Below are positions 1 to 64,000 of a DNA stretch of 64,000 bases, in pieces. Position numbers and translations under genes: made by a program. The DNA is from Bugula neritina. Lineage: Eukaryota; Animalia; Bryozoa. How positions within the stretch are numbered: position 1 is the stretch's first letter; every line of letters starts with the position of its first letter. A model generated the notes under the pieces. That model saw only the letters and a list, made by a program, of their open reading frames with translations, did no database searches and was not told the DNA's origin. The stretch lies in contig OZ037767.1 of assembly GCA_964035545.1 (NCBI GenBank), positions 25,622,628-25,686,627 on the forward strand, read 5' to 3'.

Positions 1-3000
1 CCATCAACAAATCAAAATATTAATTAACATGAATAATGTGCAAGTAATGCCAAAAATCTTGACATTTAACAAATGGACTTTAAGTTTATGTGCAGGCAGG
101 TTTCTGCATCTCTATTGGATCCAATTAAAATACTTGTTTTAGTACCTTTGCAGTCACTCACTCACTGTATCTCCTGACCTACTAAAGAAACATGTCCTAC
201 CAATGACTTGTACTAAAGTTCAAAAACCTGGTAGATGGAAAAAGTTCCAATTTTCTGGCAATGTCTTAAATTCTTCAAGTAGGCTAGACTGCAGCCATGG
301 CAAACATCCAGTAAATTTTCTGTTTGTGTTCTCAAGTGAGTTGGAACAGAATACTGGCAGGTATGACGATTGAAAGCCAAATATTTCTTAGACCTAACCA
401 AGTGGGCATTTCATAAGTTCTAAGTTCTGTCCCTCGATAAATTGAGGTTTTTCAGCTAATTTTTAAAGTTATCTTTGATTGCATAGTTCGAATTGCATTT
501 GAGTAGTTTGTTAGGAAAAATTACTTGAAAGTCTCCAGCTTAGAAAGACTGCGATCCCACTAACAAATGTAATGTACCTAAAAGAAATACTAGACAAAAC
601 AGGAACTATTTTGAATAGTATTTCCCCAAAAGACGGATAAAATTACTTGGTTACACTTGAGAACTTCTTTATAGTTACGAAATCATTTATACCTCCAGTT
701 TAAAGGCAGAATTATTTTCTTGCGGCCATACCTTTCAATTTTTCAGTATATAGTCAGCAGAAATATTTTTTGAACTACAGGACTAACTTAAAGGGTGCTG
801 ATTACCATTCTTCTCATTGGTTTCTGTAAAATTTATCTCCTAGCAAATTACTTTTTCAAAGGACAAATAGCGCTGGTACAGCAAGAAGTGCTGTTACCTA
901 TAGAAAGTGATTTTTACAATGTAGAGATCAATGTTTAAAGCCCGAGTCTCTTAAGACTGGTGGTCAATGTATTATTGCTCAATGAATTAATTAAGATGAT
1001 TCTTTTCTCTAGTAAATATTCAATATAGAACAGTTGGCATGTGAAATTAAGATGTAATACATGCATACATGCGACTGATCATGTAGCTTAGTATTGCCCA
1101 TGTGAGCAATGTTTATTTATGAGATATCGGTCTCTGAATAAGTTAGTTAATATAAAATTTCAAATTTATGGCAAAATGAATGAAAGCAAAAAGAATGAGT
1201 GTAATGTGCATTCCTAGTATTTCATCAACTAATACTGACTGTAAAATTGCATGATCACTAAAATGTTTTTCTGAGTATTGAATTATACAGCTGTTCATAT
1301 TTTTAAAAAATAAATTTTAAAGCCACAGTTTCTATTAAGTCAAGGAGTTTTTAAATTTTACTTGGCGGTTAAATCATTTTAACATGCACAATTTAGCTGT
1401 GTTCAAAGACTAGGCAACAGCTGCTGATATATAGCCCTAACCTGCTTTCTCGTTTGAACACTGAAATTACTATTTCTCAACAAAATCTCATAGATTCTTA
1501 TTTAGAACTCAAACTGCCAAAAAGAATAAATAAAATAAATAACAACTGGTAGACACATCTATTACCAAACAGTGTCAAGTCTGTGTTTTGGTGAAGCAAT
1601 AGTTAACCCTTGCATTATTCAACATGCACCCATGGGCTTTTCATCTACCAGTTCATTGAAATCACAAGTGACACCATAGAAACAGTCAGATGTATCAAGA
1701 AGAAGCAGGATTTAATTATTGGTCAGTTCAAAAATTCTGCTCACGAAACAAAAGATCCGTATTTAAATAAGTCATATAAAACATAAAATATATATTGAAA
1801 CACTGTTTAGAATGCTAGTGGAAAGCGTGCCTGTTATTATTGTGACTATAAATTACATAACTCAAATATACTTTATTATAATTATATTATTAAATAATGG
1901 ATAGGAACAACTTAGCCAGTGTGTAGAGTTCAAAAATTAAAATTTATTGTATAATTTATTAACTAGAGGTTTGAAAACTAGTTTTCAAGTTAACACAGCT
2001 ACTGAGTTGCACATTGTACACATATGGCATGTGTGACTTGTGTCCTTCTAGATGTGTGCGGCAGTTTGTTTGGGCACAAGTTGATAGCAGTTGGCAAACG
2101 ACTCCAGCAAGCTCCTTATTTTGATGTAATACTCTAATTATATAATTAATGATTTAATAATATTAAGACACTAAAACATTGGCAATGTTTTAAAACAGCA
2201 ATGCTACTAGTTTTTGTTATTGCTGCTATACTATTGCGAAAAGACACATTTGTTATAAACAAACCAAACATGTGAAATATCTTTACAAAAATAATGAATC
2301 TGTAGCTTTTTTATGGTTTGTTTATTGTCAACATACAAACTGTTTACTGGAAGATGTCAAGATCTCTACTATGTAGCATCTAGAAATTTAGTATTTGTGT
2401 AGATATATGCCTTTTCTACAACTACTCCTACACGAGTATACAAGAAAAGGCATCATAATCTTGTGAATCAACAAAATTTCATGGCTGTCAGAAAATAAAT
2501 GGAGAATGAGGAAATAAATTTGGTCTAGTTATTTCACAGGGGAAATAAATGTCAAAAATTACCACAAACAGCAGTTAACAGATACTATGTTTACAAGGAT
2601 TGGGGAAGTAATGATTGTGCTCCATAAAAATTGTGTTTTTTAAAGCTCATAAGAAGAAAAGCATTTGAAAATGAATCATAGTTTCTGTATAGCTGAAACA
2701 GGACTTCAAGATAGCAGAAAACATTCAAATAAATAAAAGAAATTATATGTTCTGGGATATAAGCAATACAGGAAGCAACAGATCAACAACCCACCTAATT
2801 TATTACAAAGAACAATAGCTACCTCACTATTGAAAGAAAACTGTCCACATACTCATTAAACACAGTTTTAATAGTTTCAAATTTGCTCGTTCATGATTTG
2901 TATATAATGAATAAGTGAGGTGTTGTGTAACATAAAACACCAGCAGATTCAGCACTAATGATTTCCATATATAGAAAATTATTACTTTACAGCTCAGTAT

Positions 3001-3077
3001 AAATCATTTTCAATATGCAATATTTATTCTAATGGTGACTATGTACATTAGAATACGTTGTGCAATATCTGCAATCA

Positions 3078-3462
3078 TCATGTTCTGTTCTGTAGAACAG
3101 GCTGTGCCATAGTGAAGCCGATAAATCCCACCAGCGGCAGCGCTAAGTGCTAATCATCCGCAGACAGCATATCGATGATAAATTATGAAATACATTACGA
3201 CATTTACTGATTCATTAGGAGTTGCCTCCAATTCTTAAGAGAGTTGGCAATAAGCCGATGGTTATTCAATAACTATAATACGAAATTGGATGTCGAAAGC
3301 TGTATTACATTGATTAAACACCAAACTAAATTATGAAAAAATGAAGAAGCACAAAGACTTGCACACCTTTAATTCCAGGCACCCATTGCTTAAGCGCTGT
3401 CGAAACACAATCATGATAAATCGATATAGAACCTAAGTGGCAGGCTCCACAATCACCGATAG
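3078..3462 (-). CDS. Candidate downstream exons of the MORC-like gene (S5-fold part)
   Basis: 3462-3367 (IGDCGACHLGSISIYHDCVSTALKQWVPGIK) and 3142-3078 (ALPLVGFIGFTMAQPVLQNRT*) weakly recall MORC HYGIMMYHRN and GVVGIIECNFLKP. The preceding exon ends in phase 0 at 5795 but 3462 starts in phase 1, so an unseen bridging exon or a disablement is required. Confidence 0.3.
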
Positions 3463-5794
3463 CTAAGGGGTGTAGTTTGAAAAAGTGATATAATTGTTTG
3501 GTGATATACATTGTGCAATAGTTGGATAATAGCGTCCATTAAACACGAATATTGTATTTATGAATTATACATAAAGATAACGAAAAGCAAATACTTTAGG
3601 TATACGATTCACCTCACTTTAAGAATAGCGAGCAGTTGCAAAATTATTTGATTAAGATTGAGCAATATCAAAAGTTGGCAATTTGTCAACTTGGGGTTTG
3701 TTATATGCTTCTTAAAAGAGATAAAATATTCTCCGAAGTGTAATCACATATCAATTTATAAAGCACATGTAACAAGTAAAGTGCTGTTTTAGTATTATTG
3801 ATTATGTTATAAAGCATAATTTGCTTCTTCCTGTACCAGGATTGTATTTTATTGCAACATGCAATTTCAAGGTGAACTGAATTTCAGATATTACTAGAAA
3901 GAAAAATACTAAGGATTAGCTTAGAGTACAAATTTTAACCAAGTAAAGCTTTATTAGACTTGATACCAGCTGCATCTTATTCACTCATCGTTATTTCGAG
4001 TGTCATAATCTTGCAAATACTAAAACTAACTCATGGTCATGTATTTCAAGACAAAAAGTTTTCTTTTGTAATCATTTTAAATGTTACAACAACTCGTGTA
4101 AATACTACTCTTCTGATTCTGTATAACTACCCGTACACGTAATATCGAACTATGCTTCTAATATTTTATTTACAGGCAATCCATAAGTTACATTTACAAG
4201 TTACAACTACAGTAAGCTGATGATATTATGTAGTTACTGCTACAAATGGGAGAACTAAGGCTATGACCTACTTGGAGTTATGTAGGTCAAACCACATTCT
4301 GTCATATCTTAGCAAACATTTAGAAACTGATAGGCCACTTCAGGTGAATCAGGTTACTATATGATTGATAGATGATATCCGAAACCTTTGGCCAATGCAT
4401 AAGATGTGATAGCTGATGGTGTTAAATGGTTTGTAGCATTGTACACCTATCACAAATGTGCTGTAAACTTCTGTATCTAGATTTGTAATTTGATTGATTT
4501 TGTAGTTCTATACCCAGGATTTGATGTGATCAATTATTTTTTGGCAAAAGCTCAAATTATTTTAAAAAGGAAATGATAGCTGCATATTCTAATGTAAAGC
4601 ACATGTGCAGTTACATTTGTAAAGATTAGGCTCAAGACGATGCCAATTTCATCACATGCGCTAGGAGGCTGTGGCATGTGCCAGATTTAGCTGGATTATG
4701 ATTTATTACATTCAACAAAAGCAAGGACTTTTTAGACATAGAAGAAAGAATAAAAATCTAATGCACGGCTTGGTTCATCTGCTAATCTAAGCAGCCCTGA
4801 ACCATTTTTATTGCAAAGTATTTTGATGGATGAACGATCAAAGTGCAGAAAACTTCATGTTATGATTTGTAAAGATTACTAGTGAGAGAACTGGCAAATG
4901 GTATCTTGCGTAATTTACTAAAAACTGGAACAACCTTCTGATTTGTGATTATTGGAATGGAAAAGTAACATCTTTAATAAATAGATGGTAGCGTTCTAGA
5001 CTCAGAAAGCAATTTCACCTTCTAATGTTTATAAATGGTGTTACAAGTCGCCATATGACATCCTGACAAGCCATTTAGGACATTTTGTCCCACGTAATTA
5101 TTTAGCAATTTCTGATTTTTTGTGAATGGTGTTTACAAGCGCCTTGCCAGGAGAGCTTAGAGGTGCCATGCAATGTATACATTAAATGTTTACTGATGAT
5201 AATTTCCTGTGTGTAGTCTTGTTAATAAAACAGTTATATGTACATAAAACATTTAATGTGATTGCTTGACTTTGTTGTACTTTGAATGTTTTAAAATGTG
5301 TAAAAAATTGCAAAAAAAGTTTTTCCTTGGGTCTTACCCAACAATAACCTTGAGTTGCTCTTAAGGTGAATTTAGTACCTTCCGGTACAGCAGTTTCAAA
5401 ACCATCTTTGAGCTTATGCCAAGTCATTCACAATTTCAGATGTGATACATCTATAACTTTTCCACGTGATACTTTTCCATGCATGATATCAAAACAGGTG
5501 TGGAGCAGACTCTAATAGCTTAACATTAAGCAAGTCTCACACAGAAACCTGTTTCGCAGATTAGAATATAGCAGTTATTTAGTGCTTATGACTGGTCTCC
5601 AATTGATACAGGTTAACAGTAAGCAATCTTAAGCAATGGAGAGCTACAATTCACATAATTTTTAAAAATTTACAAACCTCTAAAAAAAATCATGAAATAT
5701 TTTATTGAACTTTAAACAGAGTAAATTCAATTTATTCAACTCCATAACAAATGCACACATAATTGATAACTGATGAGTATAATAAAATACTAAC

Positions 5795-8700
5795 CTGTTC
5801 TTGGGATGGTAGACTGAGAGTTTCTGATTGACACAGAGCCCGAACCCACAATGTACTAACCAGCTCTTCCTCTTCTACGACTAACTTTATTTTAGGTATT
5901 AGAAAAGCCAAGCTCAGATAAGTCTGCAAATAAATAATGAATTAGAGTTAAAAAAAAGCAAAAAAGCCTATTTCGGCTGTCCCTTTTTAACTCAAAAATT
6001 AATTGTATGAAATGTTAGTTAGCCTTCTAAAAAAAACTTAGTTTCAAGTCATTTAAGCATAAGATTAGTGCCGATGATTGGGAGCCTGGCAACGCTTTTC
6101 TTCTAAGAATTATTTTTTTAGAGTGGTAGCAAGGGAGCAGCCGTGGTCTAGGGGTGAGAATGTTTGGCTTAGTAAACACCAAGTCATGGGTTCGAACCCC
6201 AGTAAAGGCCATTGGTGATGTTAGGAAGAACATTCAGTCATAGTTGCTTTGGTGCCACATAGAGATGAATAAGTCCTTAGCCGGCTTTAACAAAAACCCT
6301 TTTCCATCAGGAGTTTCTCACAGGGATGGCGACTATAAACTTGCGTGAGCAAGTGCATGCATTATTAACTGATGATAGACCCTCAACATCAGGCCCAGTG
6401 AGCCTGAGTTTTAATCATATATTCTAGGTCCTCAATCTCAACCCAATCAAGTAAAACTTCAAAACTTAGGAGGGTTTAACAAAAATTATTAGTGTTTTGA
6501 TATTTGGTGTAGGCATTGCAACAATGAGTATTGGTGTTGCAATAATTGGTATTGACAGCATCTGGTATTGGTGTTGCAGTAATTAAAATTAGTGTTTGAT
6601 AATTGGTATTGCTGTCACAATTGGTATTGTTGTTTGAATTAACAAATAGCAAAAATTGAGTTGAGAAAACCTATTTTCAACACCGGCCGTTATTAGTTTG
6701 TTTCCAATCAACCATTTTGAGTATTTTAAAATTGGCCTAAAACTGCCCATTAAAAACTAGATTATTTTCACTTCATTCACTTTTCAGCTAGATGAAGTTT
6801 TGTAACATATGAGCACAAATACATCTTCATTATTTTCTTGTAGAAATGCCAACTCATTGGTGAAATATTTACCGATTGCTCACTTTTTACCCTTCACGAA
6901 AAATGTTGATTGTGGGTGCTCAGATCGTAGATTATACACATATATTGTTTACAATATTCAACCTCTGCTATGACCGGGTCCTGACTCTTGCTTTTTGGCA
7001 AGCTGTTCCAGACAACTATTAACTTTTTTTTTATAGAAAACAACATCTTTTGAATATTAAGATTTATGCAATACCAACAACAAAAACCATAAAAGAATGC
7101 CAATGTTGAGTTGCCCATCAAACATTTGACAACCAATAGGCAGGTTACCCACTAATTCTTCTCAAACGCTATTCCCAATCCAATCATAGACAACCTTGTG
7201 TTACAAAAAAATTTTGAGCAAGAAAAATGGTTTCAAGTCAAGTGTAACTCACTTGTGTTGATAGGTGTTAATAAATAGATGTGTGTAGAATCATGAACAA
7301 ACATTTGAAAGTTGTCTGGCACTTTATCTGTTACTGGATTGGTGGGTCTGGTACTTGTAAGCAAAATATTACCCATTGTTCCAATGGGAAATCGTGCGAG
7401 ATTATTTCCATGCAATGCCTACTGGCACCACACTGTCATTTACAAGTCATAGTTTTATTACTCAACTCTTTCAAGTGTGATTTTGAAGGTTCTAGCAGTG
7501 TATAAGAGAGCAAACTTATCTTTATAGATCGGTCTGCTAACAAAGTAAACGCATCAAATAATTAATGCAATTAAATAGTTGAACTAGCAAAAAATTCAAG
7601 TATAAGATAATCATGAATTAATCAGAATTGTTGAAGCAAATTATGTGAATAAGCGATTGAGCTCAGCTGTTCAAGAGTCATCTACAGTATGCAAATCTTT
7701 ATAAACTTGAAGATGTACTGAATCTTAAGTAGGAAAATGTCACCTGACAAAGATCAGATTTATAAATAAACTAACATTAGGGTTTTTTAAACCTAGAAAC
7801 ACTAAACGGAATTAAATATTCCGCAGGATAATCGTTTGAGTCATCATTAATTATTCATTAAAACTGACCAAACTTGAAACCTAATAATTTTTTTCTGTGG
7901 AGTTATAATTATATTTATTTGTTATGTAATCACCATATCATCAAAATTATAAAGTAAATCCTGCAACCAGTTTAACCACAGCAATTTTGCTGGAAAATTG
8001 ATTTACCATATTTTACAATAAACATTAATATAAAATATGGCAGTCCTTAGACAGGTATATTTTATTCTTATACCACATCTAGCAAGATTAGTTTGTTGCG
8101 AAATCTAAAGCAAAAGCTAATCTTACATCACACGGCATAAAATGGCAGCAACTACTGCAAATTCAGTTCATACTCGGCCTATTCAGCAGGGATAAATAAG
8201 AGGGGTTCAAAATAATGTGTTATGGCATCACAATTGCTACATTTCTGCAAAGTTCAAAACACAATAAGTTATATTATACTCGTAGATATCTGCCAACTTT
8301 TCACCTCTGTATTGCCTCCATTGCTTTTCAATTAAACTTTTGCCTGCGTATTACTCACTACATACATAAACATTTACCAGCTCCAAGGGCATTTAATTCA
8401 GCGCAGACACGGCACATATCAATGTGTTTCAACATCTTGACATGTTTGAAACAACTCTTTAAATAGTGTTTAATATAGAAATTGCACGATTAGAAATCAT
8501 TGAAATATTGATCTCTTGAAGTAGAAAACAATGTAATTAAAATGGCGAGAGGTGAACACAGCAAAGTTGGGTTATCCAATGAAAATAGAATTCTCAAGCA
8601 TAAAAGAACATTTCAAACCTTTTAAGAGCCAACAAGAAAGGAAAGTTTCAGCAATAACATTGAAACTTCAATTTTACTAGATTCACTGCCAAAATCGAAT

Positions 8701-11700
8701 AATTTTGCAGATGAGGCTTTAGCCAATTTTCTATTAAACGCATTCAAGACTTGTGAGACACACCTAGTTATTCATAATGTGCCAGCTTGTCGCTTCAACC
8801 TAAATCCTCAGGAAACATGTAATTGAAGTGTTAGGTTAAACACAGATAGGTAAAACTAACATCAGTAAACAATGATAATTACCGGCATGGAAATTACAAC
8901 AAAGATTAATTGTAAAATAAATGAGATGAATAATGAATCTATTTATAGAAATTGACTTTTATTGGATGATGGAAAAGATTGATGTCATTTTTATAGTAGG
9001 TTTGTAAACTGTTTAATGTCTAGGGAAATCATTAGAGTTGAACTCTACCAAAGAGCAGTACAGAGACGGAAAAAGATTATTAATTTAGTTGGTGGCTCAC
9101 TAAACCTTGCCTTGAAGATTTCCATGATTTAGAGAGACGAGACAAAATGGCACTCCGTATTACTCAACTATACCTTGACAAATCCTGCTGATCAATCTAC
9201 AAGTGTGGAAGGAAAAGGACCCATAAACAAATCAGCACCAGCCTTAATTTCTACCATAACGGAAATGGTATTACAACCCAACGAGGTTTGCACTGTGTCC
9301 AGCTCTCGGATAGTCCAAAATTGCTACTCGGTGATTAGAGTTTAGCAGAGCATTCAATCACTAAGTTACTAAGTTACCCTTTGAAATACACCAGCTGCCA
9401 ACAGTCAGATAGCTAGAACAGCCCCTTTTCAAAGTTTGAATTACTCGCACAAAAGAAACTTTTAAAAATTTTAAATACACACTATTTGAGATTTTTTGTG
9501 AATAAATATAAGCATATCAATATAAAATTTTGCCACATGAAAAGATAAACTGGTTGTCTGACACTTATCAAAACTTCTGCATACCTTTAGGCTAGCAGTC
9601 ATCACCCCAGATGTTTTCTTCCTCAGCAGAATATCGCCGGGGCTTTGTGGAGAGCAATGCAAGATCGAGTGGTTACCAGCACTAGAAACAGAAAACATGC
9701 CATATCAATCTGGTGTTACAGAACTATACAAAGCTAAGTACAGAACAGAGTTTTCACTTGTATTTAGAATTGTAGTTGAACAAACCCCTTCAGAGAGATG
9801 ATAACACTAGAGGTATTGTCACTCTCCATAGCCTTTAGGTATCGAACCAACTTTTTCTTCTTGCTGAACACATTGGTTTTCTCCAAGATGCTGCTTAAAT
9901 TGTCTTCACCAGACACCACGTTGACTGAGCAGTATTTGGTTAAGAAAGATATGAACACCAAAGCGAAAAGCCATGATAAACAAATGTAGGTACAATCTAA
10001 CTAGGAAATTATTAATTGCTTCAAATAAAAACTAGGGTAGAATATAATTTTTTATAATCAGGAGAATATTATGGGCGGGTTTGACCATTTTTAGCGAATT
10101 CCGTGTATTTATAGGTTATAAATTGAAAGTACTACGTAAGCAACTATTATAATGTAAAATAATTAGGGAAGAGTTTTGAAAACATTCCATTAATGCCGCC
10201 CGTCCCATCCTTGTTAGATGTCTCATCCTTGTTAGACGTAATTGTTTGGTAAATTGATTGTGACAGTTCGTTATCAACTACTAATGGGATGCACCATTCA
10301 TGGCCAAATCAAAACATCTTGCAAGAAATAGTCTCTTTTAACCTCAGATACTTGGAAAATGAATAATTAGGATATGGCTATAAGTGATAAAAAACTACTG
10401 TCTTACACTATTACCAGAGTGAAACTATCTACACCTTGTCTGTGCTCATTGTTATATCATCACCCACAACTGCGAAATAGTTATAACATATAACAATCAG
10501 GATAAAGGGTTGCTTCAAAAACATATTAGGCTTCTGTTAACTCTTTTACATCAGTAATAGAACTGTCTACTAGTACTTCAATTAATTCAAAATACTATAA
10601 ATAAGACCTAACCATATCAATAGCTAGATTTCTAATCCCTCAACGCCCTCAAAAGACACCTAAGTACATACCATAGTACATTTTGCTAGCTATATACAAA
10701 AAGACATCTGTTTAGTGAAATAGGACACAAACTGCCCTGCCAAACATCAAGTTTAGCAAATTGTCTGGCAGACCAGTATACAAGTTGACCAACCAAGTTC
10801 TAAGATCAATCAAATAATATCTTCACAGCAATCTTAAAAAGGACAAATAGATATTTCAGATCGATTAAAATATAAGTAATGGCACATTGCTTGTTAAAGA
10901 AACAATTCTCACAATTAAAAGTTCTTTAACATTATTTACATTACATTACTTGACAGCCGAACATTTCTAGAAGTGTGTGGGAGACTTAGGAATTATTTGA
11001 AATTCCAAATTGCAAGACTTTTATCTTCATTAGTATCTAAGCAGAGAGCAAGAATAAAAGCATTATAGTAGGAATAGATACTTGCGAAAGTGGGGCTGCT
11101 TAAAATTACGTAAATTTTAAAGTCTTCTTAAAATAATTTATTCATCTTTTAATGGTTTATTAATAAGGATAATCTTAAAAATTCAACTAAATGTCGTGTC
11201 TGGAAAGTGAACTGCTCATTAAGAAATCAATTAATCATAGCGAGCAATTCAATAAAGAATACATATTGGAAAACTGCTCACAATATCTAGATCTCAGTGC
11301 GATATTTCAGTGTCGGGATGATTAATATCTTTACTAATTGTTAATTGATCGATCGACTAATTAGCTTCTTTATTGGCGACAGAACGGCTACCACGAACAT
11401 GGGTAGTAAATTAACCCAAACAAGGAGTAATCTGAGCAGATGTGGAGTGTTGATTGAACAAAATATCTTTTCTATTTGAAAATAAACTACACACTTTTAC
11501 TTGCACAATAATTTAAGATTAAATAACATTCACTGAGTTTGGCATGTTTAGTCATCAGTGTTTAACAACCCGTGTCAATCTAGTACAGAGTTTTCACACT
11601 CTTCCATTAGCTTGTGATAATTACCACTTTCTTACATGCATTTTGTAAATATTTGTCTAATGAGCATTGATTAGGTAATATAGTATAATTGCATGATTAA

Positions 11701-12954
11701 ATTAGAGCACTTGAGAAAAGTCTACAAAAGATTAGGTTGAAGTGATTAAGAAAAGAGCAAATCGCTAAAATTGCACAACTATTTTCAACATACGCCATGC
11801 ATCAGATTTACCATCATAACACTGCACATTTTACAGCAATTACTAGTTTGTGAGTCTTGTTCAAAACTCAATCATATTTAGGTGTGTGTAAATCTCTATG
11901 TGATTGTAATCGATAATTTAAACAGAGCAAACTAAATAAATACAAATTAGATTTTCACTATAAACTATTAAACCATGTGAATCTAGTATAAACCTGATGC
12001 ATAAAAAAGAGAGTTTGAAATTCAGGTGCTGCTGATGATTTGGTCGGGACTTAATTCATGGAAACAGTAAAAATAAACTCTACACTCTTCCATAGGGTCA
12101 AAACTAAGAGCAAAAGGATACAGTCAGCATCATAAGCAGTCATAAGAGGTTTGTCATCGTCTTCACTATTAGTGGCAGCACAAACTTTATAGCTGACATC
12201 GATTTCAGACGTTAGCTTAGACAACACCAACACGCTATCCCCCAGCTGTTGCCAACCCCTTGACAGACCACCCTTCTTGCTGTGGACGTCTTCAGAACTA
12301 AAGCTACAGACAAAATACATATAACATTAGAACACTGGCTTTGATAAATAACAAAATAAAAAATGCATGCAGTATTTCAACAGGCCCTTTTATATAGTTT
12401 TATATACTATAACAATATGATAATAAAACTGACCATCTTCATTTTAAGATTTTGAGCATTTTGTAGCTTTTAAATAAATATTGCAAAAGCAATAGTCATC
12501 ATGAAATTAAAAATTTCAATGTATAGAAATACAGTTATCGAAATTGCCCAAAAGGGAAAACTCACTTTATTAGTTTACGGGGATGTTTGATAGCAGCGTC
12601 TGAAACAATGTACAGCAAAGACGACGAAGAGTCATTTTGACATGCAATGTTCACCGTAGTCGCATCATAGTAGTGAGTGAAATCTAAAAAAGGTCAATAA
12701 ATTATATCACTAAAGTTTTACATGTATGTAAAGTGTACTTTTTATGATTAGTAATCAAATCAATCTTGCATAGTATGCGGACAAAAGTCTGATGCACTTT
12801 GCCACGCAAGTGCACACATTTTTTTTATATTTAGCACATTAAAACATTACAGCATATTTTTGTTTTAAAAACTTCAACAATTGCCACAAATCTAACCTAT
12901 AATATCCGCAATAGCTTGAAACTCAGAGGGGAGTTCATAGTCTGTGGCATCCAT
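5795..12954 (-). CDS. Divergent MORC3/4-like GHKL(+S5) protein with degenerate ATPase motifs; six confident coding exons, 3' end uncertain
   Basis: Phase-consistent GT-AG exons 12954-12897, 12683-12566, 12303-12122, 9924-9786, 9681-9585, 5923-5795 give 241 aa: MDATDYELPSEFQAIADII/DFTHYYDATTVNIACQNDSSSSLLYIVSDAAIKHPRKLI/NFSSEDVHSKKGGLSRGWQQLGDSVLVLSK...YDAD/FNVVSGEDNLSSILEKTNVFSKKKKLVRYLKAMESDNTSSVIISLK/GAG...DILLRK...ASLK/TYLSLAFLIPKIKLVVEEEELVSTLWVRALCQSE. Collinear with recalled MORC3 ([75 protein letters not shown]). Confidence 0.72.
6133..6349 (+). mobile_element. tRNA-derived SINE, copy 1 (intronic)
   Basis: A-box-like TGGTCTAGGGG and B box GGTTCGAACCC, then TAGGAAGAACATTCAGTCATA and a tail ending GACTATAAACTTGCGTGAG; aligns end to end with the copy at 36132; possible short TSD AGCAAG. 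Confidence 0.85.
6505..6640. repeat. Degenerate ATTGGT(A/G)TTG low-complexity repeat
   Basis: Repeated attggtgttgca / attggtattg units. Confidence 0.6.
9925..12121 (-). other. U12-type (minor spliceosome) GT-AG intron in the MORC-like gene
   Basis: 5' site GTATCCTTTT starting at 12121; branch-point-like TTTCTTAAC (9947-9939) ending 14 nt before the exon; phase-1 join keeps the frame (GAC T/TC AAC). Confidence 0.8.
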
Positions 12955-13003
12955 ATTGACTGTGAAATCTGAAATTTCAATAACATATTTATAGAGCATA
13001 CAA

Positions 13004-13195
13004 AGAGCAGATGTGGTCTAGTGGTTAGAGCACAGGCCTATAAGCGCTAAGACAAGGATTCGAACCTTTGCAGGTCAGAAAGAGGGTTCAATCAAAATTG
13101 CTCCTGTGCTACAAGCAAAAGCCTGCAAAGCCACATTGCCAGTATGGTGAGGGGCACAGCCCTTGGCTAAATTTAACTTCCTCACGCTTACTATG
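13004..13195 (+). mobile_element. tRNA-derived SINE, related subfamily
   Basis: GAGCAGATGTGGTCTAGTGGTTAGAGCAC head, GATTCGAACC B box, and AATTGCTCCTGTGC shared with the 36132 copy; different 3' tail. Confidence 0.7.
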
Positions 13196-13199
13196 ACTA

Positions 13200-14660
13200 G
13201 ACAGTAGTAAAATTACATTATCATTATAATTATCATATTCATTATATAAAGACGCTAGACTTGCTTTTAGTTCTAACTATAAGTATAATATTTTTATAAA
13301 ATAAAATATTACATTTAGTTAAATCATCATATAAGTACAATTTTAATTAATTTCAAGCAGTGAAAAACAACCTCTAAAACATATACACCTCATGAGGTTA
13401 GCTTAAAGTAAAATTTTTTTGATATTTAATAGAAAGAATTACAATATACACTGATATATACACAAAATATACTGATATTCATGTTGATGTCAATATTGTC
13501 ATACCCATTATTATTATAACTGCCAGAATATCAAATCCATCATCAACATCAATATGAAGTATTATACACATTCTAATTATCATTCCAATAGTATAAGTAA
13601 ATGCTGATGGTGAGACTCATACAGTTGTCATTATAATTGAGTACGGGTAGCAATTTTCCCAATCCCTATCAGTATGATTCATCCAATATGTCAATAATGA
13701 ATAATTATAATGCATCATGATCATTCCCGATACCGATACACATTAACAATGATAATCATAATGATACGATATTAATTTTAAATTATTTATCACCAACATC
13801 ATGATGATGACATAAAATAGATTAACTTTGACTTTTAGATTTAAGTTGAATCTTAAGATTTTGATTGACCATTGTCACTTGGTGATAGTATTAGATTATA
13901 AAATTAAATATAAAAATAAATGATGAATAAAAACTAAAATTAAATAATTATAACAAAATAACTATAAGAATCAGAATGACTATCATTACGGAGTTTCCGT
14001 ATCACTTACTCTTACTCCTAATCAGTATCACTATCAGCATTGCTTTCACTATGAATATGACTATCAGTTGGAGTATCACTATGACAGTATCAGTATGACT
14101 ATCACTATCACTATGAGTAATAGTGTCACTGTGAATATGAATATTAATAATATGAATATAAGTATTGAAGCATAACATTAACTACAAGAAATGAGCATCA
14201 GCATATTTATTTTGATGTAGTGCTCATACTGATATTCATACTGGTACTGGTAGGCACTGCCACTGGTAGCCTTTGTAACACAGACACTAATAGTAATACT
14301 AATAGTAATACTAATAATAATAGTACTTTTGTATCGCCTTCACTATCACTATGATAATCAACTCATAAAGTAATACTGGTACTCATAGTCATACTGAGTC
14401 TAACAGTGACTACATTTTGATTTAAATTTAATGATTATCGCTATCACTATCAGATTCAGTCACAGTGTGAGTGTGCCACTGTTAGTCTCACTTTCATTTG
14501 CAACAGCAATCACAACCAGAATGTAATTCAAATTGTATTTGTACCACTATCACTAATACTAATAGTAATAGTAATACTATCACAGTATAACATTAACTAT
14601 CAGTGTCATCATGATCACCGTGATCGGTGATACTGATCATCATGATCTCTGGCCGAGACT
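13200..14660. repeat. Degenerate 3/6-periodic low-complexity tract (ANT-ATN)
   Basis: From 14092: AGT ATG ACT ATC ACT ATC ACT ATG AGT AAT AGT GTC ACT GTG AAT ATG AAT; (ACTAATAGTAAT)n near 14290 and 14555. Confidence 0.8.
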
Positions 14661-14819
14661 TTCATTATTTAAAACTTATATTACAAATATTGTGGGTAAA
14701 CCAGAAAAAGTATCAACAAACAAGATAATAATTGTTGTAGTCACTAGTCATAATAGCTGCAAGTCATTATTTTTTCATTCACACTTAATTTTAAGAGGCT
14801 CTGGGAAATTTGTAAGATT

Positions 14820-15030
14820 AAAAAACGTGCGGTAACATTTTACCATGACATTAGTCAAATTCAAAGCACCAACGTTAGAAACGCGCGGCCTTCCGTTTGC
14901 ACACGAACTAAATGTAGTTTTAGTACTAAGCTCTTGCGACTATTCGTTTGTATTACGGTTGGAATAGTTTCCTCCAACTACAGACACTCCCATCCAATAG
15001 TAGTAAGCTGCGTAAGTCCGACCTTGCTTT
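14820..15030. promoter_or_regulatory. Inferred bidirectional promoter / non-coding first exons of the MORC-like (minus) and Raw-like (plus) genes
   Basis: Local CpG-rich patch (ACGCGCGGCCTTCCGTTT, with ETS-like CTTCCG at 14890) between divergent genes; minus donor ATG/GTAAAA at 14843, plus donors GTAAGC 15003 and GTAAGT 15012. Confidence 0.5.
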
Positions 15031-16224
15031 GCATTCAACTTCAAATTTAGCTAATTTCTCTTCTTTACCTTGTATAAAATACAAGTAATAAAGCTACTTT
15101 TTATTAATAAATCGTATCACCTTACTGGCAACATTTAAGAGATCCCAGAGAAAATATCTGTATTCCAGTGCTATACTGTTGTCTGATAGAAGAATTTCTA
15201 TTGCATATTTATCATTTTAATGTCACATGCTGTGCTTTTCATATTGCAAGTTTGGCTGCGTTTGAAACTCTAAATACAGTGCAACTGCAAACTGTATCTC
15301 CTAGAAATGCTCAAGTAAATAACTTTTAGCTCCATAAGACCACTCCAAAAGAGTATCTTTTCATATCCTTTATATAGATGTACTTTTGCATAAAGTAGGG
15401 TATAGTTGGTATAACAACAAACACTAACATTATATGTCACAAAGCATACTAGGTTATATATTACACATATGCACACACATATTATATATATAATATTAAA
15501 TATATGTATATATAATATCAAATTATTGATTATTCCAATTATGGAAGAGATAAGATTAGTAAACATAATATTCTCTAACGGCAACCTTTTGAAGTTTTTT
15601 TGGAAATAAGATTTCTATCTAGGAGCGATGCCTGTATAAATGGATTAGTGGCACCTTGTCAAAAACTTTTTCAAAGAATTACACACTTTCATTAACTCTT
15701 TTTTTACCATTAAATCATTAAATGGTAGAAAATCATAAAATATTTTACACATATAACTAAATCCATAGGTAATTCATATTGCCTGTTGAAAAGAAGTAAA
15801 CTCAGAGGCTGACTTAGGTAATGTAGGACTATGTGTTTAGCCATTTATTAAACTTTAATTCTAATTAGCCTATTAAATCGCTAATATTGAAACTAGCTTG
15901 AAACTTTATAAGTTAATCTACCTGCAGACTTATAGTTAATAGTCATAGTAAAATTGAATAACTAACTAAATAACCAAAGTACAGCTATTTAATATTTATT
16001 GCTATCATTAGTGCATTTTAATCACTTTTTTTCTGGAAAGGAGTATTAAAAGCTTAACTGTGCCAAATTTTTAACACATAGGTGTTTCCTAGGCTGGCGC
16101 TTTTCCTAATATTGGCTTGAATATCAGGCCAGCGGCTTTCACATATTATACTTCGCTGAATTCCTATGGAAGAGGCAGAGCTGGGTTTCTTAAGTGCATG
16201 CTAATTAAATTCACTACAATGAAT

Positions 16225-16350
16225 CTCTTGTAATTTAGATTTTGATCATCAGATAGGGTAGGGCGAAAACCTTGCTAAAGGTTTTTGCCAAAAATGATTC
16301 AGCGGAGATTAAAACAGAAAACCTCTCAAGTGAAAAGCGTACGCTCTACC
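16225..16350 (-). mobile_element. Degraded tRNA-headed SINE remnant
   Basis: Minus strand CACAGTTGGTAGAGCGTACG (A-box/D-arm-like) followed by a decayed B box; no full cloverleaf. Confidence 0.35.
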
Positions 16351-18388
16351 AACTGTGTCCCTTTCTCACTTCATTGCAATGTTTGTGTATTCTTTTAAAG
16401 CAATCTAAACCCTGTAATGATATTGATATATACTCGTGGTGATTACATTGAAAGCATTTGGTTGATAATCATATACTCATAGTTAGGTACACTCACTGCA
16501 GAACCGATCATGACCATTGATCTATAGAAATAGTTTTGATCTCATACTGTAATTGACAATGTATGAGACAAATATTTAGATTATATTAGTTGCAGTTATA
16601 AAGTTTCTATAATGGTTAAAAGGTTAAAACTATAAAAATAGCGCTTTAATCATTTTGTTGTGTAAAAGTTAAGCTATTAAACACGCTTTTAATCATATTA
16701 TAGTTTTGTTCAGACCAACGCTATAGCTTTTGTAAACAAGTCCTATCCAAAAGTCTAAACATAGTTATATATGACATGTTGAAATTCAGAGTTATAGGCT
16801 ACAACGAAAAAAACTTTCACATATCATGCATCAATAATACTTATATGAATAATGGATTACAATTTCAATAAATTCTTAATTACGTCAGTTGTTTTATAAA
16901 AAACTATGCTGTTGCTGCTACCACATTGAGGTTACTCAATTAAATCAATTACATGCAATGTGGTAAAAGTAGTATTGAAGTTATCTATAGTAAACGAAAG
17001 TATTCATTTGATTTCAAATAATTATTTTTGTAATTTCTCATACCATTGCAAGTTGATTAATTATATTGCTTTAAAACTTTAACAGATATAAATTCATGTA
17101 ATTTGTTTAATCAGATAGGGTTACTTGCAATTCTGGTAAGAAAGGATAGTTATTTATACAGTTTTTCATCATTATTTCATAATAATATTGTGTTATTGTA
17201 GATATTTTGAATAATAAATAAAAACATGAATTTCTAAACAAATAGATACTGTATTTGTGTTTGCTATGTTCTTTGAGAGCTCACTACCAGCCTAACAGGT
17301 ATAATGGGTACCTGTTATCTACTGCCATCATAATATGCCAGAGCACTTACAGCTGTTACTAATTGGTATATTTATAATATAGGCAGGTCATTAAATAGAA
17401 TAGTTGAATCAGGGTATCTATACACTAGCACTCTATATATCCCTTTAGTGCTACTTTTACACTTACTTTAGTGCAAATTTATACTTCTTTACATTTACAT
17501 GCACGTGTGTCTATAAGTTCAGCAGCACCTAAATTATTTGAGCTTTTTTCCTTTAATATAGTTATTTAGTTGTGTCTTAACAAAATATCTACAAACCATT
17601 GAAACCGTTGCACTTTTCAACCTTGTCACATCCTATCATTTTTGTACCACATGTTTCATAAAATACCATGATGTGTGTGCAAGTATATTGTATGGTATGC
17701 AGTGTTTGTATAACTAGGCTATAATTAATAATTTGGCAGAGATTTGATGGCTTGGCAACTGCAGTGGCATACAGTGGGTGTAGGTTATTGATGGGACTTA
17801 CCCTTTTCATGTTTTATCGCTAAGTTCCACTGCCTAGATAGTGGTAATGTGGCTTGATGGGAAGTCATGAATGTACTTCCAAAGGGTTAATATGCATCAC
17901 TCTGCTGTACTTCCACTCATAGTGTGAGGTCTAGAGCAAAGAAAGCAAGGAAGTTCAATGGTGGCTGGGTAGTTGTTCTACAGGTCACTGGTCACCTATA
18001 TGCATGCTAAAGTCATCTCCTCAATACAGTCTTATGCCAATGTCATATACCGATAGGTACTATCAAGTTACTATTGGTTTGTTATATAATTTATTGTGAG
18101 ATAAAATATTAGGATAAGCTTGATTACATTGTCAATTGTATACATGCATTAACTGCTTATTCTGTTGGATTGAATCACTCCGAGATCAATTGCAACAATG
18201 AAGGCCTTGCAACTTACTGCAAACACTAAAGTGAGTGTGTTGCAATAGTTGATATGATTCTACACCACTATAAAAATATTGGCAAATAGCGGCTAATGCC
18301 AAAGAGTAATGTAGTGCGGGTAAGGTCACTTTTAATACTCGAGCAGAGATTTAAAAGCCCTCTAAACTTTTGCCCGGTATTGTTGGAC

Positions 18389-21300
18389 ATGGAAATGATT
18401 GGGGCATACGTGTACATGATTTTATATACAAGTCTGGTGTTGGCTGGAGCAGGAATTCTGTTTGCTGTAAGGAAGGTGATACAACTGTCAACAGCACTCT
18501 CTGACAGCCCTCTCCTACCTAGGAGGCACTCCGGAAAACTGCTGAAGAAGTTACTGGTAAAACTACCCTCAAAAAATAAAGTAAGATTTCTCGGTGTGCT
18601 ATTTTAATTTTGCTTGTTGCAATAGCATTAACTTTCGTGACTAAATATTGAGTTTCTCTAGATGAAAAGTTATATTTTTAGCATGAATGATTTTTCTTAC
18701 TTTTTGCAAGTCTATATTTGGAAGTAACGTGAACTTAGTATGAAATAAACCAAGCCTTATAAAATTTTGTATATTGAAAAACTATCTACTTTGAGATCAG
18801 AAATCTTGGCTTTTCATATAAAATTATTTTATGAAATATTCTTTTTCATTTCAAGAAGCTGAATATATTTTAGATTCATTATTGTAATTAGTAATTGAAA
18901 AAGGTGGACTTCATGCAGTCAGTTTGCTGAAAGAACCCTAAAAATTAGCTTTTGCCTGCTTCAGTTTTTCTACTACTTGCTCTTGTAATTTATCTGAGCA
19001 ACTTCTGTAATATCTAGAACAACCTTTTTGCCATTATCGCATTTGCCTGCGAATGTATTGCTCCCATAAACATGTTGCGAGTGCGCCTACATAGTAATGT
19101 CCCTATTCAGCCTCCGTATTGGCTCAGCAAAAATTGCTTTGGCCAGATCGATTTATAATTATGGGCGGAGTTTGGGTGGGCGGGACTTAGCTTTGGCTAT
19201 ACATTATTATGTCTGGCCGTAGTGGTTTGAGTTTACAAGCAAAAATGTGCTAGGCTTGAGTGGATGTGCTAAGAACTGGGTGTATACAAAGCCGATAGTT
19301 AATTCATAAATTTAACATATTGAGAAGCTATTACAGCTACTTAGGTGAAGTGAACTAGGTGGATACTACCTATAACATAAGAGTTCAACTACATTTTTAC
19401 TTGTACAGAGGAAACCCACCATCAGACTAATGAAAATCTCAGATAACACACTCCAGGGCAAGAAAATGGAGGACAGAACACTTTATCAAAAATATGATGG
19501 TAAGTAGATGGAAATATTAATAGTTGCTAGTAGTCAGAATTCGCAAAGTTTATAACGTCAAATGCAATAACAGCAATAATGCAATAGCTGCTATTTCGTT
19601 ACAGTTTAATTTGGTAGAGCTTTTAGTGTTAGTAACTATCACAATCACAGCTTCAGTACGAAAAAGTCAAATGTAAATGAAGCCATGTTAACACCTAATA
19701 AAACTGAACATCATGATCATGTTTATATGTTTCAATAGACTTACAGTTTCTGCCTGGCTAAATCTATCAAATAATGTGAAATACTACTGGTAAATTTTTT
19801 TGAACTAGTTGAAGTTGAAATAAAAATTTTAAATGTTGGTTACTTACTAATGGTGTATTATTAGCTTGCAGTAATTCCACTCTTTGGTCACTAGTGTTTT
19901 AAAAACTAATTAGTAATATTACACCACTTTGCAATCACAGTTACATCATTTTCATTTTCCATAAAACCTATACAACTGCCTTTTGTAGTAAATTGCGCAA
20001 TAACAATAGTAGTCAGTTATGGAAAATTAAAACTTATATAGTGGACTGTAGTATTGCGCAATATTTGTGTTAGTAACTCCATCGGAAAAACCCCACAATC
20101 ATGGAATATTAACAGTTACTGCCTTTTTAAGCTCAACAACTAAGTTATTACCAATAAGCTATAAATAGTACATGATGCATCTAGATTATGGAGCAGAGAA
20201 ATATTCCAGGTTGCGACATTTATAAAGCATTAATTTTCAGTTTTCATATAGGATAGTGAGTAATCATTAAGACTAAAGAGACATTAATCCCCAACTGTAA
20301 ACATAAAGCATAGTCACTAATCAATAATGCAATAGTCAGTAACAAACTGTGACTCAATCGCTGGTAATTTGTACTCTGCTAACCATGCAATTCACACTTG
20401 ATTCACTACACTCAGTCAAATCCTTGTGCAGCTGGTCACCAGAGGGCACTTGGTAATGTGGTGATAATGAGGGCAACAGTTACATAATCAGCTAAAATAC
20501 AAGTATCTATTATGTCTCTACAATGTTATGGGAACCAATTTGTTACATACAATTATATTCTCATTGAATGTCTTTTCACATACTTGAGGTATTTGGTGGG
20601 AAATATTTTTTCTTGCACTTAGGCTGTGGCACACATTGTTGAGTCTACAATCACACTGTTGTGTTCTTGATGGTATGTTTACGCAAGACCACCAGTTTCA
20701 ATGGAATAGTGTCTTCTAGAACAGTAGCTATTTATAGTCTATTTTCTCACCTGTTAGTTGATGAAAGGTCCTGTTATAGTTGTTAGAATTGCAGTAAATA
20801 AATACGTCCAGAATCTAAATTCTAATGAAAATAGGAACACAAACTTACTACCTTTCCTAAATTAATATTGGCTAACTTCCAAGATATAGATTAATGGGTT
20901 TGACTTGACTTGAATAAAAAGTTTAAGAACTATAATAGAGCATTTTGAGTAAATAATCTAAGCTAATAAACTGCTTTGTATAAGTCTAATTGTTTGAGAT
21001 TATGATTCTTAGGATATTGATATCTTATAGGTAGGCTTTAGAATTTGCTTTATCATCACATCTGATAAGGCAGAGTATTGAGAGGTGATTGCTATGATTC
21101 ACATTGACTGTGGGAAAACTCAGCAGGCTGGCTGTCCTTTAGAGATATATATTTATAGACTAATACCAATACTAAACCTCAACATTTACTCTGTTAGATC
21201 CCCTACATCTAGAGGTTAAAAAAACACTAAAACTAAGGGTGAACATTTTTCAGCCCTTAGAGTAAAAAGGTTCAGTGACCAGCCCTTTCTTGGTTGACCC

Positions 21301-24300
21301 AGTTGAATGACCCAAGAGACTATGTGTTACTAATCATATGGATAAAATAATTAAATGTACGTTGAACTTGCAACAGGTGAAGCTGAAGAAACCACAAGGT
21401 CAAGCAAATTGTCTTCAAGAATTCACAGCTAAATAAACTAGTAAACTATTTGGTTAGTGAGGGAAAGCCTGTGGCTCCCTTGCCACTTTTACCAGTAGCC
21501 AAATCATGTAGAATCAGAGGCGCAAATCTTTCAAACTGACTTATTTACTTGCTAGTTGCTACTACCTCATGTGATTCACCCTGACTGAAAGAAACTATTG
21601 ATCCAGTAATGTAATTACACGAGTTACGTCATGCCCTGCTCTAGTACTAATTATTGATGTTTTATAACATTGCCATATTATTCAAGGCATCGTATGTTGC
21701 TGTTTTAGTGTTTCTCGGAGGTTCTTGTGGCGGAAGAAAGTCACCGACGACGTGGAGAAAGGATGTAGCTATTCCGTTATTGACGGAGAACGAGATTACA
21801 TTCTTTAATCCTGTAAGAACTACTCACTCAACTTACAGTCCTTTTAATATACATGATCAGCTGCAGACTGTGTGACTGCACTTACTTATTCCCTTGACTT
21901 GATGTTTCTAGTCCAGATACACTTTCATTATTTAGTCAAAATCAGGAAGTGAGAAGTTAGACTGTGGTTATTAGGTGTTAGTAGGTGTTGATGTCTAAAT
22001 GAATGCCATATGTATATAAATTTCCTGATTGTAGCAAGTTGATACTTGGACACACGATTTAATATACAAAGAAAATAAAGCAAAAGAGAACTCTGATTGG
22101 TTATTATTCATGTTGGAAACAAATACGAGGGGCATAGTTTCACTTGTGGAAGTGGCCTATCTAGTCGGTGAGTGTCACAGAGTTCAACTTTCTGGTCATT
22201 GAGTCATAGTTCACATTTACAGTTCAATTTACCAATATTGATTTATTGTTTGTGTTTATTGTTCGTGTTTATTGTTTGTGGACTGAAGTAAATAAACTAT
22301 TGTGCGTATATTTCAGGCAGTGGAAGATCAGTATTATTTATCTTGCAAAAAGAACGTGAAGAGGGGAAAATATGCATTAAAGAAGATGAAGTATCTAAAT
22401 TGTAAGTCAGATTGAATTCCTAAGTCTTGCTTCAGAATGATTACGACTTGAACATGCTATAAGTGGCAGCAATAACAGTTACTGTGTAATAGTAAATCAG
22501 CTATACAGCAGCTAATATAAATAGAATTCTATTAATTCAAGTTAGTAATTAGTTTACATAAAGCTGTGAGTATAGGTTTGGAGGTATTGCACATCGTCGA
22601 TGGTCATTTCCTAGATTATGTGGTGCAAGAGCTAATAATAACGTGAATAGAGTGTGAGCAAGTGAATGCTGCATTGGAACAACCTACACGTTAATAGTTA
22701 CTAACTTTGCAATGCTTCTTGTTTATATGCAATTATTGATTTTATTTATGGTGTTACAGAGAAAGAGATGATATTGTAACAGCACAGCAAACTCTCAATA
22801 CTCTCATTCGACAGCACGATACCTGTCAATACTTCAGCGTACTAGAAAAGGGTCTCAATCACTTAATTGATGGACTAAAATCGGTAAGCTATACCTGCCT
22901 AAGCTCGATATTACATGCGCACAGTGTGTGAAACTAGCCTGTGTGTTTTGCCAATATTCCAGTGTTTGCTGAACAAACCGCTCAAGTGTACAGAGTAATC
23001 ACTTCTAGTTGATCCTTATCTATAAAATGTGGAATTGGCTTAATAAGTGACCAGTTACTAAAAATACTCCACACTCTTATCTCACACACTAAAGCTAAGT
23101 TCCTAGGCCTGATATTCAACAGGGTTATAACATTATCTTCATAGCCTCAGTTTTTATGAGAAAATAATAGTTGAAGGGTTTCTCATGCCCTCCAAGTTAC
23201 ACACATACCTCAGTCTGTATCCAGGCATACCTTCTATTCCATGACATATTTGAATGAGTATGTTAGGATAAGAAACATGAGACCATACTCTGCAAGTGTA
23301 CACAGTACAACCTATGTACACAGGGCACATACTGACAAGAATAAATAAATCTAATTTATCTAAATTGACTCTTGCACAACCCTGCATAATCATAATACAT
23401 TACTGGCTGAGAAGGCACTTGAAATCCAGCGTATCACTTAACAACCCAGAATGCTAATGTCTAAAACCTGTCACTGGAAAAATTATAAATTAAAATTAAA
23501 TTGTTGATGATAGGTCCTTTGAGAGGGCTTAAATTAATTGATTTATCTGTAGAAGGCTCCGCCAATAATTTGCTGTGGTAAAACAAGCCGTCTACTCGCT
23601 ATCATGTTTCTTTCTGCTAGAATTCAATGGCACAGCAGTTTCATTCATAAAGTTGACTTGATGAGTGCAGATGTAGTGCAGGGTTACTTCCTAGGAACAC
23701 CATTTGTTTATAATAATTAAAACCTTGCTATGTTCAGTGGTTTCACTGTCTGCAAGTTTAGACTCTGTTTTAAATATTTACAAATCATTTTTCTCATGAA
23801 AGGCACATTGGAGTACAGTATGATAAGTTTATTTGACAGATAGTCCTAGTATATAGAGTGTAAACAAAAAACTTAATTTTATTGCTATGCAATCTATTCC
23901 AAAGTGCAGTATTAACCTACTAAACTGAATTTGTATATATGGTTATCTCACCTATTAAATTAAAAACACAGCATGTTCGGTACTACCTTAATTGTAACCT
24001 TCTATAGTGCCTATACTGTGTGATTAAGAATTCATTATTCACTTTTCTTGTTTTTAGAACACGACATCCGTGTTACAGAGTAATGGAAGTAATTCATATA
24101 GTGGGAAAGGAGAACGAAAGCCTGTTAATGATTTCATCCATAAACTTAGTTCCATGTTCAACAGAACTCATAAACATACAGGTAAAGGTGTAATAAATGC
24201 TGACATTCTTGTTTTAATATGATTGCTGGCCCTCCATGTAATGAATATTATTTCCCTTGTATTATACTATGCTTTTATGGAGTGTATTACCAGTGGGTGA

Positions 24301-26122
24301 ATTGTGTGTGATGTTGCAGATGAGAATGGAAAGAAAAAACGTCCACAGAACTTGCGTATCACTCCATACCCGAGGTTTACCATTGGAGTTATAGCCCCTG
24401 ATAACCTCTGTAATATGCAGCAAAGACTGGATTCCTTACGGTAATTATTCTTGTCTCTTGGGTGCTCTTTCCAGTAGCTTCTAGCGGTTAATTCTATAAA
24501 TAACAGCGTTGCATCACATTCTATTCTTTGAAGTTAGGAAAGTGTCAAACGGCTGCATAGCTTATACTGTGTGATTCAGTGGTCTCTGCTAAGCCAATCC
24601 ACAAGCGTTTTTTGTCAAGTAAAAATTCTATAAAAATGATAAATGTTGATCTAAATGGACAGAAATGACTTTGATTTTTGACAAATTATCTTAAACTAGA
24701 AGACTTTGCCTTTAATAGTAATTCCAGTAGACTCATCAAACATCTGCTCATGTTATGACAATGTCTGGCTTCAAAGAGAATATGCTGTTAGGTATTTCTG
24801 TAAGCGATGTTTTACATGCTCGTCAGCAATGTTTATCGTTTTAATGAGTGGTGAAATGTTTTCATCATTCTTGTATGTTAAGCTAAACTATTAATCTAGT
24901 CTTTCATTATCTTGTGTTGGTTTCGTAAATGTCATCTATATATTCCTAATGTAAGCAAATGGAATTGTGTTAGCTGCCGGTAAACACCTATCAGTGTTCC
25001 TTTTTGGCTGCATGATTTTCATGAAAGCCATCATTCAACACATAGTTTCTGAGTTGTATTCTATTTTTTGCCTTTTTTTGTTGCAGGATTAACAAAGACA
25101 GTGTTTACATTGCTCAGGGAACAGGGTCCACAGTCATTGATCAACTTATGCAATGTTCTATTGTACTGGTTGTCATCCCCTCTACTGCTTTGGCTTGTGC
25201 CACCATGTGCAAGGTAGGCACGATTACACTATGTCTCCAACTGTGTACTTTGTTCAAGATTTAAGGCTACGTATCACTTAGGTAACCATGTCTGGCGCCT
25301 TGCTGTAGAAAGATGAGTGCCACTGACTTCATTTGTGGAACTAAGAAATCCGGTTCCATATTTAATGTCTGTCTATTTATGAAATTTCCTTCATGTCTGC
25401 TAAATGATGTAACATGTTTATGGATTTACAAGATATTTAAAAGAATTTATGTTTAGACAGTATAGTAGTTAGTAGCTAGACCTACGCTAGAGGTCTCTAT
25501 GCTGTACAGCTTTTGTCTTCATTTTGAATGTATATTTGTGCTGACACAATTTTTTATAATGTTTTAGGCAGCATATTTGTTGAGTAGACATCCCAGAATG
25601 ATGATGTGCATTCAAGATTTAGTTTCGTCTACAGTGGATAATGGAAACACTGTAAGTAGTCTAAGTTGGATCATAATCATATTTCTTTGATGTTGAATAA
25701 TGTTGAAATTAGTCTGACATCGCTCTGAAGTACAAGTGTATTAGTTATAAACTTACAGACTACTATGTGTTCATCTTAACTGATTTACAGTCTCCAACTA
25801 TCAGCCACCACTTGCAGTAAAGTATCTTTATAACTGTGAAATCATTTACTCATTTACGTTCCTTTTAATGAGAAATAATATTGTGTTGAAATCAGTTTTT
25901 GTAGGCACATCAGCATTAACTTATTTATGTGTTGTTTTGTTGTAGACATTAACGTCATCAGCTGTTGATGATTTCAATAGAGCAAGAGCCTACCTCAGAG
26001 ATATGGCCAATACTCATCAGATACCAGTGCATACTTCTGTAGATGATCTGTTCAACTCAACTTCTCTAGTAACGCAGAAAACTAAATCACGGCACTGCTC
26101 ACTTATATCCGGCCTAAACTAA
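18389..26122 (+). CDS. raw: Raw/OLRN-1-like protein: N-terminal hydrophobic segment plus two nucleoside 2-deoxyribosyltransferase-like repeats, 453 aa
   Basis: 11 phase-consistent GT-AG exons: 18389-18580, 19409-19499, 21709-21812, 22035-22167, 22317-22401, 22760-22883, 24058-24181, 24320-24440, 25087-25213, 25568-25651, 25946-26122. Signature YDVFLGGSC..PTTWRKDVAIPLL..ITFFNPQVDTWTHDLI..E.KAKE..ETNTRGIVSLVEVAYLVG and C-terminal DDFNRARAYLRDMANTHQIPV match recalled Drosophila Raw repeats (VFLGGSCNPTTWR; DYNRGRSYLIDLA). An in-frame ATG at 18296 is an alternative start. Confidence 0.85.
22241..22281. repeat. 13-bp tandem repeat x3 (TTTATTGTTTGTG)
   Basis: Seen directly in intron 4 of the Raw-like gene. 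Confidence 0.7.
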
Positions 26123-29100
26123 AGTTGGCTGATGTTGGTCCAGTGTTTTACGCAAATACCTCTTCTATTATCTTTCTCCTTCCATTTCATCTGAGATCCA
26201 CAATGCAAAGTAGATGTTGCTCAAGAATTGATATGATGAGCTGGGTCAGGTGCCCTGTTATCAATAAGTGACAGCTATGTCAGGTGCTACAGTACTTTAA
26301 CCGTCAATGCCGTATGTTAACTGTCTATTTTCAATAAATAGTATGTTGTACAGTCATACTTTACAAGCTGTACACGGCTTAAAATGTCACGCTGCAGGCA
26401 TATCAACTTACTATATTCTTGCACTTATTTTCTATTCGGTTAGTAACAACTTAGATGGTACTCTGTATATAATTTTCTTCTAGTAAAAGCAGTTTTTAGC
26501 TTCCATCATGAGCAACATATCTTGTTTTTCAAATTGCTACAAATATTTTTCATCTTTTTACTTGTCTATTCTGTACATAGTTTTGATTTTAAATTTGTAG
26601 ATGATTTTCATGCTGCAGCATTTTTATGCACCCTGTAACTATACATGTAGCCATGCAATTTTTATTATTAGATAATTTTTGCTATTTTGTAGATTTTGCT
26701 GAATTATTTTTAGTAACTGTACATATAATTTATAAATGAAACTTGCTATCAAGTATACATTTTTTTTATCTATTTCAAATAATTCAAAGTTGGCCTTGTG
26801 GCTGTTTTGAATACCATCAGCGTAAGCTATGCTGACTGTAATAAAAACATCAAAAACCCAAACAACCGTTCATCTCATGATTCAGCTGCAATGCAATGAC
26901 TGGTTTAGATTTTTATGAGCGACTTTATCATCGCTGCATCCTGTTATATCAAAGCTGAAATTTGGGAAAGGTTGGCTGAATCTATGTAATACTATAAATT
27001 AGAGTTTATTCTACAGCTGCTTCAAAGCTGATCATAAAATTGATTATCATGGATTACGGCTGAGATTATCACTGCTAATGATTTTACCTCACGTGTCTAA
27101 GGCTAGTTGATGTCAATCCGGAAGACTTGAGTGAATGACAGAGATACGCAGATTTAAGATTATCTCTCATGGTAAATAAATCCGAAAAACTTCATAACAA
27201 TTAGAGATGCTTGTCTCCTAATGTTTCTGACAGAAACCACTATAAGATTCAAATATACAGAAAGCAACTCTGTGTAGTTGTTACCATGTTACTATTTTCC
27301 ACCGCAGAACTCACAAAAAGCAAACGGTTTTTATGAAAGCACATACTGGCTCCTTCAATATTTTAGTGACCAAAAAATTGTGGCAAAAAATTTAGGTTTG
27401 TTTATAGCTAAAATATTGTTTACGTCAAAAAGTTAGAAGTTGCAAGAATTCCTCTTGAACATAGGTAACTATATGAAATACAATTTTAATGCAAGTACTA
27501 TCAAAACAGCATGTTTTATTAATCACTTTTATACCAAAAATAAACAGCTATAAATTATTTACTATTATAATGAAGCTTTAGTTTTACTAAAAAAGCATGC
27601 TGGTATAAAATGTATTGGCAATAATTTAGGTTAAGTAATGATACTACTCGAACAGGACAATGCGAAGAAAGGTGAGATAGGTGAGAATGATACTTTCTAA
27701 ATCTGGAAAAAAATTACACAGATTATAGTTTGTTTTATAATTGTTGGAGAGAATCAAAGTCATAAAACATAACGATTGTGTTTTAAACATGTAGAGACAA
27801 AAAAAACTGTCAAATTATTTGATTTTATTGAAGGAATTTTTCAATTAAACAGACTGAGCTGAGCACAACAGACACATTTAACATTTTAACTATGTAAAAG
27901 TTTATTACTTTAAAAAAACTAAATGTTGAACTTTTCACCAGCTTCAGTTAAAGTTAATTAACTAATTGGCTGTAGCTCAAATTGCTTGAATAAGTATAAT
28001 TAAACTTTGAGTTTTTACAAAAGGATATATATCGTTACAGAAATACAAATTAAAAAATGAAACTGTAATTAAATTTGTAGTTAACAGCTAATTTGTCAAG
28101 TTTATCATATTTTAATAGCTATTTGATTTTTAGTGCATTTTCCCAAAACAACAACTCAACATTTGTATTTAGTCTTTTTCTGTACAATTTAAAACTTTTT
28201 AAGTCAAACTCTATATATCCATTTTTTTAGTTTATATCAAAAAGATGACATTGGAAATATCCAAGTACAAGTCTTTGTCTTGTTTATAAAATCAAGCATC
28301 TCAGAAAGAATTGCAGCATTTTTCAGTTTGACAATAAACAATATACCTGCATGCTTCAGTTCTACTACTAAAGTGAGGAATTAAGATGACGTGAAGGTAA
28401 ATAGAAATTGTACTGAAAGCTAATACAGATATATAATGTTTATTATTTAAAAAGGGTCACGTGACAACTGGTCGTAAAAGTTTATAAGCAGCTGTGTTTT
28501 GTTTTTTTTTGTAAGTTATATCTTTGGATTGTATTGAATTTTGAATAAATATTTGTACTCATCATTTATTGAATATTTCCCACCCTTAAAGATTTTGTAG
28601 TCTTATAGACTGTTGTATGTACTTTAGCTGCTTTACCATATAGCGTTGAAGTTAATGATAATAGTTAGGATTGCAACGGTAATTGCTTTTTATTTGGCCG
28701 ATTTATTTGGTGAGACAGTTTGACTACGCAAATTATGACTAAGCTGATCAATGAATTAATGTTTACCAGTTCCAAGTAAACAACTTTTATTTTAAGCGTT
28801 TTAATTTTTGTTGGTTTGGTAATGCTTGTTTAATGCTGCGTTTCATAATAATACGAGATAATACGGTGGATGTCAAAGGTATTATCGTACCTGGTGTCAA
28901 ATGGTTCAGAGGCAAACAGCATCACCGTGTACCCACATTGGTACTTGTAGATTTACAACTAAACAGAAGTCCCCGTACATAATAGGTAGCTTCTTTATTG
29001 GAGCTCGTTGAAGGGCGTTCATGCACCCACCCTCGAGGTGTTATGGTTATTGGGTATATTTTGCAATCTCAAGAAAGCTAGATTTTGGTTAGGGGAGTGT

Positions 29101-29867
29101 AATGAATCTATGTAATGAAGAGCATGAACATTAGGATAATTTATTAGTAATAGATTAGGTGGTGAATGTTCAGGGCGAGGCAAATATCTCATAGATAATA
29201 CCGACTATATATCTAGATTAATCTGTATTTCGCTACACTGCTACTCAACCAATAAAGTTATTGAGATCATATTTGAAAATTTTCGGCACTAAAACTTCTC
29301 TTAGGTAAAGCCAGAGCTTGAAAAACTGCTATGACTATTTGCTTTCGTATACAATATAGCAGGATTTATTTTCGAAACCTAAACACATTTACATTAACAT
29401 GCTTGTAAATCTATTTGACTTGAATCAATCAAAAACCGAATGCTGTTAATAAATTTATGAAAAGACTAATTTAGACACTTGAAATGGATGAAACAGAGTG
29501 TGATGATCATTCCAAGTAAAAGTTACTCCAAGTGTGCTCCACCTTCACATTAACTAGAAATAAGAAGCAAATTTGTTTTCAGCCCATGTTACACTTATCC
29601 TTCCACTCGTGTTTACATTGATATTTAGCACAATTATTTTACTTCATACATTGTTAAAATTTCTATGCATTTTCATGCTTTATATTACTTTTCTATCTGA
29701 GAAACAGCTACTCAGCAGTATAAATCTTGTTTCTCTTCTCTGGATCTCCAGGCCTCTAGCTACCAGAGTATTATACCAGTTACTGTGTGATCCAAGGGAT
29801 AGAAAAAGGGCAAGTAGAGCTTGTAACAATATATACTCAGAAAAACATTTTGCTTGCTTATATCATA

Positions 29868-29955
29868 AACACACACGATCGCACACACGATCACACACAC
29901 CACACACACACGAATGCACACACACAGCACATGCGCACACACACGCACACACACT
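29868..29955. repeat. Imperfect (CA)n microsatellite
   Basis: acacacacgatcgcacacacgatcacacacaccacacacacacg...; explains the His/Thr-rich ORFs here. Confidence 0.9.
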
Positions 29956-30701
29956 TAACAAAAGTATTTTAGTAAGCATAGAAAACTTACTTTTTTATTA
30001 GTCACAATTACATATAACCTGGTTGTAGTTGGAAAGATGGATCTATAATGGTATAAATGTGAACTGGGCTGGCAATCGAACAATGAAGGATGGGCAGATT
30101 ATTGCTTAGGTTTTCTCTAAAACTGAATCACTCTGTGCTATGCATACATTTTGCTGCAAACTTTTTACCTGCAGTAAAATCATTGCCATCTTTGTTTGCC
30201 AGAGGATAAAGTACATGCACGGTTTTAGTTGTTCATAAATTGTAGACTATGCATATTAAAGTTATCCAGGTTGTCTAAAGTATAAAGTTGAAGGAATATG
30301 AAAGGTTTTACTACTCGTATAATAGTCATATAACTTCTTCCTCCCCCAATAGCAGAGTCGTATTGTATTCAACATACCAGCATCCCTCCCACACACAGGC
30401 ACTAAAACTCGACAACACGCAACATAATGATTCGCCAAAGAATTGTTGTGGTAATAAAATATTGTGCTTACAAAGTGTTGCCTTTGCAATTATTACCTCA
30501 GTAATTAATGTTTGGTTATTAACATATAAACCAGAAGTGGTACAGTAGTATGGTACATTATCATGTACACCTATAATAATAAACATAATAGTATAAAGCA
30601 GATTTACATGTAGGTACATGCATTAGTTATAGTTTTTGACATGAAATAGTACTTGTATTGTTACTTGCCATATTATATGATAATAGTATATAAAGTACAA
30701 C

Positions 30702-30745
30702 AGTGTGCAAGTGTGTGTGTGTGTGTATGTTGCTGTGTGTGTGTT
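30702..30745. repeat. Imperfect (GT)n microsatellite
   Basis: gtgtgtgtgtgtgtgtatgttgctgtgtgtgtgt. Confidence 0.85.
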
Positions 30746-31823
30746 ACATTAACTGTTATAGTTAACATTATATTAATGCAGGCAGGATTCACATCAGACC
30801 TAAATTTTGAAGGTGTGTGAAGATAAGAATATGTGGATAGTGTATTCAGGCATGTGTGGATACACCCAGTGAAGTACAACGCAACTGTCTACAAAGCAAT
30901 GTGGGCTATGGATGAATCAAACATTTAAAAGCAGTTAGTTTATCAAAATAGAAAAAGTCTCGACAATTATAAAATGGTTCAACTTTTGAATTTTTCAGAC
31001 AATAAATTGTACAAGATAGCATCTCTTTAGGTCTGCATCTAGCAGAACGCGTCAATAATTGCATCTATCTATTCGGACTAGGATTACTACATCAATGAAT
31101 TATATTCTGACATCTGCTCGAGATTTTGATAAATTAGGTTTTAGAAATAGCATAGTATAGAAATAGGAAATCAAATGTAACTCAATTTATGTTCTAAAAT
31201 GAGTGTGTTACAGTTCGAGATGATTTATACATGCAGATTGGTTATGATTAGATAATATTTTCAAGTGAAATATAGAATTTCATAAGCAAAAATTGCAGCA
31301 ATCAAATTTATTTTCACTCTAGTCATAAGACACGGATTATAATATTTTGTTGCAGTCATGGCGGGTTTTGCAATGTTGACTAGCACCATTCAGTTGTTAT
31401 GTTGGGCGGAATAAAGTATATTCCAAAGGGTTTCAATTATTTCACTAGGGTATTGAAAATATTTTGTATATGGGAAAAGTGAATTGATATTTAGCAAAGT
31501 TGCTATGAGACTACGAAAAATCAAGTCAATGAATCACATGGAAAAAGTGCCCATAGTTGGGGAGACCAGAAATATTGGTTTACTCAACTTGGCAATTGAT
31601 ATAATGGTGCAATGAATTATCATAGACATATACATATAATAGAATATATATTTGTTTCTTTTGAATTTAAATTGCTGTAATTAAGTATAACATCATAAAA
31701 ACATGACCGCAAAACTTAAGGAAATAACAGTATAACTAAACATAAAGAATAAAAGAGTAATTCTTATGCTGCCATATTTAATTTTAATATGAATAGAATT
31801 GCAGCAATAAATTAGCTCCACCC

Positions 31824-34800
31824 TCAACTTCCTGTAGTTAATGTCTCAGGTGTACTGTGGGAAGGAAATAAGATAGCGGCTCTACGTTGAACAAGAACTG
31901 CGACAATGGCTGCAACTATAAATAAAGTTATTCCGGCTACCATACTAGCTAATTCCACTTCTTGACTTGGCTTCAGGAAAATCCTAACGTGGAATGCATC
32001 AACATTTGGCCACACACTTTCAGTCCAAGTCGGGTATAAACCAGAAGAGAAATTGTAGCCTTCTATTTCAAATGCTGGCGAGGAAGCTGCGTGGTACTGA
32101 GCAGTACTTTTGATGCACATATTTTGTCGTGTACCGTTGGCAAAAGAGCGGCCATTGATCCAGAATGTTGAGGTCGGACTGCTGGAGTCGTCCACACAGT
32201 CCTTTTCTGACAAATCAGTCTCGTCTCCAGTAAAGTAGGCGAGCATCTGCAGCATGAGTTTCTGAATGTGTTGGGTGCTAACACCGGCAGAAAACACTGA
32301 AACATAGAATGGAAATGGCGTGGTGGTTCCGTTAACAACGCTCACGTCTTTAGGTGCCAACACCGTATGAAAGAGATCGCAATCCGGACTTATTAGCAGA
32401 CAGTATAACACATGATGTACGGTATCACTGTCGGCTTTATAAGATGAATCGGCCGAAGAGTTAGTTGTATACATGACTACAGCGTCGGATATAGCAGTGG
32501 ACACATTTGCCAACACCTTAGCTATTTCTGACGTTTCGTTGTACTGAACGGCTGAGCGATTCGGAAAGACTCCTTGAATTTCGGGGGTGTCAAGGTAACT
32601 ATTGTAGTATTCGGTCTTGAACTTAGCGTTGTAGTCTGCAAGTACTATGACAGGTACTCCAGTAGATTCTAGTCCACGAATGAACATTTGAGAAGAGCTC
32701 GGTGGCAGAGGCTGGTCAGCTGATGCTGCTCCAAAAACTATGTTGAGGTAAGCCGATGCCGCCTCTAGTTTTGTGATGAAATCAGGTATACTTTGAAAAG
32801 AGCTCTTTGTATTAGGATCCGTGTGATAGAAGATTTTGTTATGTAAACCGCTTCGAAGTTGAACAAACTGTGAAAGTTCAACAATTAAATGGACATCAGC
32901 CAAACTCATTCTCGCAGAATTGGAGGTTTTGTTTGGAAAGAAATCACGCTGCATGTCATAAACAAGTTTTTGGGAGCCGATATAATCAAATGACTCACCA
33001 GTGAGAGCTAGAAACAGGACGTTGTATCCGGCGGAAAGAATCTCGTCTCGGCGATGTCTCAAAGTTTCTGCTACAGACAAGAGTATGGCCATGCTTGCGG
33101 CCGGGCTGCTGGCACCAGGCTGCATCATTTCAAACAAGGAGGACGAGTCTGTTCGGGATATGATGACAATCGTCTTATTACGAGGAGTGTCTTCTGGCGT
33201 CTCCTTTAAAAATGCTAATGAACTATAACCTCCCAACTCCTGACAATACTGGCTGGGTGAGAAGTTACGTATCAGGTTATTCCTCCGTAAACAAATCTCG
33301 CTGTTGCCAGCAGCATGCATGAAAGCCTTAAGTTCCGCAGCGCAGAGCGGGAGGCTGGGCTCTGAAGCATTGTCACCACCCGAGGGCACATTGTGAGCGA
33401 GGTAGCAGTCCATGACCTTGTCAACTTCCTGTTGTGACTTCAACAGCATAACCGGCATTTTTAAATCTTCAAAGAGAATTCCATTTCCATCCAAGTTGAA
33501 CTGATGCTTTTCACATGAGTATTTGGGGTCATCCTTGTACATACTAGATTCAGCGTTTGGACACTTGAGTTCAGGAGAGAAACCATTGGGAGGATAACTC
33601 TGGACATCTAATAGATCAGCTTGAGCCACCATAATGCCGTTGACTTTGCCACTTTTAACTAGTCTTTTGATAGTCGAACCAACGAAGAAGGTGGAGGGTA
33701 TGAGTGGAATATACGGATCGTGTAATCCTACAATAATACATTCACATAAATTCATTTTATTACGAAATATCCAAATTTACATAATACATTATAAACTCTT
33801 ATTGCTAATGTCAATGGAACGAAGAAATAGCCTGGCAAAAACTGTGTTTGGTGGTTATTTGTCATATAAAAAGAGAATAGAAATATTGTCAACCAGTTAC
33901 CATAACAACCGGGAACCACCTGTGACCTCCAAACAGCCCAGATCACTCGGTTTATGCCAAGTCGGCGGTAAACTATGCGAGCTGCATGCCTGCACCATCT
34001 TGCAAGTCTGCAGCAGTGCAGCACATTGCACCTTTAGTTGAACTCACTCTCTCACTCACTCTCAGTAACGACATCAATGTGAAATTATCACTTTATCAGA
34101 GTAAACAAACCGTTTCACTATATTAATGCTTAACTCAGCAACTTGAGCAGTATTTGTATAAAAGGGTGTAGTTTCTGTGAACGATAAGGGGAAAGAAATG
34201 GGCGGAGTGAAGTCTAACCACTACTAGCAGGCGTGTAGAGTGTATAGATGAACATGGTATACATAATATATCTAAGAGAGATTACAAGATGAGTCTCCAA
34301 TACTATCACATGATGAGTACAAAGTCCAACAAGACAAGAGTGAGTATGATTGTGCGAGTATGAAAGACAGAACATTCAAACTGGTTGCAGACAGTTGCTC
34401 AAGTAGACTAATCTAATCACTCTCGTAGATTAGACCCTCAGAAGATACTCAGCCTGAGATAACAAGTATGATTCGTCTTTCAATCTACTGATAAACAAGT
34501 CCTCCACCACCAAACTGTCGAGTAATCGCTTATTCTACAGATAAAAGTTTTTCTCAACAATGCCTTCTCTTCAGATGTAGTTGACTGCTTCAACTATTCT
34601 CTTTGACTCACCAAATCAATCGACTGCCAAATATCATGTTGCAAAACTACACACGGAGCCAAAATTCAAGTTTTTTTAAAATATGTTTCATGTGAAGTAG
34701 CCACTGCAGTGGAAAAATCACCCAGAACAACAGACTGGGTAGGAAAAACACCACCTGCAAGCTCCTAGGTACTTTATGAATAAGTTTGGACCTCCAATCC

Positions 34801-36517
34801 ACAAATCTTTCTTCTCATTTACCAACTGTATCACATTACTGTACAGGAAGGGTTGATTGTCACTTTGAAGTTTTACAGGCATATTATAATAAGTTCAAGA
34901 ATACAATGAAATCCACAATGATAATAACAGAACTGTTGAGTTTCAATTTAGCTGTTGGTCAACTGGTGAAAATCTGCAGTTTACAAACAAAAAAGAAAAA
35001 AGTGTCTTTGGATTTTCTAAGAACATGGACTACAGAGTCTGGCCAGGTAGAGTGAAAAACAATAAGCGGCAGAAATACAGGAAGAACCAACATCAGCTGT
35101 CAGTCATCGAAATTAAGTGACAATTGAGAATTTTTTTTTATAATTTTATACCAAATAGTCGTAAAATTGTCTTTTGACAGCTGAAATATTTCAAGTTTGG
35201 CAGAATAAAAATGTATGGAAAATCCCGCTGTCACTATAGGAATGTGAAGCTGCAATATTAATTGATGGAATTAGCAAGCCAGGGATGGTTGAAACCAACT
35301 AACCTGAATTGATTAGCCAATCAAGGCTCTCTGTAGAGTTGACATAATGTATAACCCCTACATTTCCATTCATGCCCGTGGTGCATCCTATCTCGTGGGT
35401 TCCATTGAACCGGCGGTAGCAGCTGACAATAGTTTTTATATCCTCATATATCTAAAAAAAGATTCTCATACCAGAAACTGCTTTAGAGTTTGAAGTGGTC
35501 AGAACTTTAGGTCATTACTTTCTTGTAGAAAATAAAATATATGTATTTACTATTTCAACCACCAAACCATGACTAAAATAACGTTGTTTAGCTTTGTATT
35601 ACATAAAAATGATGAATTGAAAAATTCACAAAATACCTAAAGTGAAAATGCATGTTTAATGTAGCTTTTAACATCATAAAAATTTAGTAGCTCAATTGTA
35701 AATAATCGGAAAAAGAAGATTACGAATCAATTCACTTGCATAACGTATAGAGCATGCTCATCGAGGCATGTGACACGATATGAACATGATTCTGTGAGAA
35801 TTTAATCAACTAGAGTTTATCTGGATTGCCTGCTGAAATCAACAGTAAATATGCTATGAATCAGGTATACAGAGCTATAAATATGCTGAATAATTGTACA
35901 GCTTGATAGATGAATCTATAATACTACTGCGATGACATATAAAAATAAAAAACAAATACATAATTCATGAGAAATGGTTGCAGACTACAAGGAAACCGTT
36001 GACTATACCAAATCATTTACCAATTATTGATATATGAGATCCACCCATTCTGGAGCCTAATGTGAACAATACCTCAAAACTCTACCTGACACCTGAGAAT
36101 AGTCTGACTGAAGTTTGAGTATTTCAAGATAGGGAGCAGCCGTGGTCTAGGGGGTTAGAGCACTTGCCTAGTAAACACAAAGTCATGGGTTCAAACCCCA
36201 ACAAAGGCCATTGGTGACGTTAGGAAGAGCATCCAGTCATAATTGCTCCTGTGCCTCATCTGAATAAGTCCTTTACTCAATTTAACAAAAACCCCTTCCA
36301 TCAGGGGTTCTCACAGGGATAGTGACTATAAACTTGTGTGAGTTTCAAGATAGACTGTTACCACTGTGTGTTGCATTGGGCCCATAAGACAACTACGTTC
36401 TGCTCTTACCAGCTTGTACGTAGCTTCCTGAGACCTATCAATGGCTGCCCGAGTCGCTCCGACTAAACATAGCAGGTAGAGACAACTCCCAAACCAAATA
36501 CCACTCACGATAGCCAT
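31824..36517 (-). CDS. NCSTN: Nicastrin (gamma-secretase subunit), 719 aa, three coding exons
   Basis: Exons 36517-36410 (signal peptide MAIVSGIWFGSCLYLLCLVGATRA..YKL), 35451-35304 (IYEDIKTIVSCYRRFNGTHEIGC..GVIHYV..LDWLINS) and 33727-31824 (GLHDPYIPL..GFSPELKCPN..PLCAAEL..GESFDYIGSQKLVYDM..LPPSS..SPAFE..YPTWTESVW..IFLKPS + TM). Phases 0 and 1 join in frame; DYIGS motif intact. Confidence 0.96.
36132..36342 (+). mobile_element. tRNA-derived SINE, copy 2 (in NCSTN intron), with 11-bp TSD
   Basis: A box, B box GGTTCAAACCC, core TAGGAAGAGCATCCAGTCATAATTGCTCC; TTTCAAGATAG duplicated at 36122-36132 and 36343-36353. Confidence 0.9.
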
Positions 36518-37109
36518 ACACACAGCAGACGATTTTTCCCACTGCAGAATAGGTTGGATTCTAATAGCCTCCCAGACTCTGGTGACATGAAGCCTGTAGA
36601 AAAGAAGGCTATAATGTAGTTCATGTAGACGTGCACTTTGCACAGTGCTGGTGCAGCAAAGCACATGTGAGTACAGATGCCCTTGTGTCCAATAACAAGA
36701 GGTACCTTTATGCAATAGAACACTATCCTGCTATTCAATAAAGCAAGCAATGACAGCAGACCATGATAAATGAAGGTTTAGATATTTGAACTAGGTGTGA
36801 CATAACACTCTGGATATTGAATAATGTAAAGGAGAAACGTGTATTATGAATAATATATGCATACATAAAATGTAGGTGGATTTCGAAGCTACAAAATTTA
36901 TGCATTTATAAGTTGCAGCGTGAACTCTACACACACTGCAAATAGGAGTGTCACCGTCATTCATTCAACTGGATGACAAGTTGGTAGGTGTTGCCAACAC
37001 CCGACAGATTGTGAAATATGTGGCACACAGCGAGCTCTTACATAATAATTATACTAACATTTCTAACAGTTTAATTACGGAGCATTGGTCATCTAATTGG
37101 GAGTTTACT

Positions 37110-37162
37110 AACGAGTTGGTAACGCTACACGAGTTGGTAACACTACACGAGTTGGTAACACT
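37110..37162. repeat. 18-bp tandem repeat x3 (ACGAGTTGGTAAC(G/A)CTAC)
   Basis: Seen directly; gives HELVTL repeats in a spurious ORF. Confidence 0.85.
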
Positions 37163-39273
37163 TGGGTGTAAAAGTCTTCAGATGTCAACAAGTTGTAAAA
37201 AATTGATGAAAGCTTTTGTTCAAATCGTCATTTACTTATATAGATAGCTGGAGTGTTATCATCCGAGAATGCTCATCACAAAATCAACAAAAAAGCCTCA
37301 ATGTTGGATATTGAACTGCATTGGGAATAGATAACTCCAAAATATGTGTACACAAGCAAATATTTTCTGCATTGAGGTAGAAACAGATACAAATTTGACA
37401 CTTATACAAATAAACATTAGGCTATTTATATTTTAGCCAGACTGGTTATGATTCACCTATTATTACTGTAGTTATTAATATTTACAGTATGTGTGTATTA
37501 TTTTTAGAACAGTGTATATACACTCAATATAATATTTATTATTGATAACCTTTATAATAATAATACTTACAATGTAGAAAAATGTAGATAAGCTGTGCAA
37601 TTACAGGTCACACATACTATATAGATATCGATAGAGAAGTAACCAGAACTGTACTAGAAAGTAGAGTGAATTCTAAACTGAATTCATCAGATGACTCATT
37701 AGGTAGTATGCTGCCTAATTCTACAATAAAAAATCAGGAATTGTATTAAATAGTATGTCAAGAAAAGAATAAGAAAATATGACCATTACGTGAATTAAAA
37801 ACACCAGATTGCAAAAATTTAATAAAAGAAAGAAAGATGATCAACTGTTTCACATGACAAGAAATTAAGATAAACTTTATTGCTCTTAGCGTAATTGACA
37901 TGCTGAGCTAGACGCTAGTGTTAAACTTCGATTAAATTGGGAAGACAACTCAAGGTGAGAAATTCTTTGTACTTTGACAGGTTAAGTAAGCACTGAGAAT
38001 TGTGTATGAAATCTAATAGTATTGAAAAACTATAAACTTTAACTAGCAATATTGATATAAAACATTATGCGAAACCTTTAAACCATAGCTTTTTAGGATT
38101 TGTGACTATGGAGAGAAAATATGCCAACTTGAAGTGAAAAATATTAAGTTTGAGACTGTATTAATATTACATGTAGCCCCTAGCTCAGGCCACAATGTAT
38201 TAATATTAAGTTATTAATGCTATAGAATTATAGAGCATCATTGCAATAACTTGAACTGGTCAATAAAAAAAGAATTATTTGGACTCCTTTTTAACATGCA
38301 TTGGTGTGTTTCAATTTTAAGTTTTTACACAGATTTGTACAAAAGTTTATAAGTTTTCCCCTGAGCACACACAATTGAAAAACAATTTTTCAGTCGTAAT
38401 CAACAGCTAGTGGGAAGCAGTCCTCACAATAACATAGATGCTGGCCTTGAAAAAAAAATTGGAATAATAGCAAATACAAATAACAATTATTGCCATAGTA
38501 ATGAAGATAACATGATCTAGTAGGGTTTAAACCTTTACAGCATTTATTTGTTTATCGAAAAGGGGCAAGTTGCTAAGATAGAGGGAATATTTAGCCTGTT
38601 TTTCTTAGGGCGGACCTGGTTGTGCAATGATTAGGGCTCATTCTATACTGCTAAACTAAACTAAAATTTAAACACTGCTATAAGCCTTTTATGTTTCATT
38701 TTATAACGCATAGTACTGCTCAAATGAGTAGTAGTGACAAGGCAACTTTGGATATCATTATTTCACCTATGCTATAAAACTAGCGTTTTCAATACAACAT
38801 GCATACTTTACAAAGCCATGTTTGTTTGAGATAAAACAGTCACACTATGAACACACCAACTCAAGAGTTGCATTTTAAACTGTAACATGTTAGCAACACA
38901 TCACAAATGTCAAAACAAAAAGTTTAATGTGAATATACAACAAATGAACCTAAAATAAAAAAAAAACTAAGCAATTTTCGAAAAGCAATACTAGTAATCA
39001 AGCAAAAAAACGTGTTTGGATAAAAGTTTTCATGTTTCTTACAAACTGAAACCGCATGAAAATTTTATAATAAAATTAGAAACAACTATTAAGACAAAAA
39101 GTTTTAGTTCCTTTAGTTATAAAAACCTAGAGTGGAAAAAGTAGGTTTTATTATTAAACTGTTATTTTCATAAACCTTAACTAGGAAAATTTCAAGTGTA
39201 GCTTGGTTAAAACAAAACACATTTAGTTGTTTATTCCAACAATTATAATTATTGAAAATGTTTTTATGATTTT

Positions 39274-39548
39274 CGGTAAAGATGGCACAGGTAAAAATGG
39301 CACAGGTAAAAATGGCACAGGTAAAAATGGCACAGATAAAAATGGCACAGGTAAAAATGGCATAACTAAAAATGGCACAGGCAATCATGGCACAAATAAA
39401 AAATTACGCAAAATTGGCACACTGATGTTAAATTTACCCAAACCCAACCTCAAACACCAACCTCAATATTGAAAATGTGCCATTTTTACCTACTTTTCCA
39501 TTTGTGCCATTATTACCTGTACCAGTTTCACTATGCCATTTTTACCAG
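39274..39548. mobile_element. Foldback/MITE-like element with 15-bp subterminal tandem repeats
   Basis: About 8 copies of GGTAAAAATGGCACA on the left, an AAACCCAACC-type spacer, then inverted copies (TGTGCCATTTTTACC) on the right. Confidence 0.7.
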
Positions 39549-39879
39549 GCAGCTGTTTTATACTCACTTTCAAAAATAATTGGAGATTGACAAATGACAC
39601 TTGCTTAATTGATTAGCATTGACAACCGTAAAGGTATCTACCATGAGATTAGAAAAAATATAATAAATATGTCAAATTATAACCATTGTACACTTATTAA
39701 CTCATAGTGATAGTAATCGGCAGCTTTTAAACATAATACTACAATGTTTATAGTTATGCTTATACTAGAACTAATACTCACAGCCATACGATTAGCATAA
39801 TTATCTCTATATGTGGGCGCATGGTATAGTGAGCATGGCCACAAAACAAGTCCTAAATTTTATAAGTTCCATTATGATT

Positions 39880-40455
39880 ATAAGTAGGATAATTATGATG
39901 ATCATTATGGCTATTTGGCTCAGCTTCAACAACATTTATACTTTTAATAAGTATAACTATAACTTATAGACTTCATAGTATAAGTAGTAAATAAATAAGT
40001 AATAGTAGACATATTTCTTATTCATAGCCTTACCAATATTGATATTCATAACAACAATGATAATATTTATCAGTACCAGATGAGTCTCACAATAATTAGT
40101 AATAGTCATATTGATACACTAATACTAATGGTAACACTAATAGTAATAGTATTATATTTAGTGTAGCAGCATTTTGTTTTTAGATAATTATAAACAATTA
40201 ATAAATAGATATACACTAATAATATTATTAACAACATAAATTGAAATGTGAATATCAAATAATTTATAATTACTATTTATTATGTTAGTGTTATTGTTAT
40301 CAATATGACTATTGAAAATAACATCGTAATGATTATCATAATGGGAATCCATATAAATATGAATATTAAAATAATCAAATTTATAATTATAATCAATATG
40401 ACAATATCCTAATCTAAATATGTAATCACAATCAGTATCATAATGATTATCATTA
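39880..40455. repeat. Degenerate ANT-ATN low-complexity tract (left of the LINE)
   Basis: e.g. acactaatactaatggtaacactaatagtaatagtattat; atcacaatcagtatcataatgattatcatt. Confidence 0.75.
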
Positions 40456-40463
40456 AGTGATTA

Positions 40464-41291
40464 CCTCAGTTGAGGTAGGACTTCGGCAGCAACTGGAGAG
40501 TCTATAGGGAAGCCTCTAGTTACAACTTACATTAGACCAGGGTTAGCGCTTGTTACAGCATTTGCCGTTTTGTAATTAGTTATTAGTTATTCACGAATTG
40601 TTCATGGCAGAAAACTAGTGTAGAATGTTTTTCCTAGATGATATAGAGACAAGCTCTCCTCTGGCAGCCGCTCGAGTGGTTACAGTTACAAGCTCCCTGT
40701 CTTCAATAATCTCATCATAGGCTCTGGATAAAGATCGGTGTTGATCCTCAGTAAATACAGTCGATGATTTTTTCGTCTGTCTCCCAGCGACCGGAGTCCT
40801 AACTCACCCCTCGCCTCAGATACACTGTCAGCGCGTCCCTTCATATTACTTATGAACAGTATGGCGCTGTTTTAGACCAGCTCTATATCATGCACCTTAC
40901 TTCTAGCCGCAGGATCCCAAACCACATCTGCATAATTGAGTATGGGCCTACATAGACTTGTATAAGCCAATAGCTTAGCATCTTTAGGAGCATCACACAT
41001 CACGTGCTTGAAACCGCCAAGAATTTTTCGGGACTTGGTACACTTATTATTTATATGCTGATCAAATTTTAGATCTGACTGGATGATTACCCCAAGGTAT
41101 TTAGTGCTTTCTGCCCACGCAAGGTATGTGGTACCGAGTTTGTAGTGTGATATGGGGGTTACTTTACCAAAATTAATGGCTTGGCATTTCGTTTCATTGA
41201 AGGGCATTTTCCATTTTAAAGACCACTCATATACAGCATTAATGTTAGTTTGGACTAGTTCTGCATCCTTTGTGGTATTCACAGTTTGGTG
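40464..41291 (-). mobile_element. 5'-truncated non-LTR retrotransposon (CR1/L2-group LINE): RT C-terminus and 3' UTR, disabled
   Basis: WSLKWKMPFNETKC..KYLGVIIQSDLKFDQHI..AYTSLCRPILNYADVVWDP is the typical post-YADD region of CR1-group ORF2; premature stop at 40872 with similarity continuing (SVSEARGELGLRSLGDRRKNHRL); 8-bp TSD AGTGATTA at 40456-40463 and 41292-41299. Confidence 0.88.
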
Positions 41292-41299
41292 AGTGATTA

Positions 41300-41650
41300 A
41301 GCTATTATCATTATGATTATGATAATAATTATACCATTATCATTGTGATTATCATTTAAACTTGAAGTTGATCATTATAATTATAAATGTCAAGTACAAT
41401 ATGCATATGATCATAATTATCATTATGACTATAGAATTAACTATAAATATTTATAATAATAATCATAATGATATATTTAATTTTATAATAATAATCATAA
41501 TCATAATGAATATTAATTTTAAATAATAAAATATGATCAGACGGAGACTCAGAGACAAAATTAACAATATATATTATTTATAAATATAAGTTTATTGAAA
41601 AACTTTCATCAATAGTACATGATAAATCTAACTTAAATCACAAGTTACAA
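41300..41650. repeat. Degenerate ANT-ATN low-complexity tract (right of the LINE)
   Basis: ctattatcattatgattatgataataattataccattatcattgtgattatcatt... Confidence 0.75.
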
Positions 41651-41684
41651 ATATTATTAAAAAATTATGATGAGAAAACTGAAA

Positions 41685-41890
41685 CTGACCCACTACAAGA
41701 AAACAAATTAAATCGAAAATTAGTTACGGCTTAACCGGAAGATACTCGAAAATGAGTAGAGTTGTCCTCCTACAACCAACACAACTTTCTAGGGAATCCT
41801 AAAACACTGTTACTAAGTCGAAAATTGGTTGAAGGTTGAAATTTTATTGGCTTGTTTATTCAAATTTTTTCTACAAACAGCTAGTAAGTA
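41685..41890. promoter_or_regulatory. Inferred compact bidirectional promoter for NCSTN (minus) and SDHAF3 (plus)
   Basis: ETS-like CCGGAAG at 41735-41741 with local CpGs; minus donor TGG/GTCAGT at 41689 (candidate acceptor 36594), plus donor GTAAGT at 41884 (candidate acceptor 42870). Confidence 0.55.
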
Positions 41891-41919
41891 GTATAGTTTG
41901 AGTAAAATAAAAAATAAAC

Positions 41920-42190
41920 TATTACATTTAGTTTTACTGTAATAATAATGATAATTATAATTGATGATAAACTTTCTCATTGCTATTGTAATTGTGATAC
42001 TAATGTCTGATAGTGATAATGAAACAACTTAAATTTAATGGTGAATAAATTTAAAATTCAATCTGATGAAATAAAAATTAAATCAACAACACCAATACTC
42101 AATAGTAATATTTATATTTAAGTTATATTTGTTATCAACAATTGAAATTATCAACAAAAAAATTAATGAAGTTATAATTATTTGACTCAA
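41920..42190. repeat. Degenerate ANT-ATN / AT-rich tract in the SDHAF3 5' intron
   Basis: aataataatgataattataattgatgataa...tgtgatactaatgtctgatagtgataatg. Confidence 0.6.
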
Positions 42191-42883
42191 GTATTTAATG
42201 GCATTTACACTGCTCAACAATTTAACAAATACTCAATGAATAATCATTATGTGCGTGTATTTGTGACCTATAAAATAATAGTGTCATTTGAAGTTTACAA
42301 GTGTCAAATTTTATTATTATTAGTCTACTGAATTGCAAGCTACTGCTAGTAAATTTGTTACTGATAAACAATAAAATTACTACCAGAAAAGCTGTTAGTC
42401 GCGCGGCTCCATACCAAATTGAAACCATTACCATGCACCAAATTGGTGTTTATTTAAAACACGTCAACTTTTGAAATGATTTCTTGCTGCACAAATATAC
42501 CTGTAAAACTAATTAATTGCCTAGTACAATGCCAGATGAGGGAATTTTATTGTGAATCAACTAATCAAGTAGTAAACTAGAATAGAATGATCTGTATCAG
42601 ACTCCATCTCTATAGATTGCAGAAGAATAAATGCTAATTTATTATGTTTGATAAAATTTTGCTGCTTGCACTCTCTTGCTTATAATTAATCATCAAGTAT
42701 TATTAATAATATTTTTTGACTATATGTAGTAATGAATTTGTTTTAAGGTTTCCTGTTTTATCATAATCGACTATACTGCTTTATTTATATAACACAACAT
42801 TTTTCTAGCACTTTATTGTATTAATACAGCTTATTTTCAAAATTTACCTGTTTCGACATTTGCTTTACAGACTGTAATACCAG

Positions 42884-43534
42884 ATGTCAACTTTAAATCA
42901 CCAACAAAGAGTCAGATTGTTATATAAATCTATACTAAGACTTCACAGATCTCTACCTAAACCAATGAAGGAACTAGGCGATAGGTAGCTATTATACAAA
43001 TTATTCTTATTGCTGAAGTATATATAAATTTTTCTTGGGGATAAATGTCACTCGAATATTGCTGCTCAGTTAAATGCTATCAAGTTCAACATAATTCAAG
43101 TTTCTTAACCGCTCTAATCATTTGTGCTGGTGATTTTATGTTATTATACATTTTATGAGTAGATCTATAGCAAAGTAATACTTTTTCAGTTCTTACTTTA
43201 AAATCGTGCACTCCAGACCAGTCTATAAGTAATTAGCATACTGGGTTGAGAAAAAATATTTTGAAAAAAAATAAAACTCCTCAAATGTGTATTGCCATAT
43301 TTTAGTTATGCTAAAGAAGAGTTTAGGAGACACAAGAAAGCAAATGAAGCTCACACGGCATTGTTTATGAAAGAATGGACCAAATACTATGTAACACTAT
43401 CAAACCAAGTAGGCAAAAGCACTAGCAGCAACTTTTTAGGACAGAAGATGACAACCGAAACTTTAGATAACTTTACAGATGATCAATTAGTTCAACTGCA
43501 TGAACTGTATACAGAGCTAAAAGACGAATCTTGA
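42884..43534 (+). CDS. SDHAF3: Succinate dehydrogenase assembly factor 3 (ACN9/Sdh7, LYR family), 109 aa
   Basis: Exons 42884-42984 and 43306-43534 (phase 2): [72 protein letters not shown]; LYK tripeptide, LGDxYxKxEFRRHK and QxxQLxEL are the family pattern. Confidence 0.95.
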
Positions 43535-44097
43535 TAGAGCGCCGTCTTTGTGATTTATAACAATAGAAGCTACTTTTTCAAATGAGCTGAATCGACAAGA
43601 CATTTTAGCAAATGTTTTACTGCTTTGGTGCATGGCAAGTGTTAATGTTGACTATTTTTTCTTATTGGCATGAAAGAAAATTATGCAGTTATAAGAAAGA
43701 ATACCAGATATAAGATGAATTGAGAATAAAATGTATTCCTTTGCACTCAAAATATGAGTACACTAATAAATAGTGTAATAACAAATGAGTTGGCAACTAT
43801 GGAAAGTTTTTTGCATACTTCAAACAAGACTTTGGTTTTGAGCTCTCACAGAGCAAAAGGTAAAGAATAATTAAGGAATAAAATTCTAATAAAATATGAA
43901 AACAAATATCAAATATTAACAATGGCAAAAATAAATAAATACTAAAAAAGTCCCCTCCATAGTAGCAGGCTATAGCAATACGCTGTTTGCAAATACCATT
44001 CATAATTGTTAATGTTCTGTGTTCAATTGCTTCAAGAGTAAAAGGTAGTAATTTGGTTTACTAGTCAATGGCTGAAAGCAGCAATATGAACAGCACC

Positions 44098-47000
44098 TTA
44101 ACCATTTTCTAAACTTGCTACATGGCGCAGAATGTCCTTTTTTGTGATAATACCAAGAAGCCGTCTACAAATATAAAAAGAACCACAGCATGAAGAAATT
44201 ATTTCTGAAGCGAGACTACAATTTCAAAAACTTGACAAACCATTCAGTTCAGTAAACGAGATATGCCCTCTTTTTGTTAAAATTTACAACTCTCCCATTT
44301 TTAACAAAGAGTCATGCCGATGAGCTCCAATAAAAATTAGTATTTCAGCTAACAAGCTGTGGCAGGTTCGAAAATTTAATCAAAATAAAATATTTTGACA
44401 TGCTCATGATCTAAATTCAAAATAAGTCCAAAAGAATTTAACAAAAAACAATCTATCCAAATTTTTACTTTGTGTAGCTCACCCACGATGAAAAATAACC
44501 GACACATCTAGCATGCATTAATTTGATGGCAAGATTGATTGTGCTAGCAGCATCATATGCTCATATATATAATAGCAACCAGTAACAAAAAGTCCTAATC
44601 TGACCCGTTACCTTATTGAGATTATATATATCACAATCATAAAATATTTTATTCATTTAGTGTTCTCATACCCGTTATGAGTTACTAAAGTATATCGCAA
44701 GCCCAGCTTCCTAAACATTTCGTATACTGTTTCCATTGGAGTCTGGTCCGTTATAGTGATGGGTGCCTGCAGCAAAATAACAACCAATGTACAAAAATGT
44801 TCAACCAATTTTACACAACACAATGTTTTGTAAAGGCATTTGCTACAACATGGGAAGATAAACCTTACATAACGCATTTATAAGACATTTTGGTCTCTCG
44901 ATATCACACATTTTTTTTTTAATGCTTTCTAATTATTTAATTAAATACCAGTTGACAAAAGACCTATAAGATTCATATAAATTACATCTACCTAATCTGC
45001 GCATGCCCACGGTCTGGCAGTAAGAAATGTTTAGAGTGTTGGATGGTTTGTTACAGAAGACAAATGGGTAATTGCAATAGAGTTCTTTTCTTTCTAGTTC
45101 ACTAACAACTATGAAACGAACCAAACCCACTTACTGTGTCCTTACTTATTAAGCATAGTTGGAACCCCATTTAATATAGGCATTAAAAAATTAAATTGAC
45201 TGATTTTAGTTTTATTTCAAAGAAAACCTTTAATTTCACATCTCAGTTATTCTTACAACTACATGCACATCTCTTAAACCAAAGAAATCCCAAAATGCTA
45301 GCAACCACTTACTAAATCCACAATTTTTCTCAATCTAAGAGGTGAAGGTTGATCGCTCGTGTGCATATCAGCAGGATATTGCGGAGTGAAGTACACTCTG
45401 GACTCTGGCATTACTGTACACCTTTTTCTTGCATTGTCTATCATAAACAAATAGCATCTATCATTAGTAAGACCAGTCATAAAGTTGAATAATAAATGCA
45501 ATAGCATGTTGGCAGTTTTATACATGTGCATTTTTGCACCAATAGAAATTTGATGACTGGAATTTTTCTTAACCTTTTTTCCTGAAGCATTTAAAAAAAA
45601 ACTTTAGACCTAATTATATTGCAATGAATTACCAATTTGATGATCATATTACCTATAATTATATAAATATATCGTTAATTAGCAACTTTTGTCGGGCTGC
45701 AAATAACCAAATAAAATGCATTATACTAAACGCATCTTCACAATCAAACACAAGTAAAAAAGCTAAGCAGTATAACATATCAAAAAGAAGCACTACACAA
45801 TGCAAACGATTAAAAGGAAGAACAAAGTATTGTATAACACCAACCCAAAGCATTTCTGAGATCTCTCCGCTCAACATAGCCTACGAGATGCTGAGATTCT
45901 TTAGATACAACGACAGGAAACCCCTTCACCTTCGTTACTTTTAGAAACTTCTCTGTAAATGAATCAAATGAAGTTTGCTGATATAGCAACACGTTGCATG
46001 TTGAATTGATACTTCTATGTTGCTTTAGTGATCACACTGAAAACTTCCAAAACAGGTACAATCCTTACGAAAAATCTTTTTCCAAATCTAATGGTTACTA
46101 AAAACAAATTTTCTAAAACACCATTAATCATACTATGGTAAAGAATAAAGTGCACTAAATATTCTTAAAACGCTTTTGAGATACGAACCTATGTTGGCGA
46201 CAGTCATGGAATTTTGAGTGAGAACAGCTAAGGGAGGATCATGATGTTGAGGTACCATGCAATCAGCTGCTATTGAAGTGTGTGTAAATTCTTCCTTATT
46301 GTCTAAGAAAGGGTAGTTATTCAGAGTAATGTGTGCATCATATCTATGTCATCACATGTCAAGGTCAAAACTCATCAGTGGCTAGAGAACAGACTACTTT
46401 ATATGCGGCCATGGGCGCTGCTCAGGTAGATGGAAACTAGAACATGTGACCATGTTAGGTGACAGCATGGAAAATTAAAAATATGTTTCCACATCAACAA
46501 ACTAGTTAATACAAGAGCAGGCAGCAGTTGTTAAGGATACATTCCTTCCGATACAATGCTGTCGGCCACCCATTTGCTCGTCATGATAGCTGCCATAAGG
46601 GGTACAATGTATTGGAGGCCACCAGTTAACTCAAACATAATCACCACCAGCGATACTAAAAGGAGTGACAACCATATGCAAGGTAACACGTAAACACTGA
46701 AGTATACATACAAGATCCTAATGTAGGTTGATCAGCTTCCAATGCTTAAAATTCACTATTGTTAATGAAGGTTTCGTGATGTTAATTCAAAGGTAATGGT
46801 GAGTGTTTGAAAATTCTCCTTAAATTAGGTTAAGATTTCATTCGACCTAAGATTTTATTATGTTTCTAACTAATCAATATATTATAATGCTTAAAAATAT
46901 CAAAATATTGAGTCCAGAGATTTCTATTCATATATTTATTCTTTGAGAGTGACCCAGAAAACTTGCTGTGACAGTGAAAGTCTTAGAAAATGAGTAGAGA

Positions 47001-50000
47001 GTTCCTAGACTGATCTGAAATTCAGAAGTGCTACTCAAAAGCACACAGAACTCATAAGAATATAAGTATACCAGTCATCTTTGTAACTCCGCCGAGGGCT
47101 GCCGCTGCCCCGATCATGGCATACAGCCCTGGTTCCACACAAGACTGGTCAGATCTACACAGATTCTCAAATATTGGAAGATTCTGGTTAGCTCTAAAAA
47201 TAACACATATATATCGGCTTCATCAGTGTGTCAATACTTAGTAACTTAATTGTAGATTGACAAACAGGAGTTTTCTTCTCTACCATTTTTATTGATGTCA
47301 AATACAACATACAAGAGGCTCAGTATGTACATGTCCTACAATAATGGAATCAAACCTTTGAATTAAAACACTTACAATGCTAGTTGTTCTATTCCTATAC
47401 CCACCATGCGCCCAGTGATGGCTCCAATACATAGACTCGGTATAAACAGACCTGCAGGAACCTGTCAGAACACATCATACTTGTTGTGATACTTTATAAC
47501 ACTGTTACAGGAGCAATAAACATAGCCTATTCTCCAGGAAAAAAATCTCAGTACTTCCTTTTAGAATTTAGACTATTAACAGTCGAATCTATGCCAAACT
47601 AGAGTCAAATTTAAAGGAGAAAGACCAGAAATGCAACAGTGTACCATCACAATAAACAACTTTAGGCATGCACTGATAAGGAACAGGTAAGAGGTTTGAG
47701 TGTTTACCATCACTTAATGAAATTTAGAGTAAAACAGCCTCACCTCTTTTCACCATGACATGTAATGACAAACATGCACTATACACTAACCTTGATGCCA
47801 AAGGTAAAGATGGTGATGGTGACTTTAAAAACAAGGGCTAAGGACAGCTGCCACAAGGCTGTCTGGATGCCGGGACCAATGGCAGAGCTGCTCAACCCTC
47901 TGTGCGCTGTCTCTGCGGTCCTGTTGACGTAATCACAGATCCCTTCAGAACTCTCGTGACTGCAAGCAGCTATCAACTCCCGAATAAGCTCACTGGCACT
48001 TTTTCTGCAGATAATGCAACAGATTGTATCTTTTCATTACTTGAAAGATATAATAGGAAGAACAATATAAATAGACGTAACGTATCAGATAAAATTTATG
48101 GAGCAGCTATAACAGTAATATCCATGCACTGTCTTCTAAAAAAACCACTATTATTTATACAATATAAAGAGGTTATAAGGAACAAAATGTAGGCGTAGTA
48201 AAGGCATGTTTTTATATTCTTATAAACCTTGAAATTTATTGAACATGAATAATATATTGCTTTGTATACTCTCAACTATTGCCTTCATTCAACAATATAG
48301 ATCATAGAAAAGTACCTTTTAACTTTACATAATGCATACACAATAAAATCATATTGAAAAAATAAACTCTTCTAGAATTTTTAAAAATTAAAATAAAACA
48401 AAATTAAAATAGCTGAAAAATCCAAGTCACAATTTGAATTTTATCAGCTTCTGATATATACAAGGAAACTTTCCTGCAATATGGGAGATATTTTTCCTGA
48501 TGTAGAAATATGTATGTTGAATAAATTTAGTAAACTTTCAGTTCATTGAACGATACAAAACAAAATTGATGAGATTAGAAATACAAAATGTAATTTTGAT
48601 GACACCATAAATCTGATAAACTCATTAACCAACACATGAAATACTATTCAGCTTATATCAACAAGTTGCAACACGAAACAACTTCCCACAAATTGTATAA
48701 ATTACAAGCTTACAGGAAGCAAATGCAAGTTGTGAAAACCATTTGAGAGATTCACAATAATTTCAAAACTACTGCAGACAATGGATGGATACACCTGCTG
48801 GCGATGTCACAGGTCTACAAAAAAAATCATAGAAGAACACCTTTCAGCCTGTATCAGCATTGCATTGTATGGTCTGAAGTCTGGAAGTGCAGAAGCCGAA
48901 TTGCTGCTTACTCTAGCTTAGCCTAGGGCCACACGGTGCGTATTTTCGCATGCGAAAATTGAAATCGCAAGTAGCAAAGGTGTCCACTGTAGCGTCAGTG
49001 ATGCGTGACAAATAAAGCTTTCATTTTTAAATCGCACTCGCTTTCAATAAAACGCAATTCACTGGAATAGAGCACTAAAATAAAGAAATTGGGCTCGCTG
49101 AATAACTACCAGCCAATTAGGTGACGACGACAGAGACGATTCGCACTTGCGTTGAAAATGCAGAGTGACAAGTGCGAACGTTTTCTCAACGCGCACAGTG
49201 GACACCTTTGCTACTTGTGATTTCAATTTTCGCATGCGAAAATACGCACCGTGTGGCCCTAGGCTACAACTACATAATATTTGTAGATTGTTTATTTGGA
49301 TTGCTCTTTAAGTTTTACAAAAAGCAACTTCCTAAAAACAAGAAGCTAAATACAGATCTTCCGACCGATCAAATTTTGGATAAAAACACAGAAATATCGG
49401 CAGAATTACGTACATATGCATATACGATTACATTGTTATGTGCATATACGATAACAATCTTTCGCTCTCCCCGTGTAATCAAATTATCCTGCATATATAA
49501 AATAACATTTTCGAGTGTGACTTGCCGAGTAATGCTAATGGAATGGATGTTGCAATCAATGAGTAAGATATAAACTGCTGCTAGCTCCACCTACACATGG
49601 CATGTTTTAGTAACTTGATACACACATATTAAATAGTTCACGCGTCAATTCACGATCATCGAAAAAGTGCTGTATACATCAAAGCCCTCGATAAATTTTT
49701 TAGTATCAAATGCAAGATATGTGAAACTGTAAAATTACAGAATGCTTACTATTCAAGCATTGTTGCTCCAGTACTGTATAGTAAATGTGCAGGCATCATA
49801 CAATTGTCATGATTCAACAGAATGCTATGCTAGAGGAGCAAGTAAATGCATTACTGAGTTGTGATCATATAATCTTTCACCACTACTTTTTTCTTTAAAA
49901 ATGATTTACGATTGGGTAAAATGCCTTTTTCAGTAAAGAAATACATCAAGACTTGTAGTAATGACAACTCCAACTAACTATGCATCTCCATTGAGCTACA

Positions 50001-53000
50001 TTTATGACCTGGATAAATATATTTAGTAACAGCATAACCTATTGCCTATTTAGATGCTAGGTGTTGAGAAACCAAATATCAAATACCTAACCTACAAAAA
50101 AAAATCATGTCAAATTATAAAACTATTTTAAACTTGTAAATATTTATATGAACGAAAGACAAGTTGACTGACATTTCAGAGTATCCTGTATCAGGGGAGA
50201 GTCAGCTGTAAATTGACCTTTGGCCTTTTAAAATAGCCGGCAGTGACTAGAACATTCTGGAACCACAAATGCCGATTGAGGTGAGTAATGCTAACATGTG
50301 TGGCAAACTTATCACGTTTTTAGTGAATAATTTTTAAAAATAAAACCAAAGTTTGCGTTATATCTAAATAAATATTTGTAAAAAAATTGGCTGATTTTAT
50401 CATGAATGCAGTGACACATTATGATAATCACACACCTCATTTGATATGTAAATCACAGCTGATCAAAGTTTAAGCAAATTAATGCTAAGTTTTGTAAAAC
50501 AAATGATAAAATAATGCCGTAGATAGGTTTTCTCAGAAGCATATCAAGTATAGCAACATAGAAATCTCTTAACATAAAACCTCGCATTAGTCGATGACAA
50601 GAATAAGTTCTTGGACCTAATCACTAGCCATGATGTAATCCAGACACTAATGTATGGCAAACACAATATTGTTTTCAAGTACAGAAAATTGCAGTCGCAT
50701 CATGACCCAGCTTTACTGTCATAGCATGTAAATTACCCAAAACATGGTGCTCCAAGTACACAATCTTCATTAGCATAATGGTGTAAACTCTTGAATAACT
50801 AAAATGCAACTTGGTTTTCAGACGGCAGTGCCAGCTGATACTGAATAATCATGTAACACATTATGTAATAGCAAACATGACATGAACTTATGGTGACAAC
50901 TGGACACAATCACTGCTATCTATAACTGAATCTTCAGTCATAATATTATGACTTGCCTATTAGACAACTGGTAACAATTTTATCACTTTGAGCATTACTT
51001 ATCTTTACTTCAAAAAAAATATCTTGTAACTAAAAATTTAGTTTTTATTTATAAAAAGAGGCAATAACTATTTATTAACCTACCATGTGAACAAAATACC
51101 AATGTCAAAAAGTAAACTACAAAAAAAACAAACAAAAAACAGGAACAGCTACATGAGGAAGTTTGAGAAAATTCCAAATGATTACCAGTTACAGATTTTT
51201 CCTTATAATGTATACTGGTAAGAGTTAACGAACCGCTTGTTTGGCATTATACAAAGTGACAACACATGTAGCGGAAATAATCTCACCTTGTATATGGGTT
51301 GGGGTAGGCAAGTAGCCCCGTAAGAAGTGTAATCACAAGAACCTCTGCTATGGGATAGTTTCCCAGTCTACTGGTCTTCCTTAGCTTGCACCATAGTATG
51401 TTACATTTTATAAAGAGAGCACCAAAGAGGCCCTGCAAAACGAGTACATTGGTTGTAGATTAGAAAAGTAATTGTAAGAATAAAAACAGAATGATATCGA
51501 TACCAAAAATTATATCGTGTCATGAATCAAAGCAACAATTGAAAACAAGCAGTTTCAGTTAATGTTTCAAATAAATATTTCATAAAATCATTGAAACGAC
51601 TTGTACTGCGCACAATATACGAATCAGTTCAAGTCGAAACTGTGTGATAAGGCTCCAACTGTGTAAAATTAAAGACAGTTTAAGCAGTTTATTGATAGAA
51701 TGGAAAACTATATGCTGTGTCTGTTTAAAATATTTTATACTTGATGGAATAATATTATGTTGAAAAACTCATTTAATATTTTCACTAATATTTCAAATGT
51801 CACTAAAATAAAGTTGTTTTCAATCTGAAGATGACATTAGCCAAACATTGAAAGTCAAATACTGATAATGAAAGTATAAATAAAACTAGTTCAACAGTTC
51901 AAACACGAAATATCATTTCAAGTATGCATAAAGCTTCCAGTTGATCGTATTTAGAGTCATTTACCCAAATATAACAGAATCAATTGAGAATACAACTCCT
52001 AATTACATGATAATGCATAACAAAATTATGTTGGAATGGAATATGTTATATGGAGGAGTGTTGTTTGGTAGGTCTATGCACTGCATACTCATGATTTTTC
52101 TCTCTGTTCAGCTTAAATTGTAGCTCAAGTAATCAACTCAACAGTGCTAGCATTTTATAAGGATTTAAAAGCCGTGGTGAAGAGATGCATGTTTCAATGA
52201 AGGAATTATCAGCTATAAAATTATTTCCCGCAGATTTATCAATGCCCTAATTTTTATATTCCAACTTCCAAGATTAGATACTAAATACTAATTTATAACA
52301 ATAGAGAGGAACTAACCCCAAGAGCTCCGAGTCCCATGAAGGGAACCAGCTCAATCAAATACCAGGGTCTTTGATAGTAGTTAATGTTAAACATTACAAG
52401 ATGCTTGTTTCCAAACGGATTAATTGAGCGCAGCACGAAGGCGGCCACCAGAGCCGAGAAAAAGGACCTCCACAGGGTCTTCATAGGGAAGTAGTAACTC
52501 GCCTGAAAATACGGACAAATAGTTTCTAAATTAATGTTTTCTATATTGATTATCGCTGCCGAGGGACGTTCTTATGCCTTCTTCTGGCTAATATGGCGTT
52601 ATAACATTACAGGCTGACTTTGAAGCTAACCTCTAATCAATTCAAAAAGGCAACAAATCTCACTGCTCACATATATCCACATATGCAATGAACACTACAA
52701 TATAAAACAAAGTAATATAGTACAACATCATTAAACTAGGAACATTCAATTAAGAAAACTGATCATTTAGGAGTTGCGACACTAAAGTACGACAAATCTC
52801 ACTACCAACATAATAAACACTATAATATAAAATAACCTAATATAACACAATACGATGTCATTACATGGAATATTTAATAAACAGAAGTGAATAGTTAGGA
52901 GTTGTCACACCGCAGTACAAACCTCCTCCAGACTGAACAAGACTCCACCTACTGGTGCACCGAATGCCACACTGACTCCGGCAGCAGCTGATGCTGACAG

Positions 53001-56000
53001 CACCTCTCTTTTCTTAGCCTCGTTGTTACGATATTTTGGGAAGAAGTATGAAAGGATATTACCAAGACAACAGGCTACATGCACTAAGGGTCCCTCTTTC
53101 CCTAGTGATAAACCTGAGGCTACGGCTAGCATTAGACCTAAAATAGTAAAGTACAATTACTTGCTCAGTAAAGTCCTTCTAGCAGAATACAAGACAATCA
53201 TGGTATGTCAATATCTAAATATAAACTTTATCACCATAACATTCTCAAGATAAATACAGCGGCTATTTGTGTAAATTTGTGTTAATAATTAAACAACTCC
53301 CCAAAAGATGAGATGTCAACAACTGTTTGACACAGCAACTAATATACAATAATCACTACACTACATAGTGGTCGCTTTACAATAGTCACTACGAAGTATG
53401 TAATATTTTGCAGTAGTCACTACACAGTGGTAACTGATAGGTAGTGTTTTACCAAATACACCATGAAACAGATGTGCTGAACTGGCTAAATGGTAATTTA
53501 CAATGAGAATATTGTACTGCAGGTTGTTCATGTAGCAGACAGGCAAGAGCACACAACTACTTAGTACTAGTGAGAATACATCACACAGAACTCACCTGTA
53601 CTTTTTATAAGCAGAGTCCATTTACCCAAATATCCGTGAATCACAAATCCACTAAGGATAGTTTTAATCTGAAACCAAAGTATAAAATGATACACTCGAC
53701 AACCTTGAGTTACAAAGTTTACCCCATTTAGCCTATATAACCACCACACAGTGTAGACAATGCTTACTATCTTAACAACATTACACACCAACAAATATGA
53801 CATATTAGTATGATATACCGGCATATTAGTTGTTATTTATAAACACATTTAGTACAACATATTGTCGCAACAATTAATACACCGTAGATGCTGTGTATAA
53901 CGGTATAGTATATTATATTAACAAACACATCAGACGCTGTGTGCAATAGTATATTATATTATATCAATAAACACGGTGTGTGTAAAGTACTGACCTCTGG
54001 AATACCTGAGCCACACGCATAAGGAGCGAATATCTTTACTGCCACAGCGGCTGAGCACGCGAATAAAACTCCGATAGTACAATACATTGCGTATTCTAGG
54101 AGATAGACTCCAGGTCCATTAACTGAGCCTATGCCAAATAATACTGACCATGTCGCCCACTGAAACCATATATAACATATGTATTATATTTTATAGACAA
54201 AATATAAAATCATTTATGTTTTATAAAAGATACACCTCAAAGTTTAAGATGCTTTTACCCATAAATGCCATTGTAAAACATCCGACTGAATTATACACAC
54301 ATCATATACAAAGTACAGCAACAATTCCAACTCGTGCTGGAAACAATCTTCTTTCGATTTACAAGAAGCAAACATTTAAAAAAAGAGAAAATTTATTATT
54401 GTCAATGAAAAGCATGGTCTTGTGTGATTCTAAATATCATAAATAATTTATATAACTTTCAAGCTTATATAATTCAATATTAAGTGCCACATGTCTTAAT
54501 GCTAAAGGTTATATAATTCAATATTAAATATTAGGTGTCACACAGGTAATATCAAGTCATGTGCTAGAACTGTGCAGCTGTAGAAATTCAAGCCAATACC
54601 TGACTGCAAGATTCGCTGTCGTCAAATCTTGTATTGTTCTCATTATCCCAGCAGCACTGCTCTCTGTTGAGCCAGAAACTGTCTTTACAAATACCCAGCT
54701 TGAGATCGGAGAACCAGGGTGAGGCAATGTCTATGACACCTGTAACACATGTCACTTGTGTATATTATAAGCAGAGAGGACACCTGCGACACATGTCACT
54801 TGTGTATATTATAAACACAGGGGAAACCGGTAACATGTGTCAGTTGTGCATAACATAGACACAGGAGACACCTGCAAGATGTGTCACATGTGTGTATTAT
54901 AAACACAGGCGACACCTGCGATATATGTCACTTGTGCATATTATAAACACAGAGGACACTTGCGACATATGTCACTTGTGTATAATATAAACAGGAACAG
55001 CAAGGTACTAGCTTCGTCTGCTGAGCTGGCTACAGTCAAGTATGGGACTTACCTGCAACACCCCCCACTGACACTGCTATAAGGGACACAATCAACCAAC
55101 CACTGGCTGCATCACAGGCGCTGATCACTTTGTTTGGAATAGTGCCCTTTCGTTTTTTTATTATAGACCGATGACGCAGTCTGTCTTTTGCGATGTCCTT
55201 CAGCCAATCAATAGTGTGGAAGTCGGAGTAGTGGTTGGTACTTTCGTCCAGACTGTCATCTTGATCCGTAGCATACTCTACACACACGCAAGTATTATAT
55301 AGAAACCAATTAACAATTTGTTGTTCCATTCCTGTAGTCTCGGAAGGTATTGGCTGTAAATTCATTATGACAATTAGTATTTTTAGTTACAATCCTTGTG
55401 AGAAATGGAGGTTTGTGAAGGATATGGACATCTTTTGCCTCAGGCCATGCTGGCAACATGGCCAATGGCTTCACAGCAGCAAAATTGACTCAAAGCCTTT
55501 CTTAACGTCTGCAGGTAGGATTCGAAGTATCAACCTGCATCTACTGATTCAGGACAACCCTAAACTTACAGTACTATGTGTGGCTGCTAAATAATCACTT
55601 CAAACACAATATATATGGTGTTTTATGACAGATTAGTGCAATCACATCTAAATAGTTGAAGAAGATTATCTCACAAGATTCTATGTGGAACTTATAGTTT
55701 GAAGAAAAGTGAGAAGGTGAGTTAAATGAATGAAATCTGGCGTTAGCAGCAGTAGCAGCAGTAGCAGCAGTAACAGCGAAGGAAATTATACAGTGAAATG
55801 ATGATTTTAACTAGCAACTACCATTCAAATTACCGGTTAATTTATTGCCCTTTAGACATTGTTGAAGAGGAATAAGTGTCTGTTTTTCCGAATTTAAATA
55901 ATTAATTGCAGATAATTCAATATTATCAGCAAGAATCTGTGGTGAAATGTCACTTTCAGATGAAGCAGTGTCATTCAGGCTACCATAAACATTACGCATT

Positions 56001-56610
56001 ACCGACAACTCCCCATTCAGAATGTTAACTTTATCACCTGGTACAACATATAAGTCACTACAACATGATACATCAAGCGAAAGGCTAAGTAATATGTCAG
56101 TTTAAACTCTTTCTGCACAGATTTCCTGTATATAAAAATTCATCTACACACATATTACGAAATCATCAAGACTGAGAAAGCTAAAGTTGCAGCTGATAAT
56201 TAGAAGAACCAAAAACTTTTTCAGAGAAATGGCTACTTATTCTTCAGCAAAACTGTTGAACAACTATAGGCAAATGGAAATAATTAGACTTCCACAATTA
56301 GGTACAAACAAGAATTTTCATATAGACAGTTGGAAATAACGAAACATTGACAAATGAGTCAGAACCTACCAGTTGTGGATGGATCTACCATATCGTCATC
56401 TGTACTAGCCCTACTACTGCAGCCCTCGTGTACAGCATGCTCCCTATTTGACAGACGCAAACTGGTTGAGTGACTAGAAGGAGCTTGTAGTGGATCACCG
56501 GAAATAGTTGTGTTGTAAGTAACTGACTGGGAGTCAACAGCCAGATCTGAGTTTAGTTCTTCCTCATCATCCATCAGGTAGTTAAGTAAGAGTGCATCCC
56601 GCTCACTCAT
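44098..56610 (-). CDS. CLCN3: ClC-3/4/5-type 2Cl-/H+ exchanger, 825 aa, 17 coding exons
   Basis: Exons 56610-56370, 55277-55053, 54739-54600, 54159-53995, 53668-53596, 53137-52923, 52502-52317, 51432-51287, 48004-47791, 47461-47376, 47193-47072, 46655-46541, 46343-46189, 45952-45845, 45437-45313, 44766-44672, 44164-44098 total 2478 nt in frame. DFHTIDW, GSGIPE, GKEGP (gating Glu), FSLEE (proton Glu), GLFIP, GIYDAH and two CBS domains ending GIITKKDIL. The symbol denotes the ClC-3/4/5 co-orthologue. Confidence 0.96.
46344..46540 (-). other. U12-type GT-AG intron in the CLC gene
   Basis: 5' site GTATCCTTAA at 46540; branch-point-like ACCTTGAC ending 14 nt before the exon; no polypyrimidine tract. 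Confidence 0.82.
48926..49259. mobile_element. MITE (334 bp) with ~65-bp near-perfect terminal inverted repeats
   Basis: GGGCCACACGGTGCGTATTTTCGCATGCGAAAATTGAAATCGCAAGTAGCAAAGGTGTCCACTGT ... ACAGTGGACACCTTTGCTACTTGTGATTTCAATTTTCGCATGCGAAAATACGCACCGTGTGGCCC, flanked by TA (or CTAG if the termini are GGCC). Confidence 0.92.
54735..54998. repeat. 44-bp minisatellite x6 overlapping a CLC 3' splice site
   Basis: Units start at 54735, 54779, 54823, 54867, 54911, 54955; consensus GACACCTGCGACACATGTCACTTGTGTATATTATAAACACAGAG. Confidence 0.92.
55745..55778. repeat. (AGCAGCAGT)n short repeat
   Basis: agcagcagtagcagcagtagcagcagtaacagc. Confidence 0.8.
55834..56037 (-). CDS. Candidate 204-nt symmetric (phase 1-1) cassette exon in the CLC N-terminus
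   Basis: CAG acceptor at 56040-56038, donor G/GTAATT at 55833, 68 open codons in the CLC frame ([36 protein letters not shown]). Confidence 0.55.
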
Positions 56611-58664
56611 AAAGCTGCCTTACATGACCCTCTGATAACGAAACAAATCTGAAAGAGACGAAATGATGTTTAAGCCAGTTTGCAAAGTCTAACAGACCTC
56701 TACTATAACGAAATTTTCAATCGATTATTTTATGTTTGTGGGAAAGTTGCCTCAAATACAAATCAATCAATCTATTGCACAATTATTTTTGATGAGATTG
56801 CATATTTCGGGATTATATTCAAATACTCAGATGCTAATTGCACCACTATTCAACCTACTAGATAGAGAAGTAGTACATTAGATTGAGCTTCTCTACACCT
56901 GCAAGCCTAGGAACAAATCACAGCTAATAATTATGTAGGTTAGTGGCCTGTGGACATCATTATATAAAGCAGTGAGGGATTAATATATGGTCAAGTTACA
57001 GCGCTGCATGAAATATTGAATTATTCCTAGTTGCGGTCCACTAAGCTACTACAAAAACAAGAAATTACCTTCATTGAGTGAGAGCTTCTTATAGATAAGA
57101 AAATATGCAGATTAAATCTCTTTCCAATCTTGTAGTCAGTTAGAAATACCAAGCAGGCCTAAGTGAAGGAACAAAGTTGGGTAATTAATTTAACAAATGT
57201 ATTTCAATATTAAAACTAACTGATAGAGCCATAAATGTGTTTTGAGCATTTTTTGTATTAATATACATCACAAATACTTAAGTTTTCATACTCGTGTAAT
57301 AACATAATGAAAAATACATCAGCTACTGTAGTATCTTAAAGAGAAAATAATACAGTGAACTACTTTTACGAAACCAAATTTATTAGCTATTAATGGCAGA
57401 GGATTTCCAAAATGATTTGACAGTAGAAAACATCTAATAAAATTTCAAAAGTTATTTGGCTGGACTTCATCATGTTTTCAAATTAACAAATCTACAGTGG
57501 AAATTGACAGAACATAATTTCACTAACAAGAACATTTAACTAACAAAAGTTGCTGGTAGGTATGTTCAATTCACCAACTACTTGAGCTTTATGACTTGCA
57601 TTAAGTTGTTCAGGCTTAGTATAACAGGAAATTGGTTTAAAATTTACAACTTTTCATAGGCAATGTAAACTAACTAGACAGTGAAATGTGACACTTTTGA
57701 ATAAAAGCTTGGAAACACAACAAAAAATCAAGTGAACAGTTTTATTTCTATATATCTAACCAAAAATTTAGAAGTTTAAACTAATACAAAAAAAGTTTAT
57801 ATCTTTATGTAAAATCATTAAAAGATATGGCCTTTAGTGATGCCAAAGTGAAGTTACTAGAATTGTATACCAATATCAAACTAAAACACAAACGCACAGC
57901 AGCCGTTAAACATGGTAAAAATTTAAGATTTCCCTCTTCAAGTGCAACTGACTCAAACCAAGGCACAGTATCATTATGATGACCACTGGAATTCAAAACT
58001 TGAACAGTAAACCCCTTTACCCTATTATTTCACTGAAGCAATAACACTACTACAGTAAGTACAATTTACACAGATGAATGAAAGACAAATATTTTAATTT
58101 TATCTTTAAAGCCCTCTTTTACCCTTTACTTTAGCATGATAGCGGTAAATCAATTGCCCCTTTTGTGAAAATAAATAATGCATACTTTGGTGTTAGTTTC
58201 TTAGTTTAGCAATAACAGAGAGAGTCCAATGCCCAATATGGGCATTTAGAGGGCATGTCCTACATTGTAGTTTAATTCTCTTGCAGCAAACCCAATTTCT
58301 GGATTTTTGTGATGATTAAGCAAATATTTGAATCACTTATGGAAAACCTAGGAGAAATATAAATGCCATAAGAATAATAGTGAATAAATCCTTCACATAT
58401 CAAGAACTCAGCATCTTACATTTTATTAACATGGTCCTTTGCTCCTATACTTCAATAACATAGAAATGTTAATATAGAAATGTCCTTATATGTGCAATTT
58501 TCATGTTTCAAATATAAAAGCAAAAAAATAAGTTTTTACAAAATGTTAGTACTGGATGTAATATGTATTAGTCTGTATATAAGTCTTGTTCCCTCCGAAT
58601 CTATGCTGGTGAGCTTGCTTTTTTATACTCTAGAATTCAGACGCTCTCTAAGTTCTAGAATCTT

Positions 58665-58792
58665 CCATCCAAATTCAGGTCTGAATCGGACATCAAAAAA
58701 TGGTATTCAGGCACCCGATTGCTCGAATCAGACTTCCGATTTAGAATCGGATGCCCGAAACTCGAGATGTCCGAATTTGGCCTATCGGATTT
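58665..58792. mobile_element. Imperfect palindromic CpG-rich element (MITE remnant)
   Basis: TCGGACATC ... GATGTCCGA inverted pair with internal TCCGATT-TAG-AATCGGA hairpin. Confidence 0.5.
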
Positions 58793-58849
58793 ATATAAGT
58801 GAACAAAAAAAGGTGAACCGAGAAACTACGCCAAGAGTTTAACTATAAT

Positions 58850-59950
58850 AACAACGCAAATAAAATAGTTAAGGCATGAGTAGATCTCTAAATCTACTCC
58901 ACTATCATAATCAATCGTTATTAAGTCGTGACCGTCATCATCATGCTGATTGTCAATTAGTGATTGATGACTTCGTATCAAAGCTACCTTGATACTAATA
59001 GTAATACTAATACTAATAGTCATACTCCTAAGTCACAACTTCATAAGTTATAACTTATAAGCTATACTTACAGACAGCATGACTATAAGTATAATTATGA
59101 GTAAGTCATAATGATAACTACTAGCACTGATAATATTTTTCACTACACTATGTCCACTAGACTTAGTCAGAACTCATAGACATAAGATAAGTCATATTAG
59201 ATAACTACAAGTATAACTATAAGTGCAAGTGATAAAGGTAGTTTTGAAGTTGATAAAATTAAAATTAAAAATAAAACTTAAACACTCATAGTGATATTCA
59301 TACTCATATTCATAATGATAAATCATAAATTTTACTTAATTATAATAAACTGCATTATCATTATGACCAACTTTGAAAAATAAAGAAACTTAGAATAATA
59401 AAATTTCTCCACAACTGCACGTTTAGCAAAAGCAAAACTAAAATGAGTAAAAGTAAATTACTTATAGTTATAGTTAATAACTAATAGTAATATTAATAAC
59501 TAATAAGTTATACTAATAGTTAATGTTATAGTAATAGTAATACTAATACTGTAATAGTAATAGTAACACTAACAGTAACTGTAAGAGTCACTGAGTGAGT
59601 AATACTAATAGTAATTCAAAGTAATAAGTAATAATAATTGACTCATGAGACTAATTCACTGCAACTGCCATCACTCTCAAACTTATCAGTGTCTCAATCT
59701 GCATGATAATGATAATCATCATCATCATCATGATCATGAGTTGATCATGATGATGATGACTCAGAGCCAGTCTCAACTCTCATGACTCCATGAGACTCAA
59801 AGTCAAACAGTTTCAGAGTTAGAGTCAATTTGAATCGTCATCTCAAACTAAATTTATTTTTATCTTGTTATACTCATGTGATTGTAATATTAGATTTGAT
59901 AGTTATAACTATAAATGCATAGAATTTATTCATTATAATCCCTATCATAA
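58850..59950. repeat. Degenerate ANT-ATN low-complexity tract in the inferred first intron of the CLC gene
   Basis: gatactaatagtaatactaatactaatagtcatact; agtaatagtaatactaatactgtaatagtaatagtaacactaacagtaact; gataatgataatcatcatcatcatcatgatcatgag. Confidence 0.8.
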
Positions 59951-59969
59951 TAACTATTACATAAGTGAT

Positions 59970-60160
59970 AGACCTTGCACGTCGTAATTTAGCATGCGAA
60001 AACGGCAATTTGTAATCATTATTATGAACCGTAAATAATTCGTAGAATTGCCTTTACCTGCTCACGAATCACAACGACAAAAGACTTCAAGTACACTTGT
60101 TCAACTATTTAGGAAAGAATAACTCTAGACTTTATAAGTGGTGAACCACGCAAGTTACTG
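59970..60160 (-). promoter_or_regulatory. Inferred CLC promoter / non-coding first exon
   Basis: CpG-rich patch with a good minus-strand donor CAG/GTAAAG at 60057; candidate acceptor TTTCAG at 56649 just upstream of the CLC ATG. Confidence 0.5.
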
Positions 60161-60883
60161 ATATTTAAAAAAATATTTAGATAACAATTGGACAGACATG
60201 TGGCATGTAAGCTCTCAAGTTAAGGGCTGGCGTAGATGTAGTAAAGCTGTAAAAGAAGTGTGCCCTACAAGCACTTCAATAGACACACGCTGGGTGTTGC
60301 AGGTCATAACCTTAGCAGTACTACTACTAGACTTTTATTCTAGTTTCAGAAACATGCCATGTAACTGGCGGCTTATATGATATAATATTATAGTCCTAGT
60401 TCCCTATATAATAAGAGAAAGAAATCTCCACACGTTACTTTGGTATATGTCTCATAATGACTTTTTGATGGAGATGATTTTGTAGAGACCGGTAAGAGAA
60501 AATGACAGATCTAAAGTCTTTTCATCCTATACAGCAGCATGTAGAAGCATCTGAAGAAGCTACTTACTAATCATGCTTAGTGGTATATATTCTAGTCACC
60601 CAACTAGTTTTAAATCCATACATGGTATATTTTGGTACACAGTAAGCCATTAGTCAGATATTTATTTTGTTAGTATAGCGCAATAAAACATTAACCATCA
60701 TTAGTACAGTTTACAAAAAATCATTTAAAATTATTTTAACACAGCAACTCTAATGTCCATTTAAAAGCATAAAAAAACATTACAAAGCCAATTCTAGTAG
60801 TAATAAAAAGAAAGTATCAATGCAATATACTAGCAAAAATAGATAGATGCATTGTACCCTATTACAAGTTATTGTCAATGATT

Positions 60884-63800
60884 TTATGACTTAAGTTTCA
60901 GCTTGTTGACTTTGGTGACAATATCTTTAGCACCAGCTTCATCAGCCATTGTTAGAAGTAGTCTCTCCATCACAAATGCTACATCTACATCAGCACTAAA
61001 ATTAATTGATACAAACAGTTCAAAGGTCAACTTTTTTAACAAATACTATTGAGACAACAAATTACAGTTACTAGTTCACAACATGATATACATTCAATAT
61101 TTTTATTATCCCAGTTACCTGCAAAGAGTGAAAAAGTTGAGGTGAAAATATAATACTCTCATTATACAAGAATCAAATAGAATGCTCATAGCATCTCTGA
61201 ATTAATCACAAAGTAACTAATGTAGTTAGTACCTATGGGCTTCAAAGAACTTAAGGGCGGTTCTAATATGCTCTTCCTCTGTTAGTATCTCTTTAAGTAA
61301 TTTTGACTTCTTCATCAGCTCCCCCATGACCTAGACATGATGAAACAGTATTTTGTATATATTTTAGATTGAAAATCAAATCCCTGGTAATACTTATAAA
61401 ATAACGGATCGGGCCAACTCCATCAAAAACAAATAACATGGAAATATAGTATATATCAGTAACAGGCTAACAGCCAGGTTGAAACTGACTAGGAATCTGT
61501 ATTTCAGGACTTGGAGACCGTTTTGTAGTTTATACAACTATTCCTGCACATAGCTTAGAAGTTGGCCAAATCCATTAGAAGCATCTAGCAAACCATCTCT
61601 AACAAGAAACCACGCTGTCATATTAGCATGAGCTGAAATTTTTTTTTAAAATCCTATAGTTGTAAAACGAGCTGATTAATGTTACAGATAGAGGAAGTAG
61701 CAAATAGACTGAGAGCTAAAAAGCTAATGACTGGTTAATGAGCGGCATACCTGAACACCCATCAACCATATTTCTGGAATATCAGATGACCTGACTGACA
61801 CTTTCTCCTTTCTCTTGCTTGTACTGTCATCATTTGTTATGTTCAGTATATACTGCACAGCTTGTCTAATAACAAATTATTAATTTTTATATGAAAAACT
61901 GAGAGCGATGCTACTTAGCCTACAAATTCAAGCATTTGAAACAAACCTATGAACTAAGTACAGAAAATAAGTTTTGCATATAGTGTGACTAAAGTTACTC
62001 AGTTACTATTCCGAATATCTTAAAAGCAAAACAGGTGGTTTGTGCAAGTTTTAAATATAGGTCACTAAATAGCCTACTACTTATCGTACACAGTATAAAC
62101 TGTGAATGGCTCAGTTGGCACCCTGAAGACGAAAGTTTGCTCCGTAATTTACCTGCAGAATGCCTCCTGTTGTGTCTCAATCTTACAGCAGATCTCCGAC
62201 GTCTCACCTGCGGCTGAGTTGACAGATTCAAGTCCTGGACACAGAAACATGAAAACTGACTGGCTAACTAAATATATTTAGTGACTGACTGACTCAGTAA
62301 TAACTAGTAATGACAACTTTCAGTTATTGGCTGACTAAATAGACCACATCTCATATCTCTATGAACACATGTATACAACTCACCATGTACATTACTGTAT
62401 ATATGACCACATGTATACCACCCACCGTGTATATTTCTGTATATATGTACACATGTATACCACTCACCATGTATATTACTGTATATATGAACACATGCAT
62501 ACAACCCACCATATATATTACTGTATATATGAACACATGTATACCACCCACCATGTATATTACTGTATATATGAACACATGTATACAACCCACCATGTAT
62601 ATTACTGTATATATGAACACATGTATACCACCCACTATGTATATTACTGTATATATGTACACATGTATACCACTCACCATGTATATTACTGTATATATGA
62701 ACACATGCATACAACCCACCATATATATTACTGTATATATGAACACATGTATACCACCCACCATGTATATTACTGTATATATGAACACATGTATACAACC
62801 CACCATGTATATTACTGTATATATGAACACATGTATACCACCCACTATGTATATTACTGTATATATGTACACATGTATACCACTCACCATGTATATTACT
62901 GTATATATGAACACATGTATACAACTCACCATGTATATTACTGTATATATGTACACATGTATACCACCCACTATGTATATTACTGTATATATGAACACAT
63001 GTATACAACTCACCATGTATATTACTGTATATATGTACACATGTATACCACCCACTATGTATATTACTGTATATATGAAGACATGTATACAACCCACCAT
63101 GTATATTACTGTATATATGAACACATGTATACCACCCACCATGTATCTTTCTGAGTGCTGCCAAGGCAGCAGCTATCATTGTCAAATTGCAGTCTAGATT
63201 TATACACTTTTCCACTACAAGCACATAGACATAGATTAAACTTAGACATTGATGGTAGACACTATTTCCTGAAATGACAGAACTGAAACAATTCTTCCAA
63301 GCATATACGCAGTAACAAATACACCATCAACTTACATATAGTTGATGTTTGAGTAGCTAAAGTGTTGAATAATGAAGATGTTGGATCAGTTGTCATTTTG
63401 ATACCCTGCATCATCAGACAGTTGAGCACCACCACGCAGGTATTGATAAGGACGTGTTCATATTCTTCCTACAAACAGTTGCCAAGCAATCTCTGTGCTA
63501 TTCACTTTGTCATTGTTAATTAGTTTGAAAGCAGACAGGTGCAAATACATCTGGTCAACATTCTCAGAAATTGAAAAAAAAACATTTACAACATTAAAAT
63601 TTGTAAAATAGAGAAATGTCCCAAATCCATGACTACTAAATTTAGCTTAAAAATCCATTGATTTAAATAAAGGGAAAACGGTCAACCTGTGGTAACTTAA
63701 ATATGAAGGTTATCAATATGCTATACGGTATAGAAAATAATACTCAATATTAGTTTATATAGAGTTTAAAGTTTTTACAACAGACCATGTAGACTACCTT

Positions 63801-63950
63801 GCCAGAGCAGATCTGTGCAGAGCAATACTCCACATATCTGCACATGAACTCTATATTATCCACCACCACCTCTACAATGCCCTCAGTATCTGTTGTGAAA
63901 TTACTCAAACCAGGTACAAGGAACTTGAAGCTGTCTAATTCTACCAGCAT
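60884..63950 (-). CDS. NCDN: Neurochondrin (norbin)-like protein, last seven exons; gene continues beyond the window
   Basis: Exons 63950-63798, 63468-63336, 63214-63140, 62234-62153, 61865-61751, 61330-61233, 60995-60884 join in frame. DSFKFLVPGLSNFT, LINTCVVVLNCLM..SSLFNTL and DIPEIWLMGVQ parallel recalled NCDN DALRLLLPGWCHLT, LQTCCHIFLNLVV..SLMNTL and DLQELWFLGMQ. Confidence 0.75.
62360..63146. repeat. 42-bp minisatellite, ~19 copies, with a 210-bp higher-order repeat, starting at an NCDN 5' splice site
   Basis: Minus-strand unit ATACATG-GTG(G/A)GT(G/T)GTATACATGTGTTCATATATACAGTAAT; 62461.. and 62671.. are the same five-unit block. Explains the four long overlapping ORFs. Confidence 0.97.
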
Positions 63951-64000
63951 CTGAGAGCTACAATGACAGCAAAGTCAACTCTGTTGTACGAGGGTCAGTC

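Follow-up and report, generated by a model that had tools for sequence, protein, structure and literature searches.

We identified a previously unrecognised six-exon gene on the minus strand (12954-5795) of a 64,000-nucleotide stretch of Bugula neritina DNA, hereafter the window, which lies on chromosome-scale contig 3 of this genome. The gene is real, protein-coding and under purifying selection, comprises at least six exons, and is single-copy in the genome as traced with exons 3, 4 and 6. We read its product, if cautiously, as most likely derived from a MORC-type GHKL ATPase domain that has diverged strongly and been shortened. Homology to MORC as such, a purely statistical link drawn from sequence comparison, appears quite probable.

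Gene structure and coding constraint

Re-derived from the sequence, the six exons join into 723 nt, or 241 codons, without a stop. The phases at the ends of exons 1 to 6 are 1, 2, 1, 2, 0 and 0, each junction is compatible, and canonical splice sites are present at all junctions. The stop-free frame with splice signals that the original prediction had described is thereby recovered, and the strings it quoted were all found: ADII-D-FT at the junction of exons 1 and 2, VSDAAIK in exon 2 and KKGGLSRGW in exon 3. For comparison we used a public contig from another sample (L013; 90.8% aligned identity, about 9% diverged), which covers exons 1 to 5. The features are as follows, with a slash marking exon boundaries.

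12986..12993, minus strand: possible TATA box TATAAATA, 32-39 nt 5' of the ATG, the same in L013; presumed function
12897..12954, minus strand: exon 1, 58 nt, ATG at 12954, ends in phase 1; 2 substitutions and 0 indels relative to L013
12566..12683, minus strand: exon 2, 118 nt, ends in phase 2; donor AA/GTGAGT
12122..12303, minus strand: exon 3, 182 nt, ends in phase 1; donor T/GTATCCTTTT
9925..12121, minus strand: intron 3, U12-type; donor GTATCCTTTT at 12121..12112, branch site TTTCTTAAC at 9947..9939, 3' CAG at 9927..9925
9786..9924, minus strand: exon 4, 139 nt, ends in phase 2; 5' flank is TTTCTTAAC plus 14 nt ending in CAG
9585..9681, minus strand: exon 5, 97 nt, ends in phase 0; donor AAG/GTATGC
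5795..5923, minus strand: exon 6, 129 nt, followed by CAG/GTTAGT
5701..5794, minus strand: possible unspliced 3' end, presumed to add 20 codons up to a TAA at 5734..5732

A second in-frame ATG lies upstream at 12999 and reads TTG in the comparison contig, which favours the start at 12954. No clear neighbouring gene was found in the 10 kb to the left of the window, and an Rfam search of positions 5000-14000 returned nothing credible. Across the full 64 kb, the minus strand contains five sequences resembling a U12-type donor and a single one resembling a branch site, namely that of intron 3. Both the donor and the branch site of this intron are unchanged in the comparison contig, where the flanking bases differ; the U12 intron that had been claimed is read directly in the sequence, with a perfect donor and branch site that are also kept in the second sample.

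Exons 1 to 5 are open in the comparison contig with every splice signal kept, and they carry 18 substitutions and no indels in 594 nt, against about four indels expected at the intron rate. The substitutions at codon positions 1, 2 and 3 number 5, 2 and 11 (binomial p 3.7e-4) and divide into 11 synonymous (Sd) and 7 non-synonymous (Nd) changes, giving a dN/dS of 0.17; all three substitutions in exon 5 are synonymous. Codon-usage log-odds are positive in six of six exons, the proposed frame is the best among six frames each time, and combining the six tail fractions by Fisher's method yields p of about 0.002. Some intron blocks match the exons in conservation, so that a comparison of exon with intron conservation is weak proof by itself. 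A dN/dS check had been put forward as a way to recognise a decaying pseudogene; with a value of 0.17 and exons 1 to 5 open, it identifies a constrained coding gene. The description of the gene as fast-evolving, in turn, disagrees with this same value over the sole comparison available.

Relationship to MORC ATPases

MORC proteins silence transposons via ATP-driven dimerisation, and the vertebrate MORC3 and MORC4 are active ATPases that also have S5, CW-finger and coiled-coil regions. Descent from this family has to be weighed against a second account, in which the gene is real, constrained and lineage-restricted and unrelated to MORC, its colinearity with the family being of the sort that picking one out of thousands of families after the fact can yield; we regard this as a genuine possibility, if a somewhat unlikely one.

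Descent from MORC is suggested by an alignment to A2, a MORC ATPase profile made from 18 sequences, in which the exons were aligned one by one and chained. The chain scored 134.8, which exceeds residue shuffles (109.2 +/- 6.3), open-frame decoys from the window (108.2 +/- 6.5) and pieces of an unrelated real protein from the same genome (107.0 +/- 5.7; 0 of 1500 reach 134.8). Over the four nulls applied, z ranged from 4.1 to 5.2 and p from 0.0007 to 0.002, for a family picked once the sequence was known. As the MORC hypothesis arose from this very sequence, a single-family p of about 0.001 overstates the evidence and is not decisive. The true exon order ranks 10-25 among 720 permutations, and the reversed profile scores 94-96. 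The optimal chain is ungapped and falls on the most conserved, invariant MORC blocks in their correct order, at registers +16, +16, +30, +40, +41 and +50 for exons 1 to 6; two pairs of exons have a register in common, exons 1 and 2 being one of them. A further point against an unrelated gene is that possession of a U12 intron, a rare property, is something the window gene has in common with MORC3 and MORC4 (PMC6717393 supplement).

Other alignment methods speak for the unrelated gene. An alternative log-odds scoring of the chain lowers z to about 1, and an HMMER profile of A2 gives negative scores, at noise level, for six of six exons. Per-exon hhalign P values are non-significant, at 0.06-0.48, and unstable on a change of profile: the top matches, to the benefit of the MORC reading, are colinear for five of the six exons (shuffle estimates 3.5e-5 for monotone order and 1e-3 for any order), and with an augmented profile colinearity is left only for exons 1, 4 and 6. 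Among narrow per-exon HMMs made from four canonical MORC sequences, only exon 6 stands out, ranking third among 2879 open fragments with the profile of the matching canonical-gene exon. Pairwise local alignment of the window exons with those of the genome's canonical MORC gene gives a weak diagonal (z 1.7-4.1) with similar off-diagonal values, and the intron positions of the two genes are unlike each other.

Searches with single exons likewise fit an unrelated gene. Pfam returned only noise below the curated cut-offs for every exon, including a 17-bit Pox_A32 match to the exon 4 frame, and its HATPase_c_3 and Morc6_S5 profiles matched no exon. A phmmer search of exons 2, 3, 4 and 6 against PDB chains, those of MORC3/4 included, found no MORC; its sole match, a nucleoside diphosphate kinase, had an E of 1.2 and was set aside. 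For exon 3, phmmer against 1.84 billion protein representatives together with a word-index search yielded only P0001, which is the same exon 3 in a diverged contig from another sample. Two repeat-rich bacterial proteins that matched this exon were judged spurious, and Ig-like fragments from a search of a language-model atlas were rejected for low recognition. The same collection of 1.84 billion representatives held no transcript-derived protein containing exon 3. The MORC/GHKL identity originally proposed thus has partial support in the colinear chain (p about 0.001 for one scoring) and none from profile or database searches: no exon was recognised by Pfam, by HMMER MORC profiles or by phmmer against PDB.

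Under the chained MORC alignment, FQAIADII of exon 1 is aligned to the motif I helix FGALAELV, and the codon split between exons 1 and 2 corresponds to the invariant Asp of the VDN motif. Where MORC proteins have AELVDNAxD, the window gene reads AD-II-D-FT: Glu is replaced by Asp, the Asp of VDN is kept and Asn is replaced by Phe, with FT of exon 2 at the Asn-Ala position. The catalytic Glu and Mg-binding Asn positions are invariant among the 18 sequences of A2, as are the D, G and G columns of motif II (DxGxG). The equivalent of the latter, VSDAAIK, is placed by position and has no significant alignment; both glycines are absent in any register. In exon 3, GGLSRGWQQLGDSVLVLSK is aligned to the MORC ATP-lid block NGLKSGSMRIGNDFILFTK. 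Compared with the lid motif IGxYGNGLKSG, KKGGLSRGW keeps Gly-Leu and the second Gly, lacks Tyr-Gly-Asn and Lys, and is shorter upstream. Exon 4 aligns 32 ungapped residues with profile columns 171-202 (the KYSPF...SGTLVIV region), SPGDILL of exon 5 with the block DPxDILL, and TYLSLAFLIPKIKLVV of exon 6 with AYxAVLYxDPRMRIYI, where the S5 domain begins. Only this first S5 strand is traceable; the rest of the S5 fold, its conserved lysine (THNKQDF region) included, was not found downstream of exon 6. The loss of residues for ATP binding and hydrolysis that the original prediction had proposed is thus what this alignment displays at motif I, DxGxG and the lid.

Possible function and extent of the gene

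If the gene descends from MORC, the parts still traceable would be, in order, the motif I helix, the strands that surround the ATP lid, the mid-domain region and the initial S5 strand. Replacement would have affected the residues for Mg-ATP binding and water activation (Glu to Asp, Asn to Phe, the DxGxG glycines gone and the lid without Tyr-Gly-Asn and Lys), and the gene would lack a CW finger, a coiled coil and an S5 domain bearing the catalytic lysine. Given these replacements and missing domains, a MORC-derived product could not serve as an ATP-driven dimerising clamp, and it would presumably act non-catalytically by contacting other proteins. It may bind or cap the GHKL domain of the genome's canonical MORC2-like protein, or it may serve as a scaffold.

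A more specific history can be proposed tentatively and is, in our view, unlikely in full: the gene may be a bryozoan descendant of an ancestral MORC3/4 that kept its U12 intron and lost ATP binding, S5, CW and coiled coil, leaving a GHKL-only pseudo-ATPase of about 260 residues under selection, whose role would be to regulate the genome's one MORC2-like silencer, by capping it for instance. The original prediction had suggested looking for a canonical MORC3 elsewhere in the genome; no canonical MORC3/4 was found, the single canonical MORC being MORC2-like, and the window gene could accordingly be a MORC3/4 remnant. In mouse and human, the minor-intron genes listed include MORC3 and MORC4 but neither MORC1 nor MORC2; the 5' splice sites given for the former two are ACC/ATATCCTTT and ACG or ACA/GTATCCTTA (PMC6717393 supplement). 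Intron 3 of the window gene has the 5' splice site ACT/GTATCCTTT and lies within the GHKL-like region. The mouse and human exon-end letters (ACC; ACG/ACA) would be consistent with a Thr codon in phase 0, which would count against the MORC link, the window intron being in phase 1.

A longer MORC-like gene, of which the six exons would form the 5' portion, is also conceivable, with S5 and perhaps other domains in small or very diverged exons downstream of 5795, an extension that we consider doubtful. In its favour, the frame is open past exon 6, in line with the original prediction, and a good donor, CAG/GTTAGT, follows directly; moreover, MORC ATPase modules normally require an S5 domain. Downstream sequence argues the other way. 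The unspliced frame stops after 20 codons at a TAA that lies within an AATAAA (5736..5731), with another AATAAA at 5706..5701, so that the product may be 241 to about 261 residues long. Among minus-strand open pieces in 1-5794, none had coding-like codon usage or MORC similarity, and none rose above noise against MORC profile columns 270-482. Ten downstream open pieces gave no meaningful Pfam match, the below-cut-off noise on four of them consisting of RLIP76 Ral-binding (17 bits, 216-410), DUF6788, Cytochrom_C_asm and OAR. The S5 profile PF17942 matched only the canonical gene on contig 4 and nothing at the window gene, and a profile of the canonical CW exon gave only plus-strand noise (8.6 bits) in the window. 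The earlier statement that no CW finger or coiled coil is visible downstream agrees with these searches, and extends to the S5 domain.

Very improbable is a non-functional remnant, whether a MORC pseudogene in decay or open frames that happen to lie between splice-like signals: the lost catalytic motifs, the exon-like conservation of parts of the introns and the lack of a transcript-derived protein with exon 3 in the collection searched would suit it, but six in-phase exons with 241 stop-free codons, splice signals kept across about 9% divergence with the U12 donor and branch site among them, the dN/dS of 0.17 with its third-position excess, the missing exon indels and the codon usage of all six exons contradict it.

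A constrained, diverged MORC-type domain remains the reading that we prefer. If it is true, a selected, ATP-dead and domain-stripped MORC relative would be a natural test of what a GHKL scaffold does without catalysis, as partner, decoy or inhibitor, and the MORC case would join the short list of GHKL pseudoenzymes. Since the family link is statistical, the present value of the locus is that of a well-defined candidate. The gene also illustrates that a newly assembled representative of a phylum can yield constrained multi-exon genes that profile searches fail to see.

Comparison with known systems

The one canonical MORC of this genome is a MORC2-like gene at G000:C4:1235478-1241510 on the minus strand, recognised with E values of 1e-22 to 1e-7 per exon. 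As a separate observation, contig C241 of the same assembly carries a HATPase_c_3 match with an in-frame TAG and TAA. The canonical MORC2-type gene and human MORC2 (structures e.g. 5OF9) have a block order in common with the window gene under its MORC alignment: motif I helix, lid and following strand, KYSPF...SGTLVIV, DPxDILL and AYxxxLYxxPRMRIYI. Both loci in Bugula neritina resemble nuclear genes with several introns. They differ in that the canonical gene has ELVDNARD, DDGCGM, GMYGNGLKSG, the S5 domain and the CW finger, all of which the window gene lacks, and in the positions and phases of their introns. The canonical gene is also without a U12 donor, unlike the window gene with its U12 intron; U12 donors adjoining MORC exons were sought in canonical MORC2-type loci and none was found. 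MORC3/4 are listed as minor-intron genes in mouse and human, and the window gene too has a U12 intron, in a phase that may differ from theirs.

The meiotic topoisomerase VI B-like subunit TOPOVIBL has a degenerate GHKL domain; this GHKL-derived domain has lost its ATP-binding motifs and works as a partner subunit. TOPOVIBL belongs to another GHKL branch (Topo VI B), has a transducer domain and a known partner, SPO11, and no sequence relation to the window gene was found. The likeness would be one of concept, that of a degenerate GHKL protein acting as a partner.

A six-exon, single-copy gene under constraint, with a conserved U12 intron

We re-derived the exon boundaries by re-reading positions 5500-13300, listing minus-strand stop-free stretches and locating every boundary. 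This confirmed from sequence the originally predicted frame, in which six exons total 723 nt (241 codons) with zero stops, compatible phases at every junction, intact splice signals and a U12 intron; the three peptide strings quoted in that prediction were all found in the exon translations.

Exons of the window gene (window positions, strand, length)
12954..12897, minus strand, E1, 58 nt
12683..12566, minus strand, E2, 118 nt
12303..12122, minus strand, E3, 182 nt
9924..9786, minus strand, E4, 139 nt
9681..9585, minus strand, E5, 97 nt
5923..5795, minus strand, E6, 129 nt

Four introns are GT-AG and intron 3 is U12-type, with the consensus donor T/GTATCCTTTT and the branch site TTTCTTAAC 14 nt ahead of a CAG acceptor. 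A search of E3 against 1.84 billion protein representatives returned a single true relative, P0001, and a word-index search was concordant. P0001 is a 72-residue open frame that runs through the U12 donor and thus derives from genomic DNA. It lies on L013, a 7.5 kb contig from the Logan assembly of another sample, which is 90.8% identical to window 13608..6315. Across E1-E5 the two sequences differ by 18 substitutions and no indels in 594 nt, every acceptor and donor is retained, and the U12 donor and branch site are unchanged although adjacent bases differ. Nei-Gojobori counting on whole codons gave Sd 11, Nd 7 and dN/dS 0.17 (p 3.7e-4 in a binomial test that takes the neutral proportion of non-synonymous sites as expectation), with 5/2/11 changes at codon positions 1/2/3. 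The fast evolution originally proposed is not seen in this comparison, the sole one possible.

Codon-usage log-odds, trained on the window's intronless nicastrin-like frame and the exons of the genome's canonical MORC gene, were above zero in 6/6 exons, and the proposed frame was the best of six in every exon (tail fractions among open decoys 0.04-0.22; Fisher combination p about 0.002). E3, E4 and E6 each occur once in the genome, searched as an assembly of 216,009,554 bases in 321 contigs; the published Bugula neritina assembly has 216.00 Mb and 9 chromosomes (PMC11480708). Exons diverge from L013 by 3.0% versus 6.2% for introns, a contrast of little weight because divergence is a mosaic in which several stretches of intron, 150-550 nt long, show only 0-2% difference. 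The argument for a real gene draws on which kinds of substitution occur, on frames and signals that stay intact, and on codon usage. The window gene is real, under constraint and single-copy, and its U12 intron is conserved.

The low-divergence blocks lie in introns 3 and 5 (7550-8090, 8660-9050, 10100-10250 and 11120-11300; 0-2%, with a median of 6.7% per 90-nt window) and have no Rfam match; they may reflect mosaic haplotype coalescence or conserved non-coding elements.

Ends of the gene and surrounding features

We prefer 12954 as start codon because the upstream in-frame ATG at 12999 reads TTG in L013. E6 is directly followed by a good donor, CAG/GTTAGT, and the model therefore has an open 3' end. 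Without splicing at the GT at 5794, the frame closes 20 codons on at a TAA (5734-5732) within an AATAAA (5736-5731), and another AATAAA stands at 5706-5701. No exon 3' of E6 was found by similarity to columns 270-482 of A2, our 18-sequence MORC ATPase profile, by Pfam (4/10 pieces gave weak sub-threshold matches taken for noise, the 17-bit RLIP76 match at 216-410 among them) or by codon usage. A terminal E6 and a product of ~261 residues appear slightly more likely than further exons.

Other features of the window (C3:25622628-25686627, G+C 33.6%)
216-410, minus strand, weak sub-threshold match to the Ral-binding domain of RLIP76 (17 bits, E 0.0055)
6128-6222, plus strand, tRNA-like element
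13003-13080, plus strand, tRNA-like element
31824-33755, minus strand, intronless 643-residue open frame with a DYIGS motif (G+C 44% vs 33% around)
36308-36335, match to the repeat at which L013 breaks
40872-41282, minus strand, by eye a reverse-transcriptase fragment of a non-LTR retrotransposon
55036-55365, minus strand, by eye a CLC-type chloride channel N-terminal exon
62304-63224, minisatellite giving 260-306-residue open frames in four frames on both strands

The 10 kb left of the window held no exons in support of the RLIP76-like match. The tRNA-like elements, one of them 50-130 nt upstream of the window gene's start codon, are probably tRNA-derived SINE copies, and neither was called a tRNA by ARAGORN or Rfam. 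To the eye the 643-residue frame resembles nicastrin, a gamma-secretase subunit; it could be either a retrogene or an orthologue without introns.

Probable relation to the MORC ATPase module

Searched singly, the window-gene exons matched nothing in Pfam and nothing among PDB chains, and HMMER MORC profiles gave no signal in them except in E6. Over the whole genome, Pfam HATPase_c_3 and Morc6_S5 together with a MORC profile detected a single MORC gene (C4:1235478-1241510), which is intact and MORC2-like, with ELVDNARD, DDGCGM, GMYGNGLKSG, S5 exons and a CW finger; its introns are U2-type, at positions and phases unlike those of the window gene. A canonical MORC3 elsewhere in the genome, for which a search had been suggested, was looked for by profile and not found, nor was a MORC4, leaving the MORC2-like gene as the sole canonical member. 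A short contig (L002, 2182 bp; C241:425-682) carries a HATPase_c_3 match with in-frame TAG and TAA. In the canonical gene (L012 2340-2640, minus strand) the lid-exon donor falls in the first unit of a ~31 nt tandem array whose units repeat ...ACACAG/GTAGGTACAC..., giving about ten identical candidate donors in succession.

To build A2, we proceeded from the canonical gene's lid exon to relatives, a metagenome contig scan and two intronless MORC frames (L027, L030), the former of which gathered named MORC2 proteins of annelids, molluscs, echinoderms, amphioxus and fishes; 18 ATPase modules were aligned. Against this profile hhalign gave weak P for E1-E6 (0.063, 0.48, 0.22, 0.41, 0.26, 0.10), yet the best matches of 5/6 exons were colinear: E1 on FGALAEL, E3 on the ATP lid, E4 immediately ahead of SGTLVIV, E5 on DPxDILL and E6 on YxAVLYxDPRMRIYIQGK. 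The estimated probability of five of six matches within 40 columns is 3.5e-5 as a monotone chain and 1e-3 with order ignored (120 shuffles per exon), for a statistic picked post hoc with the result already seen. When the profile was augmented with bryozoan-lineage exons, only E1, E4 and E6 held their hhalign places.

We also placed the exons successively on increasing profile columns, as a chain in which each exon stayed a separate peptide. The real exons scored 134.8 under an average-BLOSUM profile, against 109.2 +/- 6.3 for residue shuffles (z 4.1, p 0.002), 108.2 +/- 6.5 for window open-frame decoys (p 0.0013) and 107.0 +/- 5.7 for fragments of a real, unrelated protein (the nicastrin-like one; 0/1500 attained 134.8). 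Sequence weighting raised z to 5.0-5.2, with 0/1500 shuffles matching the real score; the real exon order ranked 10-12 among 720 orders, and the reversed profile gave 94-96. An alternative log-odds scoring, in our judgement badly calibrated, gave a much higher null and z of about 1 only. The optimal chain is ungapped and holds all six exons (registers +16, +16, +30, +40, +41, +50), E1 and E2 sharing one register in which the codon split across their junction supplies the invariant Asp of VDN. With all the evidence weighed, and allowing for a family hypothesis that itself arose from this sequence, the window gene is probably homologous to MORC.

Motif state and the comparison with MORC3/4

Under the chained alignment, motif I (AELVDNA in A2, with invariant Glu and Asn) reads AD-II-D-FT in the window gene, and motif II (DDGEG, with invariant D, G and G) reads SDAAI. 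The ATP lid, IGMYGNGLKSGSMR in A2, corresponds to KKGGLSRGWQQ, in which Gly-Leu and a Gly are kept and Tyr-Gly-Asn and the Lys are lost; between the MORC blocks the window protein is shorter by 14, 10 and 9 residues. If it is a MORC relative, it would not be an ATPase, because GHKL enzymes are not known to bind Mg-ATP once the Asn and the glycine loops are lost. The original reading as a MORC pseudo-ATPase is only partly supported: the chained alignment beats its nulls except under the log-odds scoring, and the motif residues are replaced in it, but single exons match nothing in Pfam or PDB and hhalign P is weak. It is the best available explanation, and the protein might conceivably work without ATP, as a partner of the genome's single MORC2-like protein or a decoy for it.

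In the canonical MORC gene of a more distant relative (L016 2810-3286), an extra intron interrupts motif I immediately after ELVDNAR; intron 1 of the window gene lies only two to three residues away.

One point is independent of the profile alignments: MORC3 and MORC4, and not MORC1 or MORC2, are among the mouse and human minor-intron genes (Olthof et al. 2019 supplement, PMC6717393). In MORC3/4 the letters at the exon end would be consistent with a Thr codon and phase 0, in contrast to phase 1 for the U12 intron of the window gene.
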